Shown piece by piece: positions 1 to 64,000 of a DNA stretch of 64,000 nt. Location of the stretch: sequence record ON529850.1; one strand, written 5' to 3'. The notes beneath the pieces were generated by a model. It made no database searches. It worked only from the letters and a program-made list of their open reading frames with translations, and had not been told where the DNA came from. The position numbers were made by a program, and so were the translations under genes. Every line of letters starts with the position of its first letter. Position 1 is the first letter of the stretch.

Positions 1-317
1 GGCCCGTCCTTACGCAGATAGTCCCGATAGGCTTCCAAATTGGTCAGGAAGTCCTCATGGATCGCCGTTTCATCCTGGGCCGACGTCAGCAGAAAGCGAC
101 GAATGCCCTGGTTGATCTCGATCACATGGGGTTCAGGCGGCGGGCGGAAGCTGTAGGGATCGCGGGTGACCTTGTTCAGCCGCAACTGCAAGGTCGAACG
201 GGCGACGCCGTAAGCGCGGGAGAAGGCGCGCTGGCCGCCCATCTCGGTGACGATCCGGTCCAGCTCTTCCGGCGTGACCGAATCCAGATCAAAATGGCCT
301 TTGGGCTCAACCGGCAT
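1..317 (-). CDS. Hypothetical phage protein, N-terminal part only (gene runs off the window edge); HTH-like N-terminus
   Basis: Not in the ORF track. ATG at 317 overlaps the methylase stop; the open frame reads MPVEPKGHFDLDSVTPEELDRIVTEMGGQRAFSRAYGVARSTLQLRL...RRFLLTSAQDETAIHEDFLTNLEAYRDYL to the edge. Confidence 0.7.
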   Translation of the reverse strand, partial: MPVEPKGHFDLDSVTPEELDRIVTEMGGQRAFSRAYGVARSTLQLRLNKVTRDPYSFRPPPEPHVIEINQGIRRFLLTSAQDETAIHEDFLTNLEAYRDYLRKDG

Positions 318-1122
318 AGTAGAGCTCCGCCTTGGCGTGAGGCGCCGTGATCGCCTTACGCCAGTCCCAGACATACCAGGCGTAGGAGAAGCGCGGGCTC
401 TTGGACTCTTCGCCTTCCTTCTTCTCCACCCACACCGGACGGAAACGCAGGGTGATCTTGGCGATGAAGGCCGGATGGTCGATCAGATGGGCGCGGCCCT
501 TGGCGGCGTCCCATTCATGGCGCATCAGCATGGCGACGTAGCCCTGCTCCGCCTCCATCAGTTCCAGGGCCTTTTCAACCGCCAGAACCGCTTCCTTGCC
601 GTAAGGCGGGTTGGTGATGATGCAGTCCGGCCGGAACCCGAACGCCTCCTCGACATCCGACATGGAGATCGGACGTTCCGGGGCCGTTCCACCGGCTCCG
701 TCGTCATAGACGCCCTCGGCGTTGGTCGCCTTGTCGATCGCCCGCTCCCAAGCGGCGACCGCAATTTCGTGACTATCCCCATCCGGGTAGATGTTGAAGA
801 AGTCCAGCATCGCCGTCGGGTCGTGACCCTCGTAACGATGGATGTCGCTGGTCGCCGCCAGACGGCACAGAGGGCCGATCAGGTTGGCGATGGCGGCGTT
901 GCCGGCGAAGGGCTCCCAAAACGCCATCTGCTCCAGGTCGTCTTCGACGACCGAGATATAGGCTTGGGTGGCGCGGGGAGGCGTGGGGTAGAAGTCCAGC
1001 GGATTGCGGGGGTAGTTCGTCCCGCCGAGCATGGCGGGGTCGCTTCGCGTGGTCATGTGAAACCGGGGTAACGAGGAACAGGGCGACGCATCGGGCGCGT
1101 CGATCGACACCGTTCCTGTCAC
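307..1122 (-). CDS. Amino (probably N6-adenine) DNA methyltransferase, solitary
   Basis: DFYPTP, SAM-binding-like WEPFAG followed by catalytic NPPY. True start may be 1056 (MTTRSD). Confidence 0.8.
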   Translation of the reverse strand: MTGTVSIDAPDASPCSSLPRFHMTTRSDPAMLGGTNYPRNPLDFYPTPPRATQAYISVVEDDLEQMAFWEPFAGNAAIANLIGPLCRLAATSDIHRYEGHDPTAMLDFFNIYPDGDSHEIAVAAWERAIDKATNAEGVYDDGAGGTAPERPISMSDVEEAFGFRPDCIITNPPYGKEAVLAVEKALELMEAEQGYVAMLMRHEWDAAKGRAHLIDHPAFIAKITLRFRPVWVEKKEGEESKSPRFSYAWYVWDWRKAITAPHAKAELYYAG

Positions 1123-1200
1123 GAAATCCGAAGACCGTCAAGAATTACAACATTCCTAGTCAGGTATGGCGGCATTCCCTATGTGCACAGCCATAAAGTT

Positions 1201-1782
1201 GAAAGGCCCCGATCTCGCGATCGGGGCCTTTTTCATCGTGGCGGGGGCCTCAGTTTTCATCGCGCCGCGAACGGTCACGATCCCGCATCTCTTCGCACCG
1301 GGCGGACCCGGACTACTTTACCGCCGGTCCCCATATGGCGAACCCCGGAGGCAGGGCCTCAAGCGCATCCTACCAGCGCCTCAGCGGTGTGTGAGGAAGG
1401 GCTTCTCACCTCACGATGAACAGTTCGGGCAGATCAGCGGTGCACCGCCGAACTGCCCTGGCAACGCCCGAAGACGCTGGGCGTGGGGAGAAGCGTCACG
1501 CCGGTCCCCGCGCCCCAGCATTACGCCGGCTTGTCAACGAAACGGCCGGTGGGGACTTGCCCGACCGGCCGCTCTTGATCAGGGGAGTGGCGTACCTGTC
1601 CCGATGATCGGTGTCGACGGCGCATGATCGAAGATCAGAGGAGCCGGTCGACTGCTAAACTAAACGCCCCGGCGTTCCAGCTGGGGCCTGCGTGTGGCCT
1701 TACGGTCCATACCGCCTTGGTCCGTTCCAGGAGCCATCCCGCATGTCGCGGTTGTCAGGGTAAAACGCACCTGACTGCGAAG
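1201..1782 (-). ncRNA. Candidate large structured non-coding RNA (~580 nt)
   Basis: Bounded by a perfect promoter and a terminator; no minus-strand ORF of 60 aa or more; many helices and long-range 5'/3' pairings (see findings). Confidence 0.75.
1202..1231 (-). terminator. Intrinsic terminator (possibly bidirectional)
   Basis: 13-bp stem aaaggccccgatc/gatcggggccttt; GNRA loop (GCGA) on the minus strand; T-runs on both sides. Confidence 0.85.
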
Positions 1783-1788
1783 GTGTGT

Positions 1789-1816
1789 ATTATAATGATA
1801 CAACGGTCGCTGTCAA
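1789..1816 (-). promoter_or_regulatory. sigma70-type promoter, perfect consensus
   Basis: Minus strand TTGACA (1816-1811), 16 nt, TATAAT (1794-1789). Confidence 0.85.
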
Positions 1817-1828
1817 GTTTTGAATCGT

Positions 1829-2002
1829 TCAATCCTCGACCGGGGCACAACGACGCCAGAGCCATGTCTTGACGCCGTCCTCGCTTTCGTAGAGGCCGTG
1901 CACCGGGCAATCCTGCCGAACGTAGTCCAGGACGGCGCCATCCGGCGCGTGCAGGGTGATCAAGAGGTGGTTTCCCGCCACCTGGCAATTACAGTCTTCC
2001 AT
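1829..2002 (-). CDS. Small 57-aa protein with CxC...CPxH putative Zn-binding motif
   Basis: Below the ORF-track cutoff. MEDCNCQVAGNHLLITLHAPDGAVLDYVRQDCPVHGLYESEDGVKTWLWRRCAPVED; TGATG stop/start overlap with the o-spanin gene. Confidence 0.7.
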   Translation of the reverse strand: MEDCNCQVAGNHLLITLHAPDGAVLDYVRQDCPVHGLYESEDGVKTWLWRRCAPVED

Positions 2003-2364
2003 CAGTCCCGTCCAAAACGGAAAAAGCGTCGCAGGGTCGATTCGGTCTCACGTCGATACCACTCCGCATAGTCAGCCTTACGCTTGCGCGTTTCGCCCAC
2101 CGTGTCGTAGCAATCCGCCCACGATCCATGCAGTTTTTCGGTGTAGTCTGCCTTGTCAGCGTCAGGACGCGGCAAGCCCGGACCCGGTCGGGCCGGCACG
2201 GCCGGCTGATCGCGGCATTCCGTGATCGACGTCGGGTAGAGGCTGTCAGGGGACAACAACGACGTCGGACGGCTTGCGCACGCGGTCAGCGCCAGGCTCA
2301 TCAGCAGCAGCGCCACCATCAGGCGCCGGCTGGGCTTTTTGGGAGCGTCGGTCGAGGACGGCAT
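2002..2364 (-). CDS. Outer-membrane spanin (Rz1-like lipoprotein)
   Basis: Lipobox LALTAC after a basic/hydrophobic signal; Pro-rich mature region; overlaps the 3' end of the Rz-like gene in another frame; GGAG 6 nt before ATG 2364. Confidence 0.75.
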   Translation of the reverse strand: MPSSTDAPKKPSRRLMVALLLMSLALTACASRPTSLLSPDSLYPTSITECRDQPAVPARPGPGLPRPDADKADYTEKLHGSWADCYDTVGETRKRKADYAEWYRRETESTLRRFFRFGRD

Positions 2365-2779
2365 CTTCATCTCCATGATCGGGGTTTTCCGCCGCAATGG
2401 CGTCGAGGGCGGCGTCGAGTTTCTCACCTTCGGGGGCGGCGTCGATCCGCTCGCGAATACGTTCCTGCTGGGTGCGCCGCGTCTCGCGTTGTGCGGCGCG
2501 ACGTTCCTGCGAAGCCTGCGCCTGCTTGTCGGCCGTTTGCTGCTGAGCGGCGGCGTCCAGCTTACGCTCCAGCGCCTTGGCACGGTCTTCAGTATGGGCG
2601 AACGCCATCACCGCCATAACCAGGCCGGCGATAAACCAGAGCCGGATGTCCCCGGCGAGCTTGAATGCGCGGTCCGGCCCCAGGGTGAAATAGATCAGCG
2701 CGAAAAGCCCGCAGAGGCCTGCGATCGTCCACAAGGTGCCGGGGTTGAACAGAAGCGCCAGAAGGATGGAGCCCATCAA
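2246..2779 (-). CDS. Inner-membrane spanin (Rz-like)
   Basis: N-terminal hydrophobic helices followed by an Ala/Gln/Arg-rich coiled coil; position in the lysis cassette. Confidence 0.7.
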   Translation of the reverse strand: MMGSILLALLFNPGTLWTIAGLCGLFALIYFTLGPDRAFKLAGDIRLWFIAGLVMAVMAFAHTEDRAKALERKLDAAAQQQTADKQAQASQERRAAQRETRRTQQERIRERIDAAPEGEKLDAALDAIAAENPDHGDEDAVLDRRSQKAQPAPDGGAAADEPGADRVRKPSDVVVVP

Positions 2780-3246
2780 CGCCTCCCGCCGAAGTTAACC
2801 GGATGAATCCCAGGGATGTAGCGCGTTCCGTTATAGGTCAGGCATTGACGACGCATGCGCGGATCGAACGAAATATGAACCCACCAGGACCCGTTAGGCT
2901 TGCGCTCGTGGATCAGCTGGTCGAAGTTCAGTGAAGAGCGCTCGATCTCCCGGCAGATCGCCAAGGGATCGCCGAAGCTGGGGCAGACGAAGTCAATCGC
3001 CCAGCCCAGCGCGTGCGCCGAGTTGGACACGCCACCGACGGCGCGATTGACGGCCGGGTTGCGATAGGCGCTGGTGACGGTGATAGGGTTGTCTCCCAGG
3101 ACCCAACGCACCTGCTCCATATGCTGGGCGGTGCGGCGCAGGTTCTCCTGGTGCGCGGGGGTAGGCATGTTGTTGTTCTTCAGGCGGACGGCGGTGTCCG
3201 ACCGGATGAACTCAGCAAGGGTGAAATGGTCGGACAGTCGCATCAA
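2776..3246 (-). CDS. Peptidase M15A-family peptidoglycan peptidase (second endolysin)
   Basis: SAYRNPAVNRAVGG..NSAH, AIDF and WVHIS zinc-peptidase motifs. Confidence 0.88.
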   Translation of the reverse strand: MMRLSDHFTLAEFIRSDTAVRLKNNNMPTPAHQENLRRTAQHMEQVRWVLGDNPITVTSAYRNPAVNRAVGGVSNSAHALGWAIDFVCPSFGDPLAICREIERSSLNFDQLIHERKPNGSWWVHISFDPRMRRQCLTYNGTRYIPGIHPVNFGGRR

Positions 3247-3740
3247 TCCGTCACCTCCGTGGTTTCAGATTTGGTGTAATCAAGGGAAGGCATGGGCCGC
3301 CCTCCCCGATAGTCATTGCGGCCGCCGTATCCTCCGTAGCCTCCGCTGAAATCGTCATCGCCGCCCTTTCCCCCGCCGCCGCCGTAATCGACGTTGCGCG
3401 TGGTGGTGGGATCAACGTCCGGGTCGTCAGCGGTGGTGACCAGGTGCAGGCCCGCGCCGCCCGGTCCTCTCAGCGACAGGCCCTTGATGGTGCCCAGCAT
3501 GGAGATGATCACGAGGGCGAACAGGCCCAGGAAGATGTAGCCGTAGTTGATCAGGCCGCCGATGATCTGCCGCTGATTGTCCGTGTAGAAGACTGCGAAC
3601 ACCACCAGGATGATGATCATCCCGATGAACAGCGGGTAAAGCGAAACCCCCGCCATAATGATCGACACGCGCTGAAGATGATCCGGCCGATCGCACAAGA
3701 CGTCCATCGTCTGGCGCAGCCACAGGAAGAAACGCGACAT
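3243..3740 (-). CDS. Putative holin
   Basis: Two TM segments and a Gly/Asp-rich hydrophilic tail, between the two lytic enzymes; start MSRFFLW at 3740. Confidence 0.6.
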   Translation of the reverse strand: MSRFFLWLRQTMDVLCDRPDHLQRVSIIMAGVSLYPLFIGMIIILVVFAVFYTDNQRQIIGGLINYGYIFLGLFALVIISMLGTIKGLSLRGPGGAGLHLVTTADDPDVDPTTTRNVDYGGGGGKGGDDDFSGGYGGYGGRNDYRGGRPMPSLDYTKSETTEVTD

Positions 3741-3790
3741 GTTTTTGCGCACGCGCAGAGGCGACGGCGTGCCGGGCCAACCGCCGAACA

Positions 3791-4399
3791 TCAGCCGTAG
3801 CTCCAGGCCAAGGCGAGCGAGGACTTGGCGTCCTTGCCGCCATAGACCATCAGTTCAGCCAGTCGGCGACGATACAGCCCCAGGGTCCATCGGCCGTTGG
3901 AGTTCGACCAGCGCGCAAAAGCCAGCTGGATGTTGACGGGCGGCGCCTTGGCCTTCGACTGAGCCGCCAACCCCGACATGGAGATGGTGCCGACCTTACG
4001 CTCGCCGGCGGCGTGCAGGCGCGCAACCGCGCTCGTGCGGAACCCACTGACGCCGATGTTGAAGCACATCGACACCATGGCGTCGAATTCACATTGATAG
4101 GTGCGGGCGTCCGCAACGCGGTTGACCTCGGCGACATAGCGCGCCAGGTCCTGAGTCAGCAGCGCATCCGCCTCCGCCACCGTGATGCGCTGCTTGCCGA
4201 ACATCCGGTGCATCGCCTGACGCGCCAGTTCGTCGGAGCGGGCGCGGCCAAAGATGTCGTAGTCGATGATCTGGCCCGTCGGCGTCGTCAAGGCGTGACC
4301 CCAACCGACGGTGGCGACGTGGGCGGAGCAGTAATAGACCTCCGGCTCGAATTGCTCCGTGGACTGAATGAGCTTCAGCCCTTCAGGGGAAATCTGCAT
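3791..4399 (-). CDS. Endolysin, GH24 (phage lysozyme) family
   Basis: E...Y...A.VATVGWGH catalytic region; FDAMVSMCFNIG; LYRRRLAE. Confidence 0.9.
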   Translation of the reverse strand: MQISPEGLKLIQSTEQFEPEVYYCSAHVATVGWGHALTTPTGQIIDYDIFGRARSDELARQAMHRMFGKQRITVAEADALLTQDLARYVAEVNRVADARTYQCEFDAMVSMCFNIGVSGFRTSAVARLHAAGERKVGTISMSGLAAQSKAKAPPVNIQLAFARWSNSNGRWTLGLYRRRLAELMVYGGKDAKSSLALAWSYG

Positions 4400-4437
4400 G
4401 GAAGTCGGGCGCCGCTGGTAGTCAAAAATACCGACAT

Positions 4438-4466
4438 ATTATGCCAGAACAGTTGACAACGGTCAA
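4438..4466 (-). promoter_or_regulatory. sigma70-type promoter of the lysis cassette
   Basis: TTGACC, 17 nt, CATAAT on the minus strand; overlaps the palindrome TTGAC-N4-GTCAA (4453-4466). Confidence 0.7.
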
Positions 4467-4474
4467 GGAATCGT

Positions 4475-5302
4475 CTATCGGCGCGCCGCCAGCGCGCGGT
4501 GCATTTCCAGCGCCTGGTTGAAACGCGGGAGCGCCAAACCCGTCCCGTAGGACCACAGATGATCCTGGTAGCGACGCCAACCGAACGATCCGATCTCGAT
4601 GCCGGCCAGCGTCAGATCGAACCCCTCTTCGGTCTTCTCGCTCTCCAGACCGTCCTCAGGCGCGCCCAGATGCACAGCCAAGGCGTAGGCGTCCGCCAGC
4701 ATCGTCTTCCACCCGATGTCGGTGATCGCTGTGTTGTCGTAAAGCTCGACCTTCATGAAGGTCGGGAAATGCAGCGCGTCGTAGTCATCCCCCATGCGGA
4801 AGCAGGGCGTGCAGGCGACGAATCGTCCTTTCCCCAGCTGCCCGGAAAGGTCCAGATGAAGGAAGGACTGTTCCGATGAGCCGACCAGGGCGCCCAGCCC
4901 TTCGACCCGCGCCGTGAACTCGGGCTTAGGGCAGGTGATGGCGACGCTTTCCTCCGACACCGCCCACGGCGCCTCGACATAGCTATAGCCGGCGTCCTTA
5001 TAGAAGGCGATCGCCTGACCCAACCAGGCGTAGTCGATAGGCGGCAGGGTCGGCAGATCACGATGCGTGTCCCGCAGCGGATGCTGCATCTGGGCTTCCG
5101 CCACCAACCACTCCGCCTTCGCCGCCAGTTCGGCGTTGTAGAACCAGGGCTTAGAGTGGTGTTTCACCAGATCACCCAGTTTCACCGTCGGGTGAAAATA
5201 GGCGGAAAAGATCGTCGCCTTCTCCCCTTCGGTGAAGTCCAGATCGTAAAGATAGAGCTCACGCCAGTCAGCGACGTCGACCATTGCGAAACGCCCTTTC
5301 AT
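4475..5302 (-). CDS. Class II aminoacyl-tRNA synthetase-like catalytic domain protein (no anticodon-binding domain)
   Basis: Motif-1-like FYKDAGYSYVEAP, motif-2-like TPCFR...HFPTFMKVEL, EIGSFG, motif-3-like GTGLALPRF. Confidence 0.75.
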   Translation of the reverse strand: MKGRFAMVDVADWRELYLYDLDFTEGEKATIFSAYFHPTVKLGDLVKHHSKPWFYNAELAAKAEWLVAEAQMQHPLRDTHRDLPTLPPIDYAWLGQAIAFYKDAGYSYVEAPWAVSEESVAITCPKPEFTARVEGLGALVGSSEQSFLHLDLSGQLGKGRFVACTPCFRMGDDYDALHFPTFMKVELYDNTAITDIGWKTMLADAYALAVHLGAPEDGLESEKTEEGFDLTLAGIEIGSFGWRRYQDHLWSYGTGLALPRFNQALEMHRALAARR

Positions 5303-5534
5303 TGATGTCCGCCATGATCTCCAGGTCTCGCATGATCAGGGTCGGATGATGGTGCGCCAGATAGGCGCGCATCGCGCCGTAGAGGTCCGCCAACTCCACC
5401 AGGGCCATCACACGGCAGTCCTGGGCGCAGGCGTCTATGAACTCGGCGCACTCTTCAGCGACCTTGGACGGTTGACCTAATTCGCCTTTGACGATGGGGG
5501 TCAGGTGATAGCCGGGGAGGAGTTCCGTATCCAT
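5268..5534 (-). CDS. MazG-like / all-alpha NTP pyrophosphohydrolase-like protein
   Basis: KVAEECAEF...ELADLYG acidic helical motif; GGAG RBS before MDTELL. Confidence 0.65.
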   Translation of the reverse strand: MDTELLPGYHLTPIVKGELGQPSKVAEECAEFIDACAQDCRVMALVELADLYGAMRAYLAHHHPTLIMRDLEIMADINERAFRNGRRR

Positions 5535-5592
5535 ACTCCTCCCTAGCCATTTCAATATCATCCGTCAATAATCCCAACGCACTTTGTTGGGA

Positions 5593-6675
5593 TTACTGGG
5601 TGACCTTCCACCCGAACTCAGCGGCGTTGACTTCCGCGACCGTCCAGTTGCCGCCGCCGGGGCGCGGCACGATGGACTGCTCCGCCCGATACCCCGTCGT
5701 CATGTCGATCATGACCGCTCGGGGCGTGCCGTCTGCTTCCGTGCCCGACAGACGCGCAACAGGTGCCACCTTGCGCGGCGACATGCCGGTAGTCTTCATC
5801 GTCGTCACCGAGACAACCGCATGCACCGTCGCGGACGTGGCGGACGAATCGGCGAAGACATAGGTGTCCTTATTGCCCACCGTGTTGATCGCCGTGTAGG
5901 AGGTGTTGCCGTTCGGAACAACTTCCGACACCGCCTGCCAGGGCGTCGCTGCGCCCGTTGCGGTCGACTGCGTCGTGGTGCCCGGCCCGGTCGGCCGCAG
6001 GGTCTCCATCACAATGTCGCCCAGGAAGCCGTTCATCGTCGATCCGGATGAATCCAGGATCAGGAAGTCGTCCAGACGCCAGAACGAGCTGGTGTGATAC
6101 CCGACAGTATAGACCGTCTTGGCCCCTGCCGTATAGAGATCGCCCGTGAAGCTGATCGCGGTTTCTCCATTGACACGGATTTCCGCCGTTGCGCCGACAT
6201 CGTCAATGTTCGCGACGCGCATCTCAATTCGCTTCCACTCGGTCAATGGCAACGGCGTGGTGGCGGTCGCCAAAAGGACACCGGTTCGGTAAAGGGTGAC
6301 GCAGTTGTTCGTATCGATCGAAACCGTGAGCCACGTCTCTGTCGCCGCCGCCCATGGCCCGCCGCCGGTTGTCGGCGCCTGAGGCCCGATATTCATGACG
6401 CTCATCACAGGCCGAACAACCGTCGGCGTCTCAGCCAGGAAGACGCTCACGCTACAGATCACAGCGTCCTGCCCCACCCCCGCCAAGGGCGTCGGAAGCA
6501 TCTTGCACAACATCCCCTGGTTCGAGTTCGTGCGGTTGATGCACGGGCCTCCCAATCTTCCGCCCGTCGCGGAAATCGCCATGTAGCTGGAGTTGGTCGT
6601 ATAGGCATCCCAGCGGTAGGTCAGGTCCGCGATAGCGGCGACCGAATCCATAGGGTCGCTAAAAATATGAGCCAT
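5593..6675 (-). CDS. Virion/tail-associated protein, lectin (LamG/ConA)-like beta domain
   Basis: Last gene of the tail-fibre block; start MAHIFSD overlaps the upstream stop; beta-rich, WKRIEMRV. Confidence 0.55.
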   Translation of the reverse strand: MAHIFSDPMDSVAAIADLTYRWDAYTTNSSYMAISATGGRLGGPCINRTNSNQGMLCKMLPTPLAGVGQDAVICSVSVFLAETPTVVRPVMSVMNIGPQAPTTGGGPWAAATETWLTVSIDTNNCVTLYRTGVLLATATTPLPLTEWKRIEMRVANIDDVGATAEIRVNGETAISFTGDLYTAGAKTVYTVGYHTSSFWRLDDFLILDSSGSTMNGFLGDIVMETLRPTGPGTTTQSTATGAATPWQAVSEVVPNGNTSYTAINTVGNKDTYVFADSSATSATVHAVVSVTTMKTTGMSPRKVAPVARLSGTEADGTPRAVMIDMTTGYRAEQSIVPRPGGGNWTVAEVNAAEFGWKVTQ

Positions 6676-7760
6676 TAAGTCGGACTCCGAATGATGGTGA
6701 TGTCTTGATGGGTCGACCGAACGGAATCCGCCAATCGAAACTGCACGCAACTGATGCTGGCGTGAGTAACTCTAGGCCCCGCTGCATCACGTTGAGAGAT
6801 GACGTTGAGATATTCTTGGGTAACCCGAATAGGTTGAGGATCATCCGGGTAAGCGTGGATCACCAGAGCGCCTGGATACCCCGCTACCGTCCTTTCACCC
6901 CCATATCCGACAAAATTTCCAGGGTAGTCGGCATCGGCAATATTGGCGGGCACCGTTGTGATGTCGGCGATTGTGAACTTCGGCGCTTGGTGAAATGCGT
7001 CTGAAGGGATGATGAAGGACGACCCGCCTCCGCCATGTCCGGTATAAAGGCTGTCCAGGTAATAGGCCCCGCCTCCGCCATAGTATCCGCCGCCACCGCC
7101 GCCGCCGGCGCGATTCTCCGCCGTATCAATCTGATTGGCGTAGCCTCGGCCCCCTTGAAGGAATCCACCGCGCCCCGCCGGATTCTCAATAAGCGCCGCT
7201 TCAGGCAGAGGCACGCCTCCCTCCGTCGTTCCTCCCCCCGTTGCCTGTGCGGAACTCCCGCCGAAAGGCGCGTTCACCCCGCCCGCGATGCCGCCTCGGC
7301 CCGCGCCGCTGAGATATACGCCGCCGCCTCCGCCACCCCCCGCGACCAGAGACAAGACGCCGGATTTCCAGAACATGGTGGAGCCGCCGCCGCCGCTCGC
7401 GCGCGATCCGCGACCACGCCCACCATTCCCGCCGTCAGGCCAACCGCCATACCCGCCTCGTGAGGACCCCGCCGTGTCCACGCCCAGTTCACCGCCGCTG
7501 CCTACTTGTATTGCAACAACGTCTCCGGGCGTGACTTCGAACATGTGGTTCGCATAACCGCCCGCGCCGCCCGCTCCCCAAAGATCGTTGCGAACAGGGC
7601 CAGCTCCCCCCGATCCCCAGGCCTTGATTTCAATCAGGCGACAGCCTTCCGGAATGCGGCGAAATTCCCGCGTGCGCGTGAAGGTGAACAAGGTCATCCC
7701 CAACGCCAGCATAGGCGCCAGGGCAGACCGGGCCGCCGCGTAAAACCCAGGAATAATCAT
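6675..7760 (-). CDS. Glycine-rich domain virion protein (one GGWPDGG module)
   Basis: KAWGSGG...GGWPDGG...GGGGST...GGGGGGGYYGGGG module also found in the 2660-aa and 3020-aa proteins. Confidence 0.75.
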   Translation of the reverse strand: MIIPGFYAAARSALAPMLALGMTLFTFTRTREFRRIPEGCRLIEIKAWGSGGAGPVRNDLWGAGGAGGYANHMFEVTPGDVVAIQVGSGGELGVDTAGSSRGGYGGWPDGGNGGRGRGSRASGGGGSTMFWKSGVLSLVAGGGGGGGVYLSGAGRGGIAGGVNAPFGGSSAQATGGGTTEGGVPLPEAALIENPAGRGGFLQGGRGYANQIDTAENRAGGGGGGGYYGGGGAYYLDSLYTGHGGGGSSFIIPSDAFHQAPKFTIADITTVPANIADADYPGNFVGYGGERTVAGYPGALVIHAYPDDPQPIRVTQEYLNVISQRDAAGPRVTHASISCVQFRLADSVRSTHQDITIIRSPT

Positions 7761-10700
7761 CAGATCGGCTCCAGATCACCAAAGAGAGACCAGACGTTCG
7801 ACGCGATTTGCACCAGAGACGCGACGGAGTTCTTCCGACGCAGTCTCGGCTGCATATCGTCAGGATATTCCAGCGAGACCCCGCTCCCGGCCAAAACCGA
7901 GACCCGACCATCCCCGCCGCGTTGCAGCGAGAAGGACGCGCCGATCGGGAAAGGCACGAGGCTGTTCGGCGGGATCGTAATCGTCTTGTCGATCGAAGAC
8001 GTGATCTTCCGATATGCCCGCCGATCTTGAGCCGTGAGCACATAGTCCTGGTCGCCATCGCCTTGAAGCGTGACCTTCAGAAGGTCCACCAGGGCGAGGG
8101 TGTCCACGTCGTCAGACGTCGCCAGACGCCGCCATCCTTGCACGTAAGGCGGGGCCAACACGACGATCAGTCCATCTCCACCATTTGGGGCGGGACCGGT
8201 CACATTCTCGGTCGGATACCCCACGCCGATGTTGGCTTGGTAGTCCGCATCCGTCGTGCGCGGCGGCACAAGACGATCGCCCGCCTCAGTGACGCCGGTG
8301 ACGCCGGCGGCCAGGTTCAAATACCCCGAGCCGCCGCCGCCGGGCTGCCCATCGCCGCCGCCGCCGCCGCCGCCGTAATACCCGCCGCCGCCGCCGCCTC
8401 CATCGTCCGACGAGCTCGTAAAGCGATCCACAGCGGCGGTCCCTTGAGCACCTTGGAGATAGCCGCCACGCTTCGGCGCACTGCCGGTATCGTTACCGTC
8501 ATAACCCCCAGCAAACTGAGTTCCTCCGGTCCCGCCGTTCGTCGTCGAGCTCGATTGACCCGAAGAGCCGCCGCCGGCGCCGGCATCGGTAGACGTATAT
8601 CCCGAACCGCCGCCGCCGCCGCCTGCGACCGCCATGAGGACGCCATTACGCCACACGCGCGCCGAGCCGCCGCCGCCGCCACAAGCCGTATCACCCAAAC
8701 CGCCGAAACCACCATCGGGCCAACCGCCGGCGCCGCCGTAGTTCGAGCGGAATCCACCTTGACCGCCGGACGGAACATCCAGTTCGATCAGGTCGCCTTC
8801 GTTTACGGCAAAGGTCGCTTGCGTGAACCCGCCCGCCGCCGGATTACCGCCCGTGGAATAACGCCCCGTGCCGCCGCCGCCACCCCACAGCTTGAACGTC
8901 AGGGAGCTGATCTGTGGCCCGACGACGAACGATTGCCGAGCCCCCGTCGCCGCATAGGGCGTCGGGGCCGTCGCTCCGGCAGGCACCATGGTCGAGACCC
9001 AGGCGTTACCAGCGCTGTCGCGTTGTTGATAAACCTTACCCAACGGCGCCGTCGCCGTAGGTTCACCCGTCCCCGAAAACTCCCCTTCGGCAGACTCAGG
9101 AGACCACGCCCCATCGCGATAGGTCAGCACCTGCCCGTTCGCAGGCGTCGGCGCCGTGACGTCGGTCAGGTCGTCCAGCGCAATATTGCCCGTATAGGGA
9201 CGCCAGCCCTCCTCAAAGGCCGCCGGGCCGTTGTCCAGCAGGATCGTCACATAGCCCGCTTCGGTCGCGCCCGTGAAGGACGCCTTGGGTGCAATCGACG
9301 TTCCCGCCGCCGCCGCCGCACTCGTCGCGACGTAGGTCCGGTTCCCGCCTCCGGTCGGAGCCACGCCGGACGACAAGGTCGTCCACGGCGCATCGGCCGT
9401 CAAAGTCGAGGAATTCGGCCGGGTAACGTAGAGGCCCAAACCCAAACCGTCATGCAGCGCGCGCGCCGTCAGAGGCGCGCGCGCCATACCGGAAGCCGAC
9501 GAAGTATAGGTAGTGTCATCCTCCCAGACGACCCCCCGGTAACCTTCAGCCCAGGTCGACATGCCGGCGATCTCGTAGATCACCAAGGCCCCGGCGATAA
9601 TTTGCCCACTTCCCGACACGAACGGAGTCTGAGACAAGGTCTCGGACGCCGCTGCCTGCTTATAGGCCACGGACGGACGCACACGCGTCGAACTCGACAC
9701 CGGCGAGCCAGGCAGCAGCGTCCAGCCCGCCCCGGCCGTCGCGAGAGATTGGTCGCACAGCAGCGCCACCAGCCAGTTCCCTTCCGTGGGAGCCGTCGAC
9801 AATGCCGCCGTAATCGGTTGAGCCGACGTGAGGGCGTTGTAGGCGTCAACCAAAACATGCTGCACAACCGTCGGCGCGGCGGCGACGGTAGGAACGTCCT
9901 TCAGGCTCTGCGAAATTTGGCCCGTGACTTCGTCGATATAGAGCGATCCCGACGGGCGCGGCGTGGTCGGGGCGCCTTGCCCCGAGCCGATCATGGCGTT
10001 GTCGAGGAACAGTCCGTCCGCCGAACCCGCCGGCAACGGTCGCCACTTGCCGGCCTGATAACGCAGGACATCGTTTTCACCCGGACCGCCGACCGGCATC
10101 TCGACATCGCCGATGTCCGCCATATAGACGGTGCCGCCGGACGACGCCGGAAGCTCCTTCGCCTTCCACACGCCGCCATCGTAGGTCAGGACATAGTCCT
10201 GAACCGGCGTGCCCAAGGTGACGTCAGTCAGATCGTCGAGCGCTTCCGGCGGATTGATTGCGTAGTCGCTCTCAATCACCTCCAGCTGAAGCCAGCTAGA
10301 GGTGAGAATCGAGTTGACCCCAGAGATGTTGCTATTGGCGTAGATTTCGAAATAGTCGCCAGGAACAACGCTGACGATGCGCGTCGTGACGTAAATTTCG
10401 TTGTTGGTGAACCCCAATGTATTTTGACGGGCCGTCGATCGTCCGGTTTTGATCGCAACACCGTTTCGGTGGATGGCCCCATAAACGGAACCCGTATTAC
10501 CGGTCAATGTGAAGGCGATATGCGCCGAAATCCTCACCTTGGTGATGCCAGCCGGGATCGTCAGGCGCGTCGCCGCACCGGTCGTGTAAAAACCATCCGT
10601 ATCCGCCGTCGCGGCCTGCCACGGCACGGTGGTCGGCCATGTCACGCTGGTCAGGTCGGTGGTCCGTTCGACCAACGCACCGCGCCAAGGCGCCGTCCAA

Positions 10701-13700
10701 TTGCTGGTATTCCCTGACCCCGTCGTCGGCGCAACAGAGCGCCATTGCCCTGAAACACGCGTTAGAACCTCGCCTTCCTGAGGAGTGGTGAGGAAACTGA
10801 CGTCCGTCAGATCGCCGAGGGAATCATGCCCGAATTCCAGCCCCGTTTCATCCGCCTTGACCCGAATCGGCTTGCGCGCCTGGCCGATATAGGACGGCGG
10901 CGCATCCGCCAAGTCGGTGAAGAAGAGGTCCAAGGGAGCGTGAAACTGGCGCGTCTGGTTGGGAGCCCAGCCCGTTTGACCCGTCACCGTCCAAGCGGTC
11001 GTCCAGGTCGAGCCATCGTCCGACCACTGCACCTTGAAGGCGCGCGGAGACCGGGTCGGATAGTCCTGCGACCCCTTGAGGTCCAGATAGCGCACTTCCA
11101 CCGGAGCCGGAAAGGCGTAGGCGATCCACTGACCGACCGGATTCCCGGCCGCCGAGAACCAGGCGCCGCCCGTCACGCCGTCAAACGCCCCTTCCGGACC
11201 CTGGCCCGAAGTGGAGGACGACGCAGACGGCGTGCCGCCCGTCGCCAGCTGCGGCCCCGTCTTGGTCTGTCGGAACCAGATGTCCTGGATACCGACCTGG
11301 TTGGCGTCGCCATCCGTTTGATCAATCAGCAAGCGCCAGTGAGCGTGTGACCCGTTGGAAGGAACACCCGCCCCCTGGGGGCTTTCATTGATCCACTGCC
11401 CAGCGCGGTAGACCAGAATCTGCCCAGCGACCGGCGTCGTCAGAGTGACGTCGGTCAAAGCGTCGAGGTTCCCCGCTGACGGGGTTTCATTCATCCAGAC
11501 GCCGCCCCGATAGGTCAGCACCTGGCCCGCGACGGGCACCGAAGTCCAAGGTCCGACATCGGGCAAGTCGCTCAAGGCAGGATGAGCCGAAGCGACCTTG
11601 ATCAGCCCAGAGAAGGCGTCAAACGCACCGTAGTTGAACGTCCCCGTTCGCGTGGAGCGCACCACCAGACGCACAGAACGCGTCAGAGGCGGCAAGACAT
11701 GGCTCACGTTACCCAGCTGCCACGTCGTCGTCGTCGTGTAGGCGGGCGACGCGCTGCTGGTGATCAGCGTGCCGACAGCGTCCAACGCTTCCAGCGCGAC
11801 GAGCGCGGTCGATCCGTCCGTGTTGACCCGCCCGTAGCGGAACGCAACCTCGACCGAACCCCGCCCGATGTCGATATAGTCCCACAACGCCGCGTCGAGC
11901 GCGATGGTCTGAGCCATCTCACAAGGTGACGTATTCTGAGTCGCGCGGAAAATCCGCGTCCCTGCAAACGGCGCGCCCAACGAGCCTGCGGACGTCTCCG
12001 ACGTGAAGGCCCCCGCCGTATTGGTCCACCCGGTCATACCGTCTTCGGCGCCCGGATTGACGATCAGTAGAGCGACCTGCTGTCGATCGGGGTCCAGCCC
12101 CGCCCCGGCGACGTCTTCCGGAGTCCACGACCCATCTCGGAAGACCAGCGCCTGTCCGTTGACCGGTGCCGCAGCCGCAACATCACTCAGGGCGTCCAGC
12201 GCAAGTTTACCCGGACGCCATTCAGCGGGATCGCCGACCGGCGAGTGATAGATGAGGACATCACCGGCCGCCACGCCGGTTTCATCCACATCGCTGAGCT
12301 CGCCCATGCGGGTCGCGCCGGCTGCCGGGGTCGCGTCAGCAACCCATTCACCGCCGACGAAGCGCAGGTAATCACCCGCCGTCGCCGGCGTGTCGGACAC
12401 GTCGCCCAGGTCCGCCAGATTGACCGGAATCGTCGGCTTGTCTTGCAGGTCGGTATAGCTGACCGGAGCGGGAACCTTGGCGATCCACTTGCCGCCCTCG
12501 AACGTCAGCAGATTGCCGGTGGCGGGCGCCGTCGTCGTCAGATCAACGTCGGTCAGATCATCCAGTGCGTTCGGGATCGTCGGGGGCGTGACAAACTCCA
12601 GCCCCGTCGCATCCGTGCGGACGCGAACCTGCTTGCCGCCATGCGTCGCATAGGTGTTCGGCGTGTCGTCCAGGTCCGTAAAGAGCTGAAGTCGACCCGG
12701 CTGCGTGTAAACCCGCGTCTCACCCTCGACCCATCCGGTCGAACCCGCCACTTCCCAGCCGTCAAACCAGGCGAGGCCGTCGTCGGAATATTGCACCTTG
12801 AAGGCTTCGGGGGTGTAGTTGGGAGCCCATCCCGTCACCGTGGACGCCGTCAGCGCCACTTCCTGCAAGGCGATCGGGGCCGCGTAGTGATAGCCGATCC
12901 AGGCGTCCGGCAGGTAGGCGGTCCAGACATCCCCGGACGTGCCGTCAAAGGCCCCGTTGATGTTGCCGCCCGTGCCGATCGCCGCACCGCCCGTCGCGGT
13001 TTGAGCGCCGCCAGGCGCGTCGCGCAGGCTCACTTCAGCGACGATGACCGTCGTCGTGCCCGGATAGGCTCCCGTATCCTGGACAAGGATACGCCAGTAG
13101 GCGTGTTGTCCCAGATCGTGAACACCATCCAGGGGACGCCAGACGCCGCCGCGTCGGCCGAGGATCATGCCATCAGCCTGTCCGGCCGTATCGACATCGG
13201 TCAGGTCATTCAGCGCCATCTCGGGCGTGACGGTCGACGCCGGGTCCTTCGGCTGCCAGATTCCGTCCTTGAACGTCAGGACCTGGTCTTCAGCTGGCGG
13301 CGCCGTGAACTGAACATCAGTCAGCTCTTCCAGCGACGTCGCCGGGATCGGCAGCTCGACATATTCCAGGCGAACGCCGTCCTCATCGACGCGAACGAAC
13401 TTGCCGGGATGCGCCGACATGGCGCCTGGCGAATCCGACAGCATCGCGAACGCCAGCTTGGCGCGCGCCGGTTCCGTATCGACCGTTTCCCCCGCGTTCC
13501 AGCCGAAGGCGCGCGTCTCGCTCCAGGCGGTGATCCAGGTCAACCCCCCGTCGTCGGAGAACTGCATCGCCCAGGTGATCGGCAGCTGTCGAACAGCGCC
13601 GAACGTCAGGGAGACGGCGTTAACCTCTTGCGGCTCGGCGAAGGTGTAGCGCAGCCAGGACTGATCCGCCCCATCCGCGCCCGTCCGCCAGAAGGTCGCA

Positions 13701-15742
13701 GGGTCGCCATCGAACGCCTTATCAGCGTCGAAAGCCGCACCCGCATTGGCGTTGGCGGACGGCGTGCCACCCACCGCCAGCTGCGGCAATCCTGCTCCGG
13801 CCCGCAGAACAAATTCCGCGATCTCCAGAGCCGGGGTATCCGCCGTGCGGAAGAACAGACGCCAATCGCGATGTTCGCCAAAGCGCAGACCGTCACCAGA
13901 CGGAACCTGGACGGGGGCGTGAATCCACTTGCCGTCCCAATAGGTCAGGACTTCCCCGTTCGCCAGCGTGCCTTCAGACAGATCGACGTCGGTCAGATCG
14001 TCCAGAGCCTGGGGGATGGGCGTCGCGTTCGCCGGCTTGGCGACCCAGAATCCGCCCTGGAAGGTCAGGACGTCGTTTTCTTCCGGGACCTTGAGCGTGA
14101 AGTTGACGTCCGTCAGCTCGGACAGCGCCGTCGCACCGACGCCGCCTCCGCCGGACGGCGTCTCAGGACGCCACCAACCGTCACGGAACGTGAGGACCTG
14201 CCCTGCCGATGGGTCCGGTGCGTCAACGTCAGTGATCTGGTCCAGGCTGTAGGGGCCGCCGCCACCGCCGCCGCCCGTCGGCGCGGGTACGAAGATCAGG
14301 CCGGTGCCCTGGGCATTGACCGCGACGAACTTGTTCTGAGAATTTTGGTAATTGGCCGGCGTGTCGGACAGGCCGATGAACGCCATGTCCACGGCGTTGA
14401 CAGCAAAATCCAGGCCGTTTTCAGCGTCGTTGACACGCACGAACTTGCCGCCCTGGCCCGTGAAGCTAGGCACGCCAGCCAGTTCGGTCAAAGCGGGCTT
14501 GACGTATTCCAATCCCGAATTAGTGGCGTTGACGCGCAGATAAAGCCCGCGTTGAGCCGCCGCCATCGGTCCAGGGCCGTCCGCCAGCTCTTCGACTTTA
14601 AGCGATCCGAAGATGACGCCGCTTTGCGTCGCGTTGACCTTCAGAATTTTGTTGGCGGCGCCGGTGAAGCTGTTGGGGGTGTCCGACAGCTCCGTCAGCT
14701 TCAACTCGGAGAAAATCAGTCGATCTTCATCCTGCCCCACCCGCACCAGCTTGCCCTTGTGCCCGGTGAAGTTCGAAGGCGTATCGTGCAGTTCGGTGAA
14801 GTTGACCGGTCCGCCCGTGCCCGTGACGTATTCCAAGGCGGTGCCGGCCGCGTTTACCCGGACGTAGAGCAGCGCTTCGTTGATCGTCGGGGCGCCCGGT
14901 CCATCCGTCAGGTCGCCCACGACCGGATTGCTGAAAATCACCCCATCGGCCGTCGCGTTGACGCGGAGCATCTTGTTCGCGTGCGTGTTGTAGGAGCTCG
15001 GGAAGTCCGAGTTCTCCCGCAGATACGGCCGGGCGAACGTCAGTCCGGTTCCAGCCGCATTGACGACGACGTGTCGATTGGCCGCCGAGGCATAGGAGGT
15101 CGGCGTGTCGTCCAGGTCGATGAACGAGTTGATGTTGGCGGCGGAGGTGATGAACTCCAGCCGGTTGCCGGCGGCGTTGACCGCAACGAGTTTCCCCGCA
15201 TTCCCGCCCAGCGACGAGGGCGTATCGCTGAGCTGCGTGAAGGCGGCCGTCCAGGTCCAGGGCTTCCACTGAGCCGCCGTGGCGTCGTATCGCAGCAGCT
15301 GCCCGTCAACCGGCAGCCCGTCCACATCCGACAGATCGCGCAACAGCCCCATGCCGGAAATCGGGTCCGGCACGACGAAGCGCACGTTCGTTCCGTCCGC
15401 CACCACCAGGCCGATGCGATTCGCGGGAAGTTCGGCCGTCAGTCCCGACGCGCCCATGACCTTGAACACGATCGGGGCTGCGCCCCGGTTTTCAACCGCG
15501 AACCAACGCGGCGTCGCCGGGATCGTGACCTGACGCGCGACCGCATGACCGGTAAACTGATGCAGGAAGTATTTGGTGAACTGATCCGTGTTCAGCGTCA
15601 CATCGCCCGACGCCAGAGACAGGACCAGCGTGTCGTTCGCCGACGCCTCCAGGATCGCGATCGCCGTATTGATCGTGGCTTCCTTCTGCTCCTGGTTTGA
15701 ACCAACCTGGGGCAGGTGAAGGATGGAGGTGTAATCAGTCAT
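7760..15742 (-). CDS. Giant modular tail fibre (2660 aa)
   Basis: N-terminal anchor domain paralogous to 15772-16140; many L..L.DV and F..L.DTP..Y repeats; three discoidin/F5-8-like domains (H..WR...SDDG..W); one glycine-rich module. Confidence 0.85.
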   Translation of the reverse strand: MTDYTSILHLPQVGSNQEQKEATINTAIAILEASANDTLVLSLASGDVTLNTDQFTKYFLHQFTGHAVARQVTIPATPRWFAVENRGAAPIVFKVMGASGLTAELPANRIGLVVADGTNVRFVVPDPISGMGLLRDLSDVDGLPVDGQLLRYDATAAQWKPWTWTAAFTQLSDTPSSLGGNAGKLVAVNAAGNRLEFITSAANINSFIDLDDTPTSYASAANRHVVVNAAGTGLTFARPYLRENSDFPSSYNTHANKMLRVNATADGVIFSNPVVGDLTDGPGAPTINEALLYVRVNAAGTALEYVTGTGGPVNFTELHDTPSNFTGHKGKLVRVGQDEDRLIFSELKLTELSDTPNSFTGAANKILKVNATQSGVIFGSLKVEELADGPGPMAAAQRGLYLRVNATNSGLEYVKPALTELAGVPSFTGQGGKFVRVNDAENGLDFAVNAVDMAFIGLSDTPANYQNSQNKFVAVNAQGTGLIFVPAPTGGGGGGGPYSLDQITDVDAPDPSAGQVLTFRDGWWRPETPSGGGGVGATALSELTDVNFTLKVPEENDVLTFQGGFWVAKPANATPIPQALDDLTDVDLSEGTLANGEVLTYWDGKWIHAPVQVPSGDGLRFGEHRDWRLFFRTADTPALEIAEFVLRAGAGLPQLAVGGTPSANANAGAAFDADKAFDGDPATFWRTGADGADQSWLRYTFAEPQEVNAVSLTFGAVRQLPITWAMQFSDDGGLTWITAWSETRAFGWNAGETVDTEPARAKLAFAMLSDSPGAMSAHPGKFVRVDEDGVRLEYVELPIPATSLEELTDVQFTAPPAEDQVLTFKDGIWQPKDPASTVTPEMALNDLTDVDTAGQADGMILGRRGGVWRPLDGVHDLGQHAYWRILVQDTGAYPGTTTVIVAEVSLRDAPGGAQTATGGAAIGTGGNINGAFDGTSGDVWTAYLPDAWIGYHYAAPIALQEVALTASTVTGWAPNYTPEAFKVQYSDDGLAWFDGWEVAGSTGWVEGETRVYTQPGRLQLFTDLDDTPNTYATHGGKQVRVRTDATGLEFVTPPTIPNALDDLTDVDLTTTAPATGNLLTFEGGKWIAKVPAPVSYTDLQDKPTIPVNLADLGDVSDTPATAGDYLRFVGGEWVADATPAAGATRMGELSDVDETGVAAGDVLIYHSPVGDPAEWRPGKLALDALSDVAAAAPVNGQALVFRDGSWTPEDVAGAGLDPDRQQVALLIVNPGAEDGMTGWTNTAGAFTSETSAGSLGAPFAGTRIFRATQNTSPCEMAQTIALDAALWDYIDIGRGSVEVAFRYGRVNTDGSTALVALEALDAVGTLITSSASPAYTTTTTWQLGNVSHVLPPLTRSVRLVVRSTRTGTFNYGAFDAFSGLIKVASAHPALSDLPDVGPWTSVPVAGQVLTYRGGVWMNETPSAGNLDALTDVTLTTPVAGQILVYRAGQWINESPQGAGVPSNGSHAHWRLLIDQTDGDANQVGIQDIWFRQTKTGPQLATGGTPSASSSTSGQGPEGAFDGVTGGAWFSAAGNPVGQWIAYAFPAPVEVRYLDLKGSQDYPTRSPRAFKVQWSDDGSTWTTAWTVTGQTGWAPNQTRQFHAPLDLFFTDLADAPPSYIGQARKPIRVKADETGLEFGHDSLGDLTDVSFLTTPQEGEVLTRVSGQWRSVAPTTGSGNTSNWTAPWRGALVERTTDLTSVTWPTTVPWQAATADTDGFYTTGAATRLTIPAGITKVRISAHIAFTLTGNTGSVYGAIHRNGVAIKTGRSTARQNTLGFTNNEIYVTTRIVSVVPGDYFEIYANSNISGVNSILTSSWLQLEVIESDYAINPPEALDDLTDVTLGTPVQDYVLTYDGGVWKAKELPASSGGTVYMADIGDVEMPVGGPGENDVLRYQAGKWRPLPAGSADGLFLDNAMIGSGQGAPTTPRPSGSLYIDEVTGQISQSLKDVPTVAAAPTVVQHVLVDAYNALTSAQPITAALSTAPTEGNWLVALLCDQSLATAGAGWTLLPGSPVSSSTRVRPSVAYKQAAASETLSQTPFVSGSGQIIAGALVIYEIAGMSTWAEGYRGVVWEDDTTYTSSASGMARAPLTARALHDGLGLGLYVTRPNSSTLTADAPWTTLSSGVAPTGGGNRTYVATSAAAAAGTSIAPKASFTGATEAGYVTILLDNGPAAFEEGWRPYTGNIALDDLTDVTAPTPANGQVLTYRDGAWSPESAEGEFSGTGEPTATAPLGKVYQQRDSAGNAWVSTMVPAGATAPTPYAATGARQSFVVGPQISSLTFKLWGGGGGTGRYSTGGNPAAGGFTQATFAVNEGDLIELDVPSGGQGGFRSNYGGAGGWPDGGFGGLGDTACGGGGGSARVWRNGVLMAVAGGGGGGSGYTSTDAGAGGGSSGQSSSTTNGGTGGTQFAGGYDGNDTGSAPKRGGYLQGAQGTAAVDRFTSSSDDGGGGGGGYYGGGGGGGDGQPGGGGSGYLNLAAGVTGVTEAGDRLVPPRTTDADYQANIGVGYPTENVTGPAPNGGDGLIVVLAPPYVQGWRRLATSDDVDTLALVDLLKVTLQGDGDQDYVLTAQDRRAYRKITSSIDKTITIPPNSLVPFPIGASFSLQRGGDGRVSVLAGSGVSLEYPDDMQPRLRRKNSVASLVQIASNVWSLFGDLEPI

Positions 15743-15771
15743 GCAGGGGCGCCAAGGTCAGGGCGTGAAGA

Positions 15772-16140
15772 TCAAGCGGTCAGGAGAAAGACGTCGGCGC
15801 CGTCGCTGATAATCAGCCGACGATCACCGGCCGCCAGGACGACGCTGGCTCCCGTCGGGGAGCTGCGCAGCGTCAGGTTCGCGGAGCCTTCATTGGAGGC
15901 GGCGAAGAAACGAGCGGTCGCCGGCAGGGTGATCACGGCAGCGGCGGGCTGCCCGCTGAACCGAAGGTGAAACGCGCGGGTGAACTGCGCCTTCGTCAGC
16001 GTTCGGTCGCCCGTCAACGTAATCGCAAGCGCCGTATTTGACGCCTGCTCCAAAATCGAGACCGCCGTATTGATCGTCGATTCTTTTTGGTTCTGATTGG
16101 GGCTTACCTGGGGAATGTCCAGGATCGGGGTGTTCGCCAT
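15772..16140 (-). CDS. Tail fibre anchor-like protein (DUF2793-like)
   Basis: PQV..NQ.QKE.TINTA..ILE is shared with the N-terminus of the 2660-aa fibre. Confidence 0.7.
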   Translation of the reverse strand: MANTPILDIPQVSPNQNQKESTINTAVSILEQASNTALAITLTGDRTLTKAQFTRAFHLRFSGQPAAAVITLPATARFFAASNEGSANLTLRSSPTGASVVLAAGDRRLIISDGADVFLLTA

Positions 16141-16206
16141 CGTTTAACCATGGCGCAGCCAGCCGTCCGCAGGGGACGGCCTTTCGCGCGTCGTTCAAAG
16201 GGGGAT

Positions 16207-19200
16207 TTAGAAGTCCTGCCAGGACTCGATCGAGCGCACGGCCGGGAAGCCGCGACCAACCGCCGTGGAATGTTGATAAATCAGAACATGGAGGGTGTCA
16301 AGATTTACATCGAAAGGCGCCGTGAATTCCGTCGTTTCCAGGATGATTTCCGGCTGAGCGGTTTCCGTCCGGAACAGGATGTCGCTATCGAGCGGCGCAT
16401 CGTCGCTGCGTGACAGATCGCCCAGGAACGGCGTCTTGAGGATGTAGACCTCATACCATTCGCGACCTTCATTCAGCGGGACAGAGCCCGTGCCGTCCTG
16501 CATGTTCCCACCCATGCGCGTGCGACGCTTCCAGGACAGGGTGACGACGGTCCCCGCGACACTACGCCGAATGTCCTTGGGGGCATAGGGCATCAGGTCT
16601 CGCGGCTCATAGTAGACCTGGGTCGCCGGCGAGAAATCTGGGCTGATCCCATCCGCCACCGCTCGGAACCATCGCGATCGGCCCCGCTGATCCAGCGATT
16701 CCGCGTCCCCCTCAAAGGTCGACGACGACAGGAAGACGAACATCTCCGCCGTCTGGTGAGTTGAGCAGGCGTATTCCGTCCCGCGCCGGCCGCGCAGGAG
16801 GTTCCAGATCGTCCACGACCCATCATTGTTCTGCACGCAGTCACGGAACTGGATCAGTTCCGCACCGACGGCGCACAGGTTCTGTCCGGCCCACAGCTCA
16901 TCATCCGTGATCGATTCCAGCTCGAACCAGTCGATCACCGGCCACACCGTAATCCGGGTCTCCCAGTCCAATCCGAACGCCCCATGGCGCGGGGGCGGCA
17001 CGACGCCGGATACAGACGCCCATTCGACGTCCTGATCCGTGATGTAGAGCATCTCGTAAGAGGCGTTGTCGGTGGAGCGATACATCGACGCCCCATCGAA
17101 CGGAACCAGTCCACCATGAGCGACTGCGGTGTAGTAGAGAGAATAGGCTCCCCCCGTATCGTCCTGGTCGCGCAGCAGCGGTGTGTTGAGCACGACCGCC
17201 TTGGCAGCGCGCGGCGGGATGTAGGGCGGCGGCGGCGGACCTCCGGACCCGCCGTCGGCCTTGGCGTCGCTTTCATAGGCGATGGAATCCTGAGTGATGC
17301 TCTCCAGCCTCAACGCCCAGTTGGCGCCGAACTCCATCTGCTGCACCCGTTCACGATAGCGGCGGCCGTCATCGAACCGGACATCGACAATGTCGGCGGG
17401 GTCCAGATCGATATAGGCCCACGGCACGGTGGTTTCGTGCTCCGTGCGTTCCGCCCATTGCGACCACAGGATTTTGTTGACCTGGTCCTTCGCCTCCTTG
17501 GCGGTCATGACCACGCCGATTTCCATCGCCACCTGCTGGAGCGAGAACATGGTCGGGGACGGCGCCGTAATGCGCTTGGTCAAGGCGGTCGAGGTTTCAA
17601 AATCCTTGTCCCAGTTCATGTAGGACAACGACACCCGGCGCGGCAGGTCCGCATCCTGGATGCGGCTTTCCTTCCAGTAGTCGGTCCCCGTGCCATCGCC
17701 GTTGGAGCCCAGGAGACGACTCGTGATCCGGCGCACCGGTTGTCCGATTTGAATTTCATTCGAACCCGACGACCTCATGACTCCCACCAGTTTTCCGTCA
17801 CGCTCAACCAGGTCGAACATGTAGAGCATCCGCAACTGCGCCAGGACGCCGCGAACGTCGGAGAAGTTCGCCCAGCCGTAGCCGCGAATCGGCTGCGCCT
17901 TCAGGGCGGTCACGTCAAAGTCCTGCGGCCCCAGCCCCGAGCGCGACAGCAGGATCGTCACCAATCCCGCCAAGGTGGTAGTTTCATCCTTGACCAGAAC
18001 ACCGCGTCGGATGATGCGGAAACCTCCACCGGTCCCCACGCCGTAAAGGATAATCTGCTCGTTCGCTGGGTCAGAATATTGCGACGTCGTGGTGGAAAAT
18101 CCGCTCACGACCTTACCGTCCTGATCATAGATCACCTCACCCGTATAGGGGGCGTTGGCGACGGCGCTGTCGATGACCGATTGCGGAACCGAATCCGTGT
18201 CCAGCATGCCCATGAACGGGTCGAACGAATCTCGCAGGTATTCGCCCGTCGCCGCGTTCATTCGATACAGGCGGCTGCTGCTGATCCACCAGAACTCTCC
18301 TCGGCTCAATACCGAAGAATGCACATAGCCGACCGCAGCCGAGAACCCACCTCGCTGCCAAACCCATCGCGATTCGGAGGGCCGATATTTGCCCATGTAG
18401 TATCGAATGTTGTCGCGCCAGACCAACAGCAACCCCTGATCCGTCGGATCGTAGTGGCACTGCAACACCGAAAAACCGACGACCCCGCCCGTGTTCAAAA
18501 TGCGGGTCACTTCGGAGGTCGTCCATCCAGATTCTGCCGCCTCCATCTTCCGCAGCACCAGGGCATTCACAACGCCTCCAGACGCATTGGCCCCGTCGAA
18601 CACGTAGAAGGTCGCGTTCTCCGCGCCGGTCACACCGACGAAAGCGGTCGAGCCGTAGAACCCCGCACTCTGGCTGCCTAGTTCAACAAGACCCCCCAAG
18701 CCGAAAGGCTGGGTTCGAAACACATAATAGTCCCCAAAAACAGATTGGTAGAAACACCACTCCACACCGTTACGATCAACACTGAAAGCACCTTGATAGG
18801 CTCCCGCCGGAAACTCAGTAAGCGAGCTGGACGACCGACCGAATGACCCCACCATGTTCCAAGAAATCGGCTCGTAAAGATGGAAGGGTCTGGAGTTTCC
18901 TCCCTGACCTTGCACAACAATATTGCCCGTCGTGGGCGAAATCCCGTAAACCGCACTAACCGCTTTGGAAGTATGGAGACTACGATCTTCTTCCTTTCCA
19001 CTGGACGGCCGCAAGATCGTCAGACCGTTATAAGTCAAACCCACGGCGACCATATCCATGTCGCCGTTGTAGGCGACTTCATCGGTCTGGTAGCTGGTAG
19101 CCTGTTGGAAATCCAACCGCGTCATGCGCCCGACAGAGGCGCCTTCGCCATCACCGACTGCATAGAGCTCGACACTGATCTGTGGGATCGAGTTGCCGAA

Positions 19201-19692
19201 ATCTTCAAGCGGCATGTCCTCGAACATGAGATACGCCAGGCCCCGGTAGGCCGGCGTATTCCCTTCACCGACGATCTTCTCAATCGTCGGATCAGGTTGC
19301 TGGTCTTCGCCGCCGTTGTAAACCTTGATCTTGAACTTCTTCTTGATCGCCAGGGTTCCCGTCCCCGTGGCGTCGTAGATCAACTTGTGGTTGGCCCAGA
19401 TTTTACGGACATTAGCGATCGGTCCACGGCACATCGCCATGGCGAACGTGCCGGTGTAGAGGTAGTATTTGTAGCGCTTGAGGCCGACTCGCTTCTTCTT
19501 TTTGTGCTCTCTGATCTTATCGGTCCAGATCATGTTGGCGGCGACGCGCACCACCCCATAGGCGTTCGGGATCGCCGCCCCATAGGTGGAGGCGGCGACC
19601 TTCAGGTCCTTCAGACGCGGTCCTTCGGCGGGGAAGAGGAACCCGATGCCGATCTGCGCCACCGTCATGATGGCGAACGAAAACGGGTCCAT
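16207..19692 (-). CDS. Tail tip / host-specificity protein (GTA-like, lambda J-like), paralogue 1
   Basis: EGPRL.DLK..ASTYGAAIP, PAYRGLAY.MF.D.PLEDFGN.IPQI, RGRRGTE motifs; 1161 aa. Confidence 0.85.
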   Translation of the reverse strand: MDPFSFAIMTVAQIGIGFLFPAEGPRLKDLKVAASTYGAAIPNAYGVVRVAANMIWTDKIREHKKKKRVGLKRYKYYLYTGTFAMAMCRGPIANVRKIWANHKLIYDATGTGTLAIKKKFKIKVYNGGEDQQPDPTIEKIVGEGNTPAYRGLAYLMFEDMPLEDFGNSIPQISVELYAVGDGEGASVGRMTRLDFQQATSYQTDEVAYNGDMDMVAVGLTYNGLTILRPSSGKEEDRSLHTSKAVSAVYGISPTTGNIVVQGQGGNSRPFHLYEPISWNMVGSFGRSSSSLTEFPAGAYQGAFSVDRNGVEWCFYQSVFGDYYVFRTQPFGLGGLVELGSQSAGFYGSTAFVGVTGAENATFYVFDGANASGGVVNALVLRKMEAAESGWTTSEVTRILNTGGVVGFSVLQCHYDPTDQGLLLVWRDNIRYYMGKYRPSESRWVWQRGGFSAAVGYVHSSVLSRGEFWWISSSRLYRMNAATGEYLRDSFDPFMGMLDTDSVPQSVIDSAVANAPYTGEVIYDQDGKVVSGFSTTTSQYSDPANEQIILYGVGTGGGFRIIRRGVLVKDETTTLAGLVTILLSRSGLGPQDFDVTALKAQPIRGYGWANFSDVRGVLAQLRMLYMFDLVERDGKLVGVMRSSGSNEIQIGQPVRRITSRLLGSNGDGTGTDYWKESRIQDADLPRRVSLSYMNWDKDFETSTALTKRITAPSPTMFSLQQVAMEIGVVMTAKEAKDQVNKILWSQWAERTEHETTVPWAYIDLDPADIVDVRFDDGRRYRERVQQMEFGANWALRLESITQDSIAYESDAKADGGSGGPPPPPYIPPRAAKAVVLNTPLLRDQDDTGGAYSLYYTAVAHGGLVPFDGASMYRSTDNASYEMLYITDQDVEWASVSGVVPPPRHGAFGLDWETRITVWPVIDWFELESITDDELWAGQNLCAVGAELIQFRDCVQNNDGSWTIWNLLRGRRGTEYACSTHQTAEMFVFLSSSTFEGDAESLDQRGRSRWFRAVADGISPDFSPATQVYYEPRDLMPYAPKDIRRSVAGTVVTLSWKRRTRMGGNMQDGTGSVPLNEGREWYEVYILKTPFLGDLSRSDDAPLDSDILFRTETAQPEIILETTEFTAPFDVNLDTLHVLIYQHSTAVGRGFPAVRSIESWQDF

Positions 19693-22600
19693 TTAGAACA
19701 CCTCGTCCGGCTCGATCGAACGCGGTGCCGGGAAGCCCCGACCGACCGAATCCGACAGTTGATAGATGACCAGATGCAGAGGGTCGGCCGCCAGATCGAC
19801 GCCGTCCGCCGCCTGGTCCGCAGCAGTGTAAAGAAACTCAGGAGCCGTCAGCTCGAAGCGTCGCAGGAAGACGTCCGGACCACGCCCGCGCGACAGATCG
19901 CCCGAGAAGGGCGCGTCAAGAACATAGGCCTCATAACGCTCAGCGCGCTCACCCAACGGCACCACGCCAGTGCCGTCCTGCATGTTGCCGCCGAAACGAA
20001 CACACCTCTGCCAGGTCACTTTTGCATCCGACCCGACCTTCTCGCGTCGAATGTCGGACGGTGCGTAGGGCATCAGATCGCGCGGCTCATAGACGACCGT
20101 CAAGACAGGCTGAGACGCCAAGGAGCCGCCCACGGCGACCGCCTTGAAGAAACGCGCCTGCCCGCGCGCGCTGGTCTGATCCACCGCAAACCCGACCGTG
20201 GCGGAAGATAGGAAGATGAAGCGTTCGCCGGGTCTGTGAGCCGCGCTGGCGTATTGCGTGCCCCTGCGTGCGCGAAGCAGGTTCCAGATCGTCCAGGTTC
20301 CGTCAGCATTCTGCACGCAGTCGCGGAACTGAATGATCTCCTCCCCGATCAACGCCATGTTAGCGCCCGCCCACAGCTCATCATCCGTGATGGGCTCGAT
20401 TTCGAACCAATCCACGGCCGGCCGGATCGTCACCTGCGACGTCCAATCCAGGGAGAAGGCCCCGAACGGCGGAGGCGGCAGGGCGTCGCCCACGATCGTC
20501 CCCCATTCCAGATCGTCTTCCAAGGAAGGGATGACGTCATAGTCGAGGTTGTTGGTCGAGCGGAACAGCGCTCCACCCGTCCAGGCCTGGTCGTCCATGC
20601 CGTTGCCCAAGCCGACATAGTAGATGCTGACCGATCCACCCTGATCGTCCATGTCACGCATCAGGGGCGTGTTAAAAACAAACGGCACCGCCAGGCCGGG
20701 AGGCAGGATGCCGGACGAACCACCTGAGCCCGCGCCGCCGTCCGCCGGAATCTCGTCCCATCCCTCATAGGCTCCAGAATCCTGCGAATAGGATTCCGTC
20801 GCCATGACGAAGTCTGCGCCGATTTCAGTCCGATGCAGACGGTCTTCATAGAGACGACCATCCTTCATTGCCACATTGATGGTGTCACCCGGATCGAGCG
20901 CCAGATAGGCCCAGGGCAGGCGCGTGTTGTGGCGCGTCCGCTCCGTCCACTGCGAATAGAGCATCTTGTGAACCTGCGCCTTGGCCTCCTGCGCGGTCAT
21001 CACGATGTTGATCTCCATGCTCACCTGCTGGCGCGAGAACATGGTCGGTACGGGATTGGTGATCCGCGCCGAACGGGCGGTGGAGGTCTCAAAGTCCCGA
21101 TCCACGTTCATGTAGGAGAAGGTGACGCGAGCCGGCAAGTCCATTTCCTGCAAACGGGTTTCGCTCCAGTAGTCGGTCGCCCCTTCCGAAGACGACCCCA
21201 AGGCGTCCTGCGGAATGACCTCGACCGGAACCCCCATGCCGTTGGTGTCGTCGCCGCGCATGACCGCCACCAACAAGCCATCGCGCTCAACCAGATCGAA
21301 CAGGAAGACCCTACGGAGTTCGTCAAACACTCCCTTGATGTCGGTCGCGGAGGCCCAGCCGTAGCCTCGGACAGGCAGTTGATAGAGCGCCGCCAGATCG
21401 GTGCGCATCAACGGCATGCCGCCTTCTTCCAGAAGGCGCGCCACGATGGTGCCGACGCTCACCCCGGTGGAGATATTGGTCGCCTTGACCACCCCGTCGA
21501 TGCCGTCCAAACCGATCAGAAGCCCGCGCGACGCATCAATCGCCTGCAAGCTCGCCGCGCCGCCGACGTAGGGCTCCTTCAGCGCGATGCCGGCGCCGAC
21601 CGTGCTCTGAATGTAGGTCAGCGTCCGGCCTTCCGAGGGTCCATTGGTCATGTAGTCGTATTGCGCGTAGGCCTCCGGGCTATCGGCATAGGCCCAGCCG
21701 CCGTTGTAATAGTCGGCCAGCACCTGAGGATACCGGTTAAGGTAATCCGCCCAGTCGACCTGACCCACCGTCGTTCCGGGGTCTTCGCCGTCCAGTGAGG
21801 CTCCGGTCGCGGCGTCCAGCAGATAGACCCGTCCGGCGTGAAGCCACCCCACCTGAGATTCCAGGGTGCGGCTCTCCGGTGCGATCTCATTGGGGTAGCC
21901 GTCGATCTCCTTGGTCCAGCCGATGTCAGCCGTGTCCTCATTCCACTTGACCAGGCGCGCCTGTCCCGCCTGGCGGACGAAAGCCAGAACGCCTGCCATG
22001 CCAGCATCCCACAACACCGGACCCACCTGATCAGCGGCGATCTGTCCGACATCTTCCACACCGGCCTGCGTGACGCGGGAAATGGTCAGCCCTGATCCAC
22101 CCGGACGCACGACATAGAAGATCGGAGGCGCATCCAGATCAGTCGGGTCCCGCCCAACAGCGCGCGCGCCGGCGCCCAGCGCGCCGCTCCACAGGAGGTC
22201 CAAGGTCACACCATCATAGAGGTGCGCCTGCCCACTGCCCGTGATCGCGAGAAATTGGGTGGAAGACCCGCTGGACGCCGCGCTGGCGCCTCGGACGAAC
22301 GCCGGAGTGGCCTCCACCGTGGCGACGGCTTGCAGCGAATAAGGGTCCAGCCGCGCCAGATTATTCGCCCCGCCGGCAGGGCCATAGAGGGCATAGATGG
22401 CGCCGTTAGGGCTGCCGCACAGCAGCCGCTTCAACGGCGCTTCATCCGTGAAGCCCAAGGTCTTGTTGTCATAGAGCACACGCGCCGTGCCGTCACGCAG
22501 GCTGACCGACTTGATGGCGGTTTCATAGCGGAGATAGAAGACCGCGCGCGCGAAGTCGAACACCGCCTCACCGGCGGCGCGATCGCGCGACAGTTCCGTG

Positions 22601-23247
22601 TTCCCGTCCTGCTCACGCAGGGGCGTGACCGCCACTTCGGTGGTCTGCTCACCCACCAGAACCTCGGCGGTGATCTGCGGGATGCGATTGCCGAAATCTT
22701 CCAGCGGCATGTCGTCGAACAGGATATAGGCCAGGCCCCGGAACGCGGGCGCATTGCCTTCGCCCAGCTGCTTCTCAATCGCCGAGTCCGGCAGCTGCTC
22801 CTCGTCACCCATGTAGAAGCGCATCCGATACTTGGACTGCCCCTGACGGTTGATATGACCCGTCACGAACTGCTTCATGGACTGCGGCTGCGTCGCCTGG
22901 CTGGGGCTGATCCCGCCGGTGGCGTCATAGATCAGCTTGTTGTCAGCCCAGATGCGGCGAATTTCGCGCACGGTTCCCTGGCACAAGCCCATCGCGAAAG
23001 TGCAGAAGTAGGTGTATTGGTTGTAGGAGCCACCCTTGCCCGACTTCTTTTTCTTCTTCTCACGCATCTGGTCGGACCAGATCATGTTGCCGGGAACGCG
23101 CGTCAGGCCGAACACCCAGGGGATGGCGGCGCCGTAGGTCGAGGCGCTGATCTTGAGGTCTTTCAGGCGCGGTCCCTCGGAGGGGAACAGGTAACTGATC
23201 CCCACCTGGGCCACCGCCATCATCGCCATGCTGAACGGATCAGCCAT
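19693..23247 (-). CDS. Tail tip / host-specificity protein, paralogue 2
   Basis: Same conserved N- and C-terminal blocks as paralogue 1 with a different central region; start MADPFS at 23247. Confidence 0.85.
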   Translation of the reverse strand: MADPFSMAMMAVAQVGISYLFPSEGPRLKDLKISASTYGAAIPWVFGLTRVPGNMIWSDQMREKKKKKSGKGGSYNQYTYFCTFAMGLCQGTVREIRRIWADNKLIYDATGGISPSQATQPQSMKQFVTGHINRQGQSKYRMRFYMGDEEQLPDSAIEKQLGEGNAPAFRGLAYILFDDMPLEDFGNRIPQITAEVLVGEQTTEVAVTPLREQDGNTELSRDRAAGEAVFDFARAVFYLRYETAIKSVSLRDGTARVLYDNKTLGFTDEAPLKRLLCGSPNGAIYALYGPAGGANNLARLDPYSLQAVATVEATPAFVRGASAASSGSSTQFLAITGSGQAHLYDGVTLDLLWSGALGAGARAVGRDPTDLDAPPIFYVVRPGGSGLTISRVTQAGVEDVGQIAADQVGPVLWDAGMAGVLAFVRQAGQARLVKWNEDTADIGWTKEIDGYPNEIAPESRTLESQVGWLHAGRVYLLDAATGASLDGEDPGTTVGQVDWADYLNRYPQVLADYYNGGWAYADSPEAYAQYDYMTNGPSEGRTLTYIQSTVGAGIALKEPYVGGAASLQAIDASRGLLIGLDGIDGVVKATNISTGVSVGTIVARLLEEGGMPLMRTDLAALYQLPVRGYGWASATDIKGVFDELRRVFLFDLVERDGLLVAVMRGDDTNGMGVPVEVIPQDALGSSSEGATDYWSETRLQEMDLPARVTFSYMNVDRDFETSTARSARITNPVPTMFSRQQVSMEINIVMTAQEAKAQVHKMLYSQWTERTRHNTRLPWAYLALDPGDTINVAMKDGRLYEDRLHRTEIGADFVMATESYSQDSGAYEGWDEIPADGGAGSGGSSGILPPGLAVPFVFNTPLMRDMDDQGGSVSIYYVGLGNGMDDQAWTGGALFRSTNNLDYDVIPSLEDDLEWGTIVGDALPPPPFGAFSLDWTSQVTIRPAVDWFEIEPITDDELWAGANMALIGEEIIQFRDCVQNADGTWTIWNLLRARRGTQYASAAHRPGERFIFLSSATVGFAVDQTSARGQARFFKAVAVGGSLASQPVLTVVYEPRDLMPYAPSDIRREKVGSDAKVTWQRCVRFGGNMQDGTGVVPLGERAERYEAYVLDAPFSGDLSRGRGPDVFLRRFELTAPEFLYTAADQAADGVDLAADPLHLVIYQLSDSVGRGFPAPRSIEPDEVF

Positions 23248-23249
23248 CC

Positions 23250-23666
23250 TTAGTCCTCCACGCCGGGAAAATCGAGCACGCAGCGCAGGCGGGTCGACCA
23301 GTAGCCGTCCCACTCCTCCTCCACGACCGCCCGCTTGGCGAGCGAGGCGTGGAGTAGATAGGGACGGTCGTATTTTTCAGTGATGAAGCCGATGTGACAC
23401 GGCTGGTGTTGATCGCGCAGGATCACGACCGATCCCGGTGCGACCGTCTGTGGGTCGCGTAGGATCAGGAACCGCTTGACGTGATCCACGAACCGTCCGT
23501 CAGGATTTCGGGAGTATCCGTCGATGTCCTCGTAGGGGATCGCAAAAGCATCCCCCACCACGCAGACGAGGCCGATGCAATCGACCCCCATCCCGGTGCG
23601 CCCGCGATGTCGCCAAGGAATACCCAGATGCCGCCGCGCCTCGGCGATGATTTCTTGTCGCTTCAT
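23250..23666 (-). CDS. Tail-associated NlpC/P60 peptidase
   Basis: PW.H.GR...GVDC.GL and CHIG catalytic Cys/His motifs; start MKRQEII. Confidence 0.9.
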   Translation of the reverse strand: MKRQEIIAEARRHLGIPWRHRGRTGMGVDCIGLVCVVGDAFAIPYEDIDGYSRNPDGRFVDHVKRFLILRDPQTVAPGSVVILRDQHQPCHIGFITEKYDRPYLLHASLAKRAVVEEEWDGYWSTRLRCVLDFPGVED

Positions 23667-23670
23667 CGCT

Positions 23671-25344
23671 TTACATCGCCGGCGCGTTGGGGGTCTGGTA
23701 ATACTTGTCCTGACCCGGCACGTCCGGCTCACCCCGGAAGTTCAGAATGTTGGCGAACTTCTCCTTGCAGGTCGATCGCGTCTTATCGCATCCAGGGTGA
23801 ATGACGAAGCGGTCGCCCGCCTGCGGGATGTGGTAGGGGCGCTGGAACAGGGTGACGGCGTTGCCAGACGACACCTTGATTTCCTGGGCACGGCCGGCGT
23901 TCTTCCCGGTCTCCCAGATCAGAAGCCCGCCGTCATAATAGCCGGCAGCCTCGCCCGTCGAGGACACGACGATGGTCCGGCCTTTATCCGAGGTCCCCAT
24001 GACGGTGACCGCCTTCTTGTAGGACTTGATGGCCTTCCAGGTGATGCCGCCATCCGTCACAGTGTCGCCGATCATGTTCGACCAGGACGGTTCAGTCGCG
24101 CCGGAGACACCGGCGGCGATACACTGGAACGCCACGTCGCCGTATTGATCGGCCGAGCCCAGAGTTCCGTCAGGGAAGTTGATCGCCGCCGTCACCGTAT
24201 CGAACGCGGCGCCTTCCGAGTAGCGATAGCGCTTGTGGGCGAACAGGTCGAAGCGCAGGAAACGCGTTCCCGGCGGGATGAGTACGTCGCGAACGATCTC
24301 CTGGAACCAGCGATCTTCCGCCGTCTTCTTCAAGCCCGTGTCGTATATGGCGGAGGCGCCGATCTGGGCGCGGTTGGCGTCCAGGGCGTAGACCCGATAA
24401 CGAGCGCCGGCCTCCTTGCTGTTCACGCAAGCGAACCAGATCGTCGAATACAGTCGGCACAGACCCGTATCCAGCTGCACGGCGTCTCCGCCCTGAGCCA
24501 TGATGTCGACATCCTGATACATGCCGATGTCCGCCACCGTGTGGCCGCCACCGTCGTTGTTGGTCTCGTCCGCCTGGGTCCATCCGTCGTCGGTCCCGAA
24601 CGCAGCGTAGGAATCCTTCCCGCCCAACCCGAAGAAGGGCGTCTGGCGCACCGTCCAGCGTCCGCGCGGGTCGCCATAAGAGGTCCAGCCTTCAATGTCG
24701 CGAACCGTCGTCGGCAGGGTGCCGGCGTCCTGGTCGAATGACGGGTTGACCAGGGAAAGGTTCATGTATCCGGTCGCGACGTTGATGATGCCGCGCACCA
24801 CGTCGCCGCGTCGGTAATAGGCGCCCGGACGCCAATCCGAAGGACTGATCGCGACCCGGCAACGCCGATCGCCCAGGTCAGCGCGGCACTCCGGCGCATA
24901 GCCTTCGCCGATACGATAGGTGTAGACTTGGGTCAGACCGCGCAATTCGGCGACGAAGGTGGAATCCTCGTTCATCGTCACCTCGCCCAGCCAGCCGGTG
25001 CGAAGAGTGGTGGTCCCGCCTTCCGGGTCCATCCAGTTGACGATGAAGACGCGCACTTCGGCGAAGTCGAACAGCCCGCTGGCGACGTCGCCGCGAGAGA
25101 TATGCTTGGAATTCAGGATGCCGCGCACTTCCATCTGATCCACCTCCAACTCAACGCCGGTGGTGATAGACGTCCGCGCGAAAGACGAGTAGGGAATGTA
25201 TTCCGCCGAACCGATACGCAGCGGTTGGTCATGGTCGGTGAACCGATACGACATCCCGTCCCGTCGGGTAATCTCCAGGCAGGAGCACAGGGTCGTGACC
25301 CCCTGGCGGATATGGGTCTTCAGTTGAGGTGAAAGGTCTTTCAT
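23671..25344 (-). CDS. Baseplate hub-like protein (DUF2163/BR0599 family) with inserted CBM-like domain
   Basis: DG...RFTDHD, C.ADLGD.RC, GCDK...TC...F.N..NFRGEP motifs. Confidence 0.88.
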   Translation of the reverse strand: MKDLSPQLKTHIRQGVTTLCSCLEITRRDGMSYRFTDHDQPLRIGSAEYIPYSSFARTSITTGVELEVDQMEVRGILNSKHISRGDVASGLFDFAEVRVFIVNWMDPEGGTTTLRTGWLGEVTMNEDSTFVAELRGLTQVYTYRIGEGYAPECRADLGDRRCRVAISPSDWRPGAYYRRGDVVRGIINVATGYMNLSLVNPSFDQDAGTLPTTVRDIEGWTSYGDPRGRWTVRQTPFFGLGGKDSYAAFGTDDGWTQADETNNDGGGHTVADIGMYQDVDIMAQGGDAVQLDTGLCRLYSTIWFACVNSKEAGARYRVYALDANRAQIGASAIYDTGLKKTAEDRWFQEIVRDVLIPPGTRFLRFDLFAHKRYRYSEGAAFDTVTAAINFPDGTLGSADQYGDVAFQCIAAGVSGATEPSWSNMIGDTVTDGGITWKAIKSYKKAVTVMGTSDKGRTIVVSSTGEAAGYYDGGLLIWETGKNAGRAQEIKVSSGNAVTLFQRPYHIPQAGDRFVIHPGCDKTRSTCKEKFANILNFRGEPDVPGQDKYYQTPNAPAM

Positions 25345-25347
25345 CGG

Positions 25348-25998
25348 TCAGCCCTGGAACAGATCGTTCCAGTCGCGCACTTCGACCAAGGGGATCGAAG
25401 ACCAAGACTGGGTGTTCCAAAATTCATGCGTGGCGTCCAGGTGATCGGTGTCGAAGCGCACCGGGACGTGATATTCGGCGGCGCCGATCAGGATCGGCGC
25501 CGTGTTGAGCGGTGGCACCGCGAAGATAAGCTTGCCGGTTTCGTGGTCGACCTCGTAGTCGACGCCCTGCACCTGAACGGCGGCGCCCATCTTGACGCCG
25601 GCCACCGTGCCCCAGGCGATCTTGTAGATGCGGCGCTGATAGGTATAGGACTGTCCCGAAGAGACGTTCTGATCGGTGTAGGTCTTGACGATCGGAAACT
25701 CCGTCGTCGTCCCGTCTCCAATCGCGATGATCTGCTGTTTCAGGCGGAAATCGTTGAAGTCCTTGAAGCGGAACCCGAAAGCGCGCCCACGCCGGGCGTA
25801 GAAGAACGCCGTCAGCTCATCCATCTGCGGCTGAGACTTGATACCGTGACTGACGTCATACTCAGCCCGCGTCATCGACCAGTCGATGTTGCGTTGCTCG
25901 TAGCCAGAGTCGGCCGTGAAGATCGTCGTCTTGAACTTGGGGCCGCCCGAGCTTCCATAGGAGATCGCCTCGGGGAACAGCACTTCGTGGAAAGCCAT
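25348..25998 (-). CDS. Distal tail protein (DUF2460/TIGR02217 family), short paralogue
   Basis: FHEV.FP..ISYGSSGGP.F.T, FF..RRGRA.GFRFKD..D, VPVRFDTD.L. Confidence 0.9.
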   Translation of the reverse strand: MAFHEVLFPEAISYGSSGGPKFKTTIFTADSGYEQRNIDWSMTRAEYDVSHGIKSQPQMDELTAFFYARRGRAFGFRFKDFNDFRLKQQIIAIGDGTTTEFPIVKTYTDQNVSSGQSYTYQRRIYKIAWGTVAGVKMGAAVQVQGVDYEVDHETGKLIFAVPPLNTAPILIGAAEYHVPVRFDTDHLDATHEFWNTQSWSSIPLVEVRDWNDLFQG

Positions 25999-25999
25999 G

Positions 26000-27796
26000 T
26001 CAATCCAGCTCCAAATCGGTCCAGTCGCGCACCTCGACCAGCGGGATGGATTCCCAGGATCGGTAGGTCCAGAACTCGTGTTTCATGTTGAGATGATCGG
26101 TGTCGAACCTGACCCCGATGTGATATTCGACGCTAGAGAGCGTCAGTGTTTCCGGGGGCGTGAAAGACACATTGTTCAGGTCGGTCGAAATGACCGCTGG
26201 TGGGTCCAAGATAGCGTAACCACCCACGCCACCGATGTATTTGCGCGCCGGATCAAAGACCTGATAGTCGTGCGACGATGCGACCGGACGTGACTCCACC
26301 GTCCCCGTCTCCGTGTCGATCCGCCACAAACGCTTGCCGAAGTCGCGCGTATCGCGAACCCAAAACAACTCGCCATCCAAAACGACCTGGCAGTTCGTCC
26401 GCGCGTAATTCGACTGGAACCCCGGCGGCATCCGCCGTTGCCAGGCCCATCGTCCTTCATCGGGAAGGAACAAACCGGCCCAATGGTCATAGCCGTCATA
26501 GACGTAGTCTGGAACCGCTTCCTCGCCGCGCCAGAACACCAGAACGCCGCCCGTTTTCTTGTCGCAGTAGACGGCGGTAGGACGCGCTGTCGGTGAACCC
26601 CAGGTCTCCGCGATCCAAGCAGCGCCGTTCATCCAGATGCGCAGCCCGCAGCCATGGATGGCGCCGCCCGAAGGCCGCTCGTAGACAAAAGCGAAACCTG
26701 CTTCCTTGTAGGGCGTCGCCGCAACATACTGCTGCGACGTGATGCCGCCGAAACGACCCAGGTGCGCCACCCGAACCATGGTGTCAGCGGAGTGGATGTC
26801 GATGTTGCCCCAGAGGTCCGCCCACAGCAGATATTGTTCGTTGGCGGAAACACACCCCGGCGACCAAGGCGACCCAACGCCTTTGTCGTCGCTGGGCCAG
26901 ATCGACGAATCGCCCCAGCTGGAGACGTATTGCATCGTCATCCCGTCCACCTTGTGCATGGTGGTGGTGTTGGAGCCCTCATTGATGAGGTAGAGCATCC
27001 CGCTGGGACTGACGGCGCCGATCGCCAGAATCCCCCGGTTGCCCGGCAAGGACATCATCGCCGGCGACGCCTTGGCGTCGACTTCAGCCGTCGGCAGGTT
27101 GAACCGAATCAGTCCCGGCGTGCCCAACACGTTCGCCATGCCGCCTTGAACAAAGGCTCGGCCGGTCTTCGACGCATAGAAGAAGACCCCGCGTGTGTTC
27201 GACCCTTGGGTGTAGAAGTTGTAGTCCGGCGTAAACTCCCCCGGACGCCAGTTGATCTTCGTGAGCGGCGTTGCGCCTGCATACCGACCGCCCCACATCG
27301 GCGTGTTCAGCGTCAGCTGGCCGGTGTTGTAATCCAGGCGGTAATACCGCCCGGCCGACACCGACTTGGTGATGGTCGTCCCGTCGATCTGGACGCCTTT
27401 TTCCGAACCCCACTCGATCTTGTCGAGCAGGCGCCGAGTCACGTAGACCTCGCCGTTCGGACCGTTCGACGTATAATCCTTGCTCAGCTGGAACCGGCTG
27501 GTGGCGTAATCGCCAATCCCCAGCGTCTGGTTCTCCAGCTTGTAGTCGTTAAAGTCCTTGAAGCGGAACCCATAGGCACGACCGCGCCGGTTCATGAAGA
27601 AGGTGGTCAGCGCCTCGGCCTGGCCTTGAGTCTTCACGCCATGGCTGACGTCATACTCCGCACGGGTCTTCGGCCAATGGGCCACACGCGCCTCAAACCC
27701 GGAATCCGCCGACCATACAGACGTCTTGAACTTCGGGCCGCCGGACGAACCATAAGAAATGTCAGGCGGGAAGAGAACGTCGTGAAAATCGGACAT
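26000..27796 (-). CDS. Distal tail protein (DUF2460 family), long paralogue with a large insertion
   Basis: Same N- and C-terminal motifs as 25348-25998, separated by roughly 380 extra residues. Confidence 0.88.
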   Translation of the reverse strand: MSDFHDVLFPPDISYGSSGGPKFKTSVWSADSGFEARVAHWPKTRAEYDVSHGVKTQGQAEALTTFFMNRRGRAYGFRFKDFNDYKLENQTLGIGDYATSRFQLSKDYTSNGPNGEVYVTRRLLDKIEWGSEKGVQIDGTTITKSVSAGRYYRLDYNTGQLTLNTPMWGGRYAGATPLTKINWRPGEFTPDYNFYTQGSNTRGVFFYASKTGRAFVQGGMANVLGTPGLIRFNLPTAEVDAKASPAMMSLPGNRGILAIGAVSPSGMLYLINEGSNTTTMHKVDGMTMQYVSSWGDSSIWPSDDKGVGSPWSPGCVSANEQYLLWADLWGNIDIHSADTMVRVAHLGRFGGITSQQYVAATPYKEAGFAFVYERPSGGAIHGCGLRIWMNGAAWIAETWGSPTARPTAVYCDKKTGGVLVFWRGEEAVPDYVYDGYDHWAGLFLPDEGRWAWQRRMPPGFQSNYARTNCQVVLDGELFWVRDTRDFGKRLWRIDTETGTVESRPVASSHDYQVFDPARKYIGGVGGYAILDPPAVISTDLNNVSFTPPETLTLSSVEYHIGVRFDTDHLNMKHEFWTYRSWESIPLVEVRDWTDLELD

Positions 27797-27823
27797 GATT
27801 CAGGGCATGCGGGGAGAACAGCT

Positions 27824-27888
27824 TTCATGACATGAAGGCGGCCTTCCGTCAAGTTTTACGGCAGTGGGCGTCGCCAATGGCGACGCCC
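27824..27888 (-). promoter_or_regulatory. Hairpin after the tape measure gene followed by a sigma70-like promoter for the tail-tip genes
   Basis: 10-bp stem 27866-27888 (no U-tract); TTGACG (27852-27847), 17 nt, CATGAA. Confidence 0.45.
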
Positions 27889-27894
27889 TTCCGT

Positions 27895-30800
27895 TTAGTT
27901 GAGGTTGCGGGTCGAAGCCCGCTTCATGTCGCGGTTCTGCTGTCGCTGGATGGAACCCTGCGACTTGCGGAACGCGTCCGGGTTCGGCGCGATGACGGTG
28001 ATGTTCGACGTCACCTGGGTCATGCCGCCGCCCGTCTCCATGCCCGACATGTCGACCGGAACCTTGCGGCCACCCGACAGCGGGATGATGGCTTCGTTCG
28101 GGTGAACAACCGCCGGCATGCCGCCCGAGGTGTTCGGCGTGCCTTCCGCGTAATGCGGCAGACTGGCCCAGTTGACCGCGCCGGCGCCGCTGCTGGAGAC
28201 GTAGCCGCCGTCCGCGAAGGCGTTTTTAACCGCGCCAAACGCGCTCGACGCCATCTGGCGATATGCCGCGACCTTACCCCAGGTGCCGCCCGTCAGCATG
28301 TTCATCCCCATGTTGATGATGCTGGCGATCGGGTTTTCATGCGCCGCGATTTCGGTCGCGTCGACCGTGACCGCGCGATGCTCGCCGATCACGCCCTTAA
28401 CCGGATCGGGCAGCTTTTCAGGGGCGGCCGGCTTCTTCAGCAAGTTCGCGATGGCGGCGATCTGCGACAGACCCGTCAGGCCGGCCCCCATCCGATCTTC
28501 CATCGAGTTGCCCTTACCGAACAACTGCCCCATCCACGACATCGGGCCGTCATACTTGCCGTTCTTGCCCTTACCGAACATGCCGCTCATGACATTCGAC
28601 GGCTTCATCATCGTTCCGAGGTTCGAGAAGAACCCGCCGCCGGCGAAGGCCGGAAGTCCGTCAACGTAACCACCAGCAGCATAGGCTTTGCCGCTGTTGA
28701 TGGCTTCCAGCAAGCCGCGATTTTGCGCCGTCGCCGCCGCATTGATCACGAACTCGCCGTTCGACAGACGAGCGTTGATGTCGTCCGAACGTGGGCCGCC
28801 GCGTCCCGAAACGTAACCGCCGTCGGCGTAGAGGCCCGTCAGGTCCGAAGCGAACGGGACGCCTTCAAACGTAAACCCGGACGTAGCGTCGCCGCCGCCC
28901 ATCATGGACGGCATTCCGCCGCCCGATCCCCCACCCGAGGACGCCAGCTTGGCGATCGCTTCGTCGAAGGCCGTGAGGCTATGGCCCCACTTCTCCAGGT
29001 GGGCCGCGAACGTCGAAGTGACCTGCCCGAAGGCGGTCGGAACCGCCGCCAAGGCTTGAGCCGCTTGAATGAGAGCGCTGGCCGCCGCATCGTTACCCGT
29101 TGAGGCACCGGCATCACCTTGAGCCAAGGCGATAGGCCCGGCCGTCACCGCCGTCGTGGCTTGCGCCGTCGTGGCGTTGCGAACGTCGGTTTCGTTACCA
29201 CCCCAGTTCTGCCCGAACACGCGACCGACGCGCTGGAACAGGGTGGAGGTGTCGCGACGGACGCCGAGTGTAGCCGAAGGCGACGGAATGGCGCCTTGCA
29301 GCGCGCGTTCCGGCGTCATCTGGCCCGTCCGCGAGGCCGCGCGCGCGATCATCGCTTCATCAGCCGCATCCGTAGTGGCGCCTGAAATGTTGATCGGCGG
29401 GAGACCCAAGCCATTGAACACGCGATCAAGCGTCGTCTGAACGTCAAACGGGGCCGGAGCCGTCGCCACCTGAGTCGTCGGCTTGAGCATATCCAGATTC
29501 GGGATCGCAACACCGCTGGCGGTGTAACCATTGCCCGATTCCAGCGCCATCGCCTGCTCACGCGAGTCCATCGCGGCTTCATCGAACACCTTGCGCACGA
29601 TGCCGCCCTCGGCCAGGCCGCTGGCGATCTTCTCCAGCGCCGTCGCCGCCATGCGCAGAGCGCTGACCTGATCTTCCACCAGCTTGCGCTGTTGTTCGAC
29701 AGCGGCTTCCTGCGCCTCGCGCGTATCTTCGCGAGACGTGATCGCCGACACCAGGCTCTGCGATGCAGATTCCAGCGCTGTCTTCAGGTCGTTGTGGTTC
29801 GCCGTCAGCGCCTCGACCGTCGCCGAAGCGTCAGGCGACAGCTGAGCGCCGCCACGCTTGATACCGAACAGGCCCATCACGTCGCCGATCGCCTGATCGA
29901 CGGAAGCCTTCATCATCTCACGTTGAATCTGCTTCCCGATCGAGCTCCAGTCGACGTCTTCCCCCATCAGCTCGCCGGTGATGCCTTCCGACAGCCCGTC
30001 CAGGAACTGGCCCTTGATGTCCTGCATCCGCTTGTCGAACGGTTCCAGAGCGTTGACCCAACGCTGGAAGCCAGGCTGGTTCTCCAACTCTTCGCGCAAC
30101 TTGGCGACACCCGACGCCAGGCCCTTCATCGATTCCGACGCCTGGGCTTCCATTTCCGCCAGGCTGGCGCTGGTCATGCCGGTCAGCGCCGACAGCGCCT
30201 CACGATAGGTCGAGCGGAAAGCCTGCTGGCTGGCGCTCATCGTCGCGCTTGCCATCAGTTCCGACGTATCCACCGCCATGGAGCGCAGCGCCTCGGCGCG
30301 ATCCGCCATGTCCTGCACGTCAGCCGTCTGGTTCATCAGAGCCAGCTGAGCCGGGTCGAGATTTGCCAGTTTCTGCTCGTAAGAACCACCTTCCGCACTC
30401 TGGTTGACCAGGTCGGCGAAATAGGCGTCACGGCGCGTCGCGCCTCCGGCGTTGACGCGAAGACGAGCTTCGTTGATGGTTTCCATCAACCGAAGCTCCT
30501 GCTCTAGGACCTTGCCGCGTGCGCGTTCAGCTTCCCACTGCTGCTTGGCGACATTCAGGCTGTCCGCCTGAATTTCGAGGCCCGTTGCGCGCAGATCGTT
30601 GATGTGCTTGGCCCACTGAGCCTCGTCCTGCATCATCGGGATGTCATAGCCATCCTCGCGCAGGTCGTTGATCTTCTCCTGCCACTCCGCTTCAATGCCG
30701 CGACCGCGCAGGGTCAGGGACAGAAGATCATTCTGCTCCTTCATCTTGCGATTGCCGACCGAAATCGGGTTCAGGCTGTCGGAAATTTCCTTACCGACGC

Positions 30801-33800
30801 GCTTCCAGCCCTTTTCGATCTGCTTCAGATTTTCAGGCGAGAAGATCGAGGACTCTTGCCCGTATTCGGCAATCCGCTTCTCGTCGTTGATCGCCAGATC
30901 GTTCAGCTGCTCAGCCATCGCCGAAGCGCGGCCGACCGCCTGGGATGCGGGATCAGGCAGCGACAGGAAAGCCTGCAAGGACTTGTAGTCGTTGTTGCGC
31001 TTATTCCACGCCTTCATCCAGGCGGGTTCATCATCGCCAGGACCTTGCGCAGCCGCTGCACCAGCGCCCGTCAGATCGCCCGGAGTCGTAGACCCGCTGC
31101 GGATCGCAGCCGCTTCTTCCGACCGGCGGCGCGCGTTGACGCCGTTGTTGTGCACGCCGAGGGCTTCGACCGCCTGGGCGATCGTCGCCGTGTCGCCGGT
31201 CTTGGCGGCGCGCGCCACACTGTTGGGCAGGCTGCCGTAGTTGTAGGTCACCGACGTCAAGGCGGCCTGAGTCGCAGCAGGCAGAGCCGCCCACTGTTCC
31301 TTACCAACAGCCCGTTCCGCGCTGGGGACGAACTCAGTCATCACGCGGCGCCGCAGATCAGCTTCAGCCTGGTCGCGCGTCACGCCACGCGTATTCGCCG
31401 TCACGCGAGACACGCGGCCGGTGTTCGGGTCCGTGATCGTATCCGAGCCGTAACCCGCACGATAGGCGTTGACGTCCCAGTAGCGATCCGCACGGAAACC
31501 TTCGTGCTGGCGAATCATGCCCAGGGCCATGTCGCCGGCGTTGCCGTTTCGGCGGCGAGAAACCGCATAGCGCAGCTGTTCGTTGCGCGCCATTTCTCGG
31601 GTCTCTTCCGCCATCTGCTTGGCGTAGGACTCGTTGCCGCCTTTGTTCAGCTCACTGAACACGGCCATATACATTTCTTCCGGCGACGTGCCGGTGAAGG
31701 TCTTGCCGCTCAAGGTCCGGCGATAACGCATGGCCGGCAGAGAATCTCCGCCGTCTCCGGAGCCCGCAGAGGCTGCGCCCTGCGTAGTTCCGCCGGTAGC
31801 CGCCGTGACCCCTGCGCTACCCGCTGCGCCGGCGCCCGTCCCAGGCTTCGGATTATCGCGCAGGAACTTCCCGCTGACGATGTCACCGATGCGCTGCATG
31901 ACGGTGCCGACCGTCGGCGTTTCCATCGAGCGCGCCATCATCTTGGCGGCTTCCAACTGCATCGCAGCGGCCGATTCCTGCTTCTCCGCAGCAGCACGCT
32001 CAGCCAGGATGCGCGCACCTTCACGCGCGTTACGCTCCGATTCAGCGTTCGCCAGGTCTTGAGCCAGGCGTTCGTTCGCCGAGACCAGGGTCGCGACGTT
32101 CGTCTCACGCGTGCGGGCATCCACGACGTTGCGGTCGAAGATGTTGTTGTCGGACCAGTCCTTCTTGATCTGATCGACGGCATCCTTGGCGCCGCCCCAA
32201 TCACGGTTCACCAGGGCGACGACCGCCTTACCCAGGTTGATGAAGATGCCGACGGTGTCGCCGATGATCTCACCCATCCAGATCAGGCTGTCGACCATCG
32301 CCTTCATCGGGCGGCCCATGTCATGGATGATGTCACCGAACGACTTGGTCGTGTTGAAGGTGGTGTTCCACCAATCCACGAACTTGCGACCGATGACGTC
32401 CAGGGCGCCGTTGGTGATGTCGATGAACTTGACGCCAACGCCGGCGATTTCCGTCGACTTATCGGACAGGATCGACAGAGCCGCGCCGGTGGCGACGGCA
32501 GCGATGCCCAGGACACCGAACACAGCGCCCAACGCACGGCCCGCGACCGCCAGGCCCGACATCGCGGTCGCACTGCTCGCAGCTGCCCGCGTCGACGCGG
32601 CTGCTGCTCCAGCTCCGGACGCAGCAGCGTCGGCCGCCATGGCGGCGCGAGGCACGCGACGACCGAACGCGACAGCGCCCGATCCCTGCGCTCCGGCAGG
32701 GCGTGCGAAATCATTGACGCCGGTGATGCCGGCGCTGGCGAAGGCGGTGCGACGAGAAACTGATCCCGCGACATTCGTCGGCGCGCGCCCCGCTTCGTTG
32801 CGGGACTGGATGATGGACGCCATGTCGGCGCCCGTCAGGGCGAGGTTGGAAGCGGCGGCGGCGGCGCGGGCCTTCTTAGACCCTGCGGCGGCCTGGGCCG
32901 TCTGTGCAACCGCACCGCGCATGTCCGAAGATGCGACGGCGTCTTGCGCCATCTTCAGGCCGAACAGCGCCTTGGTCAGTCCCTGGATCGACGAAGCGGT
33001 GTTGAACGCCGCCTGGCCCCAGGACAGGAAGGTGCGAGCGATGAACAGGGTCGCGACCGTCTTGGCGACGAACAGAACCTTGTCGAAGTTGGTCGCCAGC
33101 CACACCATGGCGTCGCCGGCCGCGCGCATGGCGTCGGCGAGGTTGCGGCCCAGTTTATCCGCCAGCTCCTGGAACTTCGGGTTCAACTTGAAGACGCCGT
33201 CTTCGGTCTTGCCGATCATGTCGGCCAGACGGTTGAACTGGATGCCGATTTCCTGGACGAACCCGCTTTTGCCGATTGCGACGCGGAACACCGTCAGGGC
33301 CGTGCCCAGGCGGTTGATGGCGACGTCAGGACGGTCGCGGATCATGCCCATCAGCGGAGCGAACATGTTGTTCAGCTCCTGCGCCCAGAGCTTCGTGAAC
33401 TCTGGCGACATGATCTCGCCCAAGCTCATCTTCTTGAAGAACTGCTGCATCGTGACGGCTTGTCCCGTCATCTTCTCAAGAGCGCGGCGACCTGCTTCAG
33501 CGTTACCAGGGATTTGCTCCCCGATTTGCCTATTGAATTCTTCGGAGCTGACTTTTCCTTTTTGAATCATCTGCGTAAGCCCGTACATGGCATACCCAGT
33601 TTGTTCAGCGGAAGCGCCAACAACTTGCAGAGTTTGAGTAACGGACTTAAAGATCGCCGAGGAATCAGCCGCACTCATGCCGACCGCGCCGGCCGAGATG
33701 GTGAAGCGGCCGAACGGCTCCGCGACCTGGTCAAGCGCCAGGCCCATGTCGAAGACGGTGGCGATGAATTCAGCGGACGCGCGCTTGGAGCCCTCGAACG

Positions 33801-34971
33801 ACTTGGTCGAGAACAGCATGGCCTTGTCCAGCTTCATCATCTCGACCGAGGCGTCGTAAACGCTCTTGATCATTCCGCCGATGGTGAAAGACGAGAACAG
33901 AAGGCTGAAGGCAGTGCCGGCCTGATACGCCAGGTCGAAGCGGTGGTTCAGCCCTCGCAGACGTTCACCCAGCGTATAGGTGCGCTTGCCGGCGCTTTCC
34001 GCCTGGGTGCCGAACTGACGGAACGACTTGCCCGCCGCATCCGCGCCCGTGGCGGTGTCGCGCATCATCCGACCCATGCCGGCGCCGGAACCCCCCATGG
34101 AGGCGCGCAGGCGCATCGGCAGGCGATCCAGAGCGTGCGACGCACGTCCTGCGGCGGCCGCCACCATATCCAGGTCGCGAGCGATCTGAACGGCGCTGGG
34201 GATGCGCTTGGCGTTCGCCAGCACCTTGAACAACTTATCGAGACGGTCGATCGACGCCTTCCCCGGAGCCTTCAGGCCGACCAGAGAATCGCCGAAAGCC
34301 CGCAAAGCCTGGGCGACTTGCGGGTTGAACTTGAGGTTTTGAACGCGAGCAGCGATCGTGATGAAATCGACCCACGACTTCAGCTTCGCCTGCGGGATCG
34401 CCCGCGCACGCGCCGCGTTGTCCATCGCTTGGGCGAACATGTTCATGCCCACCATTGCCTGGGCTCCGCCGCCGCGCAGGTGCGAGGCGCGGGTGGCGAC
34501 TTCGATGAACTTGACCCACGAGCCCATCTTCGACGCGGAGATGTCGCGGGCGCGCGCCGCACGATCCATTGCCGAAGCGAACTGGGTCAATGCCATCGCG
34601 GCGCCAGCGTCCATCCGCAGACGCGACGTCAGCGCGCCCATCTCGACGAACTTGCGCCAGCTGTTCAGCTTGGTCGCTTCGATCTCTTTGGTGCGCGCCA
34701 CCATGTTCATGACGCGCGCGAACTCGGCGACCGTCTTAAGTCCGTCGCCGTTAACCTTAATCTTGTTGATGAGCGCCGACGTCTGCGCAAAGCGCTCCAT
34801 CGTCGACATGGAGCCCTTGATCGCCCGATCCGCTCCAGCCATCCCCGACGTGAGGCCGGCAGACATCCGACCCGCCGCCGCCCCCGCCGAGTCCAGAGCG
34901 CGAGCCAGCGCCGCCAGGTCAGCTTGGGCCTGGCCGGAATCGATTTTGAGTTTAAGCGGTTGGGTGTCCAT
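27895..34971 (-). CDS. Tape measure protein (2358 aa) with an internal lysozyme-like domain
   Basis: Ala-rich helical protein directly after the chaperone genes; tape-measure block LTQM..KGKVSSEEF.RQIGEQIPG; internal HEGF...YWD......GYG domain at about 31100-31520. Confidence 0.92.
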   Translation of the reverse strand: MDTQPLKLKIDSGQAQADLAALARALDSAGAAAGRMSAGLTSGMAGADRAIKGSMSTMERFAQTSALINKIKVNGDGLKTVAEFARVMNMVARTKEIEATKLNSWRKFVEMGALTSRLRMDAGAAMALTQFASAMDRAARARDISASKMGSWVKFIEVATRASHLRGGGAQAMVGMNMFAQAMDNAARARAIPQAKLKSWVDFITIAARVQNLKFNPQVAQALRAFGDSLVGLKAPGKASIDRLDKLFKVLANAKRIPSAVQIARDLDMVAAAAGRASHALDRLPMRLRASMGGSGAGMGRMMRDTATGADAAGKSFRQFGTQAESAGKRTYTLGERLRGLNHRFDLAYQAGTAFSLLFSSFTIGGMIKSVYDASVEMMKLDKAMLFSTKSFEGSKRASAEFIATVFDMGLALDQVAEPFGRFTISAGAVGMSAADSSAIFKSVTQTLQVVGASAEQTGYAMYGLTQMIQKGKVSSEEFNRQIGEQIPGNAEAGRRALEKMTGQAVTMQQFFKKMSLGEIMSPEFTKLWAQELNNMFAPLMGMIRDRPDVAINRLGTALTVFRVAIGKSGFVQEIGIQFNRLADMIGKTEDGVFKLNPKFQELADKLGRNLADAMRAAGDAMVWLATNFDKVLFVAKTVATLFIARTFLSWGQAAFNTASSIQGLTKALFGLKMAQDAVASSDMRGAVAQTAQAAAGSKKARAAAAASNLALTGADMASIIQSRNEAGRAPTNVAGSVSRRTAFASAGITGVNDFARPAGAQGSGAVAFGRRVPRAAMAADAAASGAGAAAASTRAAASSATAMSGLAVAGRALGAVFGVLGIAAVATGAALSILSDKSTEIAGVGVKFIDITNGALDVIGRKFVDWWNTTFNTTKSFGDIIHDMGRPMKAMVDSLIWMGEIIGDTVGIFINLGKAVVALVNRDWGGAKDAVDQIKKDWSDNNIFDRNVVDARTRETNVATLVSANERLAQDLANAESERNAREGARILAERAAAEKQESAAAMQLEAAKMMARSMETPTVGTVMQRIGDIVSGKFLRDNPKPGTGAGAAGSAGVTAATGGTTQGAASAGSGDGGDSLPAMRYRRTLSGKTFTGTSPEEMYMAVFSELNKGGNESYAKQMAEETREMARNEQLRYAVSRRRNGNAGDMALGMIRQHEGFRADRYWDVNAYRAGYGSDTITDPNTGRVSRVTANTRGVTRDQAEADLRRRVMTEFVPSAERAVGKEQWAALPAATQAALTSVTYNYGSLPNSVARAAKTGDTATIAQAVEALGVHNNGVNARRRSEEAAAIRSGSTTPGDLTGAGAAAAQGPGDDEPAWMKAWNKRNNDYKSLQAFLSLPDPASQAVGRASAMAEQLNDLAINDEKRIAEYGQESSIFSPENLKQIEKGWKRVGKEISDSLNPISVGNRKMKEQNDLLSLTLRGRGIEAEWQEKINDLREDGYDIPMMQDEAQWAKHINDLRATGLEIQADSLNVAKQQWEAERARGKVLEQELRLMETINEARLRVNAGGATRRDAYFADLVNQSAEGGSYEQKLANLDPAQLALMNQTADVQDMADRAEALRSMAVDTSELMASATMSASQQAFRSTYREALSALTGMTSASLAEMEAQASESMKGLASGVAKLREELENQPGFQRWVNALEPFDKRMQDIKGQFLDGLSEGITGELMGEDVDWSSIGKQIQREMMKASVDQAIGDVMGLFGIKRGGAQLSPDASATVEALTANHNDLKTALESASQSLVSAITSREDTREAQEAAVEQQRKLVEDQVSALRMAATALEKIASGLAEGGIVRKVFDEAAMDSREQAMALESGNGYTASGVAIPNLDMLKPTTQVATAPAPFDVQTTLDRVFNGLGLPPINISGATTDAADEAMIARAASRTGQMTPERALQGAIPSPSATLGVRRDTSTLFQRVGRVFGQNWGGNETDVRNATTAQATTAVTAGPIALAQGDAGASTGNDAAASALIQAAQALAAVPTAFGQVTSTFAAHLEKWGHSLTAFDEAIAKLASSGGGSGGGMPSMMGGGDATSGFTFEGVPFASDLTGLYADGGYVSGRGGPRSDDINARLSNGEFVINAAATAQNRGLLEAINSGKAYAAGGYVDGLPAFAGGGFFSNLGTMMKPSNVMSGMFGKGKNGKYDGPMSWMGQLFGKGNSMEDRMGAGLTGLSQIAAIANLLKKPAAPEKLPDPVKGVIGEHRAVTVDATEIAAHENPIASIINMGMNMLTGGTWGKVAAYRQMASSAFGAVKNAFADGGYVSSSGAGAVNWASLPHYAEGTPNTSGGMPAVVHPNEAIIPLSGGRKVPVDMSGMETGGGMTQVTSNITVIAPNPDAFRKSQGSIQRQQNRDMKRASTRNLN

Positions 34972-34990
34972 CGACCTCGACGCCGGTTAA

Positions 34991-35383
34991 CTATTTGGGA
35001 CGGGGTGGCGTAGCATTCGAACCACGCTTTCTTTCTTCCTCTTCTTGGAGCTTCTTGACGAAAGCCATGTAAGCCTCATCCAATCGCTCGGTGTAGTAGA
35101 GAAAATCTTGGGTCATCGAGAAGTCGAAGCCCCGCAAACGGCAGTAGGCGTCGATCTCGGAAAGAGGGATGCGGAGCGGCCCAGCCATCCCGATGGGGCG
35201 CGTATTCGACAGGCGCCAAAATCCGTCCAGAACCCACCGAAGGTCTTGGAAAACCTCAACGGGAGGAGGCCCGTCCGGGGCCAGGGGCTCTAGCCCCAGC
35301 TCCGCACGAGCCTTGTTCTTCCACTCCAGCTGCGGATCAGGCGGATTGCTCAGCGCCTGTTCGAGTACGCTTAGGAGTTTCCC
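34991..35383 (-). CDS. Tail assembly chaperone, -1 frameshift extension (gpGT-like)
   Basis: The -1 frame is open from the slippery site to the stop at 34991 (GKLLSVLEQ...FWRLSNTRPIGMAGPLRIPLSEI.AYC). Confidence 0.8.
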   Translation of the reverse strand, partial: GKLLSVLEQALSNPPDPQLEWKNKARAELGLEPLAPDGPPPVEVFQDLRWVLDGFWRLSNTRPIGMAGPLRIPLSEIDAYCRLRGFDFSMTQDFLYYTERLDEAYMAFVKKLQEEEERKRGSNATPPRPK

Positions 35384-35790
35384 GCGCCGTCCTCACGGGC
35401 TTCGTCCCGGTAGTTCTGGCTTTCCAGCGAGAACTGAACGATGAACGACGCCAGCTTCGGCAGCGCCTTCAGGATGGCGTAGGCCTCATCGGCCGAGTAG
35501 GGAACGATCGCGTTGTCGGCGTTCTTGACGTTGCGCCAGTCAGCGATGACGCCGCCGGCCAGGACGCGCAGACCGATCTCTTCGTTCTTATCGTCCGCCA
35601 TCTTGCCGCCGACGCGGATCATTTGCTGATACGGCTTCATCAGCGAATCGCGCAGGTCAACGACGGCCTTGGCGCCGAACGCGCGGAGCTTGAAGGCGGT
35701 GCCTTCGCCCAGCTCGATCCAGCGGCCTTCTTCTTCGGACTCGCGGTTCGACGAGAACAGTTCAAACAGGTTCAGAGCGGAAGTGCTCAT
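35371..35790 (-). CDS. Tail assembly chaperone (gpG-like)
   Basis: Position; EEEGRW.ELG, I.DW.NV motifs; start MSTSALN at 35790. Confidence 0.82.
   Translation of the reverse strand: MSTSALNLFELFSSNRESEEEGRWIELGEGTAFKLRAFGAKAVVDLRDSLMKPYQQMIRVGGKMADDKNEEIGLRVLAGGVIADWRNVKNADNAIVPYSADEAYAILKALPKLASFIVQFSLESQNYRDEAREDGAGNS
35377..35383 (-). promoter_or_regulatory. Programmed -1 ribosomal frameshift heptamer G GGA AAC
   Basis: X XXY YYZ heptamer just before the chaperone stop codon, at the canonical position between tail tube and tape measure genes. Confidence 0.85.
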
Positions 35791-35994
35791 CGGGGGGTAT
35801 CCTATTATCAGGGAGGAGGATGAGCGCCCCTTGGATACAGCGGGCAGCCGGGGCGCGGAACTGGCCGTGGAACTTGTCGAGCGACCCTTCGGGGGAAGGG
35901 TGGACCAGCGAGGCCCCGATTCCTCACTGGTCCGGCTCACGCGTGAGACTTTCGAAGCCCTAAGGGCATCTTGGTCTATCGGGGAGAAGGGGGA

Positions 35995-36029
35995 GTTCAG
36001 TCACGTTATTTCGGAAAACGTGACTGAAC
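35995..36029 (-). terminator. Strong 13-bp hairpin after the tail tube gene (stabiliser or terminator)
   Basis: gttcagtcacgtt/aacgtgactgaac; no clear U-tract. Confidence 0.45.
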
Positions 36030-36031
36030 GG

Positions 36032-37879
36032 TTAAGCGGTGGTGGCGAAGACCGAAGAGTAGCGGTCGATCTGGATGGAGCAGCCGGTGATCGGGTCGCG
36101 CTTGGCGCCGTATTCCATGTTCTCCATCACGTCCTGGTTGCCACCCGGAGGGTTCACCGTGTCGGTGGTGAAGTTCACCGCCGGGATGGTGTATTCGTAG
36201 TGGTTGCCCAGGACGTCCTCGATCGAGAACTCGACCGAGACGGTCTCGTGCTCAATGAACTTGTCCCACAGCGAACCGTCGGCGAAGTAGGCGACCAGGT
36301 TGCCGGTGATTTCCATGCGGCCCGCGCCGATGCCGGCGGGGAACTTGTGCGAGACGGCGTTCTGGTCACGCAGGTTGTTGTTGCCGTTCAGGGTGATCGA
36401 CTGGATGGCGGTGGTCAGCTGCTCACCGTTGATGACGATGGCGCCCACGTTCACGGTCGCGTTGGCGACCGGCGTAGCGGTCGTCTCCAGGACGGTGTAG
36501 GGGGCGCGACCCAGCTTCGAGACGCCCTGGCGCTTGGTGGCGCGGCCGTTGAAGCTGAACGAACCGGTCAGGATCGAGTTCGACGCGATGTTGTATGAGA
36601 AGGCGCCGACCCGCAGGCCGTCGGTCATCCAGTATTGGTCAACGTCTTCGAAGCCCGTTTCCAGGGTGTAGGATTGCGGCGTGATGTCGTCGGCGTCCGA
36701 CGGGTTGCGCAGCATCGAGCCCTTGAACGTCACACCGGCTGCGCCGGCGTTGGCGAACGTCGCCGGAGCCGGGCTGACCGTCAGCTTGTCGTCGGTCATG
36801 GCTTCGATCTTGAACACGCCGTGCAGCGTGGCGTCGCCGCCCGCGAAGTCGACGACCGTCAGAGCGGTGCCGGCATCTTCCGTCTCCAGGATGGAGCCGC
36901 CGGTGCGCAGCAGGTTCTTGATCGTGACCGTGTCGGTGACTGCGTCCAGCGTCGCCGAAACGGCGAGCTCGCCGCGCACGCGCTTCTTGTTCAGCTCATT
37001 CACGAAGTTGGCCGAGGTGGCGGCCGCATCGGCTCCCAGCTCAACACCTTCCGCCGACGGCGGAACCGAACCGCCGAACTGGAAGACCAGGGTCTTGTCG
37101 CCGTCCGAAACGGTGACCTTGGAGCCGGCCGTCGGATTGGCGGTGAACTCGACCGTGCCGGTCTCGATGCCCAGGCCGTCGACGAACAGCTTCTGACCGA
37201 CCGCCAGCTGACCAGCAGCGATCGCGGCGGCGAAGGCGTTGGTGCCGTTCGAATCAAAGGCCGATTCACCGGCGGTGCCGGCGCGGATCGTCGTGTTGCG
37301 CAGGATGATGACGTCGTTGGCGTCGGCCATGCCCGTGTAGTTCGAGCCGGCTTCGGCGACAGCCGTGGTGGCGGTCATCAGAATTTCGGTGCGGTTGGCG
37401 CCGGCGTTCCAGGTGATCGTGTCGATCTGCCAATAGGCGTTGTTCTCAGCCTTCAGGAAGCCCGAAGTCTTGACGCGACGGCCCGCGAAGAAATAGTTGG
37501 TGACGTCAATTCCCTTGACGTACAGGGTGCCGGCGGTCGCGGACCACTCCAGGGCCTTGCCCTTGACGGAGTCGAAGGTCATCGGACGCGTCCAGGCGCC
37601 GTAGACGAACGACTCCATGAAGTCGTCGTGCGAGCCAGCGGAATATTCGATGTTGACGTCACCGTTCGAGCGAGCGCCCGTTTCGATGTAGTCGGCCACC
37701 ATACGGTCGGCGCGGATTTCTTCCGACGTCGCCGTTTCCTTGTTGGCGTTGATCGTCGAGCCGGTGTAGCGCAGCTCACGCGTGCGTCCGCTCGAAGGGG
37801 TGGTGCCCCAGGCGTTCTCGTCTTCCTTGATGTAACGGAGACGCGCCCGGTTGGAGTCGGCGAAAATCTGAAGGGCCAT
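36032..37879 (-). CDS. Major tail tube protein with inserted accessory domain
   Basis: S.EIR.DR, ETG..S.GDVN.EYS, GR.EITG....YF, G.Q.....Y.A motifs; position. Confidence 0.88.
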   Translation of the reverse strand: MALQIFADSNRARLRYIKEDENAWGTTPSSGRTRELRYTGSTINANKETATSEEIRADRMVADYIETGARSNGDVNIEYSAGSHDDFMESFVYGAWTRPMTFDSVKGKALEWSATAGTLYVKGIDVTNYFFAGRRVKTSGFLKAENNAYWQIDTITWNAGANRTEILMTATTAVAEAGSNYTGMADANDVIILRNTTIRAGTAGESAFDSNGTNAFAAAIAAGQLAVGQKLFVDGLGIETGTVEFTANPTAGSKVTVSDGDKTLVFQFGGSVPPSAEGVELGADAAATSANFVNELNKKRVRGELAVSATLDAVTDTVTIKNLLRTGGSILETEDAGTALTVVDFAGGDATLHGVFKIEAMTDDKLTVSPAPATFANAGAAGVTFKGSMLRNPSDADDITPQSYTLETGFEDVDQYWMTDGLRVGAFSYNIASNSILTGSFSFNGRATKRQGVSKLGRAPYTVLETTATPVANATVNVGAIVINGEQLTTAIQSITLNGNNNLRDQNAVSHKFPAGIGAGRMEITGNLVAYFADGSLWDKFIEHETVSVEFSIEDVLGNHYEYTIPAVNFTTDTVNPPGGNQDVMENMEYGAKRDPITGCSIQIDRYSSVFATTA

Positions 37880-37953
37880 TAGTCGGCTGGTTCCACGAGG
37901 TTTTTGAACAGGGACTGGCAGCGACCGCCCCGGTCCGCGCGCCGATGTCGTGG

Positions 37954-37982
37954 ACCCTACTCGATTAAGCCGTAAATGTCAA
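37954..37982 (-). promoter_or_regulatory. sigma70-like promoter of the tail tube gene
   Basis: TTGACA, 17 nt, TAGGGT. Confidence 0.6.
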
Positions 37983-38023
37983 GAATCCCCAACCTTATAG
38001 GTGAGTTTTCTGTCAGTCAACCC

Positions 38024-38485
38024 TCAATCGCGGAAATCATCCGCGTTCGGGTCCCGGTAGTAATAGTGGAACGTGCCGTCGACGATGATCCGCCAATATC
38101 CATTTTGCGCGCCGTCGAAGGGCGTCTTAACATTGGACACCAGCATCTTCAGATAGCCATCCGGCTCGACCATCCACTCACGACGATTGAAACGGGCGCG
38201 CAGGTAATCAGCGGCGCGCAGTCCAGGACCGTCTCCGGTCTTTTCAGGCACCAGGATGTCAAACTGATAAATGCCGACCGTCAGCTCGAACCCGCGTCGT
38301 CCGCCCAGCTCTGCTTGACGAGACCCGCCCGTCTTATACCAGAAGGAGGCGTACATCTCCTTGTTGGGCGGCTTCTTGAACTCGGAGTTCGGCATCTCAA
38401 TCCGCCCTGCCAGGCCGGCAGCGTTTGCGGCCGCCAGCGCTTTGGACGTCAGGACGCGGCGAAGACTGTCAAACGGGTTCATCAT
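38024..38485 (-). CDS. Tail terminator / tail completion protein
   Basis: Position before the tail tube gene; G.YQFDILVP..TG.G motif. Confidence 0.72.
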   Translation of the reverse strand: MMNPFDSLRRVLTSKALAAANAAGLAGRIEMPNSEFKKPPNKEMYASFWYKTGGSRQAELGGRRGFELTVGIYQFDILVPEKTGDGPGLRAADYLRARFNRREWMVEPDGYLKMLVSNVKTPFDGAQNGYWRIIVDGTFHYYYRDPNADDFRD

Positions 38486-38554
38486 CCGCTCCTTGTAGAA
38501 GCGACGCCATAACCCAAAGCGGCGTCAGCGGGAATAGGTGAAAAGCGAAGAAAA

Positions 38555-39052
38555 TCAAAGAATGCCGGCCTGGACCTCGGCCACAGCAAGGCGCACGATC
38601 CCCTTGGAAGAGTTGACACGCGAGGATTGCGGCGTGGGCAGCTTGCCGTATTCAAGCGCAACGGCCGAATCAGACGTGTTGGTCAGGAAGATGTCCTGGG
38701 GCTTCTTGGCCCGCAGAGCACCCGCCAGGGATCGACGCGGGCGTTCCTCGTTGATTTTGCGGCGCGGTTCGGCGCCCAGAGGCATCGTGCTCGTAGGACC
38801 GGGATCAATCCCCTGGCCGCGTGGTTCTTCATGCCGGGTGTCGGGAGATCGCGTCGACCAGCGCCAGTTCAGGATGGTATCACCCTCCCACACCGGCGTA
38901 TTGGCGAGGATTTTCTCGTTCAGCGCGATGAGGATTTCGTTAGACTTGTTGCCGAAGGCGTCCTCAGCCTGGGCGAAGAAGTTCTCAAACGCCTGCTTGA
39001 AGGGATTGTTGATCTGGATCGCCAGCTTGGAGCCGGAACGCGAAAACGCCAT
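38555..39052 (-). CDS. Neck protein (HK97 gp10-like)
   Basis: TPVW.G....NW, IFLTN...A..LEYG motifs. Confidence 0.75.
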   Translation of the reverse strand: MAFSRSGSKLAIQINNPFKQAFENFFAQAEDAFGNKSNEILIALNEKILANTPVWEGDTILNWRWSTRSPDTRHEEPRGQGIDPGPTSTMPLGAEPRRKINEERPRRSLAGALRAKKPQDIFLTNTSDSAVALEYGKLPTPQSSRVNSSKGIVRLAVAEVQAGIL

Positions 39053-39055
39053 GGT

Positions 39056-39424
39056 TCACGACAGCCGGCACTGAAGCATGCCCAGCTGCTCGCTGGGCTC
39101 GCCCAGGACGCGCACGATTTCCCATTCGCGCCCCTTGTTGTCGATGACGGTATCGTCCTCCGAGGGCTCTCGGCCCAGGTCTTCCATCGGGAAAAGCACC
39201 TTGACGTCTTTGGCGGCGATCTTGGGATCGCGGTCCATTTCCTTGACGGTGAAACGGGTGAAGGCCACCAGAGGCAGATCAATCAACTGCGACGGAGTCG
39301 ACGAAGTGCCCGTCTCGGGATCGTAGACCGAATCGCTCGTCTTGACCTTGTATGTCGCCTTGACTGGAATGTCGCCCAGCGCCAGGAAGGCCTGGCGGAT
39401 CGCGCGACGAAGGATCGCCCGCAT
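39056..39424 (-). CDS. Head closure / head-tail joining protein
   Basis: YDP.TG motif; position in the head-tail block. Confidence 0.7.
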   Translation of the reverse strand: MRAILRRAIRQAFLALGDIPVKATYKVKTSDSVYDPETGTSSTPSQLIDLPLVAFTRFTVKEMDRDPKIAAKDVKVLFPMEDLGREPSEDDTVIDNKGREWEIVRVLGEPSEQLGMLQCRLS

Positions 39425-39430
39425 GTGTCG

Positions 39431-39973
39431 CTACGTCCGGATGATGCGCTTGAACCCAGGCCGACGTCCCGATTGCACGTCCCCCAGATCGCCCAGCATC
39501 GCCATGATGTATTCCGGCATGACCCCGCCGGAGGAAGACATCTGGGCGTCGTCTTTGAACTTGACCTCGATCACATCGACCTTGATTTCGCTGATCTCGC
39601 CCGAACCGCCAGCCCCACCGCCGGGCTGGGTCCAGTCGGCGCGCATCAGATAGACGGCGAACTCAGCCGTCGCTTCTTGCAGGATGCGCGGGATGACGTT
39701 GTCGGGGATGGGCGCGCCGTCCAGATAGACGCCGGCGCGGGGCCAGGCGAGGCCGGAATCGTGATGGGTGCGCGTCCCATGCCACTTGAAACGAACGTCG
39801 AGGACCTTGGAAGCCCGAGCCAGCAGTCGCTGCTTGTCCTCCTCCTCCTGATCCAGCCATTCCGCAGAGGCGTGCGTGTTCGCTTCGATGTAGTCGTCAG
39901 CGAACGCGATCGTCGTATAGGAATTGGCGTCGGGACGGCCTAGACCGTCCTCGACCACAAAGGTGAAGGCCAT
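39431..39973 (-). CDS. Head-tail adaptor (DnaT-like family)
   Basis: VEDG.G..DANSY, L.WPR, A.AE.A, EIKVDVIEV.F motifs. Confidence 0.8.
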   Translation of the reverse strand: MAFTFVVEDGLGRPDANSYTTIAFADDYIEANTHASAEWLDQEEEDKQRLLARASKVLDVRFKWHGTRTHHDSGLAWPRAGVYLDGAPIPDNVIPRILQEATAEFAVYLMRADWTQPGGGAGGSGEISEIKVDVIEVKFKDDAQMSSSGGVMPEYIMAMLGDLGDVQSGRRPGFKRIIRT

Positions 39974-40023
39974 TTCGGCTCAGGCTCCAGGTCTTTTAGT
40001 CACATTTTTCCAGGAAACATGAC

Positions 40024-40842
40024 TCACCGCTTATGCACGAAAGACGGCAGAGTGTCAACAATTCCGTCGGTGTCCGCCGCTGCCTGTCGAGCGCGCTTGT
40101 GCTTCGCCAGGGCGATGACCCACTTCTTCGCCAGCGGCGAACGCACGACGTCTTCTTCGGAGAATTCGATGACGTCCATGATGTCTTCGTCTTCAGCGAT
40201 GGAGACGAAGGTCTCCAGACCCGAATTGGGGATGTCGACCTGGGTATGGTCGCCGGCGATGATCATCTGCGTTCCGTTGCCGGTCCGCGTCACCAGCAGC
40301 TCCAGATCGGAGAAGGTGGCGTTCTGTGCTTCATCCAGAATCACGGCGCACTTCTCGAAGGTGCGGCCGCGCATGTATTCGAAGGGGACGATCTCGAACT
40401 TGTTTTCGGAACGCCAGAGGTCCAGCTGGGCTGCCGACACTTCGGCCCGCAGCCCTTCCAGGACGGGAATCATCCACGGCTTCATCTTGGCGTCGATGTT
40501 GCCGGGCAGGAAGCCGATCGCGTGCTCCTTCTTCGAAGCGGTCACGCGGCTGACGACGATCTTCTCGATGTCGCCCTTGATCAGACGCTGCGCAGCGATG
40601 CGGGCAGCGATATAGGTCTTACCCGTACCCGCCGGCCCGATCGCGAAGGTCGAATCGCCCTCACGCAGGATGTCGATATAATCCGCCTGGGTGGCGTTCT
40701 TCGGTTCCAGAGGCTTAGCCGATTGCCGCTGATTCTTGGCTGCCTTTTCCTGCCGGCGCTGAGCGCGGGCGGCGGCCTTGGTGATCAAGGGCGGACGCTC
40801 AAAAACGGTGCTTTCGTGCGGTTGGGTCGCGAGATCGGTCAA
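40024..40842 (-). CDS. phoH: PhoH-family ATPase
   Basis: GPAGTGKT Walker A, GFLPG....KM.PW, P.EYMRGRTF, LDEAQN, GD..Q.D, DVVRS. Confidence 0.95.
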   Translation of the reverse strand: MTDLATQPHESTVFERPPLITKAAARAQRRQEKAAKNQRQSAKPLEPKNATQADYIDILREGDSTFAIGPAGTGKTYIAARIAAQRLIKGDIEKIVVSRVTASKKEHAIGFLPGNIDAKMKPWMIPVLEGLRAEVSAAQLDLWRSENKFEIVPFEYMRGRTFEKCAVILDEAQNATFSDLELLVTRTGNGTQMIIAGDHTQVDIPNSGLETFVSIAEDEDIMDVIEFSEEDVVRSPLAKKWVIALAKHKRARQAAADTDGIVDTLPSFVHKR

Positions 40843-40865
40843 ACGCCTATCCGAAGTTGCGGCTG

Positions 40866-41117
40866 TTACTCAGCCTGGGCGCCTCCGTCGATGAAGACGT
40901 TGGCCTGATACTGGACCAGATCGACGCGGAACTGTTCGACCAGGTCCTGGAGAACCGCGATGTTCTGGGGAGACAAATCCGCCAGAACGACGTCGGTGAT
41001 CGCGGCGGCGCCGCGAATGAGGGTCTGGTGCCGGGCCGCCTGTTGCGGGGTCTGCGACGTGGCGTCCGCAGAAATCACAAAGGCGGGCGGAACCGAATGG
41101 GCGAGCGCAGTGTTCAT
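40866..41117 (-). CDS. Hypothetical protein
   Basis: Fits the minus-strand operon; GGAGGG upstream. Confidence 0.6.
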   Translation of the reverse strand: MNTALAHSVPPAFVISADATSQTPQQAARHQTLIRGAAAITDVVLADLSPQNIAVLQDLVEQFRVDLVQYQANVFIDGGAQAE

Positions 41118-41225
41118 GGGAAGACCCCTCCAAAGGTCAGGCGTGACACGATGGAGGAAGGCTAACCCGACATTGCTGTTCGGGCAAGACGTTCTGCGGG
41201 CTTTTTCACCCGCAGCGTGTGCCGT

Positions 41226-41648
41226 TTAACGTGCTCCTGAGATCATGGTGACGATGGCGCCCACGACAGCGGCCAGAAGCGCTGATCCGCCGGCCGTCAA
41301 GGGGCCGATGATGATTTCCATGCGGGTGAGGCGTTTTTCCAACGCCAGCTTGTTCGCGGTGAAGTCGCGCTCGACGCGATCCAGCTCATCGGCGGCGTCT
41401 TTCTCGACTCGCGCTAGACGTGTATTGGCGTCTTTCAGATCGCCTTCCAGCTTCGCCAACTTGTTGGGCTGATCCTGGGCTTCGATACGCGCCAGGCGAT
41501 CGCGCACGTCGGTGAGGTCGTCGCGGAACGAATCAAACCGCGTGTCGACCTTGTCGACCAGACGGTCCATCTTGTCGTTGAGGGAGGTGAAGAGGCGCTC
41601 GACCGTATCGCGGAAACGATCTTCAGGCGTCAGGCCGGGGCTAAGCAT
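41226..41648 (-). CDS. Coiled-coil protein with C-terminal TM helix (XhlA-like)
   Basis: Heptad-rich body and a hydrophobic C-terminus; overlaps the PAS gene stop. Confidence 0.6.
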   Translation of the reverse strand: MLSPGLTPEDRFRDTVERLFTSLNDKMDRLVDKVDTRFDSFRDDLTDVRDRLARIEAQDQPNKLAKLEGDLKDANTRLARVEKDAADELDRVERDFTANKLALEKRLTRMEIIIGPLTAGGSALLAAVVGAIVTMISGAR

Positions 41649-42141
41649 CGAGACGCACCTCGGTGATGTGGGCCAGGCCGCACACCGCGACCGCTTCCCC
41701 GTTGACCATCAAGGGCCACTTCCATCCGTAGAAAACCAGCTCCACGCCCAGCTTGTCCGGATGGGGGACAGCGCCCTGGATCGACAGGGTGCGGCGTTCA
41801 ATCACGCAGGCGAGGTCTTCAGCCTCGAACGCTCCGGCGTCCCCGGTTTCCCACAGGTCGGCGTCGGGCCGCATGACATAGTCAATGGCGCGGATGCCCG
41901 TGGCACGGGCGTAGGGGCGATTGACGTGAACCATGGCGAACGTGCCGTCGGGTCGGATCGCCTTAATCCAGGCCGGGATAGGCAGATGTTCGAAAAAGCC
42001 CGTCAGCAGCAGGCAAGGGTCCTCGGACCGGCAATCAGCGGACGCTTCTCGCAGCGTTTCCAGGAGGTTCTGAATGTCCTGGCGCGGTTTGAGCGGGATG
42101 CCCAATCCGGCGTCGGAAGGGCGGTGGTCGATGTTCGACAC
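41641..42141 (-). CDS. Stand-alone PAS-domain protein
   Basis: FFEHLP.PAWIK...G......VN..Y....G.....Y..R.D.DLW....A..F...D..........K.PL...G....VCG pattern of PAS_4 folds. Confidence 0.75.
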   Translation of the reverse strand: MSNIDHRPSDAGLGIPLKPRQDIQNLLETLREASADCRSEDPCLLLTGFFEHLPIPAWIKAIRPDGTFAMVHVNRPYARATGIRAIDYVMRPDADLWETGDAGAFEAEDLACVIERRTLSIQGAVPHPDKLGVELVFYGWKWPLMVNGEAVAVCGLAHITEVRLDA

Positions 42142-42261
42142 GGCCTTCGTCCCCGACGTTTAGCTCGTTGATAATGGCCGGGAGGCTAAGCAATTTTTGG
42201 CTTAATGTCAAGGATTTCGTCAACGATTGACAGCCAAAATATTTCTTGACGTGGTCAAAAA

Positions 42262-42290
42262 CACATCCCGACCGGGCGGGGTCCGGTCGA
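42262..42290 (-). terminator. Probable terminator of the left tRNA operon
   Basis: cgaccgg/ccggtcg stem followed on the minus strand by tgtgttttt. Confidence 0.5.
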
Positions 42291-42409
42291 GACATGCCGA
42301 CGATAGATAAGGAGGACTCCAAGGTCACGGTATAGAACCCCGCCGCGACAATGACGTCTTCCTCCACCTAGCAGGTTACTCTTCCGACTGTCAACACATT
42401 GCGTCAAAA

Positions 42410-42492
42410 TGGCGACGCGCCCCGGACTCGAACCGGGCCTCTCAACCTTCGGAGGGTTGCGCCTGACGATGATCCTGCTCGGCCTGCGCGTC
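42410..42492 (-). tRNA. tRNA-Arg(CCG) with enlarged 17-nt D-loop
   Basis: Acceptor GACGCGC/GCGCGUC, anticodon loop CUCCGAA, T-loop UUCGAGU, encoded CCA. Confidence 0.8.
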
Positions 42493-42509
42493 GTGTTTGA
42501 CAGAAAAGA

Positions 42510-42592
42510 TGGCGCCCTGGGTCTGATTCGAACAGACCTTCTCAACTCCTGCTACGGCTACTGGTTTCGTAGACCAGCCCGGTTACCAGGGC
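42510..42592 (-). tRNA. tRNA-Arg(ACG), D-armless with a 23-nt variable region
   Basis: Acceptor GCCCUGG/CCAGGGC, CUGGU-CUACGAA-ACCAG, GUCUG-UUCGAAU-CAGAC, CCA; only 8 nt where the D-arm should be. Confidence 0.7.
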
Positions 42593-42622
42593 GTGTTGAC
42601 GATCACACTTCGTCAGTATAAA

Positions 42623-42706
42623 TGGCTCTTGCGGTAGGACTCGAACCTACAAGCCTTTCGGCGCTCGCTTAACAGGCGAGTGCGGCTACCATTTCGCCAC
42701 GCAAGA
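42623..42706 (-). tRNA. tRNA-Asn(GUU) with a type II variable arm
   Basis: Loop CUGUUAA; arm GCC-GAAA-GGC; G73; CCA. Confidence 0.85.
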
Positions 42707-42718
42707 TCAAAGAAAAGT

Positions 42719-42792
42719 TGGTTCAGGGGGAAGGAATCGAACCCTCATTTGCCGGACCAAAACCGGACGTAATACCGTTATACCACCCCTGA
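42719..42792 (-). tRNA. tRNA-Gln(UUG)
   Basis: Loop UUUUGGU; UCAGGGG/CCCCUGA; CCA. Confidence 0.88.
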
Positions 42793-42799
42793 ACAATAG

Positions 42800-42874
42800 T
42801 GGTAGCGGGTGAAGGAATCGAACCTTCGCGTATCGGTGTGTGATACCGATGCCTTACCACTTGGCGAACCCGCT
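42800..42874 (-). tRNA. tRNA-Val(CAC)
   Basis: Loop AUCACAC; body similar to Val(GAC) at 43035; CCA. Confidence 0.85.
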
Positions 42875-42957
42875 ATACTGAAAGGCGTATCTCCACCTCT
42901 CAGGTCGTCTATGCACTGGATCGCATAATCCTTCGTTATGCGCTCTACAGCATAAAA

Positions 42958-43032
42958 TGGTCCTCGAACTTGGAATCGAACCAAGATCATCCGATTATCG
43001 GTCGGGTGCACTAGCCGTTGTGCTATTCGAGG
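42958..43032 (-). tRNA. tRNA-Ile(GAU), C33
   Basis: Loop CCGAUAA; CCUCGAA/UUCGAGG; CCA. Confidence 0.85.
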
Positions 43033-43034
43033 GC

Positions 43035-43109
43035 TGGTAGCGGATGCAGGAATCGCACCTGCGCATGTCGGCGTGTCATACCGATGCCTTTCTACTTGGC
43101 TAATCCGCC
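43035..43109 (-). tRNA. tRNA-Val(GAC), T-loop UGCGAUU
   Basis: Loop AUGACAC; CCA. Confidence 0.82.
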
Positions 43110-43123
43110 ACACAGGAAAGGTG

Positions 43124-43198
43124 TGGCCCACTCGGGAGCGCTCGCATCTCCGTCTCGGGGATTTCACTCCCGCGCTACTCTATCTCAGCTACGAGTGG
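43124..43198 (-). tRNA. tRNA-Phe(GAA), atypical T-arm
   Basis: Loop GUGAAAU; CCACUCG/CGAGUGG; T-loop UGCGAGC; CCA. Confidence 0.72.
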
Positions 43199-43199
43199 A

Positions 43200-43282
43200 T
43201 GGTGGGTGGTTGAGGCATCGAACCTCTCCCGTTAGGCGCGGTGTTACAGACCGCTGTCGGAGCCAACCGACTTTAACCACCC
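43200..43282 (-). tRNA. tRNA-Tyr(GUA)
   Basis: Loop CUGUAAC; variable arm present; 5-bp D-stem; CCA. Confidence 0.85.
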
Positions 43283-43336
43283 GAAATTTTATCAGTCTCC
43301 GCCAGTCATGGCGATCTCCTGGGATGTGTAAAAGAA

Positions 43337-43366
43337 AAGGCCCGCCTGGATTTCCAGGCGGGCCTT
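43337..43366 (-). terminator. Intrinsic terminator directly upstream of the left tRNA operon (attenuator)
   Basis: ggcccgcctgg/ccaggcgggcc stem followed by ttttctttt on the minus strand. Confidence 0.85.
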
Positions 43367-43393
43367 CGAAGCTTGTTGCTGACTGTCTGAGGA

Positions 43394-43489
43394 CTATCCG
43401 CCCACCAAACCTTCGCACATGCACGAACGGCCCGCCCGGTAAAACCGGACGACGCGAATGTTCTGCACGTTTTGGCGATAGGTCATCAT
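43394..43489 (-). CDS. Putative leader peptide (31 aa, leaderless)
   Basis: MMTYRQNVQNIRVVRFYRAGRSCMCEGLVGG; ATG at the predicted TSS; contains GGCGGGCC, complementary to the terminator 5' arm. Confidence 0.6.
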   Translation of the reverse strand: MMTYRQNVQNIRVVRFYRAGRSCMCEGLVGG

Positions 43490-43496
43490 GGATTTG

Positions 43497-43525
43497 CTTT
43501 TACGCGATCTCTTTTATCGTGTCAA
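43497..43525 (-). promoter_or_regulatory. sigma70-like promoter of the left tRNA operon
   Basis: TTGACA, 17 nt, TAAAAG. Confidence 0.65.
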
Positions 43526-43716
43526 CTATTTCTTGGCGTGAATCCAAGATTTTTCAAAATCGGGCTCCCAAACGCCCCAATTCCCAACAGTCGGATAGTC
43601 CCGGTAACGCCATCCGCCGCAGTGCCGGCACATCGCTTCCAGCTGGAGACGTTCTTCGGGAAAGGGCTCGCAGTTGCCCCAAACAGCGCACGCGGGATCG
43701 CCTTCTTCACCGTCCG

Positions 43717-44259
43717 TCATCCGAGACGGACGCTCCGACGATGCGACGCGAACTTCTTCAAAAGCATGGAACGCTTCAACGAGGAGACCCGATCGATGTT
43801 GCGGATTCCGTCAAGATGATCCAGCTCATGCTGGATGCAGATCGCCTTGTATCCGGACCCGTAAAGGGTCTGGCGCTCACCCTGGACGTCGCTGTATTCG
43901 ACCGTCACCTCGCGGTGGCGGCTGACGTCGAAGAAGACGCCTGGCATGGACAGGCAGCCCTCCGGAAGCGACACCATGTCGTCCGACCGATCGATGATGA
44001 CGGGATTGATCAGCACCAGCTTGGCAAGGCCCGGCAACATGCTTTGGGTCGGCAGCGGACCATTGGGAAGATCAAGCATGGTGAACATCCGCACCGGAAC
44101 GCCCACCTGAACCGCCGCCAGGCCCGCGCCGTCCGCCGTCAGCATGGTGTGCAGCATGTCGTGCGCCAGCGTGAGGAGGTCTTCATCGATCTCGGTGATT
44201 TCGGTCGAGACCTGACGCATCAACGGATCAGTGCACGGCAGGATTTGACGAAGCGCCAT
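43717..44259 (-). CDS. def: Peptide deformylase
   Basis: All three motifs: GAGLAAVQVG, EGCLS, QHELDHLDG. Confidence 0.96.
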   Translation of the reverse strand: MALRQILPCTDPLMRQVSTEITEIDEDLLTLAHDMLHTMLTADGAGLAAVQVGVPVRMFTMLDLPNGPLPTQSMLPGLAKLVLINPVIIDRSDDMVSLPEGCLSMPGVFFDVSRHREVTVEYSDVQGERQTLYGSGYKAICIQHELDHLDGIRNIDRVSSLKRSMLLKKFASHRRSVRLG

Positions 44260-44498
44260 CAGGTCAAGGTCCCCATGCCGCCGGCAGTGGTGGTGCGACC
44301 ATCCCGCCAGCGCCCCACCAGACTGACCAAATGGTCCGAGCGCATCTCCAGCTCCTCCAGGACGTCAAGCGCTTGCATCAAAGCCACGCGCGCGTCTTCC
44401 AGGCCGATGTTCTGGAGCTGGACGAGACGGCCCCCGACCATGACCTGATAGCCATGATACGGGGGCGTGCCGGCCGATGCGTTATCGGCGTCGGGCAT
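44259..44498 (-). CDS. Hypothetical protein
   Basis: Stop/start coupled to both neighbours. Confidence 0.6.
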   Translation of the reverse strand: MPDADNASAGTPPYHGYQVMVGGRLVQLQNIGLEDARVALMQALDVLEELEMRSDHLVSLVGRWRDGRTTTAGGMGTLT

Positions 44499-44788
44499 CA
44501 GACTTCACCGAGCGCCGACATATACAGGTCCAGGATGGCGTCTTCTTCCTGACGCTTGGCCTTGTCCTGCTTACGCAGGCGGATGACCTTACGCAGGATT
44601 TTGACGTCGTAGCCCTCGCCCTTGGCCTCGGCGAAGACCTCCTTCATGTCCGCCATGACGGCCTGCTTATCCTCTTCGAGTCGCTCCAGGCGCTCGATGA
44701 TGGAACGCAGACGACCCTGGGCCGAAGAGGTCAGAGCGTCGGCGTTCGTGAAGGTGGTGTCGCCGTCGGTCGTGGTGGGGTGAATCAT
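44498..44788 (-). CDS. gapR: GapR (DUF2312/UPF0335) nucleoid-associated protein
   Basis: LRSIIER.ERLEE.K....D.KEVFAEAK..GYD.KILR.VI.LRK.D...R.EE.A.LDLY..ALG. Confidence 0.93.
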   Translation of the reverse strand: MIHPTTTDGDTTFTNADALTSSAQGRLRSIIERLERLEEDKQAVMADMKEVFAEAKGEGYDVKILRKVIRLRKQDKAKRQEEDAILDLYMSALGEV

Positions 44789-44809
44789 TCTGTTCTCACA
44801 GGCGTTGCG

Positions 44810-45034
44810 TCACTGAGTGACAAGGAAATGAAGAATCGCCAGAAGATCGCGATCGACACGCGGGTCTTGCGCCTTCTGTTCGATGATGCGCAGGGCAGCC
44901 TTTCGCCGTGCGACCTGTCGGCCCACAACTATATTGCCATGCTGTTCTATGGCGTTTTCCAACTCTTCCGGGTCGACATAGGTGGAAATCGGATCGCCAT
45001 ATTTGCGGGCGCCGGGAAAGCGAAACTCAGTCAT
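44810..45034 (-). CDS. Hypothetical protein
   Basis: Start MTEFRF at 45034 with GGAGGAGG RBS. Confidence 0.6.
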   Translation of the reverse strand: MTEFRFPGARKYGDPISTYVDPEELENAIEQHGNIVVGRQVARRKAALRIIEQKAQDPRVDRDLLAILHFLVTQ

Positions 45035-45176
45035 CCGTCCCACCCTCCTCCGCCACAAATCGTCCGTCGACGAAGGCTCCGACACGGGTGACGCCGTTCA
45101 GGCGCTGAACCAGCTGCCCGTCCTCAATCCAGTAGTAGGGGATGCCCCACTCCTCATGGAAAAGAACGTCGGTCAC
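45027..45176 (-). CDS. Small hypothetical protein (49 aa)
   Basis: Not in the track. GTGA overlap with the upstream stop; TDVLFHEEWGIPYYWIEDGQLVQRLNGVTRVGAFVDGRFVAEEGGTDD. Confidence 0.6.
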   Translation of the reverse strand: MTDVLFHEEWGIPYYWIEDGQLVQRLNGVTRVGAFVDGRFVAEEGGTDD

Positions 45177-45475
45177 GCTTCACCGGGGCGTGCGGCGTAG
45201 GGCGCGAAGGTGAAGTGATTGGGCGCCGCGACCGGCGGCAGATCATCGCCCGTGATCGGGCGGATGAAAAAGCGCATCAGCGCATTGTCGACGTTCTGCC
45301 AGGACGCCGCCTTCCATTCATCGCGAGCCGCTTCCCAGGTGGGAAAGACGCCCCGAACCACGACGGCCTGCGGATTACGAAACGCCGCCTGGAACGTCTC
45401 CTTGTCTCGGGCGGGGTCCGTGACGGCCAAGTCCGCCATCTCTCCACCGTAGACAGAATAACCGCAGACGCACAT
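45173..45475 (-). CDS. DUF4170-like protein
   Basis: VYGGE...D......VV.GVFP.W.AA...W.A.....VDNA.MRFFI pattern typical of alphaproteobacteria. Confidence 0.72.
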   Translation of the reverse strand: MCVCGYSVYGGEMADLAVTDPARDKETFQAAFRNPQAVVVRGVFPTWEAARDEWKAASWQNVDNALMRFFIRPITGDDLPPVAAPNHFTFAPYAARPGEA

Positions 45476-46239
45476 CAGCCGATCTCCACGATCAAATTGG
45501 GGTCGAAGTTCGGGTTCAACTCGTGCCCGATATAGCCGCGCGGATTGGTCAGCACGCGCGTCTTGCCGATCTGGTAGTCGCTGGAATCGTGCATGTGCCC
45601 GTGAACCCACAGGTCCGGTTCATACTCCAGGATCAGCGGCTCCAGGCGGGACGCATAGCAGGGGTTGAGTTCGCTGCCCCGATAACGGGGATGGCTGGAC
45701 CGCTCCGAGGGCGCATGGTGGGTCACCACCACGGTCGGACCGTCATGCGACAGGCGCAGTTGCTCACGCAAGAAGAAGACGCTGCGCGTATGCAGCGACA
45801 AAACCGCTTCAGGGGTGAGCAGGCGCATCGGTTCGGTTTCGATCTGCCGGTAGTCCGTCATGCCGCGCCTGGCCGCCATCATCGACAGATACTGGGTGCC
45901 GTAGAGATTGAAATCCGTCCAAAGGGTCGCGCCCAGGAACCGCACGCCGTCGATCACGAGCGCCTCGTCATCCAGAACGTGAACCGAAGACCCCAGCTCG
46001 ACCGCCTTGGCCTTCATTTTCTCGATGTGGCGTTTGATCCGACGCTTGCCGTAGAACTCGTGATTGCCGGGAACGTAGACGACCGGAACGCCAGGAAAAT
46101 GGCGATCCGCCCAGATCACGCCCACAACACCCGTGGCGGCGTCGCCAGCCAGGACCAGCACATCGCAAGGCGCCGGCGTGTAGTCGCGGCCCATGCCGCC
46201 GAACTCCAGGTGCAGGTCGCTCAGAATGTTGATGCGCAC
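45475..46239 (-). CDS. Calcineurin-like metallophosphoesterase
   Basis: SDLH, LAGD, GNHE, VTHH, WVHGH.H, NPRGY motifs. Confidence 0.93.
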   Translation of the reverse strand: MRINILSDLHLEFGGMGRDYTPAPCDVLVLAGDAATGVVGVIWADRHFPGVPVVYVPGNHEFYGKRRIKRHIEKMKAKAVELGSSVHVLDDEALVIDGVRFLGATLWTDFNLYGTQYLSMMAARRGMTDYRQIETEPMRLLTPEAVLSLHTRSVFFLREQLRLSHDGPTVVVTHHAPSERSSHPRYRGSELNPCYASRLEPLILEYEPDLWVHGHMHDSSDYQIGKTRVLTNPRGYIGHELNPNFDPNLIVEIG

Positions 46240-46256
46240 GCGTATCCCCGTAAAAC

Positions 46257-46375
46257 TGGAGCGGGTGGGAAGACTTGAACTTCCGCCTCCGGGTTAGCGA
46301 CCCGGCACTCCTGATCTCGGCCGAGACCCGCAACCCGGTTCGGCCGAACCTGCTGCGCCCTAGAGCTTCACCCGC
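46257..46375 (-). tRNA. 119-nt tRNA-like RNA: Gly-type acceptor, GCU (Ser) anticodon, 52-nt D-loop insertion
   Basis: GCGGGUG/CACCCGC, U73, CCA; CCGGG-UCGCUAA-CCCGG; GGAAG-UUCAAGU-CUUCC; short variable loop. Confidence 0.72.
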
Positions 46376-46379
46376 ATAA

Positions 46380-46610
46380 GGCGGCAGGAGTTTTAAAGGT
46401 GATGCGTCACCGGGCAAGCCCCCTGCCAGAAACCCCGTCTCCGCTTTTGTGAGGTCCAGAGACGAACGACCCTTCAAAGGCTCACATGGCACGACGTCGT
46501 CTCACGCGCTCCAGGCGTAGTCGCCCGAAACCGCAAGCCCGAGAGGTGGTGCGCGATGGTATCGCCTTCCCGAGGCGACGCCTTGCGACGCCGCGATCTT
46601 GTGTGGGGAT
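46380..46610 (-). ncRNA. Candidate structured RNA (~230 nt) upstream of the 119-nt tRNA
   Basis: Follows terminator 46647-46674 and TTGACG (46638-46633); helices UCGCC/GGCGA, UGUGAG/CUCACA, GGCAGGGG/CUCCUGCC, GGUGA/UCACC. Confidence 0.45.
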
Positions 46611-46646
46611 TACTGGCACTGTTCGACACGGGCGTCAACAAAGAAA

Positions 46647-46674
46647 AACGCCCCGGCGTTTCGGCCGGGGCGTT
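46647..46674 (-). terminator. Intrinsic terminator
   Basis: aacgccccggc/gccggggcgtt followed by tttcttt on the minus strand. Confidence 0.85.
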
Positions 46675-46676
46675 CT

Positions 46677-46994
46677 TCAGAGGTTCATCATCCACTGCTT
46701 GCGGTAGCGCGTGAAATCCTTCCAGGATTTGCCGGCGCGGCGGGACGCCATGATGTCGTCCCAGGAGGACGGCAGATGCTTCCGGTTCCCCCGCACGGAG
46801 ACGACACGATCATGGACGTCACCGGCGTTTCGACGGCGTTCCTGCATGGTGCGCGGATGCCGGAAATACTGCCGCCAGACGTGGCGGAACTCGCGGCAAC
46901 GCAGAGGATCGCCCTGGACCCCGCCGTAGTAATAGGTCCAGCAGCCGATCCACAGAAATCCGTGGTGGGTGATGCGTTGGAATTGGGGCTTCAA
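46677..46994 (-). CDS. Hypothetical phage protein
   Basis: R.P.T.QERR...R..R..LPSSWDD.......KSWK...RKQW; followed by a terminator. Confidence 0.75.
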   Translation of the reverse strand: MKPQFQRITHHGFLWIGCWTYYYGGVQGDPLRCREFRHVWRQYFRHPRTMQERRRNAGDVHDRVVSVRGNRKHLPSSWDDIMASRRAGKSWKDFTRYRKQWMMNL

Positions 46995-47097
46995 AACAGC
47001 CTCCTGTCAGGTTGATTACCTAACGGGTGCTGTGCTCCAGGTAGAATTTGATCATCATGGCCCTATGATACGGCAAGCTGGACCGTTGGTCCAGAAA

Positions 47098-47186
47098 TGG
47101 CGGATGGGGCAGGGATCGAACCCGCGTAACCCTCTCGGGTGTCGACCGCTTAGCAAGCGGCTGCCTTACCTCTCGGCCACCCATCC
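47098..47186 (-). tRNA. tRNA-Ser(GCU)
   Basis: Loop UUGCUAA; long variable arm; G73; CCA. Confidence 0.93.
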
Positions 47187-47193
47187 GTGGGTG

Positions 47194-47278
47194 TGGCGGT
47201 GAACCAGGGAATCGAACCCTCAACCTTGCGGTCGGCTACGGTTTTCAAGGCCGCTTGTCCCCATGGACGCTGCTCACC
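47194..47278 (-). tRNA. tRNA-Ser(UGA), allo-tRNA-like D-arm and 4-bp T-stem
   Basis: Loop CUUGAAA; D-arm GUCC-AUGG-GGAC; AGGG-UUCGAUU-CCCU; CCA. Confidence 0.82.
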
Positions 47279-47285
47279 ATAAAGG

Positions 47286-47375
47286 TGGCGGACGGCGCGC
47301 GATTCGAACGCGCGGACCCTTGCGGGCCGCCTGCTTTCCGGGCAGGTGCCTTAAGCCAGACTCAGCCAGCCGTCC
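47286..47375 (-). tRNA. tRNA-Ser(GGA), C33
   Basis: Loop CCGGAAA; long variable arm; G73; CCA. Confidence 0.9.
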
Positions 47376-47380
47376 GTTGT

Positions 47381-47598
47381 TGGTGGAGGCGAGGGGATTC
47401 GAACCCCCGTAGACGCCGAACCCCCGCATTACCAGGGGCCGATCTTCGGTTTAGAACGCGTGTGCCGCTCTGACCATCTTCCGCAGGCCAGGTGGTCTAT
47501 CGTAACGACCCCGTCGATCGGTTGCCTCTGCGCCCCGGTTTTACCCGGACCGTTATCCTGTTCCACGGTGCTCATGCCGAAACCCGAGCGACGCCCCC
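47381..47598 (-). ncRNA. ssrA: Compact one-piece tmRNA-like RNA (218 nt)
   Basis: 5' GGGGGCG pairs with 3' CGCCUCC including G3.U70; A73; CCA; T-arm GGGG-UUCGAAU-CCCC; GGGUUUCGGC D-analogue; no anticodon arm. Confidence 0.78.
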
Positions 47599-47607
47599 GT
47601 GAAGAAA

Positions 47608-47695
47608 TGGAGGATGGTGTGGGATTCGAACCCACGGAACCTTGCGGTCCTCCGGCTTTCGAAACCGGTGCGATCGGCCACTCCGCCAACCATCC
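47608..47695 (-). tRNA. tRNA-Ser(CGA)
   Basis: Loop UUCGAAA; long variable arm; U73; CCA. Confidence 0.9.
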
Positions 47696-47702
47696 ATATC
47701 AG

Positions 47703-47888
47703 TCAGGCGGCCGCCGGACTGTAGTTGTCGATGTCGTCGACCCGGATCGCCGTTCCCGCCGCGATTTGGCGGTCGGCGCTCAACAGGTCGGCGACCAGGT
47801 CCTCCGCCGAGACGTCGCCGCCGGAAGTGGCGAACTTGACGTTCACCACTCCATTGTCGTACATCTCGGCGATCGCTGAGCGATCCAT
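47703..47888 (-). CDS. Small hypothetical protein (61 aa) inside the tRNA array
   Basis: AAAGG RBS; acidic, protein-like composition; fills the gap between two tRNAs. Confidence 0.65.
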   Translation of the reverse strand: MDRSAIAEMYDNGVVNVKFATSGGDVSAEDLVADLLSADRQIAAGTAIRVDDIDNYSPAAA

Positions 47889-47921
47889 GGCATGCCTTTC
47901 TGCCGGCGTCGCCGGCGGTTA

Positions 47922-47997
47922 TGGTGGAGATGAGGGGAGTCGAACCCCTGACATCCTGCTTGCAAGGCAGGTGCTCTACCAACTGAGCTACATCCCC
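47922..47997 (-). tRNA. tRNA-Ala(UGC)
   Basis: Canonical; G3.U70; loop CUUGCAA; CCA. Confidence 0.96.
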
Positions 47998-48027
47998 AAG
48001 ATGGGTGTCAGTTTTCCTGACAATTGT

Positions 48028-48103
48028 TGGGCCTGGCACTCGGATTCGAACCGAGCCATGCGGCTCCACAAACCGCCGCCTCCACCGCAGAGGCTTTACC
48101 AGG
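48028..48103 (-). tRNA. tRNA-His(GUG)
   Basis: Loop UUGUGGA; C73; no encoded G-1; CCA. Confidence 0.87.
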
Positions 48104-48105
48104 AT

Positions 48106-48193
48106 TGGTCGCAGCGACAGGAATCGAACCTGCCCGGCCTTTCGGCCACCAGCCTCTCATGCTGGCGCGTCTACCAGACTCCGCCACGCTGCG
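48106..48193 (-). tRNA. tRNA-Leu(GAG)
   Basis: Loop AUGAGAG; variable arm; A73; CCA. Confidence 0.92.
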
Positions 48194-48202
48194 ATCAAAA
48201 GT

Positions 48203-48288
48203 TGGTGCCGGTGGTGGGATTCGCACCCACCCGCCACTAAGGACACCAGTTTCTGAAACTGGCGCGTCTACTGCTTCGCCACACCGGC
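48203..48288 (-). tRNA. tRNA-Leu(CAG), T-loop UGCGAAU
   Basis: Loop UUCAGAA; variable arm; A73; CCA. Confidence 0.87.
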
Positions 48289-48298
48289 AATGATGTGT

Positions 48299-48384
48299 TG
48301 GTGCCCGCCCCCGGACTCGAACCGGGACGCCACGAGGGCCACGCCTTTTGAGGACGCTGCGTCTACCTTTCCGTCCAGACGGGC
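48299..48384 (-). tRNA. tRNA-Leu(CAA)
   Basis: Loop CUCAAAA; variable arm; A73; CCA. Confidence 0.88.
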
Positions 48385-48393
48385 TTGAGAAGA

Positions 48394-48479
48394 TGGTGCG
48401 GGCGAGAGGATTCGAACCTCCCCGGCACAAGGCCACGGGCATCTGAAGCCCGCGCGGCTACCAGCTTCGCCACGCCCGC
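48394..48479 (-). tRNA. tRNA-Leu(CAG), second divergent copy
   Basis: Loop UUCAGAU; canonical T-loop; CCA. Confidence 0.92.
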
Positions 48480-48483
48480 ACTT

Positions 48484-48565
48484 TGGAGAACCACGGTGGA
48501 GTCGAACCACTTGCGCCTGGATTAAAAGCCCAATCCCGGCCACCCGGATTTAACGCTCGTGGTCC
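48484..48565 (-). tRNA. tRNA-Lys(UUU), (8/4)-type fold
   Basis: GGACCACG/CGUGGUUC; GUGG-UUCGACU-CCAC; 9-nt linker before a tetraloop D-arm; loop CUUUUAA; CCA. Confidence 0.75.
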
Positions 48566-48580
48566 TCGATTCTCGAATAT

Positions 48581-48667
48581 TGGAGGATGTGGTGGGACTC
48601 GAACCCACGATGGACTTTCGTCAGAGGATTAAGAGCCCTCCCCTCTCGCCGCTGAGGTGACACATCC
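48581..48667 (-). tRNA. tRNA-Lys(CUU) with a variable arm
   Basis: Loop CUCUUAA; arm GAC-GAAA-GUC; U73; CCA. Confidence 0.85.
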
Positions 48668-48703
48668 GTTTAAACTGTATAGCGTCTCCATGAAGACTGT
48701 TGA

Positions 48704-48774
48704 TGGTGCCAGCGGAGCGGGATCGCACCCTCCTCCAACCACTACGAAAGGCTGGTCCTCCTAGAGGCGCCGGC
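48704..48774 (-). tRNA. tRNA-Thr(CGU), atypical (mini D-arm, extended anticodon stem)
   Basis: GCCGGCG/CGCUGGC; CCUC-UAG-GAGG; CCAGCC/GGUUGG around UUCGUAG; A73; CCA. Confidence 0.62.
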
Positions 48775-48782
48775 GTTGTTCT

Positions 48783-48853
48783 TGGTGCCAAGAGTGGGAG
48801 TCAAACCCACCCTGAACCCCTACCACGGGCTCGTCCGGTCACCCGGCCTTGGC
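48783..48853 (-). tRNA. tRNA-Thr(GGU), atypical (mini D-arm, 6-bp anticodon stem)
   Basis: GCCAAGG/UCUUGGC; CCGG-GUGA-CCGG; GAGCCC-GUGGUAG-GGGUUC; 3-nt variable loop; CCA. Confidence 0.68.
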
Positions 48854-48860
48854 GTTATCC

Positions 48861-48935
48861 TGGTCAGAGCGGGAGGTCTCGAACCTCCGACCCCTGCCTT
48901 CCCGAGACAGTGCGCTACCCCTGCGCCACACTCTG
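48861..48935 (-). tRNA. tRNA-Pro(GGG), C33 and A37
   Basis: C1-G72, A73; loop UCGGGAA; CCA. Confidence 0.87.
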
Positions 48936-48938
48936 ATC

Positions 48939-49013
48939 TGGTCTGGGCCGAGGGGATCGAACCCCCGTCATCCGGCTCCCAAAGCCGGCGCCTAACCGCT
49001 CGGCCAGACCCAG
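48939..49013 (-). tRNA. tRNA-Pro(UGG)
   Basis: Loop UUUGGGA; CCA. Confidence 0.93.
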
Positions 49014-49028
49014 ATTGTTATTAAGAAA

Positions 49029-49106
49029 TGGTCTGCGCATCAGGATTTGAACCTGAGACCCCCACGCTCCGAAGGTGGTACTCTGACCAGGCTGAGCTAT
49101 ACGCAG
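49029..49106 (-). tRNA. tRNA-Pro(CGG)
   Basis: Loop UUCGGAG; CCA. Confidence 0.92.
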
Positions 49107-49119
49107 ATGTGAAAAACGA

Positions 49120-49150
49120 AAAGGCCCCAGAGGCGTTGCGCCTGGGGCCT
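49120..49150 (-). terminator. Intrinsic terminator directly upstream of the central tRNA operon (attenuator)
   Basis: aggccccag/ctggggcct stem followed by tttcgttttt on the minus strand. Confidence 0.85.
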
Positions 49151-49222
49151 AAAACAGCTGCTGATTTGGGAGTTCAGCAGGTGATCGGCCCCTCGGGCGC
49201 CTCACCTGCTGTAAGGAAGACC

Positions 49223-49360
49223 TTAGATGGTCTCCGTTGCAGAGGTGACGCCACCGGTGGTGGGGGATTTCGGCGACAGCGTGGCCGGCGCATAGGCGAG
49301 CGTCGACAGCGCCGAAGCGGCGGTCGAATGAAGGCTCAGCTTGTGCGACAACTTGGTCAC
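49223..49360 (-). CDS. Putative leader peptide (45 aa, Ser/Thr/Ala-rich)
   Basis: AAGGA RBS, GTG start; MTKLSHKLSLHSTAASALSTLAYAPATLSPKSPTTGGVTSATETI. Confidence 0.55.
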   Translation of the reverse strand: MTKLSHKLSLHSTAASALSTLAYAPATLSPKSPTTGGVTSATETI

Positions 49361-49408
49361 GAGAGAAATCCTTAGAAGGAAGGGCGTCGAAACGCGATTG
49401 AAGCTTCA

Positions 49409-49437
49409 TCTTTACAGCAAGCTTTTTGGCTTGTCAA
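49409..49437 (-). promoter_or_regulatory. sigma70-like promoter of the central tRNA operon
   Basis: TTGACA, 17 nt, TAAAGA. Confidence 0.65.
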
Positions 49438-49518
49438 GCAAAGATCGAAATTTATTTCGAGGGCTGCCCCTCGCGACGATTACTGCCAGATTTCCTGACA
49501 CACGTCAACCTGGAAAGT

Positions 49519-49559
49519 GACGCGCGCGGCCTCGGGGGAGCGGGAAGGCCGCGCGCGTC
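49519..49559 (-). terminator. 14-bp hairpin, probable terminator
   Basis: gacgcgcgcggcct/aggccgcgcgcgtc followed by acttt. Confidence 0.65.
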
Positions 49560-49562
49560 GGG

Positions 49563-49850
49563 TCACACCGGCCTCGGGGACGGGGCGGCCGGATCGGGAG
49601 CGCCGCAGCGGTCGGGAACGCCGCGACGATTCTTCGGGAGCCGCTCGCGCAGTGGCGGGACCGGAACCGGTCCATAGATCACCTCGACGACGCGGCGCCG
49701 GATTTTTCGGGTAGTCGGGAGAGGGACGCCGCGCCGAATCAATTCAGCGCCGGCCGCCGAACTCGAAAGCGATCCTGACAGATAGATGTCCAGAAGCGCC
49801 GAAGTCGGCATGGCGCGCATACGCTGCGCGCGGTGGGGATTATGGACCAT
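49563..49850 (-). CDS. Hypothetical protein
   Basis: GGAGAG RBS; ends at the hairpin. Confidence 0.5.
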   Translation of the reverse strand: MVHNPHRAQRMRAMPTSALLDIYLSGSLSSSAAGAELIRRGVPLPTTRKIRRRVVEVIYGPVPVPPLRERLPKNRRGVPDRCGAPDPAAPSPRPV

Positions 49851-49949
49851 AGGGTCTCTCCATGCTGGGTCTAGCCCAGGCGGAGGACACGCCTAATGGT
49901 TCAGACGCTGTATCGCGTCCATCCGCCTGGGTTAATCAGCGGAGAGGAA

Positions 49950-50144
49950 TCAGGGAATGTCGGTCTTGGTCGGCGCGAACACCGAAACGACCGCGTCGAG
50001 CGCCTTCTTGAGGCGGCTGGGACGCTGGGTCAACGCCGAGGCGCAGACCTTCTTGATCTCGTCGTGGGTCAAGGAGCCTGGGTCGCGCAATCCGCGTGCG
50101 GCGATCGACGCAACAGAGGCGGAGGTGACTTCCTGGCGAGACAT
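49950..50144 (-). CDS. Small hypothetical phage protein
   Basis: TS..VASIAA..L.DP......K.V.ASALTQ. Confidence 0.7.
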   Translation of the reverse strand: MSRQEVTSASVASIAARGLRDPGSLTHDEIKKVCASALTQRPSRLKKALDAVVSVFAPTKTDIP

Positions 50145-50160
50145 GACGTGAAGAAATCCT

Positions 50161-50235
50161 TGGCGAGCCTAACGGGAGTTGAACCCGTCTTTCCAGCGTG
50201 ACAGGCTGGTGTCCTAACCGATAGACGATAGGCCC
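50161..50235 (-). tRNA. tRNA-Asp(GUC)
   Basis: Loop CUGUCAC; G73; CCA. Confidence 0.93.
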
Positions 50236-50263
50236 TTTCCAGGGATGTCGGTCTAGGAGGTGT

Positions 50264-50341
50264 TGGCACAGCCGACGGGGGTCGAACCCGCATTATCCTG
50301 CTTGAAAGGCAGGTTTCCTAGTCCATTTAGAAGACGGCTGC
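50264..50341 (-). tRNA. tRNA-Glu(UUC)
   Basis: Loop CUUUCAA; G73; CCA. Confidence 0.92.
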
Positions 50342-50375
50342 ACAGAACACGAGCCGACCTCTACGAGTACCGCTT

Positions 50376-50441
50376 TTAGGCGGTGCGCGTATCTCGGCCC
50401 GTGAAGGCCTCTCGCTCTCGAATGGACGTCAGGTAGGTCAT
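50376..50441 (-). CDS. Putative leader peptide (21 aa, leaderless)
   Basis: MTYLTSIREREAFTGRDTRTA; ATG 8 nt after the -10 box. Confidence 0.45.
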   Translation of the reverse strand: MTYLTSIREREAFTGRDTRTA

Positions 50442-50448
50442 AACGGGA

Positions 50449-50477
50449 CTATTAACAGAATCGCTTTTCGGTGTCAA
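50449..50477 (-). promoter_or_regulatory. sigma70-like promoter of the Glu/Asp tRNA unit
   Basis: TTGACA, 17 nt, TAATAG. Confidence 0.65.
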
Positions 50478-50647
50478 GAACGACGTCGATCTTTTCGATG
50501 TTTTTCTTCGGGGACGTCCTCGCCGGGCGCTTCCTCAGCGTCCCAGGCCATCATCAAGGCGGCGGCGAAGGCTGGTCCCATGTCCGCTTCCAGCTGGCGC
50601 AAGGCCCGTTCGTTGGACCGTAGGAAAGCCTCGCTGTATTCGAGCAT
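50474..50647 (-). CDS. Small hypothetical protein
   Basis: GAGG RBS before MLEYSEAF; the track extends this ORF to 50752. Confidence 0.5.
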   Translation of the reverse strand: MLEYSEAFLRSNERALRQLEADMGPAFAAALMMAWDAEEAPGEDVPEEKHRKDRRRS

Positions 50648-50779
50648 GTCGACCTCAAATGAACAGGGGCCGACTTCAGCGCGCGCCGTCTGCCGGTTGC
50701 GCCTGGGCGGAAGCAGCGCACCAGTCCTGCTCGACTGGCCCAGCCCCTCCATCTCTATTTGTCAGGTTTGACGTCAAAC

Positions 50780-51092
50780 GTCAATGCGGAAATGCGGCGG
50801 TTACAGCTTCAACCAGCCCTTCAGGGCCTGTGGGTCTTTCGGGCGTCCTGCCCCGCCGCGCCTACTACGACGCCTTTTTCGGCCCCGGCGAACCGGAGAG
50901 GGTAAAAATCGACGGGTGACCGCTACCGGCCTCGCCTGCTGGCCCGTCCCAGCGCCCAACCTCACCGCGCAGCGCCCCTGTGGGCATATGGCCTTCCCGT
51001 CCGAAGACAGACGCCATGCGGTGGTGGCAGGGCCGCTTGCCCTTACACCCGCACGGCCTGGGCGGGGAGAGAGGCAGAGGCGAACCCCGGAA
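50780..51092 (-). ncRNA. Candidate structured RNA (~310 nt) downstream of tRNA-Gly(UCC)
   Basis: Long-range CCCCGCC/GGCGGGG helix, cUUCGg hairpin, GCCC-UGAA-GGGC; shares a 13-mer with the 1201-1782 RNA. Confidence 0.5.
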
Positions 51093-51095
51093 TGA

Positions 51096-51170
51096 TGGAG
51101 CGACCGGCGGGGATCGAACCCGCGCATGTCAGGGTGGAAACCTGATGCCTTTCCGCTTGGCTACGGTCGC
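51096..51170 (-). tRNA. tRNA-Gly(UCC)
   Basis: Loop UUUCCAC; U73; CCA. Confidence 0.93.
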
Positions 51171-51180
51171 GAAAGTAAAG

Positions 51181-51257
51181 TGGAGCGTCCAGTGAGAATC
51201 GAACTCACCCCCCGCGCGTTGGCAACGCGCTGTACCCACCAATAATACGTTGGACGC
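51181..51257 (-). tRNA. tRNA-Gly(GCC)
   Basis: Loop UUGCCAA; U73; CCA. Confidence 0.9.
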
Positions 51258-51267
51258 AAAGTAAATA

Positions 51268-51343
51268 TGGCGCCGGACAAGGGACTCGAACCCTTCACAC
51301 ACAGTTTTGGAGACCGCTGCTCTACCCCATGAGCTAGACCGAC
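51268..51343 (-). tRNA. tRNA-Trp(CCA)
   Basis: Loop CUCCAAA; G73; CCA. Confidence 0.92.
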
Positions 51344-51351
51344 AGGTATCT

Positions 51352-51906
51352 TTACTTAAATCTTTTAACCAGAAACTCCATCACACGTTGCGGTGTAGTT
51401 TCGTCAGCTTTTACGCGAAAGTCAATACGCCCTTCCAACAATTCCAACAACTGTAGATCGATTTCCCTGGCTTCGGCCTCATTGTGATGCCGGCCATAGG
51501 TCTGATAGGCACCGTCTGGGCGCTCCAACCAGATGTTGACGTTGTCGTAGAGATCAAACCGCTCAAACACCTCCCGATGGAAGGCATCCGTTCGATAAGG
51601 CCCGGAGCTGTAGATGCAACTCAGCAGCAGCGGACTATCGGTGACGATCCAATCGACCTGGCCCAGCATGCGACGCTGACGCCGTTCTTGTTCCTCCAGC
51701 ACCTTGCGCTGGTTCGACAAGGAATCGAAATCCCGGTCGAACGAACACTCAGTCGCGTATTCTTCGATCTGGGCCGCCCTGGCCCCATTGATCTTCAGAT
51801 GAAAGAAGGTTCCGGCCTTGACGGTGGATTTACCCGAACACGGGCCGCCCCAAAAGTTCAACACGCGCGTAGGTGCAGGCGAGCCCATGCGAAGGACTTT
51901 CATCAA
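51352..51906 (-). CDS. P-loop NTPase / nucleotide kinase-like (NadR-type AAA)
   Basis: NFWGGPCSGKST Walker A; EYA.E; IVTDSPLLL. Confidence 0.85.
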   Translation of the reverse strand: MMKVLRMGSPAPTRVLNFWGGPCSGKSTVKAGTFFHLKINGARAAQIEEYATECSFDRDFDSLSNQRKVLEEQERRQRRMLGQVDWIVTDSPLLLSCIYSSGPYRTDAFHREVFERFDLYDNVNIWLERPDGAYQTYGRHHNEAEAREIDLQLLELLEGRIDFRVKADETTPQRVMEFLVKRFK

Positions 51907-51946
51907 AGACAGATTTTACAGATAGGCGCGCGACCGCGCCGTGCGG

Positions 51947-52219
51947 TCAGCTACGCCAGAGCGCGTCGTCGTCATCCGAGACAGTGTCTTCGGATGCGCG
52001 ACGCCGACGACCTCGCCCTCGGGCGGGTTCCGGCTCCAGCGCTTCGATCTCCGTCGGCTCTTCATCGGTCGGATCGACCGTTTCCACCGTCGGGGTGACT
52101 TCCACGCGAGTCCACGGCGTGCGCGACCAGCCTTGCTCCAGGACAAGCTTCTGCGCCTTCGACGGAGTAACGTCGAAGGGCTCGCAAAGGTCAGGAGAAT
52201 AGACGCGTTCGGTAGCCAT
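51947..52219 (-). CDS. Hypothetical protein (probably leaderless)
   Basis: ATG 9 nt after the -10 box of the promoter at 52228-52256. Confidence 0.65.
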   Translation of the reverse strand: MATERVYSPDLCEPFDVTPSKAQKLVLEQGWSRTPWTRVEVTPTVETVDPTDEEPTEIEALEPEPARGRGRRRRASEDTVSDDDDALWRS

Positions 52220-52227
52220 GATCGAGC

Positions 52228-52256
52228 ACTTTATACGAAGTTGGCGCGGACGTCAA
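52228..52256 (-). promoter_or_regulatory. sigma70-like promoter
   Basis: TTGACG, 17 nt, TAAAGT. Confidence 0.65.
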
Positions 52257-52268
52257 GAATTACGTCAG

Positions 52269-53051
52269 TCAAATCGACCATTGGAACAAAACCGACTTCT
52301 TCTCTCCCGGCGTGACGGCATATTCCGACTCCAACGGAGTCAGGAAATCGTTCAGAAAGACACCGTCGATGAAGGCTCCGGTTGCGCGATGGGATTGAAC
52401 AAAGCGCGGCGGGCCTCCCGCTCCATAGGCGTCAAATCCCTGCCCCAGACGCCAGCCGTTCAAACGACGCACGACGCGTTCCCCCTGCGTCCAGAGATAG
52501 GCGCGATATTCACCGCGCAGCAGGGTCGTGTTGAGGGCCACCCTCATCATCGCATTTTCCGCCGGCGCGTGTTCGATGTGCGAGAAAACCAATCGATCTA
52601 CCGCATCGTAAAGGCCAAGGCGCACCGCCCCTGAACCCGTCCCCAGCCAGGCGGCGGCGGCCGACAGCTGCATGAAATCCGACGCGACATAGAACCGCTC
52701 GAACAGGATGGTTTCCGCCGGCAATGACGTGTCTTCGGGAGAACCGTCCAACACAATCCCCGGCACCGCATAGCCGCCCTTCGGCAGGTCCACCGCCGTG
52801 ACCCCCTCTACGCGCGCAAGAGGCGCCAAGGCACTATCCCAGACCAGGACACCGTCCTTGCGGGTCAGGGGTGCTCCGCTGGGACCTTGGGCCGGCGCCA
52901 CGCCGCTGACAGCCGCCGGCAGATGGATCGCTTCTGGACGGCCGTCGACACGCAGGTGCAGCTTGCGATCTGCGGTGTTATGTCCGACCTGCCCCGGAAG
53001 GAGATGTGGCCTGGCTCCGGGCGTTGCGGAATGCTTGTTCTGGATAGCCAT
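52269..53051 (-). CDS. Virion fibre-associated protein
   Basis: Coupled to 53051-53659; PGQVGHNTADRKL N-terminus; C-terminal block resembles the C-terminus of the 3020-aa protein. Confidence 0.65.
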   Translation of the reverse strand: MAIQNKHSATPGARPHLLPGQVGHNTADRKLHLRVDGRPEAIHLPAAVSGVAPAQGPSGAPLTRKDGVLVWDSALAPLARVEGVTAVDLPKGGYAVPGIVLDGSPEDTSLPAETILFERFYVASDFMQLSAAAAWLGTGSGAVRLGLYDAVDRLVFSHIEHAPAENAMMRVALNTTLLRGEYRAYLWTQGERVVRRLNGWRLGQGFDAYGAGGPPRFVQSHRATGAFIDGVFLNDFLTPLESEYAVTPGEKKSVLFQWSI

Positions 53052-53659
53052 CAGAGGAATCGCATGGCGACAAGGTGGAACTGGGGAGCCGTGGCGGCGG
53101 GCGTCATCGCTTCGACTTGCTCCAGTAGAAAGTTGGATGACGTGGGCGCGGCGTGAACCGTGTAATACCCCGGTGAGAGTTGGAGGTCGAAGGCCGGCTC
53201 CAACATCATTGCGCCGTTGATGGCGAAATCGTGCGAGAGCACTTCTTCGTTCGCCGCATTCCTGATCTTGACGAAGAGCGTTCCGGTCCCGCCGTTCGAT
53301 CGCACACGAAGTCCAATCAACTGCGCCGGCTCCCCTAGCGCGATTTGCGTGATCCGCTCAGAGGGGAGACCCAGGAAGGCGACCGAAATCGGCGCGCAGC
53401 CCGGCAAAACCCAAAGCTTGCGATCCATGGGCAGCCCGCCGCCGCCGCCCTGAAGCAGGGCGTGCTCAACGCCCTCAGGCGACATCAAGCGGACCTCGTC
53501 ACCCCCCAACGTCCGCTGCGGCAGCAACGGGACGTCCATGGTGAAGGCATCCGTGCCGACACCCAGGACGCGCGCCGCCGGGTCCAAGGTCAGTTCTCCG
53601 GCCGCGCGAGGGACGGCCGGATCAGGATCATATGGAGTAAGGTAGATCGTATCCGACAT
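53051..53659 (-). CDS. Virion fibre-associated protein
   Basis: Start MSDTIY overlaps the 3020-aa stop; paralogous layout to 52269-53051. Confidence 0.65.
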   Translation of the reverse strand: MSDTIYLTPYDPDPAVPRAAGELTLDPAARVLGVGTDAFTMDVPLLPQRTLGGDEVRLMSPEGVEHALLQGGGGGLPMDRKLWVLPGCAPISVAFLGLPSERITQIALGEPAQLIGLRVRSNGGTGTLFVKIRNAANEEVLSHDFAINGAMMLEPAFDLQLSPGYYTVHAAPTSSNFLLEQVEAMTPAATAPQFHLVAMRFL

Positions 53660-56600
53660 CAAATCGTCGCCCACACATAGGCCTCGCTCACCGTCTCACG
53701 ATCGGTGGGCGTAGGCGCGTCCATCAAGTTGCCCGTATCGGGCGCTGAGAGGTCTCCAACCTGCGTCAAATCCTCCGCACGGCCCGAGGGCGCGCGTCGC
53801 GTTGCGAACGTGGGTTGATCCCCCGTAACCGCCAGCATGGCGGCATACCAACCCGGCGCCAGCGTCAGGGCTTGGGTGATCGACTTGGGTCCGACCGGCC
53901 CGCTGCCGGCAACCTGGGCGCTCAGCTCCACCTCTCCAGGCGTCTGAGACGTTTGATCCCAGCGGCAAACACCGAACCGCACCGTCCCCGACGCCGCAAC
54001 AGTGGTGGTCACCCCGAAACGGGTAAAGGCGGTCTCTCGCGCCAGGTAGAAGGGCCGGTAAACCACACGTCCCGCCGACGGCCGGCTGGTCGAGGCGTCC
54101 ATGCTGAAGTCCGTCAGATAGCGGTCTCCAGCCGGCAGCGGGAGCATGACGGGGCGATCATAGACGGGGGCCGCCTTACGCCAGGTCCCGTCAGCATAGA
54201 GGACTTCACCCGTCGCACCTCCTTCCGGAGCCACGCCGCCCAGGGCGAAACGACCCAGGCGATTGGCCTGCACCGCGCCTTGGGCATCTGCCGCGAACAG
54301 AAGCCCGTCGAACTCGTTCAGAGCAATCTCCAGGGGCTCCAAAGCCACAGGCACATTACCCTGCATCAAGGCGCGCTTGTAGCGGATGACCACGCCCTGC
54401 GCGCCATGCACATCCACCCGGTCTCCGTCTTCGACATAGCCTTCGGCCGGTTGAACATAGACCGCCGGAAGCGTCGGCGAGATGGAATATCCTCCAGACC
54501 CTTCCGATTCTGGCGGAGAGACCAGAATGACGGAATCGCTCAGATCGCCATCGACAACCGCCGCCGTCAGCTCCGCCGCAAAACCGCGCGGCGGGGTCAG
54601 ATAGATGCGGTCGAAATAGTTGACGCGAACGTCCGCATTACGCGTGAAGGCCGCCTGCGGCGTTCCCACCAGGATCAGTCCGATGTCACGCGACACGTTG
54701 GCGGGGACTTCGACGAAGGCGCCTTCCTGGATCGACACGAACATCGTGACGATCGGTCCGCCTTGGCTGCCATTGCTGACAATGGCGTGACCTTCACCCG
54801 TTCCGTCCGCACTAGGGAAACCGACCGTGATGTCGTTCTCGAACGGCACGGTGGTGTATTCGAACGGAAGTTCGCCGGCCCCCAGGATCGTTTCGATTCG
54901 GATCGGTCCGCCCAGGTCCCCTTCGCCGGTTTCGTCAGGGCCTCGCAAGTCGCCTTTGGGTGCTTCCGTTCGCACCATCCAGATCGCCTGCGTTCCGGGC
55001 GGCGGAGTCCAGCCCGCGTTACCCGCGCCAAAACCTTCGGGAGCCGTCACAGGAATGACGCTGTCGATCTCACCAACCCACATGTCGGCAACGGACATGT
55101 CCCCGTCAAAGCCCTCGACGCCAATCACCAGAGGATCGAACATCTCAAAGCCGTTGCCGAGGATGTAGTTCATCGGCTGAACGCCGATGGTCGGCAGTCG
55201 ATCAACCTTGAAGTTCACCGCCGCCGAAAGCGTCGTCTGCGGCGGGGTCGGATAGTAGAGATCATCGCCGAGACCCGTGACCACCAAGGCATCCGTCTGC
55301 GGCTGTCCGCCCAGGTCGCCCGAGACGAAGATCGTCGGCAGATAGGCGCCAATGCCGCCCGTGGCGGACCCCTTCGGGTCCATCATCAGGATGGATTCTC
55401 CCAGGTCGCCCGAACCTTGAGCGCCCATGGAAATCGTCCCCACCGGCGCCACCACGGTGACAACCGGAAGCGAGCCCGTCGCCTGAGCCGCTTTCGATCC
55501 CTCAGCCGAACCGGACCCAGACGTCACGAGGATCGTGCCGATCTGGGTGACGTTGACCGTCGCCGGGATGCTCAAGCCGCCTTCAAAGACGGACAGAACC
55601 GCCAGGCCAGGGCCGCCTGCAAGGGCGGGGCTCGCCACGAAGTTCGGCGTGCCGCCAATGCCGACGCCAGGCTGATAGACGAACTTGCCCGTTCCCGCCG
55701 GCGTGCCCGTGTCGGACGTCTCGGTGACGCCTTCATAGAGCATGTCGCCCAGGAAGCCAGAACCGCCACCCGCAGAGCCGGAGCTCGTGCTGTTGTTCAG
55801 GGCGCCGCCGCCGCCGCCGTAATAACCGCCGCCTGCACCCGCACCGGCCGCGCTTGCCCCCGTGGCGCCCTGCACCGTCTCACTACCGTCGAGCGGAAAA
55901 CCATCACCGCCACGCAGGGCCGCGCCGTTACCGTTTCCACCGGTCGTAGAGCCGCCAACGCCTCCAGCGCTCTGGGTGCCGCCCGTTCCGGCGCCTTGCG
56001 TCGTGCCGATGCCATTGCCGCCCGACAAACCGCCGCCGAAACCGCCGCGACGGGCGGAAGTCGCAGACCCCGCGCCGCCGCCGCCGGCAATCGCCACAAG
56101 AACACCGTTACGCCATACACGGGTCGAACCGCCGCCGCCGCCACCGCCGTAGGTGCCGGGACCGCCGCCGCCGCCGTCAGGCCAACCACCCAGGCCACCG
56201 ATGAAGTTGCCCGGCGCGGCGCCGGCGTTCCCCACTTCGACCCGGATGATGTCCCCCGGCTGGAACATGATGATGCCGGACAGGTGTCCGCCGGCGCCGC
56301 CCAGAGAATCCTGCGGCGTAGTGGAATTCACCAGCTGTGACCCCGCGCCGCCACCGCCCCACAGATTGAGGTTCGCGCCACCTTCGAAAGTCGTAATGAA
56401 GTCGCGCGATCCCGCCCGATCGCCCAACAAGGAGGTGTCTCCTTCGGCCAGCGGGGGCAAGGTGGCGCCTGGTGTGAAATCCATCACCACGCGACCATCG
56501 CCGCCCGGCAGGATGCTGGTCTTAGCCGCTTGGACGCCGCCCAGGCCTGCATTATTGGCATAGTCCGGGTCGGTCAACGCCGCCGGCGTCTGTCCAACAC

Positions 56601-59600
56601 CCGCCTCCAGGCGATAGTTGCGCGCCAATGGGCCGCCATAGCTGGAACCGCCGCCCGCACCGCCTGCGGAGGTCGCCGCAAGGTTATTACCGGCAGCACC
56701 GCCGTAGTAGCCGCCGCCGCCGCCTGGGCCGGCATTGGTCGAAGCCGCGATGTCCGCGCCGCCTCCGTCAGGAAAGCCATCGCCGCCCCGAAGATAAGCC
56801 CCGGCGGAGATCGACGTTTGGGCGCGACCGCGCAACATGCCGCCGCGATAGTCACGTCCTCCGGTGCCCACCGTGCTGGCAGGGCCGACGCCGGATTGCC
56901 CGATTCTCCCGCCGCCCGCGCCGCCATCGCCGGTAACCGCAGTGGAATACCAGCTGTTCGAGCCGCCGCCACCGGCCGCAACAAGTTGCAGCACGCCGTT
57001 GATCCAGACACGCGAAGAACCGCCACCGGAACCGCCGATGTTCGTTCCTGCCGCTTCATACTTACCGGCCCGCCCGCCGTCAGGCCAACCGCCTGGACCT
57101 GACACGGTATCGGTCGGGGCCGGAACGCCGCCGGCGGACGCAACGTCGACACGCACGCTGTCACCGGTCTTCACCAGGAACTCAGCGTAGGCGAAACCGC
57201 CGCCGCCGGCCTTTGCAGGCGTGGAGCTCGGCGCGCGCGCAGCGCCCGCTCCACCGCCGCCCCACAACTTGACTTTCAAGAGGCCGCCGGTGGTGACGGT
57301 GTAGAGGCGTTCTGAGCGGATCGCCGTCAGGGCGGTCTTGCCCGTCGGGAGGTCCACAGGGATGAGATAGTTAAGGACCGCAAGGCCATCGCCGCCCGGC
57401 GCGGGGTTCTGCGCCAGGGTGGAAGAACCCTGAGACCCCAATGCCGTCCCGACCACAAAGCCTGGCTCACTCGTGCCGCCCAGCCCCACGACGCTGACGC
57501 CGCCCGCAGGGATCAGGTTAGAGCCGCCACCGGCCGAGCCAGACTGACCAGCGCTGTTGGCCGTCCCCGAGCCGCCGCCGTAGTAGCCGCCACCGCCGCC
57601 TGGGCCGGTCGTCTGGCCGAGTCCGTTCGAACCCGTGGTATATCGAGCGTTACCGACCTTGAAGCCGTTACCGCCCTTGAATGCTGCACCCGAATAGGAA
57701 GCATCGGTCGGATCGGCCGAGTTAACGCCGCCCGCGACCTGCGTGCCGCCCGATCCATATTTCAGGTTGGCGTTGTTCGTCGGGCCGCCGTCTGCGCCAC
57801 CGCCGGCGCCGCCGGCCGCAGAAGCTGAACCCGCGCCGCCGCCGCCGCCACCACCAGCGACCATGACCAGGACGCCGTTCTTGTAGAACCGCGTCGAGCC
57901 GCCACCGCCGCCCCATCCGGTCGTTCCCGAGATGCGCGCGCCGGAGCCGCCGTCAGGCCAGCCTCCAGGACCGCCGCCCGTCGCAGAGAAGGCTTGACCC
58001 CCTTGACCAACTTCAACGCGCAGGACATCACCCGGCTCGACGTCAATCGTCGCTGCCGTGTAACCGCCGTCGCCGCCGTAACGGAACGTGCCCGCCGTGG
58101 GACCAGCGCCACCGCCACCCCACAGGTTGACCTTGACCTGACCCTTCTGGGTGATCGTGATCGTTCTGGCGGTTGCCGTGTGGTTGAAGACGTTCAGGCC
58201 GGTTGCAAGCGTGGTCGGTTGCAGCGGAATCGCGGGCGGCGTCTCATCAAATCGGATGAAGACCTGCCCATCGCCACCCTCGGACGCCCAAGGCTGAGTC
58301 AGGACAGACACCGCGTTGCCGGGGCGTGCGACGCCATTGACGTATTCAGGCAGCTCGGTGCCGAGCGGATTGTAGGAGCTCGCCGCCGCATTCGTACCGT
58401 TGAGCGGCACCAGGGAGGAGCCGCCGCCAGCGCCGCCGGCAACCGTCACCGCACCCGCGACCGTATCGCAACCGCCCGCACCGCCGTAATACCCGCCGCC
58501 GCCGCCAGGGCCAATGCCTTCCCCGACAGACGCCGTAGAGCCTCCGACAGGATAGCCGTTACCGCCCTTCAGATAAGCGCCGGCGTAAGAGGCGTCGGTC
58601 GTATAGAGCTTGTTGACGCCGCCCGCCGACTGGGTGCCGCCCAAACCGTTGGCGTAGTTGAGGTTGGAGGCAGGGCCACCGTCTCCGCCAGTTTCTCCAC
58701 CGCCGCCGCCGCCCAGAGCCGTGCCAATACCGGAGCCGGCTGCGCCGCCGCCACCGGCGACCGCCATCAAGCTGCTGTTGAAATAGATACGAGTGGAGCC
58801 GCCGCCGCCGCCCCACCCGATCGCGGCGGAACCCATGCCGCCGTTGCCGCCGTCAGGCCAACCGCCGACGCCACCCGTCGTCTCGGTCGGCCCTCGTCCG
58901 CCTTGCGCAACCTGGAAGCTGAAGGTGTCCCCCGGAACCACGTCGCGGGTGAACGAGATCATGCCGCCCGCGCCGCCATTGGCAAGCGTGCCCGTGCCCG
59001 CCACGCCTCCGGGACCGGCACCCCAGGCGCGGATCGTGACTTTGCCAGCCTTGGTGGCGGTCCAGGTCTGATTGGCCGCACCGACGTGAAGCAGGGTGCG
59101 CTCAGGCGGAACCGTCTGCTGGGCGCCCAAGGTCAGGACGGCGAGACCATCTCCACCGTTCGTGACCGAATTGATATTGGACGTGCCGTAGCCGCTGGCC
59201 GCGACGCCGGCGACATAGTCAGGATCGGTAGCGTTCGGGACCCCGTTGGAGCCCGAGTTGTTCGCAGCCCCAGAATCCGTGCCGCCCGTCTTGCCGTTGT
59301 TCCAGCGAACCGAATATCCGTCGTAGAGCGGATTGACATAACCAGAGCCGCCGCCGGAACCGGCGGAGGAGCCGCCCGAGCCGCCGCCATAATATCCGCC
59401 GCCGCCGCCTCCGCCATTGCGCGTGTTTTGGGTGGTTCGAGTTTCACCTTCGCCATAGCCATTGCCGCCGCGAAGATAGCCGCCCGTCGCCGAGGCATCG
59501 CCGTAGCGCCCGACAGAGTATCCACCCGCCGCCTGGGTTCCACCCGCACCATAGTTGGAGCTGCCGCCGTGCTCGCCGTAGTAATAGCCGCCCGAGCCGC

Positions 59601-62600
59601 TGAAGAAGGCGCCACCAACGCCGCCGCCGGCGCCGGCGACTGCCGCCAGGACATCGTTGACGAAGATTCTAGTCGAGCCGCCGCCGCCGCCGCCACAGTA
59701 GGAAGCCGAGACGTATCCGCCGTTGCCACCGTCAGGCCAGCCGCCTAGACCGCCTTCGGTCGTCACGAGCGGCTTGCGCCCGCCCTGGCCGACTTCGATG
59801 CGAACGGTGTCGCCGGCCTTGACAGGAATGGCGGCATGCGTGAACCCGCCAGCGCCGGCGTAGCGAGTTCCCGAGTTGGCGTATCCGCCCGCGCCGGCGC
59901 CGCCCCAGAGTTTGACCTGAAGGAGGCTGTCGGCAGCGATCTTGTATTCGACCGGCGCGCCCTTGAAGGCGAGCGACGTCTTACCCGAGGGCAGTTCAGG
60001 CGTAGGAGCCGGGGGTCCCAGGTCCAGAACGGCGCGTCCAGGGCCTCCGGGAAGGGCCTGCGCCGTGGGACCAGATTGCACCGATCCAGCCGCAACGCCC
60101 GTGGCGTAATCAGGGTCGGACGCGCGCGGCGGATTCTGCGCCACACCCATTTCGGTGACGCCGTTATTGACCGCAGGATGGATGAAGGACGAGCCGCCAC
60201 CGGCACCCGAGGAGTTGCCCGAAGCCAGGCCAGATGAGCCGCCGCCGCCATAATAGCCGCCGCCGCCGCCCGCGCCCACGTTGCCGGTAGCGTTGGAAAC
60301 ATCAACCGCAATCGTAGAGCTGCCGCCCGATCCGCCCCGGAGATAACCACCAGCAGAGACCGCGTCAGCGCCGCGCGCCATGCAGACGCCGCCGGCGAGC
60401 TGGGTGCCACCCGTGCCGCGCCAGGCGCCCGCCGCATCACCGTCGCCGCCCGTAAACCCACCGCCAGCGCCACCGTAGCCGCGCGTCGTCGTCGTATTCT
60501 CATGGACGTTTCCGCCGCCGCCAGCACCGGCGACAGCGATCAGAACGCCGTTCTTGTAAATTCGAGTCGAGCCGCCGCCCGCGCCTGCCGTTCGCGAATT
60601 GGCGAAGAAACCACCCCGCCCGCCGTCAGGCCAGCCGCCGTTCGATGCGCCTGAACCAATGGCGCCAGGGTTCGATCCGCCGGAACCCACTTCCACGGTC
60701 AAGATGTCGCCGACGTTGAACCGGGCGACCCCCGACACGAAACCGCCCGGACCGCCGTAACTCAGAGGACGCGTGTCGATGACCGAGGCGCCGGACCCGC
60801 CGCCGCCCCACAGCTTGAACGAAAGGTCCGAAGTTTCCGTGACCTCGTAGGATTTCGCGAAGCCTTCGAAAGGCAGGGTGAACTTGCCGCGACCGATCGG
60901 GGTCGGCGGGTCGATCGCCAAAAAGACCACACGGCCGTCGCCACCCGGCGCACCGATGCCGCGATTGCTGGACGAAACAGCGCGACCTTCGGCCTTGCCG
61001 CCGCGATCACTATCAGACGCAGCGCCGGGGGCTCCGGTCGTAATGACGCCCGTCTGCGTCAGTCCGTTGACTACGGAAGGGTGAATGTAGGACGACCCGC
61101 CGCCCGCTCCGCCGCCGGGGACGAAGGTTCCGGTGCTGGCACTGCCCGAGCCGCCGTAATAGCCGCCGCCGCCGCCCGCGCCGGCATTGTTGGCATTGGA
61201 TGTGATGGTCTCACCGACGGAGGCGTCATAGCCATCACCGCCGCGCTGGCCTACGCCATTGTAAGACGCCTTGTAGGGGCTGACGCCGGGACCCGCCTGC
61301 GACCCGCCGATACCTCGATAAGAATCCGACGAATAGTCGGCCGTGGAAGAATTCGCGGCGTATCCGTTTTGTCCCGTCAGGCCGCCACCCGGACCGCCGT
61401 AGCCGCCGCTGGCGTAACCCATACCTGCGCCGCCGCCGCCGCCTGCAACCAGCATGACGACGCCGTTGATCTTAACGATAGTCGCGCCGCCGCCGCCGCC
61501 GAGCTGCCCGACGGAGAAGTATTTCGCGCCGTTGCCGCCGTTGGGCCAGCCGCCCTTGCCGCCACTCTCAGAACCCGTGCGACCATCACCGCCTTGACCG
61601 CCTTGGCCCACGGAAATCTCGACCAGGTCGCCGGGGACGACGGCAATTTTGCCAGAAACGAACCCGCCGCCGCCAGACGCTCCGCCGACTCCGGCGGTGC
61701 CGTCGGAGCGGTGTGCCGGCGCACCGGCTCCGCCCCAGGCTTTGATGTCCAGGGTGGTGTTGCGGTCCGCGACAAACGACTTGACCGCTCCGGTGGTGTC
61801 CAGAATGGTCTTGCCGGCAGGAATCGGCGGAATGACGACGGCGGCGATATTGAGGACCGCCAGGCCGTTGCCGGCCGGCAGCGCCATGACGCCGGTCGAA
61901 CCATTGTCGGCACCTACAGCCACGCCAGCGACGTAATCCGCATCGTCGGTCTTAGGGGGCGTCTTGCCGGTCCCGCCGACGTTGAGCGGGGATGCAACCG
62001 AAGGGTGCAGATAGGACGATCCGCCGCCCGCGCCGGACGAGTTCGTGGTACTCCACTGAAAGGCGCCGGCACCGCCTCCAAAATATCCGCCGCCGCCGCC
62101 GCCGCCATTGTAGGAATCGGCATTGGCGACGAAGCCATTGCCGCCTTTCAGCGACGATCCGGGCTTGTTGGGCGTGCTACCGGTGATCGCGGAGGCGCCG
62201 CCTGCCGTCTGCGTGCCACCCCATCCGCGCACGTTCGTCGCACCGAAGCCGTCCTCACCCACGAGGCCGCCACCAGCGCCGCCAAAGCCAAGGGCCGTCG
62301 ACGCACCGGTTTCGTTGTGGTTGGCGCCGCCGCCGCCCGCAGCCACGGCGATCAGGACATTGTTGACGTAGAGGCGCGTCGAACCGCCGCCGCCGCCCGC
62401 CGCGCGGATGGTGAAGGCGTAGCCGCCGTTGCCGCCGTCGGGCCAACCGCCGAGGGAGGCGGCCGCGCCGGTCAGCGGGTCCGTGCGCCCGCCGCCGCCG
62501 ACCTCGATCTTGACGGTGTCGCCGGCAGACACGACGACTTCGCCGGAGACGAAACCGCCCGCGCCGCCATAGCCGACGCGAGGCGCCACATTGGAGGCAT

Positions 62601-62721
62601 TGCTGCCACCGCCCGCGCCGCCCCACAGCTTGAACGTCAGTGCGCCGCCGGTGGCGATCGTATAGGTCTGTGCCGAACCTGCGTAAGTATAGGAGGACTT
62701 GCCGGAAGGAAGATCAGCCAT
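53659..62721 (-). CDS. Giant glycine-rich repeat virion protein (3020 aa, 8 tandem ~295-aa modules)
   Basis: Eight copies of K.WGGGG...GGWP(D/N)GG...GGGG.TR...GGGGGGYYGG...D.DY..G...GGDG, then a non-repetitive C-terminal region of about 600 aa. Confidence 0.88.
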   Translation of the reverse strand: MADLPSGKSSYTYAGSAQTYTIATGGALTFKLWGGAGGGSNASNVAPRVGYGGAGGFVSGEVVVSAGDTVKIEVGGGGRTDPLTGAAASLGGWPDGGNGGYAFTIRAAGGGGGSTRLYVNNVLIAVAAGGGGANHNETGASTALGFGGAGGGLVGEDGFGATNVRGWGGTQTAGGASAITGSTPNKPGSSLKGGNGFVANADSYNGGGGGGGYFGGGAGAFQWSTTNSSGAGGGSSYLHPSVASPLNVGGTGKTPPKTDDADYVAGVAVGADNGSTGVMALPAGNGLAVLNIAAVVIPPIPAGKTILDTTGAVKSFVADRNTTLDIKAWGGAGAPAHRSDGTAGVGGASGGGGFVSGKIAVVPGDLVEISVGQGGQGGDGRTGSESGGKGGWPNGGNGAKYFSVGQLGGGGGATIVKINGVVMLVAGGGGGAGMGYASGGYGGPGGGLTGQNGYAANSSTADYSSDSYRGIGGSQAGPGVSPYKASYNGVGQRGGDGYDASVGETITSNANNAGAGGGGGYYGGSGSASTGTFVPGGGAGGGSSYIHPSVVNGLTQTGVITTGAPGAASDSDRGGKAEGRAVSSSNRGIGAPGGDGRVVFLAIDPPTPIGRGKFTLPFEGFAKSYEVTETSDLSFKLWGGGGSGASVIDTRPLSYGGPGGFVSGVARFNVGDILTVEVGSGGSNPGAIGSGASNGGWPDGGRGGFFANSRTAGAGGGSTRIYKNGVLIAVAGAGGGGNVHENTTTTRGYGGAGGGFTGGDGDAAGAWRGTGGTQLAGGVCMARGADAVSAGGYLRGGSGGSSTIAVDVSNATGNVGAGGGGGYYGGGGSSGLASGNSSGAGGGSSFIHPAVNNGVTEMGVAQNPPRASDPDYATGVAAGSVQSGPTAQALPGGPGRAVLDLGPPAPTPELPSGKTSLAFKGAPVEYKIAADSLLQVKLWGGAGAGGYANSGTRYAGAGGFTHAAIPVKAGDTVRIEVGQGGRKPLVTTEGGLGGWPDGGNGGYVSASYCGGGGGGSTRIFVNDVLAAVAGAGGGVGGAFFSGSGGYYYGEHGGSSNYGAGGTQAAGGYSVGRYGDASATGGYLRGGNGYGEGETRTTQNTRNGGGGGGGYYGGGSGGSSAGSGGGSGYVNPLYDGYSVRWNNGKTGGTDSGAANNSGSNGVPNATDPDYVAGVAASGYGTSNINSVTNGGDGLAVLTLGAQQTVPPERTLLHVGAANQTWTATKAGKVTIRAWGAGPGGVAGTGTLANGGAGGMISFTRDVVPGDTFSFQVAQGGRGPTETTGGVGGWPDGGNGGMGSAAIGWGGGGGSTRIYFNSSLMAVAGGGGAAGSGIGTALGGGGGGETGGDGGPASNLNYANGLGGTQSAGGVNKLYTTDASYAGAYLKGGNGYPVGGSTASVGEGIGPGGGGGYYGGAGGCDTVAGAVTVAGGAGGGSSLVPLNGTNAAASSYNPLGTELPEYVNGVARPGNAVSVLTQPWASEGGDGQVFIRFDETPPAIPLQPTTLATGLNVFNHTATARTITITQKGQVKVNLWGGGGAGPTAGTFRYGGDGGYTAATIDVEPGDVLRVEVGQGGQAFSATGGGPGGWPDGGSGARISGTTGWGGGGGSTRFYKNGVLVMVAGGGGGGGAGSASAAGGAGGGADGGPTNNANLKYGSGGTQVAGGVNSADPTDASYSGAAFKGGNGFKVGNARYTTGSNGLGQTTGPGGGGGYYGGGSGTANSAGQSGSAGGGSNLIPAGGVSVVGLGGTSEPGFVVGTALGSQGSSTLAQNPAPGGDGLAVLNYLIPVDLPTGKTALTAIRSERLYTVTTGGLLKVKLWGGGGAGAARAPSSTPAKAGGGGFAYAEFLVKTGDSVRVDVASAGGVPAPTDTVSGPGGWPDGGRAGKYEAAGTNIGGSGGGSSRVWINGVLQLVAAGGGGSNSWYSTAVTGDGGAGGGRIGQSGVGPASTVGTGGRDYRGGMLRGRAQTSISAGAYLRGGDGFPDGGGADIAASTNAGPGGGGGYYGGAAGNNLAATSAGGAGGGSSYGGPLARNYRLEAGVGQTPAALTDPDYANNAGLGGVQAAKTSILPGGDGRVVMDFTPGATLPPLAEGDTSLLGDRAGSRDFITTFEGGANLNLWGGGGAGSQLVNSTTPQDSLGGAGGHLSGIIMFQPGDIIRVEVGNAGAAPGNFIGGLGGWPDGGGGGPGTYGGGGGGGSTRVWRNGVLVAIAGGGGAGSATSARRGGFGGGLSGGNGIGTTQGAGTGGTQSAGGVGGSTTGGNGNGAALRGGDGFPLDGSETVQGATGASAAGAGAGGGYYGGGGGALNNSTSSGSAGGGSGFLGDMLYEGVTETSDTGTPAGTGKFVYQPGVGIGGTPNFVASPALAGGPGLAVLSVFEGGLSIPATVNVTQIGTILVTSGSGSAEGSKAAQATGSLPVVTVVAPVGTISMGAQGSGDLGESILMMDPKGSATGGIGAYLPTIFVSGDLGGQPQTDALVVTGLGDDLYYPTPPQTTLSAAVNFKVDRLPTIGVQPMNYILGNGFEMFDPLVIGVEGFDGDMSVADMWVGEIDSVIPVTAPEGFGAGNAGWTPPPGTQAIWMVRTEAPKGDLRGPDETGEGDLGGPIRIETILGAGELPFEYTTVPFENDITVGFPSADGTGEGHAIVSNGSQGGPIVTMFVSIQEGAFVEVPANVSRDIGLILVGTPQAAFTRNADVRVNYFDRIYLTPPRGFAAELTAAVVDGDLSDSVILVSPPESEGSGGYSISPTLPAVYVQPAEGYVEDGDRVDVHGAQGVVIRYKRALMQGNVPVALEPLEIALNEFDGLLFAADAQGAVQANRLGRFALGGVAPEGGATGEVLYADGTWRKAAPVYDRPVMLPLPAGDRYLTDFSMDASTSRPSAGRVVYRPFYLARETAFTRFGVTTTVAASGTVRFGVCRWDQTSQTPGEVELSAQVAGSGPVGPKSITQALTLAPGWYAAMLAVTGDQPTFATRRAPSGRAEDLTQVGDLSAPDTGNLMDAPTPTDRETVSEAYVWATI

Positions 62722-62744
62722 CAGCAGAACTCAGACGCAGAAAA

Positions 62745-62769
62745 GCGCCCGGCGGCGAACACCGGGCGC
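62745..62769 (-). terminator. Terminator-like hairpin about 20 nt upstream of the 3020-aa gene
   Basis: gcgcccgg/ccgggcgc followed by tttt on the minus strand. Confidence 0.6.
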
Positions 62770-62885
62770 GTAGAGGTATGGAAAGTGCGGGAAAGTCGCG
62801 CCGACACATCAAACCAAAATGAACCGAAGCCCGCCTTGTAGCACAAAACGGGCTCGATTACCAGGAATAATGTCAGTGACTGCCG

Positions 62886-63299
62886 TTAGTTCTGGAAGCG
62901 CAGGGGCGCCGAGAAGGTCACCGCGAACGACGCGTTCGTCGAGGAGATTTCCTGGTTGAAGTCGACGTAGGCAACCAACGGGTTCGCATTCGGCTGACCG
63001 GCGGCGAAGAAGATCACCGCGCCGCGCGCCGTGACCGTGGCGTTGGACCAGGCCACGTTCGAGAACGACAGATCGACGCGGTTGGCGACGTTGTCCTTCG
63101 AGATCGTGACGGTGGTGCCTTGGCCGCCAGCCGTGTATCCGGTGCCCGTCACCTCATTGGTGACGTCCGAAAAACGCGTGTGCGACTTCTGCGCGGTGTA
63201 GCCGGAGCCGACCAGGGCGACGCGAAAACCGGTGACGTCGAACTGGAGGTCCCCATTGCAGAGGTCCTCGATCATGGAGTTGTAAACGAGAGAGGCCAT
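62886..63299 (-). CDS. Virion structural protein
   Basis: LV...YT....H....DV..EV.GTGYTAGG...F....W....TARGAV.....LVAYVDF, common in phage morphogenesis modules. Confidence 0.72.
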   Translation of the reverse strand: MASLVYNSMIEDLCNGDLQFDVTGFRVALVGSGYTAQKSHTRFSDVTNEVTGTGYTAGGQGTTVTISKDNVANRVDLSFSNVAWSNATVTARGAVIFFAAGQPNANPLVAYVDFNQEISSTNASFAVTFSAPLRFQN

Positions 63300-63349
63300 G
63301 GGTTCTGTCTCCTAGAGGCCGTTGAAGTGTGGTTCCGACCGGCCCCCGG

Positions 63350-64000
63350 TCAGAAAGTGCCGCCGTCGATCTTGACGTTGGTGAGGATGACGCTGTCCAG
63401 CTTGCCGCCAGTGACGTCGATGTTGTCGGCGTTTTGCACCGCCATGGTTCCGAGATCGCCGCCCGACCCCGAGCCGACCCCGGTCGTGCCGATGTAGCGG
63501 TAGGCTTCGAAGTAGACGCCGTGACTGGCGACTGAGACCGCGCCGGTCCCGATCGTGGCGGTCTTGCCCGCAGGGATCGTGCCCGTAAAAATCAGGACGC
63601 CGGCGGCGTAGTCGAACACCCACTCCTCGCCCGTCGTGTCGGGAAAGATTCGGGCCGCCGGCCCGACGCTGGGGTCGCCGATGAAAACCCGAACCGCGTA
63701 GCCCGAGCCGAAAGTCGGTGCGATGAAGTTGGTCGCGCGACTGTTGACGTCATCGGGCGTGGTCGTCGCCAGCCAGGCCACGTTTGCAGGTGAGGTCGGA
63801 TCGACCGTCGCCTTAATACGCTGCGCGCCCTCATAAGCTTGAATGATGGCGTTCGCGACCGGGGTCGCGGGAATATCATCACCCTGTTGCCAGACCGATG
63901 ACGGAAGCACAGGCGAGGGCGAAGCGATCGTTTCGTTCGAGCCGAACTTGATCGCGGCGCCGGCCGTCTTTGAGACGCCGAAGATGATCTTCTTCCAGAG
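63350..64000 (-). CDS. Virion structural protein (5'-truncated by the window edge)
   Basis: Frame open to 64000 (LWKKIIFGVSKT...); NFI.PTFGSGY.V, EW.FDY.AGVL.F, YRY.G. Confidence 0.72.
   Translation of the reverse strand, partial: LWKKIIFGVSKTAGAAIKFGSNETIASPSPVLPSSVWQQGDDIPATPVANAIIQAYEGAQRIKATVDPTSPANVAWLATTTPDDVNSRATNFIAPTFGSGYAVRVFIGDPSVGPAARIFPDTTGEEWVFDYAAGVLIFTGTIPAGKTATIGTGAVSVASHGVYFEAYRYIGTTGVGSGSGGDLGTMAVQNADNIDVTGGKLDSVILTNVKIDGGTF

Follow-up and report, generated by a model that had tools for sequence, protein, structure and literature searches.

Two compact-core genes, probably for tRNA-Thr, in the tRNA array of a Brevundimonas jumbo phage and its phiCbK-like relatives

The Brevundimonas jumbo phage vB_BpoS-Gurke (ON529850.1, 321.5 kb; Dolichocephalovirinae; host B. 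pondensis LVF1) carries two adjacent 71-nt genes that probably encode functional phage elongator tRNA-Thr with a compact core, a reading to which we assign a probability of roughly 0.8 on the basis of sequence comparison. Both genes lie on the minus strand at 48704–48853 of the window—the whole 64,000-nt stretch of DNA that was analysed, in which position equals ON529850.1 record position minus 186000—and carry the anticodons GGU and CGU, confirming the pair of genes named in the original prediction. We infer their transcription, processing, aminoacylation with threonine and use by the ribosome, as well as the reason for their compaction.

By megablast, the 42000–52000 part of the window matches Gurke with 100% identity. 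ARAGORN finds 24 minus-strand tRNA genes across 42623–51343. The pair occupies a 193-nt gap between tRNA-Lys(CUU) (48581–48667) and tRNA-Pro(GGG) (48861–48935), and this gap carries no annotation in the GenBank records of either Gurke or its 95%-identical sister Kikimora. The surrounding block of co-oriented genes reads Pro ×3, Thr ×2, Lys(CUU), Lys(UUU, unannotated), Leu ×4, His, Ala and Ser, an order that recurs in phiCbK-like phages, and the spacers of 7, 8 and 36 nt around the pair are typical of neighbouring genes in the array. The features of the locus are as follows.

47098–49106, minus strand: block of co-oriented tRNA genes (ARAGORN, GenBank annotation and a scan for acceptor stems with NCCA ends)
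48854–48860, minus strand: spacer between tRNA-Pro(GGG) and the GGU gene, 7 nt
48783–48853, minus strand: compact tRNA-Thr(GGU) candidate gene, 71 nt (68 nt plus encoded CCA)
48775–48782, minus strand: spacer between the two Thr genes, 8 nt
48704–48774, minus strand: compact tRNA-Thr(CGU) candidate gene, 71 nt (68 nt plus encoded CCA)
48668–48703, minus strand: spacer between the CGU gene and tRNA-Lys(CUU), 36 nt

Promoter-like and terminator-like sites were sought on the minus strand from 49106 to 47098, and none was found. The pair would be transcribed inside the Pro-Thr-Lys-Leu tRNA operon, matured like its neighbours and charged by the host ThrRS. The proteins encoded nearby include PhoH, a peptide deformylase, a calcineurin-like phosphoesterase and an AAA_28 P-loop protein; neither an aminoacyl-tRNA synthetase nor a clear tRNA-repair enzyme was noticed in the neighbourhood of the array, and hence no mechanism could be tied to the neighbouring proteins.

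Each gene can be laid out as a cloverleaf with an unusually short core, the segments of which are listed here from the 5′ end.

48853–48847, minus strand: GGU gene, acceptor 5′ strand (7-bp stem)
48846–48843 paired with 48838–48835, minus strand: GGU gene, D-stem, 4 bp (CCGG/CCGG)
48842–48839, minus strand: GGU gene, D-loop GTGA, 4 nt
48834–48833, minus strand: GGU gene, connector of 2 unpaired nt from D-stem to anticodon stem
48832–48827 paired with 48819–48814, minus strand: GGU gene, anticodon stem, six standard pairs
48826–48820, minus strand: GGU gene, anticodon loop GUGGUAG, with anticodon GGT at 48824–48822
48813–48811, minus strand: GGU gene, variable region AGG, 3 nt
48810–48806 paired with 48798–48794, minus strand: GGU gene, T-stem, 5 bp
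48805–48799, minus strand: GGU gene, T-loop TTTGACT
48793–48787, minus strand: GGU gene, acceptor 3′ strand, followed by A73 (48786) and CCA (48785–48783)
48774–48768, minus strand: CGU gene, acceptor 5′ strand (7-bp stem)
48767–48764 paired with 48760–48757, minus strand: CGU gene, D-stem, 4 bp (CCUC/GAGG)
48763–48761, minus strand: CGU gene, D-loop TAG, 3 nt
48756–48755, minus strand: CGU gene, connector of 2 unpaired nt from D-stem to anticodon stem
48754–48749 paired with 48741–48736, minus strand: CGU gene, anticodon stem, six layers, the loop-proximal one U·U
48748–48742, minus strand: CGU gene, anticodon loop UUCGUAG, 7 nt, with anticodon CGT at 48746–48744
48735–48733, minus strand: CGU gene, variable region GAG, 3 nt (2 nt if C20–G40 pairs)
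48732–48728 paired with 48720–48715, minus strand: CGU gene, T-stem with one bulged G
48727–48721, minus strand: CGU gene, T-loop TGCGATC
48714–48708, minus strand: CGU gene, acceptor 3′ strand, followed by A73 (48707) and CCA (48706–48704)

This layout bears out most of the original prediction. In both genes the 4-bp D-stem begins right after position 7, without a linker, and the D-loops that had been put at 3–4 nt are GTGA (4 nt) and TAG (3 nt). An anticodon stem of at least 6 bp had likewise been claimed: the GGU gene has six standard pairs, and the CGU gene, taken on its own, has six standard pairs plus the loop-proximal U·U, the sixth pair being the optional C20–G40 (in the comparative six-layer register used below, this stem counts as five standard pairs plus U·U, with C20–G40 left optional). 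The variable loop had been given as 3–4 nt and is in fact 3 nt, or 2 nt in the CGU gene if C20–G40 pairs. G1–C72, C2–G71 and A73 are present in both Gurke genes, as had been stated, and so is an encoded CCA. Each 7-bp acceptor stem includes one G–U pair, which in the CGU gene sits at 4:69; G3·U70 is absent. The CGU gene has three oddities in Gurke: a bulged G in the 3′ strand of the T-stem (also in Kikimora), the U·U beside the anticodon loop, and G55 instead of U55. Minimum-free-energy folds (RNAfold) return cloverleaves for both genes, with z-scores of −2.1 to −2.8 for GGU and of −0.7, no better than shuffles, for CGU; given these modest values, the single-sequence fold was not counted as evidence. 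In the proposed molecules, nucleotides 8 and 9 would be missing, the D-stem would abut the acceptor stem and the D-loop would hold little beyond the two elbow-forming bases; an L-shape could be retained because the longer anticodon helix would offset the shorter connectors and the D-loop would still contact the T-loop.

Standard tools reject both Gurke genes. The Rfam tRNA model (RF00005) matched neither at the gathering threshold or at E ≤ 10, and ARAGORN called neither in the window; the pair departs from the features of a standard core (U8/N9 connector, 7–11-nt D-loop, 5-bp anticodon stem and 4–5-nt variable loop). It was among the nine candidates without an acceptor mismatch in a scan of 42000–52500 for a 7-bp acceptor stem plus NCCA outside the ARAGORN tRNAs. 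The acceptor/NCCA scan also showed that the Gurke array contains further tRNA-like genes without annotation, whose acceptor stems are perfect and which end in NCCA. Among relatives, ARAGORN calls the GGU homologues of Bajun, Rogue and BL57 as tRNA-Thr, and the GenBank record of Bajun, an exception among those inspected, labels its GGU homologue accordingly; the Colossus record gives the CGU homologue as 'tRNA-Pseudo' (a tRNAscan label), and the other inspected records leave the Thr slot empty or mark it 'Pseudo'. In blastn searches, the 181-nt region matched Brevundimonas jumbo phages and, through the CGU gene, 18 Caulobacter phage records, with the flanking tRNA-Pro as the sole feature named under the matches and the Thr slot itself without annotation. 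The 2012 phiCbK genome paper, in which tRNAs were called with tRNAscan-SE 1.21 and Rfam, lists no Thr tRNA in any phiCbK-like phage (PMC3556154), a reported lack that arose because the compact-core Thr genes went unannotated. A literature search turned up neither an account of these genes nor one of phage tRNAs without a linker; the kind of molecule is known, and the structural variant is new for this setting in the literature searched.

To follow the pair through related genomes, we read the Pro-to-Lys (or Pro-to-Leu) gap of 15 phiCbK-like phages: Gurke, Kikimora, the five members of the Bambus group (Bambus, Domovoi, Papperlapapp, Kabachok and Marchewka), Bajun, Colossus, CcrPW, Rogue, BL57, Ccr32, Magneto and Karma. 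Both Thr genes were present in the same order in all 15, in the slot Pro→GGU→CGU→Lys, across Shapirovirus, Poindextervirus, Colossusvirus and Brevundimonas-phage lineages, yielding 18 distinct sequences (10 GGU and 8 CGU) of 70–73 nt each. CcrSC (Bertelyvirus) has a canonical 77-nt Thr(CGU) in the same Pro/Lys slot. The compact plan also occurs in the tRNA-Ala(UGC) of Bambus, Rogue and Ccr32, and a near-identical plan in the tRNA-His(GUG) of Rogue. Scans of IMG/VR with three anticodon-arm/D-arm patterns returned 121 loci (118 distinct), five of which are true relatives by the covariance model (Karma, Rogue, Colossus, CcrPW and one 220,934-bp contig); with these narrow patterns, no family member was found outside this phage subfamily. 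In public sequencing runs, a 211-nt wastewater contig matches 48699–48852 exactly, and a viral-metagenome run spans 48635–48839, where one variant changes 48809 and 48795 together (a compensatory T-stem change, U–A to A–U). The runs that contain parts of a 1-kb stretch are mostly metagenomes, with a few coded as single organisms, and none has half or more of the sampled words. Those labelled RNA-Seq are virome or wastewater contigs, possibly DNA; as the libraries may be DNA, the contigs show only that relatives exist in the environment.

Bacterial ThrRS depends on G1–C72, C2–G71, G35 and U36. These positions are invariant in 18 of 18 distinct sequences, all of which also have U33, A37, an encoded CCA and a GGU or CGU anticodon in a 7-nt loop; position 73 varies between A and U. 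The whole Gurke record holds no other Thr tRNA, the tRNAs outside the window being Met ×2, Cys, Ser and Arg. Thr accounts for 7.5% of the 13,005 codons in 26 long high-GC3 ORFs of the window, divided into ACG (51%), ACC (41%), ACU (6%) and ACA (2%). The GGU tRNA would read ACC and ACU and the CGU tRNA would read ACG, so that the two anticodons together would serve about 98% of Thr codons. Among the neighbouring isoacceptors, those for Pro, Leu, Ser, Val and Gly follow a G34/C34 pattern, which GGU and CGU match as well. The original prediction had taken the pair for functional isoacceptors rather than products of decay, and this is supported by the synteny in 15 phages, the invariant anticodons and identity positions, and the compensatory changes described below.

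The same observations bear on the possibility that the two genes specify non-decoding tRNA-like RNAs, which would act as decoys or sponges for host tRNA nucleases or modification enzymes, or as RNase P/RNase Z punctuation of the operon. Such a role would sit well with the rejection of both Gurke genes by standard detectors and with traits that a working bacterial tRNA would not usually show (the lack of U8, the G55 of the CGU T-loop, the U·U beside the anticodon loop and the T-stem bulge). However, a mimic would have no need to match the two dominant Thr codons of the phage or to fill the sole amino-acid slots missing from its tRNA set, and the two Thr anticodons, U33, A37, G1–C72 and C2–G71 are kept exactly across lineages that differ at most other stem positions; as for punctuation, spacers of 7–8 nt already separate neighbouring bona fide tRNAs. 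We therefore regard a non-decoding role as improbable. There is very little to recommend a further alternative, in which the genes yield working tRNAs that carry another amino acid or use a phage-specific charging route and so alter the reading of ACC and ACG during infection: a non-canonical core could shift synthetase discrimination, and the discriminator is A73 or U73 among homologues, but the ThrRS determinants are invariant, G3·U70 is absent and the surroundings of the array showed no synthetase.

For the proposed tRNA-Thr pair, the compact fold itself is best judged from the homologues. From the aligned sequences, the common plan is best written as 7 / 0 / 4-n-4 / 2 / six layers-7-six layers / 3 / 5-7-5 / 7 / N73 / CCA, with a D-loop of 3–6 nt. 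Only D-loop length varies (apart from the T-stem bulge of the Gurke CGU gene), so the sequences could be cut into fixed segments without other alignment freedom. Two MAFFT alignments were dropped because the D-loop gap was misplaced inside the D-stem (A1) or inside the acceptor stem (A3); they were replaced by the fixed-length segmentation and by a model-fitted alignment of the 18 distinct sequences (A5). Under fixed segmentation, the GGU D-stem has no mispairs in 10 sequences: pair 1 is always C–G, and pairs 2–4 take two to four pair types (pair 2, C–G or G–C; pair 3, G–C, C–G, U–A or U–G; pair 4, G–C, G–U, C–G or A–U). Acceptor pairs 3–7 and T-stem pairs 1–3 of the GGU family also change type, and in the CGU family covariation is seen at three T-stem pairs, in five layers of the anticodon stem and at pairs 2 and 4 of the D-stem.

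In alignment A5, which is fitted to the model and made up of sequences related by descent, standard pairing occupies 93.4% of cells (versus 72.9% when shuffled), 14 of 22 pairs are altered on both sides, and the covariation score is 0.576 (versus 0.198 when shuffled), a value reached by 0 of 500 shuffles. Slid controls, in which the 3′ partners were moved by 1–3 columns with kinship kept, scored only 0.09–0.13. The linker-less D helix is 98.6% paired, with double-sided changes at three of its four pairs; when the D-stem was shifted to the canonical register, leaving nucleotides 8–9 free after the acceptor stem, pairing was 43.7%, and this register was rejected. Hand segmentation gives the same pairs as A5, and RNAalifold independently yields the same consensus structure. 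Compensatory changes, which the original prediction had proposed to look for in homologues, are therefore present, the D-stem included. A covariance model built from the GGU family (R1) scored the window copies at 69.7 bits (GGU) and 47.0 bits (CGU), CGU genes overall at 39–58 bits, and canonical tRNAs of the same loci at ≤37 bits; since a GGU-trained model ranks CGU genes above canonical tRNAs, both families share a layout that is absent from ordinary tRNAs.

The anticodon stem varies in its outer and loop-proximal layers. Six full pairs are found in Gurke and Bambus. The outer two GGU layers are G·A/G·A in most Caulobacter phages and Bajun, C–G plus G·A in BL57, C–G plus A·C in Rogue and G·A plus G–C in Colossus. 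The loop-proximal CGU layer is U·U, or U·G in BL57 and Rogue; the five layers that follow are paired and covary, save one A·A in the Bambus group, and a seventh pair forms in Gurke, BL57 and Rogue. Mismatches elsewhere are scattered (U·U at 6:67 in Shapirovirus and G·G in the Bajun T-stem).

The two loops that would form the elbow also change together. By eye, D-loops with GG (TGGATT, GGGATT, TGG, AGG and GTGG) go with T-loops that start TTC; the D-loop GTGA of the Gurke and Bambus GGU genes co-occurs with TTT, a combination that reads as a change from G19:C56 to A19:U56; and, in Gurke, Ccr32, Magneto and BL57, the CGU gene combines TAG with TGC, which reads as G18·U55 turned into A18·G55. D-loop GG, GA and AG thus match T-loop TTC, TTT and TGC one-to-one. 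Rogue has TGG together with TTC, and its close relative BL57 differs at both partners at once. T54 and A58 are invariant across homologues. Such co-change would be expected of a tiny D-loop that still docks on the T-loop to give an L-shape. Decay from a canonical ancestor such as the CcrSC Thr(CGU) is the least likely reading of all, and the covariation has already gone most of the way to refuting it: the canonical 77-nt gene between Pro and Lys in CcrSC, the 'tRNA-Pseudo' label on the Colossus CGU copy and the scattered mismatches (A·A in Bambus, U·U at 6:67 in Shapirovirus and G·G in the Bajun T-stem) would suit pseudogenes, but decay would not leave 14 of 22 pairs with compensatory changes on both sides, a D-stem paired in 98.6% of cells and coordinated D-/T-loop changes, and both genes are kept in 15 of 15 phages at a steady length of 70–73 nt.

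Similar layouts are known from other systems. In the tRNA-Pyl of M. barkeri and mammalian mt-tRNA-Ser(UCN), the connector is a single nucleotide, the D-loops are small, the anticodon stems have 6 bp and the variable regions 3 nt, and the tRNA-Pyl of 'Ca. Methanomethylophilus alvus' has zero connecting bases, a D-loop of 4 nt and an anticodon stem with a break; the review of such layouts covers Pyl, Sec, allo-tRNAs and mitochondria and leaves phages unmentioned (PMC7609411). The likeness to tRNA-Pyl and mt-tRNA-Ser(UCN) drawn in the original prediction is correct as an analogy (PMC7609411), with no membership or sequence homology implied; the type I mt-tRNA class is itself defined by layout, not by homology. 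M. alvus tRNA-Pyl has the closest layout, sharing the missing acceptor/D linker, the 4-nt D-loop, the 3-nt variable region and an anticodon stem that is extended and contains an irregularity (PMC7609411). Unlike it, the phage genes have 2 nt between D-stem and anticodon stem, an 18:55 / 19:56-type loop match and a place in a phage tRNA operon. Membership in tRNA-Pyl was rejected, the likeness being in layout only: tRNA-Pyl is an amber suppressor with anticodon CUA, G73 and a dedicated PylRS, whereas the phage genes have GGU or CGU, A73 or U73 and acceptor pairs of the ThrRS type. The pair resembles mt-tRNA-Ser(UCN) and M. barkeri tRNA-Pyl in its short acceptor/D connector and small D-loop, in an anticodon stem of 6 bp and a variable region of 3 nt, and in an L-shape that the phage tRNAs would retain; mt-tRNA-Ser(UCN) also keeps G18, G19 and T-Psi-C (PMC7609411). 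The connector is one nucleotide in those two molecules and zero in the phage genes, which have 2 nt after the D-stem. The enzymes differ as well: they are organellar or dedicated for mt-tRNA-Ser(UCN) and tRNA-Pyl, whereas the phage tRNAs would need ordinary bacterial ThrRS, EF-Tu and ribosomes.

Comparisons closer to home are with other tRNAs of the subfamily. The canonical CcrSC Thr(CGU) shares with the compact genes its anticodon, the acceptor GCCG...CGGC-A-CCA, a 7-nt loop with U33 and A37, T54, A58 and the Pro/Lys slot. It differs in that U8/A9 are present, the D-loop has 9 nt, the anticodon stem 5 bp and the variable loop 5 nt; it is found by all tRNA finders, and at 77 nt it exceeds the compact genes by 6 nt. 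The compact Ala(UGC) and His(GUG) genes are 71 nt long; their D-stem of 4 bp lies at or beside the acceptor stem, their 3-nt D-loop ends in GG, and they have a six-layer anticodon stem and a 3-nt variable region. They differ from the Thr pair in identity, and the Ala copies retain G3·U70. Gurke's own Ala and His genes are canonical and 76 nt long, so that the Thr pair is where Gurke shows the compact layout.

Among the possible reasons for the compact core are tolerated erosion with compensation, as in mitochondria, and selection for escape from host enzymes acting on tRNA. It is doubtful, although conceivable, that the compact core is an adaptive, subfamily-wide redesign of phage tRNAs (Thr ×2, Ala, His and perhaps more) and not tolerated erosion. 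In such a redesign, U8/N9 and most of the D-loop would have been removed and the elbow kept, host ThrRS, EF-Tu and ribosomes would still accept the tRNAs, and the host's tRNA-directed defence nucleases or modification enzymes would no longer recognize them. If this were true, mitochondrion-like tRNA layouts would work naturally in bacterial translation and serve as counter-defence.

If the two Thr genes work as proposed, phage tRNA sets would be fuller than reported, and all 20 amino acids would be served in Gurke once the remaining unannotated candidates are counted. Phage tRNAs are under-counted by the standard finders, as this case also shows. A tRNA that lacks the linker, serves an ordinary amino acid and operates with ordinary bacterial enzymes would be a natural test of how much of the core is needed by ThrRS, EF-Tu, RNase P and the ribosome, and would also bear on the engineering of orthogonal tRNAs. 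For phage biology, the compact Thr tRNAs may serve as a test case for phage tRNA divergence as an escape from tRNA-targeting immunity.

The compact layout also occurs in tRNA genes for other amino acids in relatives of Gurke, at loci of Brevundimonas phage Bambus (L003) and of Caulobacter phages Ccr32 (L005) and Rogue (L015).

L003:7109-7179, minus strand, compact tRNA-Ala(UGC) of Bambus, 71 nt
L005:5755-5825, minus strand, compact tRNA-Ala(UGC) of Ccr32, 71 nt
L015:1458-1528, plus strand, compact tRNA-Ala(UGC) of Rogue, 71 nt
L015:1382-1452, plus strand, compact tRNA-His of Rogue, 71 nt

In all three tRNA-Ala(UGC) genes the linker is 0 nt, the D-loop reads AGG, the anticodon stem has six layers, the variable region measures 3 nt and the G3.U70 pair is retained. 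The Ccr32 gene carries no annotation in its record, and the GenBank record of Rogue lacks both of its compact genes.

Beside the Thr pair and elsewhere in its surroundings in Gurke lie further tRNA genes and tRNA-like sequences, all on the minus strand.

48581-48667, minus strand, annotated tRNA-Lys(CUU), 87 nt (ARAGORN, predicted fold)
48484-48565, minus strand, tRNA-like gene, anticodon UUU (Lys), 82 nt, not annotated in Gurke (sequence, fold, acceptor-stem scan)
47194-47278, minus strand, tRNA-Ser(UGA)-like gene, 85 nt, not annotated in Gurke (acceptor-stem scan, Rfam)
46257-46331, minus strand, weak tRNA match without GenBank annotation (Rfam, 31.1 bits; R1, the covariance model of the GGU family of compact tRNA-Thr, 27.3 bits)
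43124-43198, minus strand, candidate tRNA, 75 nt, not annotated (acceptor-stem scan)
42410-42492 and 42510-42592, minus strand, two tRNA-like genes, 83 nt each, not annotated (acceptor-stem scan)

The variable region of tRNA-Lys(CUU) bears an extra hairpin in the predicted fold, a modelled shape that is class II-like and out of the ordinary for Lys. Its UUU neighbour, which neither ARAGORN nor Rfam calls in Gurke, can form an 8-bp acceptor stem, is enlarged in the D region and ends in U-CCA; the homologue is given as tRNA-Lys (AAA) in the records of Magneto, Karma and Rogue (Caulobacter phages). The Ser(UGA)-like gene sits amid two annotated Ser genes and gives a below-threshold Rfam match to tRNA-Sec (29.7 bits), and its counterpart in the Domovoi record is annotated as tRNA-Ser. 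The gap separating two Ser tRNAs (47381-47598, minus strand) matches tmRNA at a sub-threshold 31.7 bits (Rfam; gathering score, 47). The weak match at 46257-46331 has an unusual anticodon loop.

The 75-nt candidate, the anticodon of which is possibly GAA (Phe), combines a 7-bp acceptor stem without mismatch and a G-CCA end with a T-arm that appears aberrant; its neighbours are Val(GAC) on one side and Tyr on the other, the position of tRNA-Phe in phiCbK-type phages. The two 83-nt genes have mismatch-free acceptor stems, normal T-arms, G-CCA ends and the apparent Arg anticodons CCG and ACG. In both, the anticodon arm is followed by a hairpin and the D-arm is either weak or missing; 42510-42592 matches tRNA-Sec at 28 bits, below the Rfam threshold.

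Protein-coding genes lie in or beside the tRNA array, and a long reading frame, in a region of 65–70% G+C, lies just downstream of the tRNA region.

40024-40842, PhoH
43717-44259, peptide deformylase
45475-46239, minus strand, calcineurin-like metallophosphoesterase
51352-51906, minus strand, AAA_28 P-loop protein
53659-62721, minus strand, open reading frame of 3020 aa

For the metallophosphoesterase and the AAA_28 protein, together with the deformylase and PhoH, a putative role in RNA end-healing is conceivable.

Follow-up and report, generated by a model that had tools for sequence, protein, structure and literature searches.

The window analysed here is a stretch of 64,000 nucleotides from Brevundimonas phage vB_BpoS-Gurke (ON529850.1). 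On its minus strand, a short reading frame and a putative terminator lie immediately before a 2-kb block of tRNA genes (Table 1). A preliminary description made from the sequence alone had listed a promoter-like site, a ribosome-binding site, a 45-codon ORF, alternative pairings and a terminator and had proposed that mutually exclusive folds regulate the operon, and all of these sequence elements were confirmed. The downstream tRNAs were also as listed there, with two caveats: the two Thr genes are non-canonical cloverleaves that ARAGORN and Rfam do not call, and the "tmRNA-like gene" is a sub-threshold Rfam hit (31.7 bits against a gathering score of 47). Since only 15 nt separate the terminator from the first tRNA, all operon transcription must pass through the terminator. 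The latter is a sequence pattern only, with 12 bp and one bulge that made a generic scan miss it. The homologous terminator is annotated in the phiCbK, Karma and Swift records.

Table 1. Features of the leader, of the tRNA operon behind it and of related sites in the 64-kb window
Feature	Position	Strand	Details
Promoter-like site P1	49479-49508	-	TTGACG-N17-CAGTAAT
Promoter-like site P2	49409-49437	-	TTGACA (49437-49432), 17-nt spacer, TAAAGA (49414-49409); inferred transcription start near 49402
5' untranslated leader	49361-49408	-	Shine-Dalgarno-like AAGGA (49373-49369), 8 nt before the GTG
Leader ORF	49223-49360	-	45 codons plus TAA
Regulatory codons 2-35	49256-49357	-	33 of 34 encode Pro/Thr/Lys/Leu/His/Ala/Ser
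Segment 0	49229-49251	-	last codons of the ORF; pairs with segment 1, stop codon in the apical loop
Segment 1	49196-49222	-	pairs with segment 0 (20 bp) or with segment 2 (15 bp)
Arms of the hairpin after the stop	49211-49202, 49184-49175	-	within the 1:2 hairpin
Segment 2	49174-49192	-	3' arm of hairpin 1:2 or 5' arm of antiterminator 2:3; GGGGCC (49192-49187), CUGCUGA (49180-49174)
Segment 3	49139-49164	-	3' arm of the antiterminator or 5' arm of the terminator; UCAGCAG (49164-49158) complementary to CUGCUGA, GGCCCC (49149-49144) complementary to GGGGCC
Terminator	49122-49150	-	12 bp and one bulge
Segment 4 and U tract	49112-49135	-	terminator 3' arm (49135-49122), U tract (49121-49112)
tRNA operon	47098-49106	-	Pro(CGG, UGG, GGG), two Thr-like cloverleaves (48853-48783 with GGU; 48774-48704 with CGU and a 9-nt loop), Lys(CUU), Leu(CAG, CAA, CAG, GAG), His(GUG), Ala(UGC), a 61-codon CDS, Ser(CGA), a tmRNA-like stretch, Ser(GGA), a further tRNA-like stretch, Ser(GCU); tRNA-Pro starts at 49106
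tmRNA-like sub-threshold hit	47381-47598
Second copy of the P1 pattern	46609-46638
Weak His_leader match	46640-46756		carried by another terminator
43.5-kb leader	43489-43394 (ORF), 43367-43336 (terminator)
21-codon ORF before Glu-Asp	50441-50376

The -10 element of P2 is weak, as it matches the E. coli consensus at only 3 of 6 positions, and it was not listed by a generic promoter scan. However, the pattern TTGAC-N17-GTARA occurs exactly twice in the 64 kb (expected 0.02), at this leader and at a second leader at 43.5 kb, although it should be noted that the pattern was derived from these two sites. The position of P2 is conserved in 7 phages. The -35 of P1 is invariant in all 8 Brevundimonas phages, including Bajun, which lacks P2, and the second copy of this site compares with 0.03 copies expected by chance.

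Codon content and conservation of the leader

We next asked whether the codons of the ORF reflected the genes behind it. Of its 44 sense codons, 38 encode the seven amino acids whose tRNAs follow, against a background of 0.42. None of 11,725 44-codon windows in the annotated genes of the phage reached this value (maximum 31), and only the ORF itself did so among 597 six-frame ORFs. Moreover, 13 of the 14 distinct downstream anticodons have their exact codon in the leader, while the median for gene windows was 7 and the maximum 12. This enrichment, already noted in the preliminary description, is far beyond chance. Interestingly, the non-matching codons cluster in the last 10 codons, which form segment 0. 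As a cross-control we used the 43.5-kb leader, which is unrelated in sequence: 14 of 15 of its codons (codons 4-18) fall in the set Tyr/Val/Ile/Gln/Asn/Arg, the tRNAs that follow it, and it matches its own operon and not this one, whereas the leader studied here matches the set of that other operon in only 3 of 44 codons. In contrast, no comparable leader was found before the other tRNA clusters of the phage, since Glu-Asp has a promoter and a 21-codon ORF with only 3 Glu/Asp codons and no terminator, and Trp-Gly-Gly follows a protein gene directly.

The ORF is unannotated in the Gurke record, but it recurs in 17 related phages examined and is annotated as a hypothetical protein in Bajun (BAJUN_02440), phiCbK (gp335), Rogue, BL10, Ccr10, Karma, RBC57 and BL47. 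Its frame, start and stop are kept, indels come in multiples of 3, and a GGA core at the same distance from the start is conserved. Across 16 of the 17 phages with a leader (BL47 was not part of this count), 26 regulatory columns vary, often non-conservatively (K/T, H/L/P, K/S, L/S), and even so 52 of 54 residue states stay in the amino-acid set, while only 0.47 of possible single-base replacements would. While phiCbK gp335 matches phrog_12742 at 4.8e-28, the Gurke and Colossus peptides gave no hit to it at E-values up to 1, no PHROG or Pfam family matched the Gurke peptide, and the Gurke, phiCbK and Colossus peptides are not recognisably one protein family. These results show that composition is conserved and not peptide sequence. 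A search of 5.8 billion proteins returned one near-identical protein and no new lineages. In IMG/VR, the invariant 19-mer gave no hit, and a degenerate pattern gave 24 loci of which only the Karma genome was real, the rest having no nearby tRNAs.

The content of the leader also followed that of the operon. BL47 alone has tRNA-Trp at the end of this operon, and it alone has a Trp codon in the regulatory part. Similarly, in the other leader, phages with a Phe tRNA carry Phe where phages with an Asn tRNA carry Asn. The 9 Thr codons of the Gurke leader pointed to the two uncalled Thr-like cloverleaves, and ARAGORN calls Thr at the same place in Bajun, Karma and BL47.

Two rival explanations bear on these data. 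The first is that this is an ordinary small phage gene with its own terminator, the tRNAs being made by constitutive leak-through or by a polymerase made termination-resistant later in infection, and the codon match being a by-product of a low-complexity Pro/Ala/Ser/Thr-rich peptide. In its favor, several records annotate a hypothetical protein, gp335 has its own PHROG, the nucleotide sequence of the ORF is highly conserved, the seven amino acids are common ones, and Pro/Ala/Ser/Thr/Lys-rich low-complexity peptides exist for other reasons. However, we consider it unlikely in view of the second leader, whose different and rarer amino-acid set belongs to its own operon, of the replacements that stay inside the set, of the representation of 13 of 14 anticodons, of the clustering of the exceptions in the segment that pairs with the switch, and of the lack of a Pfam match and of a recognisable common family for the Gurke, phiCbK and Colossus peptides. 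The second is that the ORF is not translated and that the region is a purely RNA-based element that binds tRNA or a protein directly. Although third codon positions are strongly conserved in parts of the ORF and an internal ORF hairpin is predicted, this seems very unlikely, because the frame, start, stop and 3n indels are kept in all 17 phages with a leader, a Shine-Dalgarno-like element sits at a fixed distance, the composition is defined at the codon level, and no Rfam family, T-box included, matched the region at E-values up to 5.

Predicted folds of the leader RNA

Folding confirmed the alternative pairings of the preliminary description, both of which appeared in the minimum-energy fold, and the helices proposed there are mutually exclusive with each other as folds of the leader, but folding gave five segments and not four. 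The additional one, segment 0, comprises the last about 8 codons of the ORF and pairs with the 5' arm of the hairpin after the stop. A ribosome at the stop codon does not reach that hairpin, so without segment 0 the scheme has no coupling to translation. The helix energies fall in transcription order: -28.8 (0:1), -25.3 (1:2), -23.7 (2:3, 6+9 bp) and -20.7 kcal/mol (terminator). In every lineage, 0:1 plus 2:3 beat 1:2 plus 3:4 when segment 0 was free and lost when it was masked, disregarding Kikimora, for which the helices could not be separated automatically (a single domain). Analogous 2:3 helices occur in the Colossus, phiCbK and BL47 families, and the topology recurs in sequence families that cannot be aligned with each other. 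The stop codon sits in or at the apical loop of the 0:1 hairpin in 7 of 8 lineages, although the hairpin sequences differ.

With the 3' end of the ORF free, the minimum-energy fold was 0:1 plus 2:3, and with a ribosome masking through stop+10 it was 1:2 plus terminator, in Gurke, Domovoi, Bambus, Colossus and phiCbK. Bajun, where the stop lies only 5 nt from segment 1, showed only the first half, and the masked fold did not give hairpin 1:2 plus terminator. In Rogue, the unmasked minimum-energy fold already kept 1:2 plus the terminator, although the probability of the terminator stem still dropped from 0.96 to 0.53. Overall, this equilibrium probability was 0.82-0.97 with the mask, 0.11-0.53 with no ribosome and 0.13-0.68 with a ribosome stalled at codon 20; Bajun was disregarded here, since a wrong helix of 4 bp had been taken for its terminator. 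Shuffled upstream sequence gave a mean of 0.7-0.9 and reached the observed low value in 1.5-4.5% of shuffles in five of the lineages, but in 20% of shuffles in Colossus. Moreover, equilibrium folding of transcripts cut before the 3' arm of the terminator showed the 5' arm paired in every ribosome state and did not separate the two conformations, and a switch would therefore have to be kinetic. Column-wise covariation within each phage group was thin: nearly all helix positions are invariant, the only compensatory pair lies in a small hairpin common to both conformers, and apparently broken pairs in the apical 0:1 hairpin came from aligning non-homologous hairpins. In Colossus and BL47 the terminator is weak or lacks a good U tract.

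It is possible, though not likely, that the ORF senses translation with an output different from the proposed hairpin cascade, such as Rho-dependent termination on untranslated leader RNA, ribosome-dependent RNA processing or stability, or the inverse logic in which fast translation gives read-through. The truncated-transcript folding and the weak terminators of Colossus and BL47 are in line with this, as is Bajun, where a ribosome at the stop would cover part of segment 1 and favor 2:3, and the motif CCCAAA between segments 2 and 3 is conserved in most lineages without a pairing role. In contrast, the terminator is strong in the Gurke, Domovoi and phiCbK lineages, the topology and its energy order recur in unalignable families, and positive feedback would not explain why non-operon codons are excluded.

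Between Gurke and Domovoi, the regulatory codons are 85% identical and segments 1-4 are 89% identical, whereas the adjacent tRNA-Pro is 64% identical and the 5' UTR 54%. The very high conservation of segments 1-4 could also suggest that the main product is the short terminated RNA and/or the peptide acting in trans, control of the tRNAs being secondary, and there is precedent in an alphaproteobacterium in the trp attenuator RNA rnTrpL and peptide peTrpL of Sinorhizobium (PMC6614838, PMC7298713). This is improbable, since no target is known, the peptide sequence is not conserved between groups, and the conservation is already explained by each base serving two helices.

Discussion

We believe that a ribosome-mediated (leader-peptide) transcription attenuator, whose regulatory codons are those read by the tRNAs of the operon behind it, is the best explanation for these results, with a probability of about 0.65; the evidence is entirely computational, and translation of the ORF, coupling to polymerase and regulated termination are inferred. 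According to this hypothesis, transcripts start at P2, and possibly also at P1, and a ribosome translates the leader while RNA polymerase moves on. If decoding of Pro, Thr, Lys, Leu, His, Ala or Ser codons is slow, the ribosome would lag within codons 2-35, segment 0 would pair with segment 1, and segment 2 would stay free and capture segment 3, so that the terminator could not form and polymerase would read into the tRNA genes. If those codons are read fast, the ribosome would reach segment 0 in time and keep it single-stranded, segment 1 would pair with segment 2 and segment 3 with segment 4, and transcription would stop before tRNA-Pro. The result would be a feedback in which tRNA supply is raised when the cognate codons limit translation. 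The interpretation of the preliminary description, including a repetition of the same logic at the 43.5-kb leader, is supported, with the addition of segment 0.

The attenuators of enterobacterial amino-acid operons (thr, ilvGMEDA, and also his, leu, trp, pheA) likewise have a promoter-proximal short ORF rich in regulatory codons, an intrinsic terminator before the first structural gene and overlapping alternative hairpins whose choice depends on where the ribosome sits, a dependence that is only inferred here, and the thr and ilv leaders also sense more than one amino acid. They control biosynthetic enzymes, whereas here the first gene is tRNA-Pro, followed by about 17 tRNA or tRNA-like genes, and the leader samples seven amino acids spread over 34 codons with no tandem runs. 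With five segments, the untranslated default would be read-through rather than super-attenuation, and the stalled ribosome would leave the first segment free instead of covering it. No Rfam leader family (Thr_leader, His_leader, Leu_leader, Trp_leader and others) matched the leader at gathering or permissive thresholds, the only such hit in the stretch being the weak His_leader match. In the pheST attenuator (pheM leader) and other attenuators of aminoacyl-tRNA synthetase genes, the mechanism controls a component of the translation machinery that serves the sensed codons, but this is a protein enzyme for one amino acid and not the tRNA itself for many. The T-box riboswitch provides feedback on tRNA status through a terminator/antiterminator choice in a 5' leader, but it binds uncharged tRNA directly, without translation, and controls protein genes in Gram-positive bacteria. 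The 43.5-kb leader has the same promoter architecture and a strong terminator and is conserved in 39 phage records, but its layout is simpler: ORF codons 18-21 repeat the 3' arm of the terminator with one change and can hold the 5' arm, and at equilibrium its terminator forms in every ribosome state. Finally, the homologous locus of the classical Caulobacter phage phiCbK has a 45-codon ORF, then a terminator, then tRNA-Pro, with the same predicted five-segment switch, but beyond the first codons it is not alignable with Gurke. It is annotated only as a hypothetical protein plus a predicted terminator, the phiCbK genome paper contains no occurrence of "attenuat" or "leader" (PMC3556154), and we found no description of the element in the searchable literature.

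It is somewhat more likely than not that phages of the Dolichocephalovirinae put before two of their tRNA operons a reading frame that works as a table of contents, listing the codons of the tRNAs encoded behind it, and that ribosome speed on that frame sets how often polymerase reads into the operon. That would be the first attenuator whose sensed molecules are the RNA products of the operon itself, and would extend leader-peptide attenuation from enzymes to RNA products, and it would involve the model phage phiCbK and its host Caulobacter, where expression measurements are feasible. A corollary is that leader composition predicts non-canonical tRNA genes that standard tools miss, and here it pointed to Thr, Arg and Tyr-like cloverleaves and to a hairpin with a His anticodon. 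Why large phages carry tRNA genes, and how they are expressed, is still debated. A leader that reads out decoding speed for the anticodons of its own operon would show that tRNA supply is regulated on demand, would give a direct handle on when host tRNA pools become limiting during infection, and would give a virus closed-loop control of its own tRNA supply, for example when host tRNAs are depleted or cleaved during infection.

Organization of the leader and of the tRNA operon behind it

Genes in this part of the window run on the minus strand of Brevundimonas phage vB_BpoS-Gurke (ON529850.1; record coordinate = window + 186000), a 321-kb member of the Dolichocephalovirinae, the phiCbK-like phages. 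ARAGORN found 24 tRNAs in the window, in four clusters, one of which lies directly behind the leader studied here. The record carries no annotation between a 95-codon hypothetical gene and the first of the three tRNA-Pro genes that open this cluster. The preliminary description had placed in this gap a promoter, a ribosome-binding site with a 45-codon ORF, a hairpin after the stop, two alternative pairings and a U-tailed terminator, and reading of the minus strand confirmed all of them, as summarized in the table below. A generic promoter and terminator scan listed neither the promoter nor the terminator, the -10 being weak and the terminator stem having a bulge. The architecture TTGAC-N17-GTARA occurs only here and before a second leader at 43.5 kb, and a second conserved promoter-like site lies 72 nt upstream of the first. 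The spacer between the two sites tolerates large changes, since Papperlapapp carries there an insertion of about 120 nt. Kabachok and Papperlapapp annotate a 50-codon CDS on the opposite strand across the promoter and the start of the leader ORF whereas the near-identical Domovoi does not. This CDS is probably a gene-caller artefact.

Features of the leader, of the operon and of related loci (window coordinates unless a phage is named; L004, L007 and L012 are the sequence stretches of Kabachok, Papperlapapp and phiCbK, respectively)
Feature	Coordinates	Strand	Details
Unannotated stretch	49107-49562		
Second promoter-like site	49508-49479	-	TTGACG-N17-CAGTAAT
Promoter-like site	49437-49432 and 49414-49409	-	TTGACA, 17-nt spacer, TAAAGA
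Putative ribosome-binding site	49373-49369	-	AAGGA, 8 nt before a GTG
Leader ORF	49360-49223	-	45 codons, ending in TAA
Predicted hairpin inside the ORF	49352-49281	-	16 + 10 bp
Segment 0	49251-49229	-	last codons of the ORF
Segment 1	49222-49196	-	sequence after the stop
Hairpin after the stop	49211-49202 and 49184-49175	-	two arms
Alternative pairing	49192-49187 and 49149-49144	-	GGGGCC against GGCCCC
Alternative pairing	49180-49174 and 49164-49158	-	CUGCUGA against UCAGCAG
Conserved motif between segments 2 and 3	49170-49165	-	CCCAAA
Predicted terminator	49150-49122	-	
U tract	49121-49112	-	
tRNA cluster	49106-47098	-	begins with tRNA-Pro at 49106
tRNA-like cloverleaf	48853-48783	-	anticodon GGU, 7-nt loop
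tRNA-like cloverleaf	48774-48704	-	anticodon CGU, centred in a 9-nt loop
phiCbK stretch at the same place	L012 about 6957-7027 and 7032-7103		9-nt loop recurs
Sub-threshold tmRNA match	47381-47598	-	31.7 bits, gathering score 47, E-value 3e-10
Uncalled tRNA-like stretch	47197-47279	-	Rfam tRNA-Sec model, 29.7 bits
Strong terminator	46678-46643		
Second copy of the TTGACG-N17-CAGTAAT site	46638-46609	-	
Stretch behind this second copy	46260-46608		about 280 nt unannotated, and a weak tRNA hit (46260-46331, 31 bits)
Leader at 43.5 kb	43560-43283	-	
ORF of the 43.5-kb leader	43489-43394	-	31 codons
tRNA-like gene	42593-42513	-	Arg anticodon ACG, long variable arm, Rfam tRNA-Sec-like at 28 bits
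tRNA-like gene	about 42490-42408	-	Arg anticodon CCG
Region before the Glu-Asp cluster	50477-50342	-	perfect TTGACA promoter-like site
ORF before the Glu-Asp cluster	50441-50376	-	21 codons, nearly leaderless
Insertion in Papperlapapp	L007 about 1730-1850		alignment columns 156-277
CDS in Kabachok	L004 1790-1942	-	50 codons
CDS in Papperlapapp	L007 1910-2062	-	50 codons
Gap between Leu(GAG) and Ala in phiCbK	L012 7601-7683		83 nt

The anticodons of the operon are Pro CGG/UGG/GGG, Lys CUU, Leu CAG/CAA/GAG, His GUG, Ala UGC and Ser CGA/GGA/GCU. In addition, the 193-nt gap between Pro and Lys contains two tRNA-like cloverleaves that end in CCA and carry GGU and CGU, and that neither ARAGORN nor Rfam calls. 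However, ARAGORN does call tRNA-Thr at the same place in Bajun, Karma and BL47, and the 9-nt anticodon loop of the second cloverleaf recurs there in phiCbK. The phiCbK paper states that no Thr tRNA is present. The tmRNA-like gene of the preliminary description was recovered only as a sub-threshold match to the Rfam model between two tRNA-Ser genes, where ARAGORN calls no tmRNA, and another uncalled tRNA-like stretch lies between Ser(GGA) and Ser(GCU). A second copy of the upstream promoter-like site sits directly after a strong terminator, and the stretch that follows it may be an undescribed RNA gene.

Codon content of the leader

To ascertain whether the leader is enriched in codons read by the downstream tRNAs, we compared it with windows of 44 codons from annotated genes. 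Of its 44 sense codons, 38 encode the seven amino acids of the operon (background 0.42) and 28 are exact Watson-Crick cognates (background 0.27), and 33 of the first 34 encode these seven amino acids. None of 11,725 windows from 29 annotated genes reached the first two values (maxima 31 and 23), and among 597 six-frame ORFs only this one did. Moreover, 13 of the 14 distinct anticodons have their exact codon in the leader, while gene windows have a median of 7 and a maximum of 12. In contrast, against the tRNA set of the other operon the leader scored only 3 of 44.

The leader at 43.5 kb, which has the same promoter architecture, behaves in the same way for a different set. Its ORF precedes the Tyr, Val, Ile, Val, Gln and Asn tRNAs, and these are followed by two further tRNA-like cloverleaves whose Arg anticodons match the Arg codons of this leader. 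Fourteen of its codons 4-18 fall in the set Tyr/Val/Ile/Gln/Asn/Arg, and no 15-codon gene window exceeds 11. Codons 18-21 repeat the 3' arm of the terminator with one change and can therefore hold the 5' arm, although at equilibrium the terminator still wins in every ribosome state. This leader is conserved in 39 phage records. However, not every cluster has an attenuator, since the ORF before the Glu-Asp cluster contains only 3 Glu/Asp codons and there is no terminator.

Conservation of the leader in related phages

The 45-codon ORF and what follows it recur in Kikimora, Domovoi, Kabachok, Papperlapapp, Bambus, Marchewka and Bajun, in CcrColossus and CcrPW, in phiCbK (gp335, with a terminator annotated in the record), Karma, Ccr10, RBC57, BL10 and Rogue, and in BL47. 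Frame, start and stop are kept, and indels come in threes. Between Gurke and Domovoi, the regulatory codons are 85% identical and segments 1-4 are 89% identical, while identity is 64% in the neighbouring tRNA-Pro, 54% in the 5' UTR and under 60% in the apical part around the stop. The hairpin predicted inside the ORF lies in the stretch where third codon positions are invariant, and the CCCAAA motif in the loop between segments 2 and 3 is kept in the Brevundimonas, Colossus and BL47 versions although it is not needed for any predicted helix. In contrast, the peptide itself is not conserved: 17 of 34 regulatory columns vary within the Brevundimonas group, the Gurke peptide does not hit the PHROG that contains phiCbK gp335, and nothing hits Pfam. 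Even so, 52 of 54 residue states at the 26 variable regulatory columns stay inside the seven-amino-acid set, whereas only 0.47 of possible single-base replacements would do so. This pattern points to selection on which tRNAs read the frame, not on a folded peptide.

Leader content also follows tRNA gene content. BL47 is the only phage in which this operon ends with tRNA-Trp, and the only one with a Trp codon in the regulatory part. Similarly, in the 43.5-kb leader, phiCbK and Rogue, which have a Phe tRNA and no Asn tRNA in the cluster, carry Phe at the position where Gurke, Bajun, Domovoi and Colossus, which have an Asn tRNA, carry Asn, and BL47 has both tRNAs and both codons. Since these are few evolutionary events, we take them as consistent with the link rather than as proof. 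Although phiCbK has no called tRNA-His, its leader has three His codons, and the gap between Leu(GAG) and Ala holds a 5-bp stem with a 7-nt loop centred on GUG.

Predicted folds

The four segments of the preliminary description are real, but a ribosome at the stop codon ends about 10 nt short of the first hairpin. Folding suggested that the link to translation is a fifth element, in which the last codons of the ORF (segment 0) pair with the sequence after the stop (segment 1) in a 20-bp hairpin with the stop codon in its apical loop. With the 3' end of the ORF free, the minimum-energy fold is 0:1 plus 2:3, with no terminator, while with a ribosome masking through stop+10 it is 1:2 plus the terminator. 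Both halves hold in Gurke, Domovoi, Bambus, Colossus and phiCbK. However, Bajun, whose geometry differs, shows only the first, and the unmasked fold of Rogue already keeps 1:2 plus the terminator. The probability of the terminator stem is 0.82-0.97 with the mask, 0.11-0.53 with no ribosome and 0.13-0.68 with a ribosome stalled at codon 20. With shuffled upstream sequence the mean is 0.7-0.9, and the observed low value is reached in 1.5-4.5% of shuffles in five of the lineages and in 20% in Colossus. The terminators of Colossus and BL47 are weak.

Taken alone, the four helices have -28.8, -25.3, -23.7 and -20.7 kcal/mol in order of synthesis, which for a co-transcriptional switch means that each helix formed first is not displaced by the next. 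Equilibrium folding of transcripts cut before the 3' arm does not separate the states, so a decision between them would have to be kinetic. In all lineages 0:1+2:3 is more stable than 1:2+3:4 when segment 0 is free, and less stable when it is not, and the stop codon lies in or at the apical loop of the 0:1 hairpin in 7 of 8 lineages, although those hairpins differ in sequence. Inside each group the helices hardly vary, and the only compensatory pair found sits in a small hairpin shared by both conformers. The Brevundimonas, Colossus, phiCbK and BL47 versions cannot be aligned with each other downstream of the ORF, and yet they give the same topology.

Comparison with known attenuators and proposed mechanism

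The proposed element would work like the multivalent thr and ilv attenuators and like the pheST attenuator, but it would differ in that it controls tRNA genes, samples seven amino acids without tandem runs, and has five segments that make read-through the untranslated default. It matches no Rfam leader family and no T-box model. Full-text literature searches, which do not cover most subscription journals and so cannot exclude a prior mention, gave no description of it, and neither did the phiCbK genome paper (PMC3556154), in which 'attenuat' and 'leader' do not occur.

These results confirm the observation, and they support and extend the preliminary interpretation that mutually exclusive folds regulate the operon. 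We regard the link between the codons of the leader and the tRNAs as established, while for the attenuator model, which rests on sequence and folding without expression data, we put the probability at roughly 0.65. In this model, a ribosome slowed in codons 2-35 leaves 0:1 intact, segment 2 then takes segment 3, and polymerase reads into the tRNA genes. In contrast, a fast ribosome occupies segment 0, so that 1:2 and then the terminator form and transcription ends 15 nt before tRNA-Pro. The non-operon codons of the leader are confined to segment 0, where stalling would no longer signal shortage. As there is no room for a promoter after the terminator, the operon would depend on read-through.
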